Shown here: positions 1 through 48,156 of the stretch, one piece after another
Position numbering within the stretch: the first letter of the stretch is position 1
Layout: every line of letters starts with the position of its first letter
NCBI GenBank assembly: GCA_002269645.1
Contig: NIVC01004372.1
Span: 1 to 48,156, forward strand
Length of the DNA stretch: 48,156 nt
Source of the DNA: Macrostomum lignano
Lineage: Eukaryota
Reading direction: 5' to 3'
Translations under genes and position numbers: made by a program
The notes under the pieces: model-generated
Seen by the model: only the letters and a program-made list of their open reading frames with translations
Database searches by the model: none
Told to the model about the DNA's origin: nothing

Positions 1-29
1 CAAGACTTTTACGAATAGCTAAGACTATT

Positions 30-200
30 CCGGTTGTCCGAGACTGTTTTGGAGTGTCCGAGACTGTTATGGAGTGTCAGAGACTGGTATGGAGTGTCCG
101 AGACTGTTTTGGAGTGTCCGAGACTGTTATGGAGTGTCAGAGACTGTTATGGAGTGTCCGAGACTGTTATGGAGTGTCCGAGACTGTTTTGGATTGTCCG
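30..200. repeat. 20-bp minisatellite A (GGAGTGTCCGAGACTGTTAT), ~8 copies, decaying to ~300
   Basis: Direct tandem repetition with period 20. Confidence 0.9.
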
Positions 201-339
201 AGACCGTATCAAGGTGTTCGATGCTGTAGCAGGTTGTCTGAGACATATTATGTGGTGTCCAAGACTGTCCCGGAGTGTCGAAGACTGCTATGTTGGTTGG
301 TCCGAGATTGTCGCAGGTCTGGCAGTTTCGTGGGTCTGA

Positions 340-985
340 GTCTGTCAGGGAGTGTCTGGGGCTGTCAGGGAGTGTCTGGGGCTGTCAGGGAGTGTGTGGG
401 GCTGTCAGGGAGTGTGTGGGGCTGTCAGGGAGTGTGTGGGCTGTCAGGGAGTGTGTGGGGCTGTCAGGGAGTGTCTGGGGCTGTCAGGGAGTGTGTGGGC
501 TGTCAGGGAGTGTGTGGGGCTGTCAGGGAGTGTCTGGGGCTGTCAGGGAGTGTCTGGGGCTGTCAGGGAGTGTCTGGGGCTGTCAGGGAGTGTCTGGGGC
601 TGTCAGGGAGTGTCTGGGGCTGTCAGGGAGTGTCTGGGGCTGTCAGGGAGTGTGTGGGGCTGTCAGGGAGTGTCTGGGGCTGTCAGGGAGTGTCTGGGGC
701 TGTCAGGGAGTGTGTGGGGCTGTCAGGGAGTGTGTGGGGCTGTCAGGGAGTGTCTGGGGCTGTCAGGGAGTGTCTGGGGCTGTCAGGGAGTGTCTGGGGC
801 TGTCAGGGAGTGTCTGGGGCTGTCAGGGAGTGTCTGGGGCTGTCAGGGAGTGTCTGGGGCTGTCAGGGAGTGTCTGGGGCTGTCAGGGAGTGTCTGGGGC
901 TGTCAGGGAGTGCCTGGGGCTGTCAGGGAGTGTCTGGGGCTGTCAGGGAGTGTCTGGGGCTGTCAGGGAGTGTCTGGGGCTGTTA
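340..985. repeat. 20-bp minisatellite B (GGAGTGTCTGGGGCTGTCAG), ~32 copies
   Basis: Direct tandem repetition; ORFs across it repeat every 20 aa (3 units). Confidence 0.95.
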
Positions 986-1061
986 CGGAGCGTTATAATT
1001 GCATACATGTAGTAACAGACAGCCACGAACTCTTATAAAGTCACATCTCCGCAAATCTTAC

Positions 1062-1290
1062 GGTCCTCGTCCACCTGTCTGATGAGCACGTCAAGGTCGT
1101 CCTCCCTGACGTGCAGGCCCATGGAGGTCATGATGTCGGACAGCTCAGCGATGTCGATTGTCCCGCTGCCGTCGTGGTCGTAGCGCTGGAACGCTTCGAA
1201 GTATTCAATCATCTGCTCGCGACTGAGCTCCCGGAGCAGGTCTTCTTCCAGGGTGCTTCCCGAGCTTTTTTCTTTTCTACGTCGGCTCAT
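1062..1290 (-). CDS. EF-hand Ca2+-binding protein (calmodulin/centrin-like), first coding exon; gene continues left of the window
   Basis: MSRRRKEK...FEAFQRYDHDGSGTIDIAELSDIMTSMG...LIRQVDED: canonical EF loop DxDxSGxIDxxE, then the start of a second loop cut by a C|GTAAGA donor at 1061 (phase 1). Confidence 0.8.
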
Positions 1291-1624
1291 TTCGCTCTGA
1301 TCGATGGCCTCAGATTTTCTCAGACTGCTGTGAGCACGGCTGACTGTCAAACACAGTTGGAGTCTGGGGCTGATATAGCGAGTGCCTTTGTTTGCTCAGC
1401 ACAGCGCCTCAGTGCCCTCTGCATTCGCAGCGCACTACGATAATTACGAGTCATTGGTTTGGAGTTTTGATGCGCTGACCACTGAGTTATCTGCTCTGTT
1501 TGCTGTTTGCCCTGCCTTCTCTTTCCCGAATGCAGCTGAGAGCAGTGAGAATATAGAAAATTGAATTATAATATGAACTGAATTCGAAATTTTGAGTTTT
1601 GGGTCTTGGTATTTTGGATGTGAT

Positions 1625-1706
1625 ATTAGGGTATGGGAATTAGGGTATGGGAATTAGGGTATGGGAATCAGGGCATGGGGATTAGGGTATGGGAATCAGG
1701 GTAAGG
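1625..1706. repeat. 14-bp G-rich tandem repeat (TAGGGTATGGGAAT), ~6 copies
   Basis: Direct tandem repetition. Confidence 0.85.
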
Positions 1707-2759
1707 GATTTATAATTCGAGAGTAATAAATTAAAGGTTCTTTAATTTTGCATTTAGGGCCAAGGAAGGCACACTTGTGCAGCTTTCCTGCTCGCTATCA
1801 GTCTCGCAGTCACTCGTTTCTCTATTGGAAATTGTTCTATCAGACGTTCTGCTACAGCCGCCTGTCTTGAAGTCATTGCTGCTGTGTCTTGAATGACTCG
1901 CTAAGGCAAGCCAAGCGCCACGGATCTGAGCAGCTGGTCTCTGGCCAGCCAACCACCGTGCAGCAAAGAACAACAGACCGCATGGAGTATAGATATCGTA
2001 GAGGCGGAGGTGTTCTCAAGCTTTGAAGAGTTCAATTAAACTCTATACAGAGTTTTACTCGCTGCCATAGTCGGGTGGCTGCTGCTTCTAGGGGAAGCGG
2101 GGAGCAAATTAGCTATTGTTCTCTTTCCTGGCGAATTTTTAGCCTGGACTGCAACTGAAGCTCCTGGAGGCAAGAGAAATGAGGAGGTGGGCTAGAGGGT
2201 CAAGCAGCTGTCAGTGGGGATCCTCTCTGTCAAGGACTTCTAGAGTAAATCATTTGGAAAAGAAACTTCCTTTTCTTGCTTGCTGAAGAACTTATTCCAG
2301 AAAAATGTAAAAGAAATATAAAACTAGAAACTTGAAAAACTCGATTAAAACTCAACAGATTTCCAGTCTCACTTTGATGAAGAGAATGAAGAATTTCGGC
2401 CAGTCCAATTTCCACTCCAGTTGCTCGATCTGGAACTCCATGCGTCTGTTTCTAATATAACTTCTCTGTTCTACACAGAACTAGCAAAACGGCGAGCACA
2501 TTGAGCAGCGCGTGCTGCCAGTGTGGACTGTCATTGCTGACTTCTTAATGCCTTGAAAATTATGCTTTACTATTTGTGCGCGAGCTCGGCAGATGTTAGA
2601 CGGGCGGAGAGAAGGGGAGGGGAGTGACTCAGGGATCTCAATACCCCTTGATATCAGCGCTGCTAGAAATTATTGCTATTAAATTCTCATTGACAACGTT
2701 ACGAACTCAAGCCGAAAATTGTGACAAAAATTTCAGTTCTACTCCTGAATTTGGTTCTG

Positions 2760-3597
2760 ACTTTTGCCCCCCCCCCCGAATTTTGACCCCCCTATTTTTT
2801 TGACCCCCCTAACTTTTGCCCCCCCCCCGAATTTTGCCCCCCCTGACCCCCGACTTTGCCCCACGACTTCCCCCAACTTTTGCAGTCCACGACTTTTGCC
2901 CCCGACCCCCGACTTTTGCCCCCCTCAGACTTTTGCCCCCCCCCCGAATTCTCCCCACGACTTTTGCCCTCCGACTTTTGCCCCCACCGACTTTTGCCCC
3001 CACGACTTTTGCCCCCCACCGACTTTTGCCCCCCACCGACTTTTGCCCCCCACCGACTTTTGCCCCCACCGACTTTTGCTCCCCTCCGACTTTTGCCCCC
3101 CACCGACTTTTGCTTCCCTCCGACTTTTGCCATCCACCGACTTTTGCTCCCCTCCGACTTTTGCCCCCCACGACTTTTGCCCCCCACCGACTTTTGCCCC
3201 CACCGACTTTTGCCCCCCACGACTTTTGCCCCCCACCGACTTTTGCCCCCCACCGACTTTTGCTCCCTCCGACTTTTGCCCCCCCGACTTTTGCTTCCCT
3301 CCGACTTTTGCCCTCCACCGACTTTTGCTCCCCTCCGACTTTTGCCCCCCACGACTTTTGCCCCCCCACCGACTTTTTCCCCCCACCGACTTTTGCCCCC
3401 ACCGACTTTTGCCCCCCACGACTTTTGCCCCCCACCGACTTTTGCCCCCACGACTTTTGCCCCCCCACCGACTTTTGCCCCCCAACTTTTGCCCCTCCGA
3501 CTTTTGCCCCCCCCCTTTTGAAACCTTTCGATTTGCCCCCTGACTTTTGCCTTCCCGACTTTTGCCCCTTAACTCCCCCCAACTTTTGCCTCCCGAC
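2760..3597. repeat. C-rich variable-length minisatellite (CCGACTTTTGCCCCC(C)A, ~16-20 bp)
   Basis: Core CGACTTTTGC recurring with C-runs of variable length; strong strand asymmetry. Confidence 0.95.
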
Positions 3598-4561
3598 CTT
3601 AATCCACTTTTAGTATTGGTCACAATATTTACCCAAATATGGGTTCCGCAGTGTAAAAAAATTCTTTACAATATGCGACGATAACAAGGCACTTAAAGCA
3701 CATATCACTCAGTCAAGTGTTGCAGAAAAAGTAAAAGTAAAAGAAAAAGTCGTATAAACTTGGAGACTTGACCCGAATCTTGGCCAATTCCAGAACTGCA
3801 CCGCCCGCGCCTCACTGCGTAACTACAGGATTTCGAACTTCGGCAGTCTCGGAGACAAAGCTGTTTACTACCATATGAGGACTCCGCGCACGCTATTCGA
3901 TAATTCGTCACTGCTGCGCTGTGAAGATCGGCAATAGGAGAAGAAGATTGATTGCCGGATTTCTTCTTTTAGAAGCAGCGGCAGCGTGTTAGGCCTCTGG
4001 CCGGGGCTTCTTTGTTTGCATTTATTTTTGCCTGTTTTCTCTCCTACCCCCGGCTTCGCACGCACCAGCTTCTCCATCATTCTTGTCTGGCGAAAGCGCA
4101 TTTTTTTGTCTCCAAAAAAAGAGGGCCAACCCCTAGGCTTCTAAGTGGCGGCTCCCACAGCCGGAACTTGCCGTTGTCTGGCTGGCCAGTTTCTCTGTGT
4201 ATCGCTCATCGACTTTTCTCTTTGGAGGACTTCTTTAGTTTTTTTGTCGTTACTTGAAGCAGAGGCCTGGCCCAGTTGCGGGGTGGCAACGGTCTCGCTG
4301 TGTCGCTAAGCAGCTGCAGGCTGTTGATCGTGAGAGAGAGAGAGAGGGCGCGCTCGAATGCTTCCATTATTCACGCCAGGAGTTGAAGTAGCGAAACAAG
4401 AATGGAAGAAAAGTGTAGCATGAACCGAAATTGCCAGGAAAAGTGTCGAAATGGGCTTAATATGATCAGCTCGAGAGTTGATGAATATCTTCTGTTGGGG
4501 TTGCAAGTTAGAAGTATCTGTTATAACTACTTCGAGTGGCTAAATAATGCTATTCATTTAT

Positions 4562-4955
4562 TCACCTGACAATTCCAGTAGGGTACCTGACAATTCCAGT
4601 AGGGTACCTGAGAATTCCAGCAGTTTGTACTTGAGAATTCCAGCAGTGAACCTGAGAATTCCAGTAGTGAACCTGAGAATTCCAGTAGTGAACCTGAGAA
4701 TTCCAGTATAGTGAACCTGAGAATTCCAGTAGTGTACCTGAGAATTCCAGTAGTGTACCTGAGAATTCCAGTAGTGTACCTGAGAATTCCAGTAGTGTAC
4801 CTGAGAATTCCAGTAGTGTACCTGAGAATTCCAGTAGTGTACCTGAGAATTCCAGTAGTGTACCTGAGAATTCCAGTAGTGTACCTGAGAATTCCAGTAG
4901 TGTACCTGAGAATTCCAGTAGTGTACCTGAGAATTCCAGTAGTGTACCTGAGAAA
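4562..4955. repeat. 21-bp minisatellite (CCTGAGAATTCCAGTAGTGTA), ~18 copies
   Basis: Direct tandem repetition; 7-aa periodic ORFs. Confidence 0.95.
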
Positions 4956-5797
4956 TTCAATACCCGAGATTGCCCGAGATTGACACAATGGCCTTTATAA
5001 AGTAAAAAAACATCGCCGCTTCTCAGGCCTGATTGACAGCAGCCAATCAGGCACGCCTTCTCCCGACAAAAGCTTAAAAAAGTCCACAGTGCAGGCGTCA
5101 GCTCTGACGCCACCCCACCGCCCCAGGTGACACCTTAGCCGCTATCTATTGTAACAGCAGCTCAAACTCTTGACAAGAATTCCGCACCTCAGCCAAGATC
5201 TCTTCCCATAAACAAGCAGGCCGACAATGAATGACGGTGCAGCAAAGTTCTCTTCTCGCATTCACCGCCATAATTAGCGATGCAGAACAGAGGCTGAGCC
5301 AAGTCCTGCTTTAGTAACGGGCCCGCGCAGATCTTATCCCTCCAAAAATGTGCTGGGGTCAGGCCGCAGTCACCGCCTTCTATTCTCGTTTCCTTTATCC
5401 TATTCAAGGCTCCCCAGTGCTGCCGCTCATGCCAGCGAGTCACGCCTCGTCCCCAGCTCGTATCGGGCGGCCTGCGTACTCAGCCCCCCCCCTCAGCCCG
5501 GGCCGCACGCACCGCTTCAGTCCTGAGGCGCGCGCTGTTTTGGGAACCAGAAAGAGCGATATAATCGGCTAATTCGCATTCAAGTCCACCCGGTGGGAAA
5601 GGGGGTGGAGAATGGGGAGACGAGATGAGAGGAAGTCGTGTCGGTGCTTTTAACTCTGCTCAGCTTTGGCAAATTCAAGTAACTTTGGATTATGAGTAGC
5701 TTCTAGCGGTGGGCACTCCTGTTCGACCCAGTGGGTCGGAGATTGCTGACCGGGAAATCAGGGCTGGAGGCCTGCTCTGTGCTGCCGTGTCCAAGCA

Positions 5798-5864
<67 letters not shown>
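5798..5864. repeat. (TATC)n microsatellite
   Basis: About 17 perfect TATC units. Confidence 0.98.
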
Positions 5865-5866
<2 letters not shown>

Positions 5867-6811
5867 GCTCAAGAGTCGCTCCGCACAGACCAGATCATGC
5901 CGGTGTCGGAGTCCGGGCAGTGCCGCCCTCAAAGGCTGGCAAGAGAGAAGTGGCGCAGAGCTGCTTGTAAAGTTAAAGAGCCCCTGGGCTTGGATTAACG
6001 ATCAAGTTGCAGGCTGAAGCTCAAGTGGTCTCCCCTGACTTCCCCGCTGCCTCCGTTCTCTCGCGCATCAATTATTCAGCCGGAGGAGCGGCCGCCACCT
6101 CCCTGATTCCCGAGCCGCGTTTTGGTCCGGCTGTCAAGCCAAGTGTACTTGAGCGCGTGCTGTTTGTACTCCACAACTCCAGTCGGCCATCTCGCATCCA
6201 CGCGAGTTAAAAATCGTGAAATTCAATGCCCGCCTGATGGTGCTTACAGCATCTCTCTCTGGCAGAACAGCTTTCTCCTAAATCTATACCAAAAGAAGCC
6301 GAAAACTGGTTTCTGAATAGCGATATGTATGCTAATACTCCCGCTGAGCACAAGTGGCACTGTGGCGCTTTGTTTTACAATTGTTTTTAAAGTTGGAGAG
6401 CACATGTACGAACTACAGTTTTACTGCGTCACAACGCTTGAAGAATACTTCAGTAGAAAAAAAGCTTTAAAAGTAGTAAAAAAATCGGTAAAGGTACACT
6501 GCGACAGAACTAAAGCAGGTGACTCTTAATTTGTGTCACTTCTGAACTCATTAAGTCATTTTTGTTCGATTTCTTCTACTACTTATGCCTGTATGGTTAT
6601 TGAGATCTGCTTGCTTTGACTTTAAAAGTCACGGTTTATAGACATTGGCTGAGGATCATATCTACAAGGAAACTGGACATCATTACTATAGCTATCGAGA
6701 AAGGTTTGGAGGGCAAGGTCTGCTGAGCAATCAACTACATGCGGTACTTAATAAGCAAATTATACACATAGATTTGGAATGAAGGTTATAGATCTGTAAA
6801 CAGGATGATAG

Positions 6812-7703
6812 AAACTAGCAAGATAAGAATAGAGATAGGTGAAGATGAAGATAGAGATTAGTGAAGATTAGGATAGAGATTGGTGAAGATGAGGATAGAG
6901 ATTGGTGAAGATTAGGATAGAGATTGATGAAGATAAGGATAGAGATTGGTGAAGATTAGGACAGAGATTGGTGAAGATTAGGATAGAGATTGGTGAAGAT
7001 TAGGATAGAGATTGGTGAAGATTAGGACAGAGATTGGTGAAGATTAGGATAGAGATTGATGAAGATAAGAATAGAGATTGGTGAAGATTAGGACAGAGAT
7101 TGGTGAAGATAAGAATAGAGATAGGTGAAGATTAGGATAGAGATTGGTGAAGATTAGGACAGAGATTGGTGAAGATTAGGATAGAGATTGATGAAGATAA
7201 GAATAGAGATAGGTGAAGATTAGGATAGAGATTGGTGAAGATTAGGACAGAGATTGGTGAAGATAAGAATAGAGATAGGTGAAGATTAGGATAGAGATTG
7301 GTGAAGATTAGGACAGAGATTGGTGAAGATTAGGATAGAGATTGATGAAGATAAGAATAGAGATAGGTGAAGATTAGGATAGAGATTGATGAAGATTATG
7401 ATAGAGCTTGGTGTGAAGATTAGGATAGAGATTGGTGAAGATGAGGATAGAGATTGGTGAAGATTAGGATAGAGATTGATGAAGATAAGGATAGAGATTG
7501 GTGAAGATTAGGACAGAGATTGGTGAAGATAAGGATAGAGATTGGTGAAGATTAGGATAGAGATTGGTGAAGATAAGGATAGAGATTGGTGAAGATTAGG
7601 ATAGAGATTGGTGAAGATAAGGATATAGATTGGTGAAGATTAGGATAGAGATTGGTGAAGATAAGGATATAGATTGGTGAAGATGAGGATAGAGATTGGT
7701 GAG
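6812..7703. repeat. 22-bp purine-rich minisatellite (GGATAGAGATTGGTGAAGATTA), ~40 copies with recurring variants
   Basis: Direct tandem repetition with variant units (GGAC, AAGAAT..ATAGGT, TTGATG) recurring in blocks. Confidence 0.95.
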
Positions 7704-7814
7704 ATTGGATTCGATAAGTTAGAAAGCCAGACTAGTGCAAGTGGCTTGAGCCCTCGGAGAATGCCTTAGAGAAGTCCGAGTCAGAAACTGCAGAGGTCAA
7801 CAAAGGTCACGGGG

Positions 7815-8396
7815 TCAGACAAAGCTTGACGTAGCGTAGGGAGTCCGGCAGATGGGGCTGCCGACGTGCGCACCGCTGGCAGCGTCTCGCCCTGCCGCGG
7901 CGAGAGCCGTGTCAGACGCGAGCACCGCGTAGCCCTGCCTGTCAATGGCCGGAGCCGCGGCAGCTGAGGTGTACCGACTCTCCTCCATGGCGCCGGCGGC
8001 TGTCGCGTCTCCAGAAATGGTGGCGTAGAATTTGCGCGACATCCGGTCGGAGGAGGTCAACGCCGCCGCGGCCGATGTCGCCGCAGCTGCCGATGGGCTC
8101 GACGTCGCAGTCGTCTCGTAGCCATTGAACGCCTTGAGCGTCAGGCTTCGCTGATGCGTGGCCGCCAGACGCCCTCCGCCGTCTGGTGTGGAATTCGCTG
8201 ACGTCTGGCGCTGTGGCGACGTCAAATAGCCGGAGCTGGAAAACTTGCGCTGCCGCTTCAGGCAGGTGCCGCCCGGACTGCGGGCCCTGGCGTTGTCGAT
8301 CACCAGCGTGGCCGAGCGGCAGCCGTCAGTCAGGATGTCGGGGAACCGATAGGCGCCTTCCGACAGGTCGGCGCTGGGCTCGTCCGCGGTCTGCCG
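7815..8396 (-). CDS. Protocadherin exon 3 (cytoplasmic tail, ends ...PYATSSFV*)
   Basis: Acceptor TTCTTATTCAG|CGG at 8397/8396 (phase 0) opens RQTADEPSADLSEGAYRFPDILTDGCRSATLVIDNARARS..., in frame with ORF 7815..8303; GC-rich codon style matches exon 1. Confidence 0.7.
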   Translation of the reverse strand, partial: RQTADEPSADLSEGAYRFPDILTDGCRSATLVIDNARARSPGGTCLKRQRKFSSSGYLTSPQRQTSANSTPDGGGRLAATHQRSLTLKAFNGYETTATSSPSAAAATSAAAALTSSDRMSRKFYATISGDATAAGAMEESRYTSAAAAPAIDRQGYAVLASDTALAAAGRDAASGAHVGSPICRTPYATSSFV

Positions 8397-8428
8397 CTGA
8401 ATAAGAAGTACGTCGGGGTGCTTTGCTT

Positions 8429-10740
8429 TGTCAAAGCATCAGCTCATGTCAAAGCATCAGCTCATATCAAAGCATCAGCTCATGTCAAAGCATCAGCTCA
8501 TGTCAAAGCATCAGCTCATGTCAAAGCATCAGCTCATGTCAAAGCATCAGCTCATGTCAAAGCATCAGCTCATGTCAAAGCATCAGCTCATGTCAAAGCA
8601 TCAGCTCATGTCAAAGCATCAGCTCATGTCAAAGCATCAGCTCATGTCAAAGCATCAGCTCATGTCAAAGCATCAGCTCATGTCAAAGCATCAGCTCATG
8701 TCAAAGCATCAGCTCATGTCAAAGCATCAGCTCATGTCAAAGCATCAGCTCATGTCAAAGCATCAGCTCATGTCAAAGCATCAGCTCATGTCAAAGCATC
8801 AGCTCATGTCAAAGCATCAGCTCATGTCAAAGCATCAGCTCATGTCAAAGCATCAGCTCATGTCAAAGCATCAGCTCATGTCAAAGCATCAGCTCATGTC
8901 AAAGCATCAGCTCATGTCAAAGCATCAGCTCATGTCAAAGCATCAGCTCATGTCAAAGCATCAGCTCATGTCAAAGCATCAGCTCATGTCAAAGCATCAG
9001 CTCATGTCAAAGCATCAGCTCATGTCAAAGCATCAGCTCATGTCAAAGCATCAGCTCATGTCAAAGCATCAGCTCATGTCAAAGCATCAGCTCATGTCAA
9101 AGCATCAGCTCATGTCAAAGCATCAGCTCATGTCAAAGCATCAGCTCATGTCAAAGCATCAGCTCATGTCAAAGCATCAGCTCATGTCAAAGCATCAGCT
9201 CATGTCAAAGCATCAGCTCATGTCAAAGCATCAGCTCATGTCAAAGCATCAGCTCATGTCAAAGCATCAGCTCATGTCAAAGCATCAGCTCATGTCAAAG
9301 CATCAGCTCATGTCAAAGCATCAGCTCATGTCAAAGCATCAGCTCATGTCAAAGCATCAGCTCATGTCAAAGCATCAGCTCATGTCAAAGCATCAGCTCA
9401 TGTCAAAGCATCAGCTCATGTCAAAGCATCAGCTCATGTCAAAGCATCAGCTCATGTCAAAGCATCAGCTCATGTCAAAGCATCAGCTCATGTCAAAGCA
9501 TCAGCTCATGTCAAAGCATCAGCTCATGTCAAAGCATCAGCTCATGTCAAAGCATCAGCTCATGTCAAAGCATCAGCTCATGTCAAAGCATCAGCTCATG
9601 TCAAAGCATCAGCTCATGTCAAAGCATCAGCTCATGTCAAAGCATCAGCTCATGTCAAAGCATCAGCTCATGTCAAAGCATCAGCTCATGTCAAAGCATC
9701 AGCTCATGTCAAAGCATCAGCTCATGTCAAAGCATCAGCTCATGTCAAAGCATCAGCTCATGTCAAAGCATCAGCTCATGTCAAAGCATCAGCTCATGTC
9801 AAAGCATCAGCTCATGTCAAAGCATCAGCTCATGTCAAAGCATCAGCTCATGTCAAAGCATCAGCTCATGTCAAAGCATCAGCTCATGTCAAAGCATCAG
9901 CTCATGTCAAAGCATCAGCTCATGTCAAAGCATCAGCTCATGTCAAAGCATCAGCTCATGTCAAAGCATCAGCTCATGTCAAAGCATCAGCTCATGTCAA
10001 AGCATCAGCTCATGTCAAAGCATCAGCTCATGTCAAAGCATCAGCTCATGTCAAAGCATCAGCTCATGTCAAAGCATCAGCTCATGTCAAAGCATCAGCT
10101 CATGTCAAAGCATCAGCTCATGTCAAAGCATCAGCTCATGTCAAAGCATCAGCTCATGTCAAAGCATCAGCTCATGTCAAAGCATCAGCTCATGTCAAAG
10201 CATCAGCTCATGTCAAAGCATCAGCTCATGTCAAAGCATCAGCTCATGTCAAAGCATCAGCTCATGTCAAAGCATCAGCTCATGTCAAAGCATCAGCTCA
10301 TGTCAAAGCATCAGCTCATGTCAAAGCATCAGCTCATGTCAAAGCATCAGCTCATGTCAAAGCATCAGCTCATGTCAAAGCATCAGCTCATGTCAAAGCA
10401 TCAGCTCATGTCAAAGCATCAGCTCATGTCAAAGCATCAGCTCATGTCAAAGCATCAGCTCATGTCAAAGCATCAGCTCATGTCAAAGCATCAGCTCATG
10501 TCAAAGCATCAGCTCATGTCAAAGCATCAGCTCATGTCAAAGCATCAGCTCATGTCAAAGCATCAGCTCATGTCAAAGCATCAGCTCATGTCAAAGCATC
10601 AGCTCATGTCAAAGCATCAGCTCATATCAAAGCATCAGCTCATGTCAAAGCATCAGCTCATGTCAAAGCATCAGCTCATGTCAAAGCATCAGCTCATGTC
10701 AAAGCATCAGCTCATGTCAAAGCATCAGCTCATGTCAAAG
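8429..10740. repeat. 18-bp satellite (TGTCAAAGCATCAGCTCA), ~128 near-identical copies, intronic
   Basis: Perfect period 18; I see only two G>A variant units (near 8466 and 10626). Confidence 0.99.
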
Positions 10741-10878
10741 CTGCTACCACTAGAACTGATGCGAGCAGCATGCTAGAACTGATGCTACCACTCCTTACAG
10801 ACATGCGAGCAGTCTCTAGAGACCTTTTCTCATCTCAACCCCGAGCCCCGGTGCCGGTTGCCGGTCATGGCAACTCAC

Positions 10879-10955
10879 CGGATCAGAATTCGCCCTGTCG
10901 TACCAGGTGGCGCCCCGGTTGGTTCTTACTGCCGTTCTCGAGGTCTCCTGGCGAC
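10879..10955 (-). CDS. Protocadherin exon 2 (77 bp; GRQETSRTAVRTNRGATWYDRANSDP)
   Basis: Acceptor ...CATGGCAG| and donor CCG|GTGAGT; takes phase 1 from exon 1 to the phase 0 needed by exon 3 with no stop. Confidence 0.6.
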
Positions 10956-11057
10956 CTGCCATGTTGAAAATGCAGGGGTTGATTTAAATGTACTTCAAGT
11001 GGTGGGTCCTCTGGCATCAGAAAGCGAGTTAATATCCACACAGGACAAGCGGCTCAC

Positions 11058-13653
11058 CCCAGGCGTGCATGTACAGCAGCACCGCCAGCAGCGCTACAAA
11101 GATCACGAAGACCACAGCGGCCAGGCACAGCAGCAGCAGCAGGTTGCGGTCCGCCTGGGCCCGCTGCGTCCGACCGCCCGCCGCTCCGCCGTCTTCGCCT
11201 CCGTGGGCGTCTTTGCCGTTACTGACGCCACCGGGACCGCTGCCAGCGACACCGGAGCGAGCTGCGTGCGCCGCGTCGACAATGTGCACTAAGGTGTCGT
11301 GGCGGCTCTCCAGCGGCGGCTGGCCGCAGTCCCTGGCCAGCAGGGTCAGCCGAAAGCGCCGACCAACTCCGCGTTTGAACGGCCGAATCAGCGTCAACAT
11401 GCCGTGCGTCCGGTCGATGCTGAAATGCGTACCGCCCCCGTCAGCTTCAATGGGAACGCTGAGCTCCTTCTCCTCAAGGCTGTAGACGATGGTTCCATTG
11501 TCGCCAGCGTCGTCATCGCGTCCTCGCGCCTGCGGCAAAAGCTGTGTGCCGGCCGGGCTGGCGGCGGACAAATTGTGCACCCGGCTGAGCCCCTCAAGTA
11601 TCGGCCAGTTGTCATTGACGTCCAGCAGCGCGATGGTGACCTGGGCGGAAGCGAAAGCGTTCGCGCCGACCGCCTGAACCTCCAGCAGGAGCGTCTCCTG
11701 CCGCTCCCGGTCGAAGTTACCTTGGCCCATCAGCTGGTTGCCCTCGAAGGAAAAGTGGATGTCGGTGGACGACTGGCGGTTGCCGACTTTGTAGCGAATC
11801 TCGGCGTTGGCGCCCGAATCGGCGTCCGTGGCGGTCACGGCGCCGATGAAGCGCCGGCTATAGTTAGCGCCGAAATCTTCGACAATGTGAAAGCTGTACA
11901 CCGGAGGCTGGAACACCGGCGGCGAGTCGTCGACATCCTCGATAACAACCTCAACGGAGGCGGTAGCCGAGAGAGAGTCCGCCCTGCCATCGTTGTCGCT
12001 CACAATCACAGCAAAGTTGTAGCGGCTGCGCTCCTCGCGGTCGAAGGTGACCCGGGCTCGAATCTCTGCTCGGCCACGACCGGTAGACTGGATGCTGAAG
12101 AACTGCCGCCCAGCCGCGTCCAAGTCAAAGCGCAGCGGCGCCGTCGGGTCGTCCGGATCGTCGGCACGGACGTGCCCAACAAAGGCGTCCAGCGGGTTGT
12201 TCTCGGACAGCCGGTAACTGTAGAAGCTCCGCTCCAGGTGTGGTGGATTGTCGTTCACGTCGGTGATCCTGACCGTCAGCTGGTGAGGAGTGATCTTCGG
12301 CGGCGCACCGCGGTCGGTACAGCTAATGTCAACGGTGACCTTCCCGGCTGGTGAGGCCTCCCGATCGAAGGTGACGCCGTTCGGCTTGCGCAGCTCGTAG
12401 ATGGTCATCCGCCGGGCTTGGTCGCCGGCTGGGACACTCGGCAACGGCACGCGTACCAACCGGAATCGATCGGACGGCGTCGCCTGGCATTCCACGGTGC
12501 CGTTGTCGCCAGCGTCAGGATCCGAGGCCATCACCTGGGCCAGCGTCAGCTCTCTACCGTCATTCTCTGTCAAGCTGACGCCGGCGTCGCCGTCGACCCC
12601 GCCGATCTGGATAGTCGGGTAGTTGTCGTTGCAGTCCGTGAGTCGGACCGGCACCTCGATCTCGGATCGCAGCTGGCCGGAGTCCTCGGCCACCACCGGG
12701 ATGAAGAACGACCTCTCTGCCTGGTTCTCGTAGTCCAGCAGTCTGTTCTGGAGCAGGAAGTCGCCGGATATGTAAAACGTGGTGGCGGCTTCTTTACCAG
12801 CGGTGGGCGCGATAGAATAGACGATGCGCTCGTTCAGATCGGGGTCCACTGCTTGCAGTCGCATGAGACAGCGGTGCAGCCGGTCGCACTCCGAGATCGT
12901 CACAGTGGCAGGTGCCTTCGGCCAGCTTGGCGGATTGTCGTTGGCGTCCTGCACAAGCACGCTGATGTCAAGCCGGGCCTTCTCGTCCGGGAATCCAGCG
13001 TCGCTGGCCAGCAGCTGTAGGCTGTAGCGGTCTCGGGTCTCCCTGTCCAGGGGTTTCACCAGCTCCAGCTTCGGGGTCAGCTGCTGCCGGCTGGCCGATT
13101 GAGCAGCCAACCGGAAGTGCGCCGAGGACGCTGCATCGCCAGGCACCAGCTCGTACACAGTGCGACGATGCTCCTTGGCACCGTCCTTGTCCTCCGCCGC
13201 TAGCAGGGAGTACAGCGCCCCAGCCGAAGCCGACTCGCTAATGTTGACAACAAATTTGCCGGTCTTGAACTGCGGCCGATGATCGTTGACGTCTCGCACT
13301 AGGAGATGGACTTGGTAGAATTTTCCTGCACTGACAACAAATTCCAGCTTGCAGCTCTCATGCTGACCGGGACACAGTGTCTCGCGGTCGAGCCTGGCTT
13401 TCGTGGTGATGAGGCCGCCAACTGGGTCCAGTCTGAGCAGCTTTTTCTGCAGTTTGGTCAAGAATGGCGCATTGAACTTCGTGCTTTCGGGCAAGCCGAG
13501 GCGCTGGCTGAGACTGCCGATCCGAGTGCCCGGCGGGACCTCTTCGTCCGTCTGGAACTCGGCGGGCTCAGCATTGGTGAAGGTAGCCGCGGTACAAGCT
13601 GATGTTAAAAGTAGCAGCAACGGCAGCTGCAGCACGAGGAGTTGACAGCGCAT
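11058..13653 (-). CDS. Protocadherin exon 1: signal peptide, 7 cadherin repeats, transmembrane helix
   Basis: Signal peptide MRCQLLVLQLPLLLLLTSACTA; EC1 with EEVPPGT and LDRETLC; repeated DRE/DYE, DxND and AxDxD Ca2+ motifs; TM LLLLCLAAVVFVIFVALLAVLLY; donor TGGG|GTGAG at 11057. ATG 13653 preferred over the ORF-track start 13905. Confidence 0.93.
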
Positions 13654-15107
13654 CCAGCAGAGCAGGGCGGTGGCTGGCTGGGTTCGAGTAGTTGACGCGC
13701 GCGGCTGCTCTGTCAGTTTTTCTGGGATGACAAAGCGCCGCCTCGCTTCAGGGACGCTTTTTGATCCGGCCAGAGGCCGCTCGCCATTGGTTGGCCGGCA
13801 AGGACCAATGGGCTTCAAGGTCTCGGCGCAATTTGAGAGAGAATTAATTGTATTATCATCTTTTAATCTGATTGATAATAAACAGTTTTCTTTAGCCCAG
13901 TTCATGTGCCTCTAAACCTTGACTAATTGTAACATTTATGCCGTTTATGCCATTTATGCAAGAATTAAGAAAAATGATTCCTTAGTTTGCACAACTAGTT
14001 AGACCGCCATTAAATTGCATGGCTGATGTATAAATTGACGAAAGCTGAAGCTCAAGCCGTGTTGACCAAAGCAAGATTTGGTCTCCTCTTTCGATGGCGA
14101 GCGGTCCGCAGTATGCAGCTCTGTTAGCCATCGTTTTGGATTTGAAATTGAGACGTCAATTTATCTTCAAAGAAGACGCCTTGCTGCGTCAACGGATCGA
14201 ATAATCGAATTACTTTGTGATGATGAGCACTGTCGACTTTGACTGCCTCCCCAGAGATGGGATTTTCTATGATTCCACACTTATTGCACTACCGGACCAA
14301 GTTGTCAACTCCCTTTTACAGTTTCCCACCAGCGATTTGTACTACCATACAATGAAATGCATTTGCAGTGCCATTTAGCTCGACCATGAGAGCACTGCAC
14401 CATGAGAGACTGGCACTACATCATCGGCAGAAGACAATAGCTGGAGTCGGTGCTTCGATCCATTAGATTAAATACAGCCGGCAGGCAGACACGATTGAAT
14501 GAAGACACAGGATTAGCTCACCTCTGTCTAGAGCTGAGGAAAAGAGGGAGAGCGATGTAAAGGTGGGGGCCCGCATTGTAAAGCCCCTCCTTCTACTGCC
14601 ATCCTGCCCCCAAGCCTCCTCCCCTGCCCTGGCTTTTTGTATGCCAATAATACGTGTTAAGCCAGGGCCGTCAAAGCGCGCCGCTCAACACCAGCCTCCA
14701 AAACTATAAGCAGCAGCTGCATCTGCTAGGCATTCTTGCACCCCTTCCCCAGCCCACCTCACGCGGCTCTGAGACATGTCAGACTGGTTGGCGCCAATCA
14801 TTTAGCTGCCACACAAGCGCCCAGTCCAGTTGAGCGGCTAATAATCCATGCTGAAATTCTCGCAGAGGGAGAGCAACGCGCGGCATACGTGCTAAGCTCA
14901 CAATGATTATCCCATTGTCATATCTTGTCGATGGTGCCCGATAGACTGTCCTAGTGTCTGATCCGACACTGTTTTAGTCTTGTCGCTGTGTGCGGTCATG
15001 GTGGATGTGGGACTGGTAGTTGCGCATATTCTTAGCGGGTTGGCATGCGATGCATGTAGCCCTGTAGGGGGGGGGGAGCTCAGGAGTTGAAGGGTGGGTC
15101 TATCATT

Positions 15108-15826
15108 GGGCTGTCCACGAGGCTATCTATGGGTTTATCTATGGGGCTGCTATCTATGGGTCTATCTATGGGGCTATCTATGGGGCTATCTATGGGTCTA
15201 TCTATGGGGCTATCTATGGGTCTATCTATGGGTCTATCTATGGGGCTGCTATCCATGGGTCTATCTATGGGGCTATCTATGGGGCTGCTATCCATGGGTC
15301 TATCTATGGGGCTATCTATGGGGCTGCTATCCATGGGGCTATCTATGGGGCTGCTATCCATGGGTCTATCTATGAGTCTATCTATGGGGCTATCTATGGG
15401 GCTATCTATGGGGCTGCTATCTATGGGTCTATCTATGGGGCTATCTATGGGGCTATCTATGGGTCTATCTATGGGGCTGCTATCTATGGGTCTATCTATG
15501 GGTCTATCTATGGGGCTATCTATGGGGCTATCTATGGGGCTGCTATCTATGGGTCTATCTATGGGTCTATCTATGGGGCTATCTATGGGGCCGCTATCTA
15601 TGGGTCTATCTATGGGGCTGCTATCTATGGGGCTATCTATGGGGCTGCTATCTATGGGTCTATCTATGGGTCTATCTATGAGGCTATCTATGGGTCTATC
15701 TATGGGGCTATCTATGGGCCTATCTATGAGGCTATCTATGGGTCTATCTATGGGGCTATCTATGGGAATATCTATGGGTCTATCTATGGGGCTGCTATCT
15801 ATGGGCCTACCTATGGGGCTATCTCT
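15108..15826. repeat. Compound 12/15-bp minisatellite (CTATCTATGGG[G/T] and CTGCTATCTATGGGT)
   Basis: Direct tandem repetition with interspersed 3-bp CTG insertions. Confidence 0.95.
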
Positions 15827-16208
15827 GTGACTACCTATGAGGCTATTGGCGCAGTTCTGGAACTGCTCATCATGTGTTTTTTCTTGTGTTTCAGCATCTA
15901 GGGACAAAGTTGCTGCCATAATTCAATTCAGTCGCAAAGTTGGGTGTTTAAAAAAGCATTGTGGATCCTTGCGCGTGAGATTTGGCTTAACAAACTTTTC
16001 TTTCACTCTCAGGCCACGTCAAATCAATTATTCAGTTGGCCCAGCCATTCCCGACTCCTGGAATAGGGAAATTTGCATTTTTTAAGAAAGAAAATAGAGA
16101 AATTAAGGCTGCACTGCGCTCCAATCAGCCTGTCTTCTAAAAACAACTTTGAGGATAAAGTGAACGTGACTTTGTTTGCCAATTAGCTTTTTGGAATTTT
16201 ATAAATAA

Positions 16209-17142
16209 AATAGAATGGATTGCTAATCTAGCCAACATAATTGATGAAGAATAGAATGGATTGCTAATCTAGCCAACATAATTGATGAAGAATAGAATGG
16301 ATTGCTAATCTAGCCAATATCATTGATGCAGAAATAGAATGGATTGCTAATCTAGCCAACATCATTGATGAAGGAATAGAATGGATTGCTAATCTAGCCA
16401 ATATCATTGATAAAGGAATAGAATGGATTGCTAATCTAGCCAACATCATGAATGCATGAAGGAATAGAATGGATTGCTAATCTAGCCAACATCATGAATG
16501 CATGAAGGAATAGAATGGATTGCTAATCTAGCCAACATCATGGATGAAGGAATAGAATGGATTGCTAATCTAGCCAACATCACCAAGGAATAGATTGGAT
16601 TGCTAATCTAGCCAACATCACCAATGAAGGAACAGAATGGATTGCTAATCTAGCCAACATCACCAATGAAGGAACAGAATGGATTGCTAATCTACCCAAC
16701 ATCATTGATGAAGGAATAGAATGGATTGCTAATCTACCCAACATCATGGATGAAGGAATAGAATGGATTGCTAATCTAGCCAACATCATTGATGAAGAAT
16801 AGAATGGATTGCTAATCTAGCCAACATCATTGATGAAGGAATAGAATGGATTGCTAATCTAGCCAATATCATTGATGAAGAAATAGAATGGATTGCTAAT
16901 CTAGCCAATATCATTGATGAAGAAATAGAATGGATTGCTAATCTAGCCAATATCATTGATGAAGAAAAAGAATGGATTGCTAATCTAGCCAACATCACCA
17001 ATGAAGGAACAGAATGGATTGCTAATCTACCCAACATCACCAATGAAGGAACAGAATGGATTGCTAATCTACCCAACATCATTGATGAAGAAACAGAATG
17101 GATTGCTAATCTAGCCAACATCACGGATGAAGGAACAGCATG
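16209..17142 (+). repeat. 42-bp minisatellite, left arm (GAAGGAATAGAATGGATTGCTAATCTAGCCAACATCATTGAT), ~22 copies
   Basis: Direct tandem repetition; its reverse complement forms the array at 18305-18883. Confidence 0.95.
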
Positions 17143-17612
17143 GCCCGGTGATTCAAGTCATTATTGACAAAGGAATCGTATAGATCACAAAGCATTTGTT
17201 CAGAATAATAATTTTCTTTGCGAAAGAAGCAGAGATCGAGAGCCAGGCCAGGGCCCTCGATGCAGGAGTTGCAAGCCACGAGTTAATGAGCGATGCCTCT
17301 TCTCACCCTCAGAATTAGAAGATGACACGTGCAAAAATAATCTCTCCGCGAAAGTCAAGAGCATCGCGACTAGTACACTAGACTCAGGAGAGTATGCTCC
17401 TGTTCAAAGAAAGATGCGGATGCTGGATGATGAAGCTCTTTAGAGCGGCCCAGGGGTCAGTCTTGCCCGAGCAAACACGGGTCTATAATGGTGAGAATAA
17501 AAAGCAAAATAATTATAATTTTGCCTCTAATAATTATGTAGACTGATTGGCCTGACCTGCCCGAGCAGCCGCAGCATCCAGCAGCGATGGCAGAACTCAA
17601 AGACAGTCAACG

Positions 17613-17904
<292 letters not shown>

Positions 17905-18304
17905 GCACAGTTCCCTAACTTCAAACAGTCTAAAAGTATCGATAGGAAGATGGAAATGGCGGCTTTCTGGTGCAAGGAAGCCGACACAGCTCTACTTATC
18001 TTTTTTGTGACAAACTTTCCTATTTGTTAGTTCTAATTTAATTTGCCCTGTTAAAGCTAGAACAGAGAGAGAGAGAGAGAGAGAGGGAGAGGGGTACAAA
18101 GTAAGCTGCAGGATCTTAAAGGGAATACTCTATAGCACTGTGACATGTCTCACCTTAGCACTTTCCTCGGCAGACCCACTTTTGATTATTCGAGTTTCAG
18201 GAAAGATTCGAACCCTGTGCTATGGCTTCAAACAAAGTCGGAGTTGTTTGAGATTGAGTTGACTACTCAATCGAACAAAATTTTGAAGAGTCCTTTTGAA
18301 GAAT

Positions 18305-18883
18305 GTTCCTTCATGGAATGGGTTGGCAACCCATTCTATTCCTTCATTTATGATGTTGACTAGACTAGCAATTCATTCTATTCCTTCATCAATGATGTTG
18401 GCTAGATTAGCAATCCATTCTATTCCTTCATCAATGATGTTGGCTAGATTAGCAATCCATTCTATTCCTTCATCAATGATGTTGGCTAGATTAGCAATCC
18501 ATTCTATTCCTTCATGCATTCATGATGTTGGCTAGATTAGCAATCCATTCTGTTCCTTCATCCGTGATGTTGGCTAGATTAGCAATCCATTCTGTTCCTT
18601 CATCAATGATGTTGGCTAGATTAGCAATCCATTCTATTTCTAAATCATGTTGGCTAGATTAGCAATCCATTCTATTCCTTCATTGGTGATGTTGGCTAGA
18701 TTAGCAATCCATTCTATTCCTTCATCCATGATGTTGGCTAGATTAGCAATCCATTCTGTTCCTTCATCAATGATGTTGGCTAGATTAGCAATTCATTCTA
18801 TTCCTTCATGCATTCATGATGCTGGCTAGATTAGCAATCCATTCTATTCCTTCATCCATGGTGTTGGCTAGATTAGCAATCCA
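18305..18883 (-). repeat. 42-bp minisatellite, right arm (inverted relative to 16209-17142), ~14 copies
   Basis: GTTGGCTAGATTAGCAATCCATTCTATTCCTTCATCAATGAT is the reverse complement of the left-arm unit. Confidence 0.95.
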
Positions 18884-20134
18884 TTTCATTACTCTGGCTC
18901 ATTATTTCGCACAGAGGGCAGTTCAATCAAGCACCAGATCGGGCCACCTGCCGGGCCGCCACCATTGGGCAGCCCTCCCGGCCCTCAGCCCCTGGGCAGA
19001 CTGTCACGGAGACGCTGGGCTGGACTGCTTCGCAAACGAATCCAGCGGGAAATGAAATTTTTCCCCTCGCTCTCCCATTGCTCTTCTCCCATCCCCAGCC
19101 GGCAGTTCTTGTCCATGCGCCGCGCACGCCCTTTAAGTAGGAAAATTCGGTTTGGTCCAATTTTGTGGAATTCGCGAGGATGGGGCAAGGGGAAACGGAG
19201 CAGATAACTGCGACTGCTGGGCGGATTACAATTAGCCTAAACCGCATTCGGACTGGTGCCGGATTAAGCTCCTCGCGCCCGTTGCGGAGCCCGTTATTCA
19301 GTTAGCACTAGATCTCCCCTCCTCCCCCCCCTGACAACTCGCATCCTCATGCCCCGGGGAGGAGGGAGCTGGGGAGGTGGACATCATTATCTTCCCAATT
19401 GCCCAGCACTGCAGGATGGATGATAATATGAGCTCCTTCAGCTAGTGCAGTCCCAGCTATGCTTCGTCTTTCTCTTTACCAGTGGGCTGAGTATAGGGGG
19501 GCGGCTACACTTCCTGGAGGATCTGGGGGTCTAGCGCCATGGCACTGTATAGTGAATGGGGTACCCCCTGGACTGGGTTGGCACTTGTTCCTACAGTACA
19601 GCCGATAGAGGCGTGGGAGACCGACCGCCAGGTTGAAGAGGGATTTTTTTAATTGCTTTCGTGTGGCTCTTAGCTTTGAGTAGGAGAATTTTTTCGAAGG
19701 CGATGCTACAAAAGTTCGCCTTCGTACAAATTGTATTTTTGCGGTGTCTCCTCTATAATAACTGATTACGAGCTTATAGGGAAAGATTTTCCAGTGCAGC
19801 AATTGAAACTAAACAATAAAAGGACACTAATTTACTGTCGGTTTCAATTGGCGTCAGTTTTTCAGTTTACTTACCTTCTACCAAATGGCTCAAAAATGCA
19901 TGGCCAAAATCCGAATTCTGCTACTCTCAGTAGTCAGGAATTTCTGTGTAATTGATTCAATGACATTCGTGAAGACTTCATTTCTCATGCGACGTTGTTT
20001 CTCTTTTCTATCTATGTGCCAAACTTCCTCTGGATCTGGGGACCCAGGGTCTCAGATTCAATTAAACTTGCTGAAGGCGCGGCTCTCATTTAATCGAAGC
20101 CTTTATTAATAACCAATCACCCGCAAATCACAGG

Positions 20135-20685
20135 ATGCACAAGACAGCTGACTCTGGGAACAAAGACCGGCCAGTGAAGTCGGCCATGAGCTATGGCCAG
20201 CAATCCAGCTCCACGAACACCTCAATGAGCAGCTCGAGGGAGCCCGCCAGGACTCAGTTGGCCACTCAACCGAATGCTGAGAGCCTGAAGGAGTTCAAGG
20301 ACCGGCTGGACAGCACAATCCAGCAGCTGGCCGGCTTGGCAACTCTGCTGTCCGGCAGCGAAGTGGCGACCGGACCTGCCGCCGACACCGCGACCAACGA
20401 CGGAGCCAGACGACGTCGTCAGGTTCCCTGCAACAGCAGCAACCGCGGGGATTCGCTGACGCAGCAGCCGCCTCCAACGAAGCCGGTGGAAACCGGTACT
20501 CCGCCCTGCTGTGTCTGTCGATGCCACGGAGAATCCGCCGCCGCGGGTGCCTGCCAGATGGACGACGCGGCGACAACTTCGGAGACGTTGAAGTCGCTGC
20601 CAATGAGGCAGGCTAATGCTCAGCTGGCTAGTCGGAACGCCACACAGAAGCAGCAGCAGCAGCAGCAGGCGGCGTCTTTAATAAG
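20135..20685 (+). CDS. Uncharacterised protein, probable exon A (low complexity, short helical segment, Cys cluster, poly-Q)
   Basis: 184-codon GC-rich ORF ending ATA AG|GTAAC (phase 2 donor), compatible with the exon at 22010. Confidence 0.5.
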
Positions 20686-22009
20686 GTAACTGTAATGACT
20701 CTGCTATTCTGGTACTGTTAATTCGTAGATCTTAGCCGTTGTTGATTTTCAGTAGTTAAATGTTGTTTTAACCGAACTGGAAAGTGACGTACCGTTAAAA
20801 TCGAAACGAATTTTTATTTTCTGTATGTATATTGAGAACGCGCATTGGGACTTTTTGAAAATTAGGCCAGCAAAATACTTCTGATTTTTCGATTTTCATA
20901 AGCATTGAAAATTCAAAAGGGAAATTAGTAAAACCTGAATGGTTCAACCATGTCAAACTGTACAGTACCGTTAGGTTTTTACAAATTATTTCAATGAAGC
21001 ATATGATTCTATATGAAGTTGGTTTCATGGAAAAGTTTGTATCCAAACCTACAGTTCGGACAGCGGACAGCCTTCGTACATGCCTATCTATATTTTATGC
21101 TTATACCTATGACCTTTGCTGTTAGTAATTTTTTATTATAATTACTAATGGTTTTTTTATTTCATTGAATCAAAATCTGATGCTTTTTTATTACCGATAT
21201 TTGCTAGTGCTGATTTCACAATAAAGGGCCGAATGTTAGGGGACTTACCAGTAAAAAAGCCTACACAAAGATATGTTCAAAATTAAAATTAAAATTAAAA
21301 CCTCAAAAGACAAATATAAAGACTCTATAAAGAACTACTATCCTACCACTTACGAGCTATGTGATAGGTCATTCAAAAGTGCATGATGTACGAGCGTAAG
21401 AACGTACTTTATCGCTTTATCTCCGCGAGCCTAGCCTGGTGAAGTTTATCGATTTTATAGACGGACAATCCCCGGTTTCTTTCTCTGTTAGTCCTTCGAC
21501 GGTAAATTTTAGCCACCTGCCTGTGTGTATGGGGTTGTGGGTGCGGGTTATCGATTTTTTGGTCAATCGTTTAACCCACAACCCCCATTTTCTATCCCCG
21601 TTCTCCCTCTAATTGCTTAAATTTTTGGCCGCCTTCGACAGTGGGGTGGGTGTCGGGGGACTTATCGATTTTAAAGTCAGCCCCGCAAGCCACAACACCC
21701 TTATTTTACGATTTCGGTTAACCAACTTCACCGCTGTAAATTTCTGACTGCCTGACCATGGTGGGTGAGCGCTTAACAGTTTTTAGCTCGTATTAACTCG
21801 CATCGCATCCAAACAATACGAGCTATAGTATCGAGCAGTCGGAGCAGATGACCTAATGCGAGCGCACGACGAGTAGCTATTGCGTGTACACGAGGCTGTT
21901 AAAGACTTGTTGCTGTTCAGCTAACCTTAGTAGTTTTTGCAGTCCAACCAATATTCTCTTTGATAGTTTCTTAAAATTTATACCGACACTACCATTAATC
22001 ATCTGATAG

Positions 22010-22494
22010 GAAGGACCCAGGCCCAGAGGTTCGCAGTCAAGAAGCCCAACAGCAGTCTAATGTCATTCGCTTCCTGTGGTTCGATCCAGTTCGTCGTCGC
22101 TACGCCTCCAGACAGGCTGAGCTGATCTGCGCAAAATCTGTTCGGCGCCTGCACCTGTGCGTGCACTTCTTCCGGGTCTGCGGCGAGGACCTGCTGCTGC
22201 TGGAGAAAGACTGCAGCGACGACGGTCTGGCCTTTCTAGATGTCGACTCGACTGTAGCCTTCGAAGGGCTCAGCGTTGAGAAGGTGCTCCGGCTGCAGAA
22301 GCTCGGCTGCCAGCTGCAGCCGGAGGATCTGTCTCGCGAGTTCGCGGTGGAGAAGGGCTCAAGTAAGTACTACGTGGTGCCGGTGGAGGCAGACGTTGCG
22401 GCCGGTGACTGGAGACTATGCTCCGGTGCCGCTGCTCAAGCCAGGCTTGAGTCACTCCGGCGGATGCTCGAGCAGCGGGGGACTCGGCGTGACG
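22010..22494 (+). CDS. Uncharacterised protein, probable exon B (globular-looking domain)
   Basis: Acceptor CTGATAG|G completes AGG and reads RKDPGPEVRSQEAQQQSNVIRFLWFDPVRRRY...LHLCVHFFRVCGEDLLLLEKD...RRDG|GTGAG; 485 bp stop-free with coding-like codon usage. Confidence 0.6.
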
Positions 22495-23906
22495 GTGAGA
22501 GGTCGTGAGGCTTGCGTGCTCGAGAAAGAAATCACTTGTTCTAAAGCCTATGTTTGGTCTCTGGAATATTTCGAGAGGAAAAGTTTATTGAAAAGATTAT
22601 CAAGTGAAATTTGTGCTATGCGTCAGGTGGAGTCCCTACTTGAGACCAGCAGATATATTTTTATTGTTTCCAGGTAACGATTAGCCACCTGGAAGCGACT
22701 GTTGGTTTGCATTTGCGCTAACATTCTGTCTGAAATATTATTTGCTATTTTGGTCTACTATACTTTTCAGTATACTTTGTACTAACAATCCTTGGCTGCA
22801 GATGGCACCCGTTCTGCATGTCATTTGCTTGTTGCAAATACACAGAGTGAATAAAATGCAAAAGGCAGCAAGCACTAAGAGATCCAAAATTGTTCGGTTT
22901 CAAGTTGTAATCAAAATTCAATGAGTCACTAACAAATAGTACTACCGTATTTATTGATACTGGATTGGATAAAACATTAGCATTGTTGTCTGTGTGTTTG
23001 GCACTGCCTGGAATATAATTTGATTTGATTAACTTAGCTATTTGAATTAACCTGCTGGGTGGTCAGCGACTCCAGCTGGCACGCCACTTTATCCACTCTG
23101 AGCTGTAATATAAGTACACACTGCTCACAGCTGATGCAGGAGAGTTGCTGCTGCAGATGCATCAAACACCCTAACCGCAAAGATTGGCGCTTTCTCGGCG
23201 CTTTGTCGACTGCCTGATGGTCGAAAGTGACATCCCGGATTCCGTCGTCAGCGCGGCTAATGCTTGCACCTTAAGCATTGAGGCTACACATCAAGTAAAT
23301 ACAGAGAAACGAACAACCTGGATGAACAAGGATCTGAAAACTGAAATCACCATGGAGGGTTTAGAAGGTAATAAATCAATCAAACTACGCTAGGGCCCGC
23401 CTAACGCGGCCTATACGCCTAACGCGGCCTATATTCCCGACAGTTTCCCTGAAGAATTTTCTATGAAGCGTAGGCTCATAGTAGAGTAAGTAACCCAGTT
23501 TTATGCTCAAAAAAATCTTCGTAAAAATTGAGTCGATTGTAGCTTCAGTTGTCATTTTGGTCACAAGGATACAGGTTCGAAGAATCCAGTATTCAGAAAA
23601 TGATTGCGTAAGAATTGCGTTAAGTAGTTCTACTCGTCCGAATATCGATTCATATTTTGATCTGAGATGATCTGAGCATTCAGAGATGAATTGATTGCCA
23701 CAGAACTGTTTGAATCATTTCGAACACGAGCATAAACAATAAGTCGCAGGACAACTAACTACTCATCAATCATTTGGCTCAGTTCCTCTTTTACAAAGCC
23801 ATCAACTCTTTCATCAAGAAATGTGTCTCCGTAGGACTTTGACTAAAATTTGACCAAAGATTTCCTAGTTCAGCATGTTTCTATATCCTTGATGCCGACT
23901 CGACCA

Positions 23907-24436
23907 TCACAGACGGCTGCCTCCGTCGCCGACGCCGAAGCCACCGCGGCTGCTGCAGCAGAACTCAAGTAGCGCTGTGAGCATCGCCAGCAGCAAGCCG
24001 GCGATGAGAATCCCGAACACGCCGAGCAGGTTGCCAATGGCCAGCGGCTGCAGCTTTGGGCTGCCGTCCTCTGGGCACTCGCCCTTCTCTATCCACCACT
24101 CCTTGTACTTGCGGTCGAGGTCCTGGCTCTCGCGCAACTGCAAAACGGCTTCGTTGATTCTCTCTCGGAGTTCGTGCCGCTCCTGGCTGATGGCGATTCC
24201 GTAGCCTTTCAAGCTAAACTCCTGCCCGACCATCATGGTGACGCAGGGCTTCCTGTTGTTGGTGTAGATATTGGTCTTGGACTCCAGGATAAAGGCATAT
24301 TTGCCGTCGGATCGGATTACCCGGTCGATGCCTTCGGCTAGAGAGTTGGTGTACACGGATTTGTCGCGTTCCATCAGTTCGAACATCTTTTTGTAGGTGG
24401 GCTCCTCGGAGCGACGGAAGAACTCCTTAGTCGAGC
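23907..24436 (-). CDS. GRIA: AMPA-type ionotropic glutamate receptor, exon 5 (S2, M4, C-tail ending GGSRL*)
   Basis: Acceptor TTTTCTTCGCAG|GC gives GSTKEFFRRS; DGKYAFILES, RKPCVTMMVG, KGYGIA, WWIEKGEC and the M4 helix are GluA-like. Confidence 0.93.
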
Positions 24437-24699
24437 CTGCGAAGAAAAGTTTTTCGAGCTTCTTATTTAAGGCACATAAACACTGCTCACTGTTGTGGTC
24501 TCAGGGGCACAGCAAGCACCTCAGATTGAACTCATATTCAAATATTTGGTAGACTTTTACCTTTTTGATTTCTGCCTCAGCAAACTGTCTGCTAACAAGC
24601 TGTGGGCCTATGCTGCCGCCAGGATTCGTTTCAGTATCCGAAGGCACCCACCACCCTTCTGAATTCTATCAAGATCCACGAACCATGCAACAAACCCAC

Positions 24700-24858
24700 C
24701 GATGTCCATGGACCAAACCCACCGATGTCCATGGACAAACCTCCGGATGGCCATGGACCAAACCCACCGATGTCCATGGACAAACCTCCGGATGGCCATG
24801 GACCAAACCCACCGATGTCCATGGACAAACCTCCGGATGGCCATGGACCAAACCAACA
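24700..24858. repeat. 45-bp tandem repeat, ~3.5 copies, in iGluR intron 4
   Basis: CCATGGACCAAACCCACCGATGTCCATGGACAAACCTCCGGATGG repeated. Confidence 0.9.
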
Positions 24859-24949
24859 GATGCCAATGAACGGATGCTAAATCACTGACTACTCAAGTGG
24901 CTAAGTTACTACTTCAAGCGCAAAAAAGTTGCTCCTCCAATGCCCTCAC

Positions 24950-25290
24950 CTGAGTTAAGGGTGCCAAATTTGACACCCTTGGCGTCGTTAGCCAAATCGC
25001 TGACGCTTTCAATTGGCGCGATCAGCCTCTCGATTGTAAGACAGGCAGTCAGGTTAGCGGTGTAATAGGCCATGATGATGAGCGAGAAGGCCCACCAGCA
25101 GGAACCAATTATTCTTGTTGACGCCGACCTGGGCGAGATGTCGATGCCTTGCTGTACAAACGAGGCGAAACTAAACCAGAGACTATTCACTAAACTGAAG
25201 TTTCTTTCCGCTGTCTGCACAGGTTGGTGTCGCAGTAGCGGTCTCTGCGTCGGCTGCGACCTGCCGTAGCGGTCGACCTCCACGGAACAC
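24950..25290 (-). CDS. GRIA: AMPA-type iGluR exon 4 (M2 pore loop, M3, start of S2)
   Basis: [25 protein letters not shown]...[36 protein letters not shown]...KFGTLNSG; acceptor TTAGCAG|G (phase 2), donor TCAG|GTGAG (phase 1). Confidence 0.93.
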
Positions 25291-26014
25291 CTGCTAAATG
25301 CGTCGACGAACGAAATTGAATTAAAAATCCAACTTTTCGCCAAATCTGCTTTCCAGAATGTCACGGTCTCGTTTTAAATGTAACATACGCTCGTACGAGC
25401 GTAAACAAAAATTTCTGAAGAAAGGCGTCTTGCCAACTCCTCGTCTTGTCCTATCCACATGTATTAAACACTTGATGTGATTGGCCACTTCCTTGGTCAA
25501 TGACACTACTTTAGGCGTCTGTTCAGAATTTTACCCATAAATTTGCACAGTCAAGCGAAATCTGCCTTTTTGATTTGGTTCCGAGCTTTCGTTTATGGAA
25601 AAATCGACAGATCTGACGTTTCATTGCAAAATCCGTCAGTAACTAGCATTTAGGAAAGTCGCGACTTTCCTAGTGATTTCTTTAGTTCACCTTCACTTGT
25701 CTCTGTTTACTCTGTTTTCTCTCTCTGTCTAGCTCAATCTTGTTATTCTTATCTCTCTCCCTTGTTGCCTTCTGATTGGCTCTCCATTCTCGCCTCTCTC
25801 TTTAGTCGCGCACTCGACCCCTCCTTTTATTATAAGGGAGTCGACCCCCCTCTAAGTTAGTGTCATATATAACACTGGTTTGGGCCCTGCGCCCACTTAC
25901 TGCTCCTTCTCTTAGTATTCAATTAAATAGTCTCTAGTTTAGTTTTATTTTCTCGACATTCAGATCCATCGGGCCTTAAGAAAGCGTCCAACAGGAATAG
26001 AAACTGACACTCAC

Positions 26015-26330
26015 CCCGGACCAGAGGCGCGCTGCCGCTGTTGATCTGGTGGCGGCTGGTCCTGCAGATTCCACTCAAGCGGGCTGACACGGGCCAGCAG
26101 TGCCATGACTGCGGCCAGGATCATCGTTGCCATTAGGATGGCCACCCACAGCTGATGCTCCAATGGCTGCATAAAGCTGAACATGCCGGGCTTGGTCTTC
26201 TGTGGCTTTTTAATGATCACAGACAGGCCGAAGTTCATGAAGGGCTCAGAGAACAGCACGTATTCGCTGCGCTCAGAGGTGATTGTCAGGGAGGCGATCG
26301 CGACGTCCGCTTTGCCGCGAATCACCTCAC
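26015..26330 (-). CDS. GRIA: AMPA-type iGluR exon 3 (end of S1, M1)
   Basis: GEVIRGKADVAIASLTITSERSEYVLFSEPFMNFGLSVIIKKP...FSFMQPLEHQLW...RVSPLEW; phases 1 to 2 consistent with flanking exons. Confidence 0.93.
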
Positions 26331-26447
26331 CTGGTGATGGGAGTGTTGATTCAATTTGGATTAGACAAATTAATCAATTTATGCTGTTTATAAGTGGGTC
26401 GTAAATATGTATTTTTTAGTTTTTGAGTTATAGGTGCCTCAGGTATC

Positions 26448-26945
26448 TCCACCCCGACCTGAGGTATCTCCTCTCCGACCTAAGGTATCTTCACACCGAC
26501 CTGAGGTATCTCCACCCAGAACTGAGGTATCTCCACCCAGAACTGAGGTATCTCCTCCCGACCTAAGGTATCTCCTCTCCGACCTGAGGTATCTCTACTA
26601 CGACCTGAGGTATCTCCACTCTGACCTGAGGTATTTCCTCTTCAACCTAAGGTATCTACACTCCGACCTGAGGTATTTCAACCCGACCTGAGGTATCTCA
26701 ACCCCGACCTGAGGTATCTCCACCCAGAACTGAGGTATCTCCACCCAGAACTGAGGTATCTCCTCTCCGACCTAAGGTATCTCTTCCCGACCTAAGGTAT
26801 CTCCTCCCGACCTGAGGTATCTCCTCTCCAACCTAAGGTATCTCCACTCCGACCTGTGGTATCTCCACCCCAACCTGAGGTATTTCAACCCGACCTGAGG
26901 TATCTCAACCCCGACCTGAGGTATCTCATCCTCGACCTAAGGTAG
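26448..26945. repeat. 21-bp degenerate minisatellite (CCGACCTGAGGTATCTCCACC), in iGluR intron 2
   Basis: Core AGGTATCTC every ~21 bp. Confidence 0.9.
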
Positions 26946-28289
26946 CTCTACTCCGACGCGGTAGCAGATATCGAAATGTAGGTAGCAATTCACTTCAAAC
27001 CCCAAGCAGTACCCGAGCATCCAAAATCGTACGTGTGAGTCTTCGATACATTACTGACTGACATGCCATCTGTCACCTCGTTCTTTTGTGGATTGGATAC
27101 CTAGAAGGATTCTGGCTGCAGTAATACCCCTGATAGTAGTTCGTATATTGCAAAAACCGAATGATTCGAGGCTTTCTCGATGGTCTCTCTCCCTGTTTTT
27201 CTTCCCCAGAAATTCTTCTCTTCAACTCAACGCACTCCATCGCCATCTGACGCTGTCATATTGGCTGTCACATGTCGTTGTTGGAGGCGGCCTTTTAAAG
27301 GAGAAAAAAGAAAAAATTTCCAGTCAAACGTCGTCTGCACTTTTCTGTCCACTTATGAAATTGTGCGCTCTCAAGTAGCAATTCGAATATTGCTCGCGGG
27401 GGGGGGGAGGGCGCGGCATTTCCCCAGTCCGTGGACTCCCGGGAAATAGAGCCAGATAGACTGGAAGCAAAACTGGAAATTGCGAGCATTCGAAATATTT
27501 GAAAGGCGTCAAATACAGAGGGATTTTCAGTAGAGGGAAAAAAGATTGTGTAGAGCTCAGCTCTTGAGTGTAACATTGGATAGAAGGGGTACTTCCATGC
27601 CCGATTCTTCCAGTCCGGAATGCTCCGTTTCAGTGGTCCCCGGCCAGTCCCATATGACTTGCCAGGCTTCTTCTGTACGACGTACGTGCGTGGACTCCTC
27701 GTCACAAAATTTGCTTAAGCCAACTCATTCACCCCCAACCTGACCTTGCCTTCCCAGGCCCCATGAGAAATCAGGGAGGGTTTCCACTGCCTGGCGAATT
27801 TACTCCCCTATTCTGAACTGATCCAACAGTTTCCTCCACCCCCAGCATCTCCGTTTGATCATCCCCGCTTTTTGCACCGACCGATTGTAACTCCCAATCG
27901 TATTTCTTGGCTTTGATTGAAAGAAAAACTGTTGACATTTTTCTGATTGGCCTCATCAGCCCAGCTGTCTGAATCTGGGGCCGCTGATTTAACTGCAGTT
28001 ATTACTGTTCCCGATTGAATTTCAAACACCTGAAGCTTCAGATTGAGCAGAAAAGAAATAAAAATTTCATAATGCGTAGAATAGCTTTTTGACAAGTAAC
28101 TGGCCTCGTCAACTTTGCACCCTGACTTCCTGAATTCTCTACTCTCACCTCAGATATCCCTTTACTCCGAACCCAGCAGTCCTAGATATATACGAGAGTA
28201 GAGATCTCTCGTATGCTTACTCCGACCTTAAGTTTCAAAAATATTCCTCTCCTCCATCTTCAGTTATCCTCCGACATAGTGAATCCAGC

Positions 28290-28447
28290 TCATGGCTGCA
28301 GGCCAGATGAGAGAAAAGAGAGAGGAGAGAAGAGAGAAAGTTAAGAAGAGACGCAAACCTTGAGCGGGCCGGGTTGCTGTTGTAAAGTTTCAAAGGACCC
28401 GGGAGCCGGATAGAGAGGCTCCGCAGGCCGGAGTTTGCCGACTCCTG
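28290..28447 (+). mobile_element. hAT-like MITE fragment (right end with TIR GTTTGCCGACTCCTG)
   Basis: TGAGCGGGCCGG..TTTCAAAGGACCCG..GCCGGATAGA..CAGGCCGGAGTTTGC is shared with the element at 42184-42832; the end complements that copy's left TIR CAGGGGTCGGCAAAC. Confidence 0.7.
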
Positions 28448-28620
28448 TCCTACGACGTATCCCCGCTGTACAACTTCAGTCTTCAGGTGTCTTAAATCTC
28501 AGGTAAGTATTTAGCTATTCCTCAGACTTCAGGTACTCCCACTTTGAATGCAGTTCCAGAGTTCGTACTGTCATTGTGATGATTCCAGATCTCCCAATCA
28601 TAGCGATCTCACCGCCTCAC

Positions 28621-29428
28621 CCATCATTCCGTTCCACTCGAGCTCCCCGCTGCCATCGGGGCTGGGCTCCTGGGCGCCGTACTTTCCGTCCTCAACCAGG
28701 TGCAGCTGCCAGTCGACACCCAGCTTGGCGAAGACCATCTCGGCCAAGTCAATGCAGAATCCGTGATAGCGCTGCCTGAAATCCGAGGCGTTCTCGCTGC
28801 CCTCGCGCAACATGACAAACGGCTCGTTGAGGATGCTGACCACCCGGATCACGGTGCCATTGCCGAGCCTGAGGCTCGCATCTGTTGTGTCGTTTGCGCC
28901 GCTAGCGCCGGACCGCCTTCGGTGCCGGTCGTTGGTGATGTTGAGGCCGCCGGCAGGGGTCCAGACTCCAATTGGTTGGGAGCGGTGCGGCGCGCCCATC
29001 AGGTCCATCACGCGGATGGTATCGGAGCCGCTGCTTGAAAGCCTCGAGGCAACGGCTTGGTGCAGGCGGTGGCGAAGCTCTCGACGTTCAAGACTGTGAC
29101 GTCGCTGGCTGCCGTCGCCCCGGATTTTTCGCCGACCAACTACTAAACCGACGTCGCCTCCGGGGCAGGACAGGTCTGGCCAGGTCAGGACAGTTGTTCT
29201 GCTGACGACATGATCGTCGCTTGTTGCCAAGCCGACCGAATTAGCGGCCTCCGCCAGGGCGGTCAGAGCTGATTGCATCGCCAGAACATCGTGCGACGGC
29301 GGGTTGAGATCCGGCCGGCCGTGGCCGAGAACGGCGGCCGAACGGGATGGAACCGAAACAATAGCCGCTGGGGATCTGAGAGAGTTTGTAGCTGAACTGC
29401 CTGGATTTGCCCCTCGGATTACCGGCTG
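28621..29428 (-). CDS. GRIA: AMPA-type iGluR exon 2 (end of ATD, S1)
   Basis: Acceptor TTCTGTAG|CAG (phase 0); ...VIRVVSILNEPFVM...YHGFCIDLAEMVFAKLG...LVEDGKYGA...WNGMMG|GTGAG (phase 1). Confidence 0.88.
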
Positions 29429-29469
29429 CTACAGAACTGAGACAATGAGAAGACAAACCAAGAAAACTG

Positions 29470-29690
29470 AGGAACCACAAAACTGAGAAGCAAACTACGA
29501 GTAAAATGGAAGACCGAGTAAGGACACAACCGAGTAAAGAGACAACGTAGATGCATCTTTACAACGAGTAAAGATGCAACCGAGTAAGACACGACCAAGT
29601 AAAGACACAACAGAGTAAGAACACAACCGAGTACAGACACAAAACAACTGAGTAAAGACACGCAACTGAGTAAATTGACTCCCAAGACAC
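29470..29690. repeat. Degenerate GAGTAAAGACACAAC-type repeat in iGluR intron 1
   Basis: GAGTAA(A) motif recurring about every 15-20 bp. Confidence 0.7.
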
Positions 29691-29723
29691 TACTCCAACC
29701 GTAAGCAAGCTAAAAAGCCGTAC

Positions 29724-30587
29724 CGCCAGATCGAATCCGGTGATATTGCAGCCGCTGTAGATGAAGCTGCCCAGCTGCAGCTCCGACATGCCCAGCGCAG
29801 CAACGGCATAGTGATACTCGGGCCTATTCATGCCTAGCAGGGCCAGCTCTTCCAGCAGCAGCTGCACGCTGTGCATTCCACCAACATCTACAGCCAACAG
29901 TCGACGCCGCGGATGCTGCCGAGTAAGCCTGGCGTCCAGACCGCGCAGCGCCGACCGAGTTCTCTCCAGCTGCGATGGCCCGGCGGCCGGCGCCACCCGT
30001 CGAAAATCGATACTCTCCCCGGCGCTGCCAAATCCGGCGCTGTCGGCCTCGTCCTGTCGCTTCCGACGCCGGAGCGCCTCAGCGAGGCGAACACCCCGAC
30101 GGAAGCCGGCGTCGTCAGCGTAGACGTAGGAGAAATCCGTCCAGTTGAGGTAGGCCAGGAGGCTCTCAAACGCCGGCGCCAATTCGGGTAGCGGGCTGAG
30201 CCTGGTGCCCGGCAAGTCGGGAAAAGCCTGCCGCCAGGCGATGTAGAGCATGTCGTGCGCTCTGGCCCAGCTGGCGATGAGGCGGTCAGCCTCCGGACAT
30301 ACTGAGGCAAACAGGGCCGCGGCACCGGCTCTGGTGGCTGAGCAGAGCCTGGAGAGCAGGCTGTAGCCGCTTTGACTGATGTTAGGCTCCAACGGGACGA
30401 CTTTGACGACTCCGACGCTCGACGCGACGTCGGCAGCGACGCGCCTGAAGACAATCTCGGTGCCTGGCGGAGCCGAGCTGTCGTAGAAGAAGTAGATCGG
30501 AAATCTGGAACCTGCTGGCGCCGCCACTGCTGCTCCTGCTGCTGCGGTGGCGACAGAAACTATCAAGGCAAGGGTCAGCTGTTGCAT
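29724..30587 (-). CDS. GRIA: AMPA-type iGluR exon 1 (signal peptide and amino-terminal domain)
   Basis: Signal MQQLTLALIVSVATAAAGAAVAA; ATD motifs LAYLNWTDFSYVYADDAG and EYHYAVAALG...GCNITGF; donor GCG|GTACGG (phase 0). Confidence 0.82.
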
Positions 30588-31019
30588 CGGGTGAAAAACT
30601 TCTGTTGAAATCTGGGGAACTGGGAACCCCAATGGAGACTATGAGCTCACCAACTGAGGTTGGGACAAAATTTTGAGCATTTTCTTGGTTTAAAGCCAGT
30701 TTCCTGTCGCCTCCGGGCCTCTTTTTGCCTCCCTGATCCCCGAGAGTGTTGCCAGGGCGCTTGAGTCATCCAATAGAACGAGTAAAGGGAGAGATTTTGC
30801 GCCCATTTGGCACGCAATTTTTATCCCTTAAAGGAGAAGTCATTAAAAATTGGGTCTACAGTGTTTCTCAGAGTCTCAGTGCAGTTGCAAAAGCAAGCCG
30901 CCGCTTCCGGACACTCAACTCGGGTTGTAAACCTGACATTCACCGAGCTGATTCGGATTTTTATGTGCTCAAGCAAATGTTTTGAAATGCTGTCCAGCCT
31001 CTCTTAAATCATGTAGTTT

Positions 31020-32003
31020 ACTGTCATCCTCTCCCTGATTCTGTAACTTACTGTCACTGTCTCCCTGATTCTGTAACTTACTGTCACTGTCTCCCTGATT
31101 CCGTAACTTACTGCCACCCTCCCTGATTCTGTAACTTTCTGTCACCGTCTCCCTGATTCTGTAACTTACTGTCACTGTCTCCCTGATTCCGTAACTTACT
31201 GTCACTGTCTCCCTGATTCTGTAACTTACTGTCACTGTCTCCCTGATTCTGTAACTTACTGTCACTGTCTCCCTGATTCTGTAACTTACTGTCACTGTCT
31301 CCCTGATTCTGTAACTTACTGTCACTGTCTCCCTGATTCTGTAACTTACTGTCACTGTCTCCCTGATTCTGTAACTTACTGTCACTGTCTCCCTGATTCC
31401 GTAACTTACTGTCACTGTCTCCCTGATTCTGTAACTTACTGTCACTGTCTCCCTGATTCTGTAACTTACTGTCACTGTCTCCCTGATTCTGTAACTTACT
31501 GTCACTGTCTCCCTGATTCCGTAACTTACTGTCACTGTCTCCCTGATTCTGTAACTGACTGTCACTGTCTCCCTGATTCTGTAACTTACTGCACCTCCCT
31601 GATTCTGTAACTTACTGTCACTGTCTCCCTGATTCTGTAACTTACTGTCACCGTCTCTCCCTGATCCTGTGTTTTCATTCTTACTACTTAACTGTCTCCC
31701 TGATTCTGTAACTTACTGTCACTGTCTCCCTGATTCTGTAACTTACTGTCACTGTCTCCCTGATTCTGTAACTTACTGTCACTGTCTCCCTGATTCGTAA
31801 CTTACTGTCACTGTCTCCCTGATTCTTAACTGACTGTCCCGATTCTGTAACTCCAAAGATTCTGTAACTTACCCTCTTGCAACTTACTGTATCGCAAGTC
31901 TCCCTGATTCTGTAACTTACTGTCACTGTCTCCCTGATTCCGTAACTTACTGCCACCCTCCCTGATTCTGTAACTTACTGTCACTGTGATTCTGTAACTT
32001 ACT
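31020..32003. repeat. 30-bp minisatellite (CTCCCTGATTCTGTAACTTACTGTCACTGT), ~30 copies
   Basis: Direct tandem repetition, degenerating with indels at the right end. Confidence 0.95.
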
Positions 32004-32439
32004 GCCATTCTCCGCTTGTCCCCAATTGTGCATGAACAGACTAAATCCATGTTAGTCCACTGGCAGCCTTTTATCTGGCTCTCGACCAGTTCACCCTTTC
32101 TTCACTTTTTCTCTGTAGGCTATGAAATAGTGCATAATTTAGCCATTCCGCTTGGCCCCAATTTGCATGAAACAGACTAAATTGTTAGTCCACATGGCAG
32201 CCTTTTATCTGGCTCTCGACCAGTTCACCTTTCTTCACTTTTTCTCTGTAGGCTATGAAAATGGCAGTAGAAATCACAGCCTTATCTAGCCAGTTTCATG
32301 GCTGATCAGTCAGTAAAGGTAGCTGATAAGGTTGCCAAGCTGAACCCTATAAGGTACAGAGCCTGTGGTGCCACTCGCCTCTCATTCTAACTCAAAATTT
32401 ATTCAACAAAGTAGTCAACAGAGCCCACAGAGACAAGCC

Positions 32440-32530
32440 ATGGCGGACAACTTTCTCATTGAAGAGAAGATTGTGACGTTGCAGAAATCTGCGATGGAAA
32501 ATGTCACCGTCATGGCTGGCATCGACAGAG
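32440..32530 (+). CDS. PANK: Divergent type II pantothenate kinase-like protein, exon 1
   Basis: MADNFLIEEKIVTLQKSAMENVTVMAGIDRG; ends AGAG|GCAAG (GC donor), phase 1. Confidence 0.72.
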
Positions 32531-32655
32531 GCAAGCGGCTCAGGCTCGATTAATTCAATTATTAGCCACTATTTTACTTTTACGGTATACTGGCTGGGTT
32601 TAGGAATCCATTATATTATATGCATTAACCGTCCGACCCACCTTGTTGCATGCAG

Positions 32656-32872
32656 GCTGTTCCCTCACCAAGGTCCTCTTCGTCACTGCCGGAAACTCTG
32701 ACGACACTTTCAAACTACACCTTGCACTCTTCAACAACACGCACTTTGAGGCCGGACTAGACTATCTGGCTAGCAAGGCCATCCTGCAGCGGGGAGAGGG
32801 TGGCAAACTGCACGTGACTGGCGTCGGATGCGACAGATATCGAGAGCTAATTCAGGAGAAATTGGGACTGGA
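32656..32872 (+). CDS. PANK: PanK-like exon 2
   Basis: Acceptor GCATGCAG|GC; CSLTKVLFV...GKLHVTGVGCDRYRELIQEKLGLE|GTAAG, aligning with PanK DIGGTLVK and TGGGAYKF segments. Confidence 0.8.
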
Positions 32873-32909
32873 GTAAGAATTATTGGGGCTGCTAATCAGC
32901 GGTTGACAT

Positions 32910-33282
32910 TGAAACACCCACCCTACCTTCTCGGTTGGTTATGTCTCTCCTCCCACAGCCATTAAAACACCCACCCTACCTTCTCGGTTGGTTATGTCTC
33001 TCCTCCCACAGCCATTAAAACACCCACCCCACTCTCTCGGTTGGTTTTGCCTCTCCTCTCACAGCCATTAAAACACCCACCCACCCTCTCGGTTGGTTAT
33101 GTCTCTCCTCTCACAGCCATTAAAACACCCACCCCACCCTCTCGGTTGGTTATGTCTCTCCTTCCACAGCCATTAAAACACCCACCCCACTCTCTCGGTT
33201 GGTTATGTCTCTCCTCTCACAGCCATTAAAACACCCACCCCACCCTCTCGGTTGGTTATGTCTCTCCTCCCACAGCCATTAA
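32910..33282. repeat. ~53-bp tandem repeat, ~7 copies, in PanK-like intron 2
   Basis: GCCATTAAAACACCCACCC...TCGGTTGGTTATGTCTCTCCTC(C/T)CACA repeated. Confidence 0.92.
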
Positions 33283-33794
33283 ATCACGGTTGGTTGTACC
33301 TCGGGTCGTTGGCTAGCAGAACTTCATTGAAGGATTTGCTATTCTGGTTGCTATTACTGGCAGTCGAATTGCTGCCCGTCAAATGACGGTATCGAAAAAT
33401 TAGTTGCAAACAATAGGTAAAACTGGGATTCTCAACTAATAAATACAAGCGTAGCTTTAGTAGCCAATCAGGTAATGGGATATCAGTCTTATCAGTCGGT
33501 TCTTGCACGGTTCACCGTCTTTAATTATTAATCCAGGATAAAATTATCCTGGCTTCAACTGAATTCTTAATTTAAATCTTACAGGAACAATTAGATAGTA
33601 ATACTGCTTTCACACAATACTACTGACTAGCAGATGAGTAGCATAGAAGTAGTACGCGGACAATTATTACTTTCAAAAACAAAATAGCAGAACTGGCTTT
33701 CACAACGATAAAAAAATCTTGAAGACCAACTTTTGAAGCGAGAACAGGACGGTGAGATGAAACTGTTTGTGCTCCCCTGTCTGCCTGCTCTCAG

Positions 33795-34044
33795 GTTGGA
33801 ATTCATCGACGAGTTCCTGTCGCAGACTCGCGGCGCCCACTGGCTGATCAAGAACCTGCCCATTGAGGAGCTCTGCTATCCGGAGACGGAGGCCGACCTC
33901 GGCCAAATCACTGGCAGGGCTGAGAACCCGCTGCAGGCCAACATGAACCAGCAGTTTCAGCTGAGCAGCGAGGATGTTGCCAGCGCGACCCCCTCCCTGC
34001 CCTGCCTATTCTGTTTCATTGGTTCCGCCGGTGGCGTCATCTTT
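33795..34044 (+). CDS. PANK: PanK-like exon 3
   Basis: Acceptor CTCTCAG|G; LEFIDEFLSQTRGAHWL...EELCYP...PCLFCFIGSAGGVIF|GTGAG, matching PanK DEL..KG and NIGSGVS segments. Confidence 0.8.
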
Positions 34045-34608
34045 GTGAGCGGGCTGGCAGGGCTCGGGAACAGTTGCCATGCATTCTGATGAATCTGGTC
34101 TTGCCTTATCAACTTTCATTTTGGCATCCTTAATTTGGAGCCCCGGATGCTAAATTAGCACTTACTTTTTTCAAGCTGAATGCCACTTAGTTTAGGTTCC
34201 TTATTTTGGGACGCTACGGACATATGAGGCTAGATAAAGAGGGGCGCTAGTCAGTCAGGTGATGTACACAAACTCGTAAATCATTTGTGGTCCTAAATTT
34301 AAGATGAATAACTGCAACCACGAAGAGGGATTGTGTGTGGCTGTTAGTGCATATGCCTGTTTATCGTATAAAAGCCCACTACTCTTATCCGATGTCACTC
34401 ATCTGAATAGTTTAAGAAGGGAGCCAGTCGAGGGCAACAGAGGAGGCTCGTGCCTTTTTGGTATCAAGGATTTCTGTACCGCAAGTCGTCGAATTATCTG
34501 TGAGGTGACTGCCGTCAAAATTTTCTGCGCGCGTCTGCCTGTTCGCGCTTATGTCAAATATCGTTGTAATTTTGCGGTGAAATTCCCTTCCCACAACTGA
34601 AATCCCAG

Positions 34609-34864
34609 CTGAAAGAGAACGGCGAATCCTACCTGGTCACGAGTCTCTGGATGGCCGGCAAGTCGTTCCTCGGCTTCGGCAAGATGCTGCTGGGCACCAG
34701 CAGCTACGACGAGATAATGCGGCTGGCCGAGCGCGGTCGCCGTGGCAACATCGACAACGAGGGCAGAGACCTGGTGCAGACCGGGGTGGACGGGCCCTAC
34801 GGCCGGATGCCCGCCAGCCTGCCGATCTTCCCGTTTGGCAAAGCTGTGGACCTGGAGCTGGAGA
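34609..34864 (+). CDS. PANK: PanK-like exon 4
   Basis: LKENGESYLVTSLWMAGKSFLGFGKMLLGTSSYDEIMRLAERGRRGNID...PIFPFGK, matching PanK GGGTF.GL...F.E...A..G....VD...SSFG. Confidence 0.85.
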
Positions 34865-34867
34865 GTG

Positions 34868-35205
34868 AGCGAGCGCATGAGTCTTTGTTTTAGAGTCTCT
34901 TTGTTCGAGAGTCTTTGTTCGAGAGTCTGTTTGAGGTATTTGCTTAATAGTCCTTATTCGAGAGTCTGCTCGAGAGGCTTTGTTCTTGAGTCTTTGTTGT
35001 GGAGTCTATTTACGAGTCTTTGTTTTAGAGTATTTATTTGTGAGTCTTTGTTTGTGAGTCCATATACAAGAGTTTTTTGCTTGAGTGTCTTTGCTCGAGA
35101 GTCTTTGTTCAAGAGTCTTTTTCGGGAGTCTTTGTTCGCGAGTCCTTATTCGAGAGTTTTTGTTTGGGAGTCTTAATTCGCGAGTCTTTGTTCGCGAGTC
35201 TAGGT
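34868..35205. repeat. Degenerate ~14-bp repeat (GAGTCTTTGTTCGC) in PanK-like intron 4
   Basis: GAGTCT(T) core recurring about every 14 bp. Confidence 0.8.
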
Positions 35206-35495
35206 TTAGGATCTTGCTTTTCGGAACTAGTTATAGCAGGGACTTCTAAGAAATGCAATCAGATGACTGGAAGTAATCAAACACTGCCCCCAATTTACAC
35301 GCTAGTTGTTTAGATGGTCATGCCAAGATGGTCATGCCAATTCTTCTGATTCCTGAGCACCAACAGGTACGCGAATAGGTACGCAGGCCAACACTCACCC
35401 AGGGTATTCAGCTACTCTTCCAAATAGTTTTACAATTATGTAGTTAAACTTTTCTGGTGGCTTCATCAACTTTGCTTAAACGCCCCGAATCGCAG

Positions 35496-35680
35496 GAAAC
35501 AAGTGCAGCAAGGAGGATCTCGCCGCTTCCATGGTTGCAGCTTTCGTCACCAACCTGATCAACCTGCTGTCAACATCCGCCAAGATGACCGACACTCGCA
35601 GCATCTTCTTGGGCGGCAACTTCTTTCGGGATCCGTTCATGCGGCAGGAGATGCTTAGGCAGCAGCACTTCTTTCAGATG
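35496..35680 (+). CDS. PANK: PanK-like exon 5
   Basis: NKCSKEDLAASMVAAFVTNLINLL...SIFLGGNFFR, matching PanK SKEDLA....I.NNI...VFVGNFLR; phases 1 to 0. Confidence 0.88.
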
Positions 35681-35699
35681 GTGGGTTCTGTGTGCTGGC

Positions 35700-36045
35700 C
35701 AGGATTGAGATGGGTGTCTGGGAGTTGGGGTCTGCATGCTGGCCAGGAGAGGACTGGGTGGGTGTCGAGGAGGTGGGGCCAGGAGAGGACTGGGAAAGGT
35801 GTCGGGGAGGTGAGGCCAGAAAATGACTGGGGTGGGTGTCGGCGAGGTGGGGCCAGGAGAGGACTGGGAGGGTGACGGGAAAGTGAGGCCAGGAGAGGGC
35901 TGAGGTGATGTCGGGGAGGTGGGGCCAGAGGAGGGCTGAGGTGGATGTCGGGGAGGTGGGGCCAGAGAGGGCTGAGGTGGGTGTCGGGGAGGTGGGGCCA
36001 GGAGAGGGCTGAGGTGGGTGTCGGGAGATGGGGCCAGGAGAGGAC
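35700..36045. repeat. G-rich ~35-37-bp minisatellite in PanK-like intron 5
   Basis: GGGTGTCGGGGAGGTGGGGCCAGGAGAGGGCTGAGGT-like units. Confidence 0.88.
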
Positions 36046-36089
36046 TTGGTGGATGCCGCACACCCCACGGAGCCGTTGCTCACCCGCAG

Positions 36090-36200
36090 CAATCACTGAA
36101 TGTCCACTACCTCATCACGGGTCACACCGGAGCTGTAGGGGCGATGATCAGCGAACCTACGGACGCCCAGAGGTACCTGAAATTCGGCAAGCCAACCTGA
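36090..36200 (+). CDS. PANK: PanK-like exon 6 (terminal)
   Basis: Acceptor CACCCGCAG|; QSLNVHYLITGHTGAVGAMISEP...KPT*, matching PanK F..HEGY.GAVGAL. Confidence 0.85.
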   Translation, partial: QSLNVHYLITGHTGAVGAMISEPTDAQRYLKFGKPT

Positions 36201-36887
36201 GCCTTCATGAGGCCTGCAACAAGTCCGCTGCTGCAGACTTGGCTTGAAATTTTCGACGTAAAATATGGAATATTGTTTCCAGAAATTGCGACTTACTATC
36301 GTTGAATAAAAATTGAATAAAAAATTAAAATACAATTGCAGTAGCCACTGCAAGTAATTACCAATTACAAAGTAATAATTGCAGTTCTTAGTGAATAATT
36401 TCGAATAGAGTTGAAATTGGCTAGAATTTGATTCTGCCGAGCTGCAGGTGCGGCAATTTTCAATTTAGTCTTTACTATTTAATTGCCAGAGTGGGCTGGG
36501 CGCTTTTCAAGCTTTTCACGCCTCTCCAGCTGCTGCTGTCGCCTACGGTTCTTCAAACACGGCTAATCGATCGAGTGCTGCATCAGCGAAAAAACTTTCA
36601 CTGTTTTCCACTGCAGAGATAGACTGCGATAGTTTTATTAATTTAATGAAATAATGAAAAGCATAAGGACAGACGGCCTTGCCGATTGCGATATTATGAA
36701 TAATACTACTAATATTACAATATTATTATGAATATCTGGATAGCGCGCAGAAATGGGGCGAAAGGGGGAGAGGGAAAAGGTAAGGAGATGGAGAGAGAAA
36801 AAGTAGAGGAGAGATAAGAGAGAGAAGGGATGATACACAATCAGTAAAGACGGGAACTTTGACACTGAAGAAAATTGCTACGTCAGT

Positions 36888-38918
36888 TTGAGGCAGGTAT
36901 CTGACTCTAACCAAGGACTTCTAGATAATAAACTGGACGGGAAGGCTGTGTTGAAAAAGGCAGCTGGCTGTACCAGAGGTGGCCTAAGAAACAAACGCGT
37001 TTTCCTCTCATTTTGTCCTCGGACCCCTCCTATTGAGAAATGTTTTTCAATCCTACCAAGGCTAGCTGCGAAGAAGAAATACAGCAGAAACTATTCACCC
37101 GAGCTAATAATATTTGCATATCTAATTCACGCATCCAGTTCCGCTGCCTACAAAGTTTTACTTCAAGAGAATGTTTTGTGCCTACCATCAATTAAGACAC
37201 TTCAGGTCACATGACAGGTTCAAAGCAACACTGGGTTAGACAACACTGCGTAGTCTTCGTGTCTCAAAGCTAAATGCCTTCGAAAGGAAATGTCTACTTA
37301 TCATTGATGATATTGCAAAACGCGTCGAATATAGCAATGGTGAAGTGCATGGGCTGACAGCCGCAGGGTCAGTGGCATCAACTCTACTCTGTTTCATGGT
37401 TAAATCATTAGTCAATAGATTCAAAGACCTGGTTGCTATTTTCCCAGTAGCTACTCTGACAGTTGAGAAGCAGTATCTTTGTTACAATGACGTCACGACA
37501 ACTGTTCGAAAAGTTGGTTTGGAATGCATAGGAATTTCCGTAGATAATGCGTCCGTTAACAGAATTTTTTGTGAACAGCCTTTGCGGTGGAACTCTGACG
37601 ACAAAAATTTACGACTCCATTACGGAACAGCCAATATTTCTAATTTTTGATCCCGTGCACGACTTAAAAAATGTATACAACAATTTTCAAACGCGCAAAG
37701 CTTCATTGCCCAAGTTTTGAACCAGATTTACCGAATGGTTGCCGAGCCAGTTTTCATCACATCACGCAACTATATCAGTTAGAAGCGTCCGCTCCACTCA
37801 AAAAAGCTCATAAGTTATCGCCTTCTGTTCTTAATCCAAAGAATATCGAACGTGCATGAAACTGCGCTTTTCATTTCTATGATAGAGGAGTTGTGGAAAA
37901 TTTTTAACGTGAAATCATCTACAAAAGGGAAGCATTGATTCCAACTTCCCAGCGTGATTGCGCCATGGATCCTATTACATCAACGCAAGATTGGAAGCTG
38001 AAACATCTGAGAAAATTCGCGGATTTCCTTCAACGCTGGGAAGCCAATGGTCGCTTGGGACTGTCAAAAGAAACATTTCTAGCTTTACGCCAAGCGTGTT
38101 TGTCTCTTTCCGATTGTGCTTCATATCTGCTCGATCACGCCGGATTCAACTTCGTACTTCTTGGTCATCTCCAATCCGACGCCCTGGAGTCTAGATTCGG
38201 GTGGTTGCGTCAACTCTCTGGTGCAAACTATTATGTATCGATGCGGCAGATTTTAGAAAGCGATAAAAAAATTCGGGCCGTCTCCCTCTTTAAGTACTCA
38301 AACATCAGCCTGACAGATATAGAAAGCGCTGTCCGAGCTGAATTCGACCGCCGATGCCATTGCAGCTGCACTGAAGCTTGATCATGAGCCATCAGTTTAT
38401 GAAAAAAAACATCATCTTTTTTCGTAAGTTGTTATGCCGCTCGATCAACTATTTGATCTACGAGGTGCAAATCTTGCTCTGAATTTCTCACTGACTTTGA
38501 AAACGTTCAATCGGCGACTGACGATTCCAGCTTGTGTTCATCAACGTTCCAGGACAGCATTGACAGGGGCGGCCTGGTGAAGCCATCGGAGTTTGTTTTT
38601 AATCTGGCAGCTCATTGTTGGAAAGTCTTTCAGGAGATTTGGGCCGACTGTAATCTTAAGAAGCAGTTTTTGCGATCGTCTTGCCAGCGCTCCCTGTTCA
38701 GCAAGATCATTGATCGCTGCACTTTCAACGAGGAGCACATGCACCTGGTGTTTGGCATCAGCATGTGCACATCCGGCCACGATCTGCGGAGCCACATCGT
38801 TCGTCGGCTTTTCCACTTCTTTGCGAAGAAATTCGTCAAGGAGATGACCAACACAGTGCAGTCGAATTCTGGGCGACAGAAGCGCAAAATTGCTAAGCTG
38901 TCAGGTTCAAAAATGTGA
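36888..38918 (+). mobile_element. Decayed P-element/THAP9-family transposase (pseudogene)
   Basis: Ordered motifs across frameshifted ORFs: YSPELIIFAYLI...AYKVL...LPSIKTLQ; KCLLIIDD; GISVDNASVNR; FDPVHDLKNVYNNF; KKAHKLSPSVLNPKNIER; ETALFI...WKIFNVK; HLQSDALESRFGWLRQLSGANY; RGGLVKPSEFV. Confidence 0.88.
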
Positions 38919-39256
38919 GATGCGTCTGCACTTAAGACTGTAAGTAGAAAAAAATTGTGGGTATACGCTCGTATATTATTAGAGGCAGGGGGGTTGTGTG
39001 CACCCTGGCGCACTTTAAGCGACATAGGCACACAACCGGCGAGAGGCATTGCTGCCCATTCCGCCGACTCCCCTGAGCAGGCATACAAGCGCGCGGATAC
39101 GTACGCAGGCACACACTCACACAGGAGTGTACAGCGGCCCTAACTTTATATTATCGTTAGGCATGTACACTTCACTGTGCCTTGGGGGTTGGCTCTCAAG
39201 GCCGTTAATTGCACGAGCAGAGCCAAGCCGAGATTCCAATTCAGCCCCAAATTAAT

Positions 39257-39329
39257 GTGACTGCACTTGGAATCGAGCCTGGGTCGCTGGCACACCAGAG
39301 CAGCTGCGCTACCGCTGGGCTACGGCCCC
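39257..39329 (-). mobile_element. tRNA-derived SINE head (or tRNA pseudogene) with Pol III A and B boxes
   Basis: Minus strand GGGGCCGTAGCCCAGCGGTAGCGCAGCTGC...CAGGCTCGATTCCAAGTGCAGTC: A box TAGCCCAGCGG, B box GGCTCGATTCC; acceptor and anticodon stems do not pair canonically. Confidence 0.65.
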
Positions 39330-39458
39330 CCTACGCTCGTATTTATCCTCTAGTTATCTGTGGCGTATCTATTTAATTTTTATATTATTTTCCACTTTTT
39401 TAGTACCATATTCGTACCGAAAGGAATGGGGCAAAATCTGTGCCTCAGTGCCTTTATG

Positions 39459-39985
39459 TCTGAGTCGGATGCTTCAGTGCTTGAGTTGGATGCATCAGTG
39501 CCTGAGTCGGATACACTAGTGTCTGATTCGGATGCATCAGTGTCTGATTCGGATGCATCAGTGCCTGAGTCGGATACACTAGTGTCTGATTCGGATGCAT
39601 CAGTGCCTGAGTCGGATACACTAGTGTCTGATTCGGATGCATCAGTGCCTGAGTCGGATACACTAGTGTCTGATTCGGATGCATCAGTGTCTGATTCGGA
39701 TGCATCAGTGCCTGAGTCGGATACACTAGTGTCTGATTCGGATGCATCAGTGCCTGAGTCGGATACACTAGTGTCTGATTCGGATGCATCAGTGCCTGAG
39801 TCGGATACACTAGTGTCTGATTCGGATGCATCAGTGCCTGAGTCGGATACACTAGTGTCTGATTCGGATGCATCAGTGCCTGAGTCGGATACACTAGTGT
39901 CTGATTCGGATGCATCAGTGCCTGAGTCGGATTCACTAGTGTCTGATTCGGATGCATCAGTGCCTGAGTCGGATGCTTGAGTTGG
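39459..39985 (+). repeat. 42-bp (2x21) minisatellite, left arm (GATGCATCAGTGCCTGAGTCGGATACACTAGTGTCTGATTCG)
   Basis: Direct tandem repetition; inverted copy at 40253-40365. Confidence 0.95.
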
Positions 39986-40252
39986 ACCGAAGGTCTCCTA
40001 AAGCCATGAAATTCAGTACTCCTACCGGTAAGAAATCCCAAAATAACGCTACCTAAATTTTTTTCTATGTACGAAATCAAGGAATGTAATATTAGCTATA
40101 TTGAGCTATATAGGGGGCCCCGGCCGCAGCAATCAGTGGATTGAGCTACAAATGCTCATTAAAATTACCAAAAGAACGACAATTTTCTTTTCTTACGCCG
40201 CAGAAATTATTTTACATAGCCACGTGAGGATTATGCCGAAATACTGAGCCAC

Positions 40253-40365
40253 TGATCCAACTCAGACACTGGTGCATCCGACTCAAGCACTGAAGCATCC
40301 GACTCAGGCAATGAAGCATCCGACTCAAGCACTGAAGCATCCGACTCAAGCACTGAAGCATCCAT
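40253..40365 (-). repeat. 21-bp minisatellite, right arm (inverted relative to 39459-39985), ~5 copies
   Basis: GCATCCGACTCAAGCACTGAA is the reverse complement of TTCAGTGCTTGAGTCGGATGC-type units at the start of the left arm. Confidence 0.88.
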
Positions 40366-41169
40366 ACTTGAGAAATGCAGTGCACGATGTCCTTCACGCA
40401 CGAGTGAACGAGAAGGAACGGTTTCGCATTTGCTGCAAATAGATGCGCGCATTCAACATGATAGAAGAATGTGCAACGAAAAGTACAAGCTGATTGTGAG
40501 TGCAATTGAAAGGGGAGACAGCACTGTCCACATTTCACGATGGATGAAGGTGAAGCTGCAAAACTGTATAGGCAAAATTGTGAATGGTTTAGCCACTATG
40601 CTTCGCTTCGTTCCCGCTGCATCACAGGTGAAGCAATTCTAAAACTCATTACTGATACTTAGCTATTTCAAATGACATTTCACTTGCCTGCTTGAGACCT
40701 GCGTTTGCTAATTTTCTGCCATATCAGCTGTAGATTCAGTTGCTCTGTTTTCCTTTTCAAACTGTTTGTGCATTATTGCTGTCTCCCCTAATACAGTGTT
40801 AAAATGCGATATTAGTGACACTGGAAATGACTAACTGAGTGCTCGGATTATTAAATTGGATGCTCCAAAGCCCATGGTTTGGACCATAAAGTACTGAAAA
40901 ATCTATCTTTTAGCACTAGGTTTTCTCACTGATTATTAAATTGCTTGCTCATAATATCAAATGGCTTGCAAAAAGCTATATTAAGTAACCTTAGCAGTCA
41001 AATGAATAAGAGAAAAGCAATGCAATGTTTTCAAGCTTATGACATGAAGATTTAGCATATTAGCTCGTAGTATATTTATTCTAATAGGTTGTTGTCCTTG
41101 CGCGACTACAGAGGCAGCAAAATCCTCAGTTGAAATTGAGCGCGCAGCCAGTAATATTAAAGGTTTGCG

Positions 41170-41175
41170 TTTATT
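41170..41175 (-). terminator. Putative poly(A) signal AATAAA of the prepropeptide gene
   Basis: AATAAA on the minus strand about 85 nt after the stop codon at 41260. Confidence 0.45.
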
Positions 41176-41259
41176 TTTTGTCATCAGTAGATGTTGTTGT
41201 TGTTGCTTCATGCTAAATTAACGCTGAATTTGCTGAATTTGCTGGCAGATGTTGCTGAA

Positions 41260-41655
41260 TTAACGCCTCTGCCAGAGCCAGTGCCAGCGCCGGGGCGGGT
41301 CCGGCGAGCGGCCAGATCGCTCGTGCTTGAGGGCAAACTTCAGATAGTTGAACAGTGGAATGTAGGAGCGCTTCTTCACCAGTTCGTCTCCGGCCTCGAC
41401 GTCGGAGTCTGCGGGATATTCAACCGGGTTGGAGTTCATTAATAAGCTGCTTACTGGCTGCATTAATGAACTGATAGCGTGAGAAAGTGGATTCAGCTTA
41501 CCTTTGTTGGCAGGATGCTTCAAGTCTGTCTCGTCGGGGTCTTCAACGGGGCTTCTGCCGCGGCAAGGATGGGCCGAAGCGGCATAGACAGCAGCAGCGA
41601 CAGTCAGGAATAGCAGCAGAAGCTGCGCAATGCTCAGTTTTTGCTTGGCTGCCAT
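41260..41655 (-). CDS. Secreted prepropeptide (neuropeptide or antimicrobial peptide precursor candidate); probable 48-bp in-frame intron at 41454-41501
   Basis: Signal peptide MAAKQKLSIAQLLLLFLTVAAAVYAASA; acidic spacer; KKR site; C-terminus SYIPLFNYLKFALKHERSGRSPDPPRRWHWLWQRR*; donor AAAG|GTAAG. Confidence 0.72.
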   Translation of the reverse strand: MAAKQKLSIAQLLLLFLTVAAAVYAASAHPCRGRSPVEDPDETDLKHPANKGKLNPLSHAISSLMQPVSSLLMNSNPVEYPADSDVEAGDELVKKRSYIPLFNYLKFALKHERSGRSPDPPRRWHWLWQRR

Positions 41656-41730
41656 GCTCTTCTTCTGTTTTCCAAATTGTTTCTGCAGTCAGCTCTGGTT
41701 GCGGTCCTGACTCTGCCGCTCGGAGCCGGC

Positions 41731-41737
41731 TTTTATA
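41731..41737 (-). promoter_or_regulatory. TATA box (TATAAAA) of the prepropeptide gene
   Basis: Canonical TATAAAA in a GC-rich context, ~76 nt upstream of the ATG, with an A-rich short leader. Confidence 0.6.
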
Positions 41738-42183
41738 GACTCGACAGCCAGACAGGCTTGGCACCAGCTGGCGCTAAATTGCTTAATTAGTAGGGGGGTG
41801 GGAAGCACGAGGATGGAGAAGAGTGCCAAATTTTCCAGCTGCAATCATTTTGCTAATTTGCTCTCGATGAAGCTCAATTATGGACAAAATTGGCTTACAG
41901 GCGGCAATTCTCTTGCTGCAGATGCAGAAAATACGGCGATTGAGAATCAACAAAATCAGAGAAACGTTTCCCTGCTGCTCAATTGTGCCACCGAGGCTGG
42001 CCGACTCGAAAAACTGTCCGATTAAGTAGACCAAACTTCTATCTCTGTTTTGATGTTTGCTGTTGTTGTTTGTTGTTTGCAATCTACACTGCAGAGTACT
42101 ATTTTGACTCATATTTTATATTTTATATTTTATATATTTTGACTCACACTCAAGCTTGTAAGACTGTTGATTTAATTTTAAGA

Positions 42184-42832
42184 CAGGGGTCGGCAAACTT
42201 TTTCACCTCAGAGACCAGATAGAGAATCTACGAGCTAGATCATTGCTGCGGGCCGGAGAGGAAGAGGGAATAGGAGAGAAGAGGAGAGAGGATATAAGAG
42301 ATAAGAAGAGATGAGAGCGAAAATAAAAAGAGATAAAAGAGGAGAGGAGAGGAAAGAGATGAGAGGCCAGAGGAAAGGATAGGATGGAGAGGAGAGGAGA
42401 GAAAAGAGAGGAGAGAGATAAGAGAAGAGAAGAGAGGGATGAGATGAGAGAGGAGAGAGAGGAGAGGAGAGAGGACAGGAGAGAGGAGAGGAGAGAGGAG
42501 AGGTGGGAGGCGAGATGAAAAATGCGATGAGAGAAGAGATGAGAGAGGAGAGGAGAGAGGAGAGGAGAGAGGAAAGAAGAGATGAGAGGAGAGATGAAGG
42601 GTGGGAGGAGAGGTGAAAAATGCGATGAGAGAGAAGATAAGAGAGGAGAGGAGATAAGAGAGGAGATGAGATAAGAGAGGAGAGAGGAGAGGAGAGATGA
42701 AGGGAGAGGAAAAGTGAGAAGAGAAGACACAAACCCTGAGCGGGCCGGATTGCTATTGTGAAATTTCAAAGGACCCGAGGGCCGGATAGATAATCTTTGC
42801 GGGCCGCATGTGACCCTCAGGCCGGAGTTTGC
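42184..42832 (+). mobile_element. hAT (Charlie/MER58-like TIR) non-autonomous MITE with expanded AG-rich interior
   Basis: Starts CAGGGGTCGGCAAAC; ends CAGGCCGGAGTTTGC (truncated TIR); TTAAGA flanks both sides; homologous to 28290-28447. Confidence 0.72.
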
Positions 42833-42944
42833 TTAAGAGTTTGTGAAGAATTTAATCACATCGGTGCTTTCTGGTGGTCAAGTTTGGCTAAGGTTATACA
42901 AGGTTTCTAGTGAGATGTGCCCAGCTTTGTGCCCAACAAGAGAC

Positions 42945-43503
42945 AGGGGTGCCCACCAAGGAGATTGGGGCGCCAACCAAGGAGATTGGGGCGCCAACCA
43001 AGGAGATTGGGGCGCCAACCAAGGAGATTAGGGCGCCAATCTAGGAGATTGGGGCGCCAACCAAGGAGATTGGGGCGCCAACCAAGGAGATTGGGGCGCC
43101 AACCAAGGAGACTGGGGCGCCAACCAAGGAGATTGGGGCGCCAACCAAGGAGATTGGGGCGCCAACCAAGGAGATTGGGGCGCCAACCAAGGAGACTGGG
43201 GCGCCAACCAAGGAGATTGGGGCGCCAACCAAGGAGATTGGGGCGCCAACCAAGGAGATTGGGGCGCCAACCAAGGAGACTGGGGCGCCAACCAAGGAGA
43301 TTGGGGCGCCAACCAAGGAGATTGGGGCGCCAACCAAGGAGATTGGGGCGCCAACCAAGGAGATTGGGGCGCCAACCAAGGAGATTGGGGCGCCAACCAA
43401 GGAGATTGGGGCGCCAACCAAGGAGATTGGGGCGCCAACCAAGGAGATTGGGGCGCCAACCAAGGAGATTGGGGCGCCAACCAAGGAGATTAGGGCGCCA
43501 ATC
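42945..43503. repeat. 21-bp minisatellite (CCAACCAAGGAGATTGGGGCG), ~27 copies
   Basis: Direct tandem repetition; 7-aa periodic ORFs. Confidence 0.97.
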
Positions 43504-44209
43504 AAGATGAGTCACTGCTACCCTAAACGAACCACTTGATTGACTGACATCAATGTGGTCGGTCTAGTATGCCCGAGAAGTAAAGCAACGTTAGAACTCG
43601 CCCAGTCTTGCATGCAATACTCGTAAGTGTTTTTCATCTATTTTTCTTTCGGTTCGGCAGAATTTTGGGCACTTAGAGACTGCAGCAGCTGTTCAAGTCT
43701 GGAATCGGCTATTCATTTTTCTTTAACATAAAACTGAAAAAGCTTTTTTGTTTTTCTGCCTTTCGACAGCTGCAGCGAGTTTGCTCGTCAGAAAAACAAT
43801 TTTCTGAGCGACGTATTGAAAGAATTCCGACAAATTGGGGAAATTGCTTGCCAAGTAGGCACCAGTTTACTGCGCGCCTTTGAGCTGGCTTCTGTCCCAC
43901 CGTGTCTAGCAGAAAAGCATTTTTCTCTGGAGATAAACCGCTCCACCTCAGCAAATCGTTGCGGCACCCAAGCTCAAGCGGCTATTTTTGTCCTGCTCGA
44001 AAAACTTATTCTTCCCCGAGGCTGCTTCGTCACATTTGGATTGGTTAATCGGTTGCTTTCCTCCGCTTCTCCTAGAAAATTCTAATATTTTTCGTCCCAA
44101 CTGATTGCCAGACAATTAAATCTTAATGCATGCGGATGTCCAAGGACTACTTGCAGTGTAATTTGAAGAGTTTTTTTCAATTATTCAAGGCCCAGTGTCT
44201 GCGTGTCCG

Positions 44210-45250
44210 TCTTAGTGTCTGCCTGTTTTACTGTCTTAGTGTCTGTCTGTCTTACTGTCTTAGTGTCTGTCTGTCTTACTGTCTTAGTGTCTGCCTGTCT
44301 TACTGTCTTAGTGTCTGTCTGTCTTACTGTCTTGGTGTCTGCCTGTCTTACTGTCTTAGTGTCTGTCTGTCTTACTGTCTTAGTGTCTGTCTGTCTTACT
44401 GTCTTAGTGTCTGTCTGTCTTACTGTCTTGGTGTCTGTCTGTCTTACTGTCTTAGTGTCTGTCTGTCTTACTGTCTTGGTGTCTGCCTGTCTTACTGTCT
44501 TAGTGTCTGTCTGTCTTACTGTCTTAGTGTCTGTCTGTCTTACTGTCTTAGTGTCTGTCTGTCTTACTGTCTTAGTGTCTGTCTGTCTTACTGTCTTAGT
44601 GTCTGCCTGTCTTACTGTCTTAGTGTCTGTCTGTCTTACTGTCTTAGTGTCTGCCTGTCTTACTGTCTTAGTGTCTGTCTGTCTTACTGTCTTAGTGTCT
44701 GTCTGTCTTACTGTCTTAGTGTCTGTCTGTCTTACTGTCTTGGTGTCTGCCTGTCTTACTGTCTTAGTGTCTGTCTGTCTTACTGTCTTAGTGTCTGTCT
44801 GTCTTACTGTCTTAGTGTCTGTCTGTCTTACTGTCTTAGTGTCTGTCTGTCTTACTGTCTTAGTGTCTGTCTGTCTTACTGTCTTAGTGTCTGTCTGTCT
44901 TACTGTCTTAGTGTCTGTCTATCTTACTGTCTTAGTTTCTGTCTGTCTTACTGTCTTAGTGTCTGCCTGTCTTACTGTCTTAGTGTCTGTCTGTCTTACT
45001 GTCTTAGTGTCTGTCTGTCTTACTGTCTTAGTGTCTGTCTGTCTTACTGTCTTAGTGTCTGTCTGTCTTACTGTCTTAGTGTCTGTCTGTCTTACTGTCT
45101 TAGTGTCTGCCTGTCTTACTGTCTTAGTGTCTGTCTGTCTTACTGTCTTAGTGTCTGTCTGTCTGTCTGTCTGTCTGTCTTACTGTCTTAGTTTCTGTCT
45201 GTCTTACTGTCTGACTGTTTGTCTGTCTGTCTGTCTGTCTTATTAGTGTC
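44210..45250. repeat. 24-bp minisatellite (GTCTGTCTGTCTTACTGTCTTAGT), ~42 copies, ending in (GTCT)n
   Basis: Direct tandem repetition; 8-aa periodic ORFs. Confidence 0.97.
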
Positions 45251-47665
45251 TTTCTTAGTGACTTAGTGTCGAGAACGAACCTTTCCGCCTGTAAGAAGTA
45301 GGACGCTGCACTTGATTTTCTTAGAATTGAGCTGGAGGCCGGTAAGGAGGGCCTCCTTGCGGCTCCTTGACAAACCTAAATCGAAACAATTTGTCATATT
45401 GCTAGTGCATTTAATATACTCTCAAGAAAAAGGATTTTTTCCACCGAATTTGTCTATGGTAAAACCTGTACATGTCAGGTCTCGATGAGGGTGATGTTTC
45501 GAGACATTAGAAATTTTGGCACTAGTTAAAACAAATCGCTACTGGTTTCTATACAAAATACATGCAGCTTCAGATCTGCCCCCCCCCCCCCGGTAACCAA
45601 ACCCAGAAGTTTGACGCCCGCCAGTATTCACGCTGTTCTGCAAGCTGTGACATATTTCTCATGCTATACTATACTTTACGGCAGCTACTATTGACACTAC
45701 ATGTTATATCTATAAGTCCCTATTAAGATCATGCTGCATATTGGGGCTGAATATGCGACAGGAATGGGAGGTCAGAAAACTCAGTGATGATTACATATTG
45801 TAGTTTAACGTGCGGTAGTGATGCAATAGCAGGCCCCATCTACAACAGGCAAACCGCCCAGAAATGCTTAACAAATGTGTAGCAGCTCGAAAATTGAATA
45901 TAATCTGACTAATTTCAGAATTTTTAATTCAAAGTTCATTCGGCATAAATAAATTGGTAAGGCTCTCGTTGGATATATCAATTCGATTAGAAACTACTGC
46001 ATTAGGCGAAATCTCATCCTAGTGCCGCAGTTCATTGTAACAGATCTACAATAAACCACTCATTGTCTTAGGCTTAAACCATACTTTTTAAGCTGAGGAG
46101 CTTTCGAAATTAAACCGAAGCGCTTGATTTAACGTGCATCATGATGTATCGTTTAATGGTTGTGAGACAAACGCTACGAATCATTCAGGTTTTATGAAGT
46201 TAACTCAATAGTACAATAAAGCTACTTATTTGATGCATTTAGATTTTATTTAAACGAATAAACGTACTCTACGAAGGTTTTCGTCGTCATTAAGACAAAT
46301 TGCAAAGAACAAACGCATCGAATAAAGTAACAATACCCCCAGTAAATTTGGCTTTCATGTGTGCCTTTTTCATTCCAGGACAGAATCAGTGAGGCTGCAG
46401 ATCATACACATACCTACCTCAATGAGAGACAAATCATTTTTAGTATATTTAGATACGTAGGATTCACTCCCTTTCTACTGTAGCTGAGAGTTCGCGCTTG
46501 GCCCAAAGCATGACAATTTTAAAAAGTTAGTAACATTATAACAAAAGTATTAGGCAAAAGTAGGAACGATTGAAACTAGAAAAAGATACAAAACATTTCA
46601 AATTTTTTTAGCTATGAAAAATGAAATTTTGCATTTTTACACTTTTCTGTTAAATCGGTTTTTAATACTATCTGTCGCTAAACAAAAATTTAACTTGTAA
46701 AATACTGTCTTTTTATAAAACAGTACTTTAGCTTCAGCTTTACTTTAGCTTCACGATGCTGTTTCTAAGCTTGTTTGTTGATATTGTAATCTTTTAGTCT
46801 CACTCCAATAAGTTGTTTTATGTCTAGTTATTTCTAATTATAGCTTAAAACCCGATTTTATCCTGTTGGATTAAATATATCGAACAGTTAGTTTGAACTG
46901 CTTGTGCAGTAGAAGTAATTGTTACTTGGATATTTTTCCGTATTCTATGGATTGAAAGAAACTACTTTATATTTATCTAAACACAGTGTTGAAATGCTGT
47001 TTGTTTAGTGTTCATAAAGATAAAAAAACTGAAATAGCACCAAATGAATATAATTTTATTGTGTTGCTAACACAATGATTCATACTAGCACGAGTCAAGC
47101 AACGCATTGCAATATTTAGCAATAAATAAAAAGCCGAAGATGTTCAAAGCAGAAATATGCACTGCAGTATTATTTTTATTTATAGCTCGTTACCAGATAA
47201 AGAAATATATTTATTTTATTTATAATTCATTCTACAACAATGTTTACTTAATGAACATTTTTATATTTGTTCTTAACATAAATAAACAATTAGTGTTTAT
47301 AAAATTTTGAGCTTATTTTTATTCATATAAAGATTTTCATTCAGATTAAAATATTTTATTTATAGTTAGAAGTCCATCTATACAAAGCATCCATTTATCA
47401 AAATAAATATGCATAATTAAAAAGACTTTTGTTAAACAGAGAAGCTTCATTTTATACAATAGTTCCTTGGCATACAGTGACCATGTAATAAAAATAACTA
47501 TGTATTAAAAAGTATGCATATATAATTAACTTTTTAAGAGCTTTAGGTCTTATGCAACATGTATCTTACCAATAAATATCTAAACATGTTATTTTTGCTC
47601 ACTAAAATGCAGTTCCTAAAAATACAGACAAACTAATATTTTTTAATGCTTTGACTGTTCCAGAT

Positions 47666-48156
47666 ATGGCAACAAAGACCCAAGCCTTCGCTGGTGGAGG
47701 GTCATCGTCTCTGCCTCCTGGTGGCCTTTCTCTGACCGAAATCTCACAGAAGCTGGAGAATCAGAAATCCCCATAGTTACGCACATCATCAGTGACGAGG
47801 ACATTGGCAATGTTGTCGGTGAGAAGCTGCAAACAGTTGACCTGGAACGCGTGCTCAAGGTGCTCACGGATCCGCACTACGCAGGTCTGTATGACCGGCA
47901 CGTGATGGCAATTGAACGTCTTCTGCGCCACTACAAGCAAGGCTTCCTTATGAAGGACCTTGTGCAGGTGCGCGAATTCTTAACATCTGCGCAGATCGCA
48001 TCGAGGAGGGTCTGGTCTGCTACGTGGAGCCCTGGTTGACTGTCTGTGCGTCTGCGCGCTGCCTTCCTCATGGAGAAGGCATCAGACGAGCTTGCTTACC
48101 GTCAGATCAGCGTAGAGACCGCATCTCAGCTCGCTTTTCTCATGCGCGTCGACGTC
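47666..48156 (+). CDS. CFAP69: Cilia- and flagella-associated protein 69, 5' coding region (partial; several 1-bp indels in this assembly)
   Basis: Frame-corrected reading IPIVTHIISDED...VDLERVLKVL...YKQGFLMKDLVQV.RILNICADRI...CALPFLMEKASDELAY matches the CFAP69 N-terminus as I recall it (IPVV..ED..DLNRVIKLL..GL.L.DL.QI..ILNLC..LPFL..K.SDE..Y). Confidence 0.8.

Follow-up and report, generated by a model that had tools for sequence, protein, structure and literature searches.

A type II pantothenate kinase homolog of Macrostomum lignano that keeps the catalytic glutamate and lacks the canonical pantothenate-binding arginine

The Macrostomum lignano gene Mlig027093 encodes a protein of 369 amino acids (aa) that has the type II pantothenate kinase (PanK) fold (Fumble, ASKHA), yet is not a canonical PanK. 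Its altered motifs are common to the members of an old subfamily, among which it is one of the best conserved. We give an even chance to the reading that it is an active ATP-dependent small-molecule kinase whose acceptor is not pantothenate or is held otherwise; we infer both the competence and the change of substrate from sequence. A preliminary description of the locus had proposed either a pseudokinase or a new-substrate kinase, and we favor the second because of the conservation pattern, in which the catalytic and ATP-binding core is kept and the acceptor site is directionally changed. That pattern is established directly, as are the gene structure, the transcript-based annotation, the fold, the family membership, and the residue mapping.

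The analyzed window is a 48,156-nt stretch of M. lignano contig NIVC01004372.1. The Mlig027093 ORF consists of six + strand exons (32440–36200) that splice in frame. Their lengths (91 + 217 + 250 + 256 + 185 + 111 = 1110 nt) give 369 aa, and the spliced translation contains one stop, at its end. The six-exon, stop-free ORF of the preliminary description was thus borne out, also by identity to GenBank and UniRef records. The features are:

32386..32439, + strand: 5' untranslated leader, counted as CDS in the "partial" GenBank model BOX15_Mlig027093g4
32440..32530, + strand: exon 1, 91 nt, aa 1–30; start of the phosphate-1 motif (D29 R30), then the GC donor
32531..32655, + strand: intron 1, 125 nt, GC-AG; donor gcaagc, acceptor ...tgcag; junction present in the transcript-derived GenBank model
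32656..32872, + strand: exon 2, 217 nt; G31–K36 of DRGCSLTK, and TGVGC (85–89)
32873..33794, + strand: intron 2, 922 nt, GT-AG; 53-bp tandem repeat, 7.2 copies, 32907–33287
33795..34044, + strand: exon 3, 250 nt; IDEF with catalytic Glu109, low-confidence linker aa 141–170, FIGSAGGV (phosphate-2 G179–S180)
34045..34608, + strand: intron 3, 564 nt, GT-AG
34609..34864, + strand: exon 4, 256 nt; Leu195 (PANK3 Arg207 position), A202-G203-K204-S205 (GGGT position), Tyr250, PIFPFG
34865..35495, + strand: intron 4, 631 nt, GT-AG; 14/28-bp tandem repeat, 34879–35201
35496..35680, + strand: exon 5, 185 nt; SKEDLA (D279), adenosine motif LGGNFFR (G312 N313 R316), family-specific Arg321
35681..36089, + strand: intron 5, 409 nt, GT-AG; 36-bp G-rich tandem repeat, 8.4 copies, 35741–36046
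36090..36200, + strand: coding part of exon 6, 111 nt; ITGHTGAVGA, TGA stop at 36198–36200
36305–36310 and 36316–36321, + strand: two AATAAA hexamers, ~105–120 nt past the stop

The GC-AG junction of intron 1 (GAG followed by gcaagc) was absent from the preliminary description. The AATAAA pair at 36305–36321 probably represents the poly(A) signals of Mlig027093. The six-exon structure is common to Mlig027093 and its paralogs and is conserved with a paralog that is 47%–48% identical; exons 1, 4, and 5 (91, 256, and 185 nt) are matched in length by paralog Mlig034563.

GenBank already lists the gene, under the label "hypothetical protein," with a transcript-derived model, BOX15_Mlig027093. Record BOX15_Mlig027093g4 (P0166, 387 aa), which spans 32386–36200 of NIVC01004372.1, contains the complete 369-aa protein, preceded by 18 residues in the same frame; in the alignment, the Met at 32440 lines up with the paralog N-termini. 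UniRef A0A1I8H9N6 is the same 369-aa sequence, and the ORF is unbroken in three assembly copies. Gene models of M. lignano were built from RNA-seq assemblies (PMC5730564). Mlig027093 is a real, expressed M. lignano gene, its expression being read from the transcript-derived annotation.

The Pfam search suggested by the preliminary description returned Fumble (PF03630) with 108.3 bits, where the cut-off is 28.5 (E 6e-31, residues 44–353); the paralogs score 45–129 bits. An AlphaFold (AF2) model reached a pLDDT of 89.9 and a pTM of 0.89, and the best 50 Foldseek matches in the PDB were all type II PanKs (PANK1–3, Cab1, and S. aureus PanK), with TM of 0.53–0.76 and E from 1e-18 to 2e-14 (top ones ∼1e-18, with TM of 0.62–0.67). 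Profile–profile alignment to canonical PanKs (hhalign) gave a probability of 100% and an E of 2e-49. Pfam, AF2, Foldseek, and alignment agree with the first description: the paralog is intact and preserved, its fold is that of type II PanKs, and it retains the catalytic Glu. Against the PanK equivalog TIGR00555 (panK_eukar), the protein scored 97 bits, below the cut-off of 247.6, with human PANK3 scoring 378.6 bits as a control. An NJ tree placed it apart from every sampled canonical PanK (78/100 bootstrap).

We mapped residues onto PANK3 with a MAFFT alignment and a profile–profile alignment. The motifs lie at 29–36 (DRGCSLTK), 85–89 (TGVGC), 107–110 (IDEF), 177–184 (FIGSAGGV), 193–205 (SYLVTSLWMAGKS), 260–263 (FPFG), and 342–351 (ITGHTGAVGA), and all motif substitutions quoted earlier were found at their residues. 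The catalytic Glu138 of PANK3 corresponds to Glu109, found in 27 of 28 members of Mlig027093's own group, and the Asp137 position is kept as Asp108. PANK3 residues D17, G19, K24, T114–G115, G117, G191–S192, G215, and G321–N322 are retained, most of them family-invariant; in Mlig027093 numbering, the retained set is D29, G31, S33, K36, T85, G86, G88, G179, S180, G203, G312, and N313. Both pantothenate hydrogen-bonding residues are replaced in the alignment, Arg207 by Leu195 and Ser195 by Gly183, and the GGGT loop reads AGKS (A202-G203-K204-S205). Both alignments reproduced the earlier ungapped mapping of Arg207 to Leu, and the described loss of this Arg and of the GGGT loop was confirmed; the protein also falls short of the TIGR00555 threshold. 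The claim that the ATP-binding glycines are replaced stood for part of them: G20 is now C32, G116 is V87, G193 is A181, G214 is A202, and G216 is K204, whereas G19, G115, G117, G191, G215, and G321 are kept. The Cys32 and Val87 changes in the phosphate loop could weaken or abolish ATP binding. Relative to PANK3, Tyr254 is Val, V268/A269 is Pro-Ile, and HEGY is -TGH, while the Tyr258 position is kept as Tyr250 and the interface elements F262–G263 are conserved. Tyr254 of PANK3 hydrogen-bonds the partner protomer's Glu138 during activation.

Canonical type II PanKs (human PANK1–3, Drosophila fumble, and yeast Cab1) and S. aureus PanK belong to the same Fumble family and have the same ASKHA two-domain fold. 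At only ∼18%–20% identity to canonical PanKs, Mlig027093 shares with them the catalytic Glu and nucleotide-motif residues (Asp/Gly/Lys in phosphate-1, Gly-Ser in phosphate-2, and Gly-Asn in the adenosine motif). Tyr258 and Asp288 are likewise common to both, as is the F-G within SSFG; Arg321 is family-specific to the Mlig027093 side.

The remodeling is real, but it is not peculiar to Mlig027093, as the preliminary description had implied, and is subfamily-wide. Eighteen representatives at E < 1e-30 span most or all of the query. M. lignano carries at least six paralogous loci (Mlig027093, Mlig034563, Mlig031449, Mlig022685, Mlig027024, and Mlig007788), and further carriers are the annelid Owenia, the nemertean Tubulanus, and many unnamed eukaryotic transcripts. 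The spiralian Fumble relatives include Owenia fusiformis CAH1779408.1 and its paralogs, together with Tubulanus polymorphus XP_074646750.1 and XP_074660866.1; the Tubulanus members are "uncharacterized protein" in RefSeq. Owenia-type and Tubulanus-type sequences are ∼25%–30% identical to the Mlig027093 protein. Along with the M. lignano relatives, they share with it a hydrophobic residue at 207, the change of G116 to V/A/I, Arg/Lys at 331, and the catalytic Glu; all are stand-alone proteins of ∼340–430 aa, present as database entries without functional study. We found no description of a stand-alone, Arg207-less Fumble family in the literature.

Conservation was counted over 42 non-canonical sequences (own group 28, Owenia-type 10, Tubulanus-type 4) and 13 canonical PanKs. 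Position 207 is hydrophobic in 42/42 of the former and Arg in 13/13 of the latter. Position 331 is Arg throughout the own group (28/28), Arg in 8/10 Owenia-type sequences, and Lys or Arg in 4/4 Tubulanus-type sequences. Lys or Arg occupies position 216 in 23/28 of the own group, unlike in the Tubulanus-type group, which has neither there. Lys204 and Arg321 are thus two conserved basic residues gained by the subfamily, Arg321 being invariant in the own group. G179, S180, G203, G312, and G350 are invariant although subfamily identity is just 25%–48%, and D29, G31, and K36 occur in all 25 members aligned there (three of the 28 rows lack the N-terminus).

Since a sequence database search found no ortholog of this exact paralog in another species, selection on Mlig027093 itself was gauged by indirect measures. 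The sister paralog has a dN/dS of 0.08–0.12 (∼0.1). Between Mlig027093 and the sister paralog, dN is ∼0.5 and dS is saturated, giving an omega of 0.26–0.39 or less. Mlig027093 retains 59 of 62 family-consensus sites (95%), and we found no rate acceleration for it within the family.

In our preferred reading, Mlig027093 encodes a cytosolic-type protein of an old, uncharacterized, stand-alone PanK-like subfamily. The subfamily keeps the residues for ATP binding and proton abstraction (Asp29, Gly31, Ser33, and Lys36; Thr85–Gly86; Glu109; Gly179–Ser180; Gly312–Asn313) around a rebuilt acceptor pocket, in which the carboxylate-holding Arg has given way to the hydrophobic Leu195, the Ser195 and V268/A269 positions are replaced, and Arg321 and Lys204, the latter in what used to be the GGGT loop, are new conserved basic residues that may face the active site. 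The acceptor would then be something other than pantothenate, or a pantothenate-like molecule held differently; a compound without a free carboxylate, such as pantetheine, is a guess, and an unrelated hydroxyl metabolite is an alternative. More tentatively, and with appreciable doubt, we propose that the Arg207-less, Glu-keeping Fumble proteins (Mlig027093, its five paralogs, and those of Owenia and Tubulanus) may form an unrecognized ancient animal kinase clade, expanded in spiralians, with a new specificity acquired through the relocated Arg321 and Lys204.

A rather unlikely alternative is a regulatory pseudokinase that has lost phosphotransfer and acts by binding a ligand (nucleotide, CoA/thioesters) or by dimerizing with a catalytic PanK or a paralog. 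The loss of Arg207, Ser195, Tyr254, and several motif glycines is consistent with it, as is a score far under the TIGR00555 cut-off, and nucleotide-binding pseudoenzymes too can retain "catalytic" residues. The mycobacterial CoaX pseudokinase is a further parallel. Heteromers would be permitted by six paralogs within one genome, with Tyr250 and the F262–G263 interface elements conserved; by analogy, PanK active sites span the dimer interface, and apicomplexan PanK2 is active only as a heteromer (PMC8366970). However, the newly conserved basic residues suggest a pocket that was re-specified, not relaxed, and the established pseudo-PanKs show the reverse pattern: amniote PANK4 lacks Glu138, and apicomplexan PanK2 lacks Asp137.

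The preliminary description knew of no animal example and overlooked PANK4, which is established as a pseudo-pantothenate kinase of animals and carries E138V and R207W (PMC8861153, PMC11695632). In amniote PANK4 sequences, which we inspected directly, the Glu138 and Arg207 regions read DKEDVM and FEWIGG. Its N-terminal domain resembles Mlig027093 as an animal PanK-family domain without Arg207 that is not expected to phosphorylate pantothenate, and our own-group profile scores PANK4-type kinase domains at ∼190 bits and PANK3 at 121 bits. Amniote PANK4 has lost Glu138 but kept DIGGSLTK, IGSGVSI, GGGT, and HEGYLGAIGA (PMC8861153), a pattern that Mlig027093 reverses, with Glu kept and the glycine motifs altered. 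PANK4 is also fused to a DUF89 (PF01937) 4'-phosphopantetheine phosphatase, whereas the Mlig027093 ORF ends at 36200, ahead of the probable poly(A) signals; 3' of the stop we found no other coding domain, and the Pfam search returned Fumble alone, with no DUF89. With Glu109 retained and DUF89 absent, Mlig027093 does not fit the PANK4 type.

The apicomplexan PanK2 proteins (Plasmodium and Toxoplasma PanK1/PanK2) are likewise non-canonical type II paralogs with deviant nucleotide motifs that coexist with other PanK-family proteins and keep Tyr258. They function only in a heteromer and have lost Asp137 while keeping Tyr254 (PMC8366970). Mlig027093, in contrast, keeps Asp108–Glu109 and has Val for Tyr254, and does not have the PanK2-type residue pattern; it is also compact at 369 aa, whereas PanK2 proteins are large, with insertions.

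Also improbable, and a little more so, is that Mlig027093 has continued to phosphorylate pantothenate (or both pantothenate and pantetheine), with the carboxylate-binding Arg relocated to Arg321 and/or Lys204. The subfamily would in that case be a set of divergent yet working PanK isoforms, possibly without acetyl-CoA feedback, as in the S. aureus type II PanK. The fold and the catalytic Glu are shared with PanKs, and across the non-canonical groups the loss of Arg207 accompanies a gain of Arg/Lys at nearby motif positions, as a migrated residue would (Tubulanus-type sequences have none at 216). No canonical M. lignano PanK is among the sequences retrieved, a weak point in favor of this reading. 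Yet the TIGR00555 score is a fraction of that of PANK3 (97 vs. 379 bits; cut-off 247.6), the S195, R207, and V268/A269 contacts are altered together, mostly to hydrophobics, several paralogs per spiralian genome suggest functional diversification, and RefSeq leaves the Tubulanus members uncharacterized.

That Mlig027093 is a functionless duplicate in decay, or an artifact of annotation or assembly, is very improbable: one assembly copy (Mlig027093g3, PAA80537.1) has a 1-nt frameshift inside a G run, tandem repeats bloat the introns, and no other-species ortholog was retrieved, but three copies have an intact ORF, the GT-AG and GC-AG junctions are those of the RNA-seq-derived model, 95% of consensus residues are kept without rate acceleration, the exon structure is conserved with the 47%–48% identical paralog, and the structure model is of high confidence.

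To our knowledge, the type II PanK scaffold is known for a single reaction, the phosphorylation of pantothenate or pantetheine, and its known non-catalytic relatives are the phosphatase-fused kinase-like domain of PANK4 and apicomplexan PanK2. An animal subfamily that is conserved and present in several copies would add either kinases of a new specificity or metabolite-sensing pseudoenzymes of a new class, tied to CoA metabolism. Should Mlig027093 prove an ordinary PanK, Arg207 would be shown to be dispensable or relocatable, which bears on the reading of PANK variants and on inhibitor design. Transgenesis is possible in M. lignano (PMC5730564), making the question of substrate and function experimentally tractable. 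If the proposed kinase clade is real, the PanK scaffold would carry a new enzyme activity, which might be dedicated to pantetheine salvage or lie outside CoA metabolism.

The six exons of Mlig027093, the pantothenate kinase (PanK)-like gene, were read over positions 32000–36800:

32440–32530, 32656–32872, 33795–34044, 34609–34864, 35496–35680, 36090–36200, plus strand, exons of Mlig027093

Spliced together (91 + 217 + 250 + 256 + 185 + 111 = 1110 nt), they yield a 369-aa open reading frame (ORF) with a single terminal stop, exactly reproducing the in-phase structure proposed in the preliminary description. Introns 2–5 are GT-AG; intron 1 (32531–32655) is of the GC-AG type, in a favorable context for a GC donor (GAG/gcaagc), whereas Mlig034563, a paralogue, has GT-AG at the matching intron. 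A lack of spliced transcripts had been named as grounds for doubt. The GenBank model (BOX15_Mlig027093g4, 32386–36200, "hypothetical protein, partial") shares every one of these junctions, that of the GC-AG intron among them, and the annotation of the Macrostomum lignano genome was built from genome-guided RNA-seq assemblies (StringTie/TACO/TBONE; PMC5730564); the model is therefore evidence of a spliced transcript. Its 18 additional N-terminal residues are an in-frame leader sequence, and the N-termini of the paralogues line up with the Met at 32440. The 369-aa protein is 100% identical to UniRef A0A1I8H9N6 (M. lignano). Automatic database names are mutually inconsistent ("Glucokinase," "Ppx-GppA domain-containing protein," "Pantothenate kinase"); we rejected the first two, which are UniRef labels that disagree across paralogues and that no Pfam or NCBIfam match backs.

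The gene region is copied on NIVC01002522.1 and NIVC01000851.1 (99.4%–99.9% identical across 7 kb, introns included), which fits the known redundancy of the M. lignano assembly. A fourth copy, Mlig027093g3 (PAA80537.1), has a G run that is 1 nt shorter (QTGV→QTGW; equivalent to window ∼34770–34790), resulting in a frameshift and a truncated ORF. This is probably an assembly indel or long-read homopolymer error and not a real pseudogene.

The window spans contig NIVC01004372.1 of GCA_002269645.1 (48,156 bp) from end to end, and tandem repeats make up a large fraction of it. Three of the five Mlig027093 introns are swollen by such repeats, and those of the paralogue Mlig034563 are only ∼80–100 nt long. 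The satellite array at 8418–10967 spans ∼2.5 kb with an 18-bp unit, and a glutamate receptor gene adjoins Mlig027093 directly upstream on the opposite strand. Other features of the contig are as follows:

32907–33287, intron tandem repeat, 53 bp ×7.2
34879–35201, intron tandem repeat, 14/28 bp ×23
35741–36046, intron tandem repeat, 36 bp ×8.4
32011–32260, tandem repeat just upstream of Mlig027093, 133 bp ×1.9
54–1038, 2764–3623, 4554–5113, 8418–10967, 15080–15919, 17587–18030, 30969–31565, 39360–40080, 42203–43515, 44130–45246, long short-period satellite arrays, open in several frames
11029–13905, minus strand, protocadherin-like protein, single 958-aa ORF with several cadherin domains (Pfam Cadherin, 191 bits; Cadherin_2)
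23907–30632, minus strand, exons of an ionotropic glutamate receptor gene (ANF_receptor, Lig_chan-Glu_bd, and Lig_chan matches)
37935–38918, plus strand, two neighboring ORFs of 148 and 128 aa downstream of Mlig027093, with no Pfam match, which may be similar to the C-terminal portion of transposases of the P-element/THAP9 type

The search against Pfam Fumble (PF03630) proposed in the preliminary description returned a match of 108.3 bits (E 6e-31; gathering score 28.5), excluding chance. An AlphaFold2 model built from a 23-sequence family alignment had a mean pLDDT of 89.9 and a pTM of 0.89, with low confidence confined to the inter-domain linker (aa 141–170) and ∼aa 241–250. Its best 50 Foldseek matches in the PDB were type II pantothenate kinases only (human PANK1/2/3, yeast Cab1, and S. 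aureus PanK; E 1e-18 to 2e-14, TM 0.53–0.76, 17%–20% identity), and profile–profile comparison of the family with canonical PanKs gave a probability of 100% (E 2e-49). The protein is a Fumble member with a type II PanK fold.

We proceeded to map residues onto human PANK3 (reference sequence checked against PDB 3SMS, numbering verified), using MAFFT and hhalign with concordant results. Retained residues (PANK3 = Mlig027093) comprise D17=D29, G19=G31, and K24=K36 of phosphate-1, with T21→S33 entered among those kept; T114-G115=T85-G86, G117=G88, and D137-E138=D108-E109; G191-S192=G179-S180, G215=G203, Y258=Y250, F272-G273=F262-G263, and D288=D279; and, toward the C-terminus, G321-N322=G312-N313, R325=R316, G355=G344, G358=G347, and G361=G350. 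Substituted glycines are G20→C32, G116→V87, G193→A181, G214→A202, and G216→K204. Other substitutions are S195→G183, R207→L195, T217→S205, Y254→V, and V268-A269→P258-I259, and H353-E354-G-Y356 became (gap)-T-G-H. We follow PMC8366970 for the roles of Glu138, Ser195, Arg207, Val268', Ala269', Asp137-Tyr258', and Glu138-Tyr254' in PanK. Every motif quoted in the preliminary description lies at its expected place in the protein, and both alignments bear out its list of motif substitutions, including R207→L195. Its statement that the ATP-binding glycines are replaced is only half right: several glycines are changed, but all three ASKHA nucleotide motifs still have their anchor residues.

With phmmer, 1.84 billion cluster representatives were searched exhaustively, yielding 530 relatives, 18 of them at E<1e-30 (most ∼360–380 aa and aligned along nearly the whole protein, three being truncated fragments). 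A profile word search with the family alignment against a 5.8-billion-protein set, in which 8000 word-sharing candidates were scored, gave at least six matches, too few to gauge taxonomic range. Cluster look-ups identified five more M. lignano loci of this kind, namely, Mlig034563 (47%–48% identity), Mlig031449, Mlig022685, Mlig027024, and Mlig007788. The searched supplements of M. lignano papers contained no mention of PANK or the six Mlig identifiers and nothing on how these loci are expressed. Other close members come from Logan and JGI metatranscriptome assemblies; the terminal sequences (5' and 3') of these transcripts indicate polyadenylated, AT-rich mRNA, and no diagnostic leader was found there. 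Named animals occur in two neighboring non-canonical groups: at least four paralogues come from the annelid Owenia fusiformis, and two entries labeled "uncharacterized protein" from the nemertean Tubulanus polymorphus.

A motif scan and all-against-all BLAST set the non-canonical proteins apart from canonical PanKs, all of which carry R-[VI]-x-G-x-x-x-G-G-[GA]-T and most H-[ED]-G-[YF]. In a neighbor-joining tree of 126 domains, this split had a bootstrap of 78/100; monophyly of Mlig027093's own group was weak (36/100) because of a few long branches. Across all non-canonical groups, position 207 (PANK3 numbering) is hydrophobic (M/F/V/L/I), and position 116 is V/A/I. Position 331 (Arg321 here) is Arg in 28/28 of the own group and 8/10 of the Owenia type and Lys or Arg in 4/4 of the Tubulanus type, whereas eight of 13 canonical PanKs have Met or Leu; at position 216, 23/28 of the own group and 8/10 of the Owenia type have Lys or Arg. 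Since these derived states are common to all non-canonical groups, the "heavy remodelling" is an old, shared, and conserved redesign. Among PANK1-3-like proteins, P0077 has a typical animal N-terminal region and Arg207→Val with Asp-Glu kept, a pattern suggesting that Arg207 was lost more than once within the family. As candidates for the canonical PanK of M. lignano, we rejected two others, P0124 (metagenome contigs, 66% GC, environmental assembly) and P0063 (environmental assembly, short contigs of 1.6–1.7 kb).

Despite divergence to ∼30% identity, the phosphate-1 Asp/Gly/Lys, phosphate-2 Gly-Ser, adenosine Gly, and catalytic Glu are (near-)invariant in the family. Where the pantothenate pocket binds the carboxylate, R207, S195, and V268/A269 are replaced, mostly by hydrophobic residues; these replacements are coordinated and directional, and two new basic positions are fixed. 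The best reading, which we hold with about even confidence, is that the protein may be a catalytically active kinase whose acceptor has changed: retention of the nucleotide-binding and catalytic residues predicts activity, and the rebuilt pocket with its two gained basic positions would re-specify the acceptor. We infer that a candidate acceptor could be a pantothenate derivative without a free carboxylate, e.g., pantetheine. Position 20 of the phosphate-1 loop varies across ASKHA kinases generally, and ATP binding may survive Cys32 at this site.

A regulatory pseudokinase or heteromer subunit is a doubtful alternative. Apicomplexan PanK2 lacks Asp137 (PMC8366970), whereas Mlig027093 has Asp108 there; in contrast to PANK4, Mlig027093 has no DUF89 domain (Pfam search) and keeps the catalytic Glu. 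On direct inspection of the PANK4 entries (P0180–P0201), amniote sequences read DKEDVM and FEWIGG, i.e., E138V and R207W, in agreement with PMC8861153 and PMC11695632. The pair was found in amniotes only (seal, orangutan, platypus, a bird, and snakes), E138 being unreadable in some of the bird entries and in that of orangutan, which is a fragment. PANK4 of fish, shark, and frog reads DKEDEM and FERIGG, retaining Glu and Arg. Glycine motifs were intact in all PANK4 sequences recovered. Amniote PANK4, with Glu and Arg lost and glycine motifs kept, is thus the mirror image of Mlig027093, with Glu kept and glycine motifs altered. The own-group profile scores PANK4-type kinase domains at ∼190 bits versus 121 bits for PANK3, hinting that the family may be closer to the PANK4/fungal/plant kinase-domain type than to PANK1-3.

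That the protein is still a functional PanK, its Arg relocated, is unlikely. A basic residue conserved at position 331 speaks for this reading. Against it, the protein falls short of a type II pantothenate kinase under the NCBI equivalog model TIGR00555 (97 bits, below the 247.6 cut-off; human PANK3 control, 378.6 bits; all non-canonical relatives tested, 52–136).

Family members are 25%–48% identical to the Mlig027093 protein, with E109, G116, P172, G179, S180, G203, G263, D279, G312, R321, and G350 invariant. The nearest paralogue, Mlig034563 (NIVC01002260.1), has an identical six-exon structure and phases (91 + 214 + 247 + 256 + 185 + 147). The dN/dS check suggested in the preliminary description gave 0.08–0.12 for this sister clade (Mlig034563 and its orthologues in two other transcriptomes; Nei–Gojobori) and for Mlig027093 itself an upper bound only, of at most ∼0.26–0.39, since its dS against that clade is saturated (1.3–1.85; dN 0.49–0.52). 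Protein searches retrieved no orthologue of the exact Mlig027093 paralogue from other species, and dN/dS among the three assembly copies is without power because they are redundant or very recent (99.4%–99.9% identical). None of 21 Tajima relative-rate tests indicated acceleration (p ≥ 0.10 throughout), and 59/62 leave-one-out consensus positions are kept, among the best in the family. A decaying duplicate or artefact is very unlikely, and we rejected a pseudogene or artefact reading.

Mlig027093 is already public as a hypothetical protein, and full-text literature searches found no description of a stand-alone, Arg207-less, Glu-retaining PanK-like family. The evidence is entirely computational, and the Mlig027093 family is a clear starting point for testing whether the PanK scaffold may have gained a new activity.

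Follow-up and report, generated by a model that had tools for sequence, protein, structure and literature searches.

A compact two-exon gene of Macrostomum lignano predicted to encode an orphan secreted prepropeptide with a Trp/Arg-rich C-terminal tail

Contig NIVC01004372.1 of Macrostomum lignano, analysed here over a window of 48,156 nt, hosts on its minus strand a tiny two-exon gene. As read from its sequence, this is a genuine, compact and TATA-driven M. lignano gene, and it very probably encodes a secreted, processed peptide precursor. The product is best described as an orphan secreted prepropeptide whose presumed role could be that of a defence peptide, a hormone or a gland secretion. 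Among these, the reading that we tentatively prefer is a prepropeptide cut at KKR that may release a cationic, Trp/Arg-rich, membrane-active defence peptide.

The initial annotation had listed a series of elements running from TATAAAA to AATAAA, and every one of them was present in the interval it gave, on the minus strand, which it had not specified (Table 1). The first T of the TATA box is followed, 29 nt downstream, by the A of the Inr-like motif, a canonical spacing; given the start inferred there, the 5′ UTR would be about 53 nt long. The ATG is preceded, at a distance of 36 nt, by a TGA in the same frame. The signal peptide is encoded in exon 1 together with the beginning of an acidic pro-region that is interrupted by the intron, which corresponds to the stretch left as an ellipsis in the spacer as first described. 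Splicing gives a product of 100 amino acids, MAAKQKLSIAQLLLLFLTVAAAVYAASA/HPCRGRSPVEDPDETDLKHPANKDSDVEAGDELV-KKR-SYIPLFNYLKFALKHERSGRSPDPPRRWHWLWQRR. The gene is located between minisatellite arrays. Comparison of the gene with the window by tblastn and blastn found neither a paralogue nor a repeat copy, and scanning the full window against Rfam and for tRNAs gave no match.

Table 1. Features of the prepropeptide gene, in transcriptional order (contig coordinates)
Feature	Position	Strand	Remarks
TATA box, TATAAAA	41737-41731	minus	read directly
Inr-like TCAG	41707..41710	minus	read directly; transcription inferred to begin at the A, 41708
ATG start	41655	minus	good context: A at -3, G at +4
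Coding exon 1	41502..41655	minus	154 nt; Met1 to first base of codon 52
Signal peptide, residues 1-28	41572..41655	minus	n-region MAAKQK, h-region LLLLFLTVAAAV, c-region A-S-A/HP
Intron	41409..41501	minus	93 nt, GTAAGC...CCGCAG, canonical, phase 1, in frame, stop-free
Coding exon 2	41260..41408	minus	149 nt including TAA stop at 41262-41260
KKR, residues 63-65	41368..41376	minus	AAG AAG CGC read directly; fits KK and KR motif rules
C-terminal peptide SYIPLFNYLKFALKHERSGRSPDPPRRWHWLWQRR	41263..41367	minus	35 residues, net +6, 3 Trp
RSGR, residues 82-85	41308..41319	minus	R-x-x-R site, Gly at P2; motif rule
WHWLWQ	41269..41286	minus	RR on both sides; codons TGGCAC TGGCTC TGGCAG
9-nt tandem repeat, 3′ UTR	41223..41244	minus	GCTGAATTT x2.4 on + strand
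Poly(A) signal AATAAA	41171..41176	minus	84 nt past stop codon; read directly

The case for a real gene rests on the concurrence of features among the window's 78 ATG-initiated open reading frames of 60 codons or more. A signal-like N-terminus was found in the prepropeptide frame only (1 of 78), TATAAA 40-150 nt 5′ of the ATG in two frames and AATAAA 20-200 nt 3′ of the stop in four; the three together occur in this one frame (1/78), with about 0.001 expected if they were independent. Codon usage, measured as a log-ratio against the cadherin and iGluR exons of the window, was +0.215 in exon 1 and +0.221 in exon 2, with the in-frame reading the best of six frames, and -0.38 in the intron, while GC content was 0.59 in the exons versus 0.44 in the intron. 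A sceptical reading would hold that the frame is young or non-functional, maybe transcribed but with a protein that would not be under selection, either as a de novo frame in a satellite-rich intergenic region or as an artefact of gene modelling. Its minisatellite flanks, the hexanucleotide repeat beneath the tail and the 9-nt repeat in the 3′ UTR would all suit such an origin, as would the lack of a homologue in the searched databases and of a paralogue in the window, a codon score of 0.22 that falls below the 0.34-0.48 of the cadherin and iGluR exons, and a public model that is only a fragment. Nevertheless, the joint occurrence of the TATA box, Inr spacing, Kozak context, signal peptide, intron contrast, codon bias and poly(A) signal is very unlikely by chance (only about 0.001 occurrences per window would be expected for signal peptide, TATA box and poly(A) signal), and a GRSP repeat whose copies are written in different codons is suggestive of constraint on the protein, so that we regard a young or non-functional frame as quite improbable.

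The public model in question is the UniProt entry A0A1I8HCB4 (M. lignano, uncharacterized, 74 aa), which represents the same gene and is 100% identical over residues 1-74, with the intron removed at the identical splice junction PANK/DSDV. It ends in ...FNYL, and the last 26 residues, comprising KFALKHE, the RSGR site, SPDPP and the Trp/Arg tail, are absent from it. On whether the gene gives rise to a transcript, a point on which the initial annotation could have failed, this independent model with the same splice junction speaks for the gene, but it stops at residue 74 and is silent on the Trp-rich tail. Neither the complete 100-aa sequence nor a 131-aa form had an exact entry in a collection of 15 billion proteins. 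Two other ways of reading the exons were considered. Retention of the intron, which would give the 131-aa form as the main product, was rejected, since it disagrees with the non-coding codon statistics and lower GC of the intron and with its removal in the public model. An assignment of exon 1 to the same-strand iGluR gene some 10 kb further downstream, for which it would supply a remote 5' exon with the signal peptide, sits poorly with the stop codon and poly(A) signal at the end of exon 2 and with the public model, which joins exon 1 to exon 2.

At the N-terminus, the 9-residue Kyte-Doolittle mean peaks at 3.0, small residues occupy positions -3 and -1, and AF2 places a helix at residues 9-28 (pLDDT about 91); cleavage after A-S-A follows as a prediction from the (-3,-1) rule. 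The pro-piece beyond it is acidic (34 residues, net -6), the C-terminal peptide has 35 residues and a net charge of +6, and this segregation of charge between the two has a shuffling P of about 0.02-0.03. The mature protein contains a single Cys, Cys31. The claim that a compact gene for a secretory prepropeptide with convertase-type sites is present held up, the sites being KKR, RSGR, PPRR and the C-terminal RR as assigned by simple motif rules. Among them, KKR is the predicted main prohormone-convertase site, and RSGR is a possible site of cleavage and amidation that would yield SYIPLFNYLKFALKHERS-NH2. Neither KKR nor PPRR is preceded by a Gly, the C-terminus has none either, and Gly precedes a basic residue only in RSG-R and CRG-R. 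The RSGR site belongs to an internal repeat, H-x3-GRSP, at residues 29-36 and 80-87, whose two copies use different codons for R, S and P; a repeated 4-mer arises in 3% of shuffles, and in 0.2% with the His included, in a test made post hoc. An AF2 model built without an alignment (mean pLDDT 62.7, pTM 0.25) shows the C-terminal peptide, at low confidence, as coil broken by short helices at 70-81 and 92-98. Since there is no Pfam domain, only one Cys, predicted coil save for two short helices, and a set of convertase motifs, the product is probably a precursor rather than a folded protein.

The tail PPRRWHWLWQRR packs 3 Trp and 4 Arg into 12 residues with a net charge of +4, and the occurrence of three Trp within five residues is itself uncommon (P = 0.007 by shuffling). 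Its Trp fraction and net charge are within the range of tritrpticin and indolicidin, which served as yardsticks. Three copies of a hexanucleotide unit (TGGCNS) encode the W-x-W-x-W pattern, which hints at a young sequence. The segment SYIPLFNYLKFALKHE had been called amphipathic, a description that did not survive testing: its helical hydrophobic moment is 0.23, a value at least equalled by 44% of shuffles, and the AF2-predicted helix at 70-81 did little better (moment 0.39, P = 0.20 in the shuffle test). The idea of an amphipathic helix was thus dropped for both segments.

The search for relatives was extensive and returned the gene itself. A word-indexed protein search of 5.8 billion clusters found no match other than A0A1I8HCB4 of M. 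lignano, which was again the single match in an exhaustive phmmer (HMMER) search of 1.84 billion representatives. Pfam-A hmmscan of the 100-aa, 72-aa and 131-aa forms gave 0 families at both E <= 0.01 and E <= 10, and the 35-aa C-terminal peptide, when compared with PDB sequences, drew matches at chance level only (E = 0.47 and 7), over chains of at least 20 residues, a range that places tritrpticin and indolicidin beyond its reach. A scan of metagenome contigs produced 306 pattern matches, with 0 confirmed. Relatives that conserve the KKR site or the tail were found neither in the 5.8 billion clusters and 1.84 billion representatives nor in the metagenome contigs, collections in which other Macrostomum genomes and transcriptomes are apparently not represented. 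The initial impression of an unrecognised family is thereby borne out across clustered proteins, representatives, Pfam and PDB. Neither the peptide string nor the accession was matched in the literature, papers on M. lignano retrieved with AMP or neuropeptide terms contained nothing on the prepropeptide gene, and no description of a flatworm Trp-rich AMP was found in the literature searched. Such orphan status fits what is expected of fast-evolving effector genes.

In the preferred, defence-type reading, the 28-residue signal peptide would be removed after A-S-A upon entry into the ER, and the 72-residue pro-form would cross the secretory pathway in a charge-balanced state, the 34-residue pro-piece (-6) neutralising the cationic C-terminal part (+6). 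A subtilisin-like convertase would cleave after KKR65, and a carboxypeptidase would then remove the C-terminal RR. The freed effector would be a cationic peptide of 33-35 residues, SYIPLFNYLKFALKHERSGRSPDPPRRWHWLWQ(RR), unstructured or short-helical, whose RR-WHWLW-QRR end, rich in Arg and Trp, may enter the interface of anionic membranes, and it could act as a host-defence secretion, antimicrobial or anti-predator, of an epidermal or gland cell. The layout is considered to be of the defence type because of the -6/+6 charge partition together with the 3 Trp and 4 Arg of the 12-residue tail. A PC2 homologue, RNA815_2403.2, which is neuronal and essential, has been described in M. lignano (PMC4490696), so that processing machinery is present in the species.

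Several points weigh against a role in defence. The Trp motif could be a recent product of slippage and not a selected feature, the SYIPLFNYLKFALKHE helix is not significantly amphipathic, the tail is without independent support, as the public model ends at residue 74, neuropeptide precursors have acidic spacers and dibasic sites just as typically, and the papers searched describe no Trp-rich AMP from a flatworm. A more specific version of the defence reading turns the first of these points around, proposing a taxonomically restricted, perhaps de novo-born macrostomid defence gene whose Trp/Arg motif arose by slippage of (TGGCNS)n at the 3′ end of the reading frame. This version is doubtful; if true, it would provide the first Trp-rich cationic AMP described in Platyhelminthes and show in a concrete case how a microsatellite can give rise to an AMP "warhead".

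The likeness to neuropeptide precursors raises the possibility that the gene encodes a precursor of a neuropeptide, peptide hormone or pheromone, which PC2 would cut at KKR65, RSGR85 and PPRR92 in neurosecretory cells. Its products would then be SYIPLFNYLKFALKHERS-NH2, with Gly84 as the amide donor, SPDPP and WHWLWQ, and their targets would be GPCRs. A signal peptide, an acidic spacer, three internal convertase motifs and a C-terminal RR open to carboxypeptidase trimming are all consistent with such a precursor, as is the neuronal and essential nature of the M. lignano PC2 homologue (PMC4490696). RSGR, an R-x-x-R site with Gly at P2, offers the sole possible amidation signal, whereas KKR, PPRR and the C-terminus have no preceding Gly. 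That the two copies of the H-x3-G-R-S-P motif use different codons hints at selection for the amino acid sequence and not at DNA duplication, but repeated peptide copies are absent, this motif being the only internal repeat. Similarity to flatworm or other proteins in UniRef-containing databases was likewise absent, which is weak counter-evidence given that phmmer detects short neuropeptides poorly; furthermore, the predicted products are unlike any described peptide, with literature string searches empty, and a Trp/Arg-rich peptide of net +6 would be unusual for that class. Taken together, a signalling precursor of this kind appears unlikely.

A lineage-specific gland secretion without a defensive role has also to be weighed, for example a seminal-fluid peptide of the prostate or a component of adhesive, rhabdite or mucus material. 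Such a product could be secreted whole or cut at KKR, and would act on the mating partner or within the secreted material. In a screen of the M. lignano prostate, BLAST found nothing for 31 of the 76 transcripts limited to the prostate, and a signal peptide was present in 38 of the 65 transcripts with a predicted ORF (PMC5977470), figures that make a small, TATA-driven orphan gene with a signal peptide look at home in this company. Reproduction-related genes of Macrostomum evolve fast, according to two studies (PMC7336406, PMC8662610), and a repeat-derived tail and a single unpaired Cys, possibly forming a disulphide dimer, would fit a rapidly evolving secreted protein of that sort. Against this, no link connects the gene with any organ, and strings from the precursor did not occur in three text supplements of PMC5977470 (26.9 kb, with few sequences; weak evidence). 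The marked charge partition around the tribasic site would also be left unexplained. We consider the gland reading unlikely.

Small secreted orphan genes are common in the M. lignano genome, and the finding of one more is in itself unsurprising. Should the peptide be produced and have activity, it would represent a new effector for flatworm innate immunity or chemical ecology, fields with very few characterised peptides so far, and it would offer a short natural template rich in Trp and Arg. As a neuropeptide or a seminal-fluid peptide, should it turn out to be either, it would add one more lineage-specific signalling molecule. M. lignano is amenable to direct tests via transgenesis and RNAi. 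For annotation, the public A0A1I8HCB4 entry is truncated, and the whole putative active region is missing from it.

Among known systems, the initial annotation had likened the precursor to cathelicidins. The order of signal, anionic pro-region and cationic C-terminal peptide is indeed shared, but membership in the family is rejected, as the cathelin domain is absent (no PF00666 match at E <= 10) and there is one Cys where four are expected. Cathelicidins have a pro-domain of about 100 residues with four Cys in two disulphides, as opposed to a 34-residue pro-piece with one Cys in this precursor; they are vertebrate proteins, and their peptides are freed by elastase or proteinase 3 and not by a convertase cut at KKR. 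Prohormones of flatworms processed by PC2 (planarian npp/spp) resemble the precursor in being small and secretory, with dibasic and R-x-x-R sites and acidic spacers, and differ from it in that it has no repeated copies, one doubtful amidation signal and no similarity to annotated flatworm proteins. The putative seminal fluid proteins of M. lignano (Mlig-pro1-76) are characterised by prostate-limited expression in ISH and a secretion signal, and of these a secretion signal can be read in the precursor.

Amphibian skin-peptide precursors of the preprodermaseptin type and arminin-type precursors of Hydra are taxon-restricted and fast-evolving, and together they offer what we take to be the closest architectural analogue. 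Exhaustive searches found no similarity to their conserved signal and spacer, the mature part here is not a classical amphipathic helix, and the lineages are unrelated to M. lignano, so that the order of parts alone is shared, a rather general layout in which a signal is followed by a brief acidic spacer, a Lys/Arg site and one cationic peptide at the C-terminus. For the tail, the appropriate comparison is with Trp/Arg-rich AMPs such as tritrpticin, indolicidin and the lactoferricin B core RRWQWR, which form a functional class and have no homology to the precursor. Tritrpticin and indolicidin come from cathelin-domain precursors, unlike the motif described here, which ends a 35-residue peptide with a hydrophobic helix and an SPDPP hinge. 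Nevertheless, Arg pairs flank alternating Trp in RRWHWLWQRR and its Trp fraction is within the range of that class, and the low helical amphipathicity of the tail is also that of tritrpticin and indolicidin, so that by composition the tail is comparable to these peptides and is a candidate Trp-rich cationic AMP.

The interval 41170-41740 contained a small complete gene on the minus strand (see the table). Its 29-nt TATA-to-Inr distance is the canonical spacing, and a TGA lies in frame with the ATG, 36 nt upstream of it. The spliced product has 100 amino acids, consisting in order of MAAKQKLSIAQLLLLFLTVAAAVYAASA, HPCRGRSPVEDPDETDLKHPANKDSDVEAGDELV, KKR and SYIPLFNYLKFALKHERSGRSPDPPRRWHWLWQRR, and is the protein transcribed in the initial annotation, in which an ellipsis stood for the intron. 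Since this 93-nt intron is in frame and without stops, the mechanical ORF list showed a 131-aa ORF, and intron retention would yield a protein of that length with 31 extra residues in the pro-region. A stop-free run of 31 codons has a chance expectation of about 22% by our own estimate, and codon statistics indicated that the intron (score -0.38) is non-coding. The leader also carries CTGCAG at 41697-41702 (minus strand), 35-40 nt upstream of the ATG and right after the in-frame TGA, which could be a candidate (trans-)splice acceptor; in related Macrostomum species, SL trans-splicing concerns about 20% of genes (PMC10468722).

The locus goes beyond chance. The six frames of the window contain 78 ATG-ORFs with a length of 60 codons or more. 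A signal-peptide-like N-terminus was found in the ORF of the peptide gene alone, and only this ORF (1/78) combined it with an upstream TATAAA (distance 40-150 nt) and a downstream AATAAA (20-200 nt), the expected number with all three features being about 0.001 if independence is assumed. With a codon table derived from the Pfam-supported cadherin and glutamate-receptor exons of the window, both exons reached +0.22 bits per codon when read in the proposed frame, more than in any of the other five, and the exons had a GC content of 0.59, against 0.44 for the intron and 0.35 for the 3′ flank. Gene structure and secretory N-terminus are established; the locus very probably represents a genuine gene whose product is a secreted, processed peptide, and a young, unselected ORF is distinctly unlikely.

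The window is densely filled with minisatellite arrays (units 12-60 nt), some on the flanks of the gene, and the 3′ UTR holds a 9-nt repeat. Many long mechanical ORFs are arrays read through, some open in three frames simultaneously; the weak Pfam matches LbR_Ice_bind (39360-39980) and ETX_MTX2 (30969-31565) are such read-through as well. One 42-nt unit is repeated x22 and x13 in two oppositely oriented arrays with a (GCTG)x73 microsatellite between them, giving a large inverted satellite pair. The cadherin exon had the top codon-bias score of the window, and the glutamate receptor gene, which shares the strand of the peptide gene, begins about 10 kb downstream of it.

Positions of the peptide gene's features and of neighbouring genes and repeats
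Feature	Position	Strand	Remark
TATA box TATAAAA	41737-41731	-	read in sequence
Inr-like TCAG	A at 41708	-	29 nt past first T of TATA box
Leader		-	~53 nt
ATG	41655	-	A at -3, G at +4
Exon 1	41655-41502	-	154 nt
Intron	41501-41409	-	93 nt, GTAAGC...CCGCAG, phase 1
Exon 2	41408-41260	-	ends in TAA
AATAAA	41176-41171	-	poly(A) signal
H-x3-G-R-S-P copies	41548-41571, 41302-41325	-	residues 29-36, 80-87
Cadherin exon	11029-13905	-	958 open codons, at least 5 cadherin repeats (PF00028, E = 3.5e-57)
Ionotropic glutamate receptor exons	24909-25364, 28598-29278, 29559-30632	-	ANF_receptor, Lig_chan-Glu_bd, Lig_chan
Minisatellite arrays	334-990, 2890-3512, 4564-4954, 6820-7710, 8429-10741, 15095-15846, 26437-26957
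Minisatellite arrays, further	31018-31987, 32907-33287, 39460-39974, 42274-42727, 42946-43506, 44209-45236
Array, 18 nt x128	8429-10741		99% matches
Array, 24 nt x43	44209-45236
Inverted 42-nt satellite pair and microsatellite	16209-17143, 17614-17906, 18326-18885

In the signal peptide, a basic n-region precedes a hydrophobic core whose Kyte-Doolittle 9-mer mean reaches 3.0, and residues 26-28 form the A-S-A|H-P site, so that cleavage would leave a 72-residue pro-form. The pro-piece (34 residues, 10 Asp/Glu, net -6) is followed by KKR and a final 35-residue part with a net charge of +6 (8 Lys/Arg, 3 Trp), a charge segregation for which shuffling gave P = 0.023 at the KKR split and P = 0.033 when the best split at any position was taken. 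Known-motif rules predicted convertase motifs at KKR65, RSGR85, PPRR92 and the C-terminal RR. AF2 without alignment gave a low mean pLDDT (62.7), with a helix over the signal peptide, another at 70-81 (LFNYLKFALKHE), a weak one at 92-98 and coil in the remainder. The single Cys and the lack of any Pfam match even at E <= 10 indicate that the protein is a peptide precursor rather than a folded domain. H-x3-G-R-S-P occurs twice (HPCRGRSP and HERSGRSP); Gly-Arg precedes Ser-Pro in both copies, and the Arg, Ser and Pro codons differ between them. A repeated 4-mer arose in 3% of shuffles (0.2% with His counted) in this post hoc observation, and the repeat may serve as a common motif for processing or recognition, or be due to chance.

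The only database relative was UniRef A0A1I8HCB4, an uncharacterized 74-aa Macrostomum lignano protein, which bears out the guess of a flatworm host. It is 100% identical to residues 1-74 and carries the PANK|DSDV junction exactly as predicted, providing independent support for the splice. Because this public model ends at ...FNYL, which could reflect a contig end or assembly error in an older assembly, the last 26 residues (41260-41340, minus strand), including RSGR and the entire Trp/Arg tail, are documented by the window alone. The gene is already public in part, as an unnamed fragment; the full product and its prepropeptide nature are without earlier description. A word-indexed search of 5.8 billion clusters yielded nothing beyond this fragment, exhaustive phmmer over 1.84 billion representatives returned it alone, and a metagenome contig scan gave no confirmed match; likewise, no paralogue was found within the window, the PDB had no entry related in sequence to the C-terminal peptide, and literature string searches gave no match. 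Further Macrostomum genomes and transcriptomes exist (PMC10468722), apparently outside the collections searched. The family had not been recognised initially, the searches found no known one, and by sequence comparison the gene appears to lie outside every known family.

Regarding its action, the signal peptide would be removed after Ala28, and the precursor would travel as a charge-neutralised pro-form until a subtilisin-like convertase cleaves after KKR65 and a carboxypeptidase removes the terminal RR; a PC2 homologue is present and essential in M. lignano (PMC4490696). The favoured reading, though itself less likely than not, is that the released cationic Trp/Arg-rich 33-35-mer would be the effector, interacting with membranes in host defence; it is based on the -6/+6 partition around the tribasic site, an RRW-x-W-type tail, the absence of amidation signals and of repeated copies, and the orphan status. 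A neuropeptide or hormone precursor processed by PC2 to SYIPLFNYLKFALKHERS-NH2, SPDPP and WHWLWQ is unlikely. A gland or seminal-fluid peptide outside defence is somewhat unlikely; in M. lignano this class often includes orphan genes with a signal peptide (PMC5977470).

The segment initially called amphipathic (SYIPLFNYLKFALKHE) did not deserve the term, its helical hydrophobic moment of 0.23 being matched or beaten by 44% of shuffles; the AF2 helix reached 0.39 (P = 0.20), and magainin, melittin and LL-37 lie well above both values. Three Trp in five residues are rare for the composition (P = 0.007), and the WHWLWQ codons (TGGCAC-TGGCTC-TGGCAG) form a threefold hexanucleotide repeat, cheaply explained by replication slippage, so that the motif may be evolutionarily young. 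The gene would be more notable if this putatively microsatellite-born Trp/Arg tail were a conserved, active antimicrobial motif. The proposed cathelicidin-type layout holds only as an analogy in the order of parts; cathelicidins are defined by a cathelin domain with four cysteines, both absent from this precursor. Taxon-restricted secretory prepropeptides are a familiar kind, and flatworm genomes commonly contain orphans of this sort; the peptide gene is one of them, with nothing against expectation.
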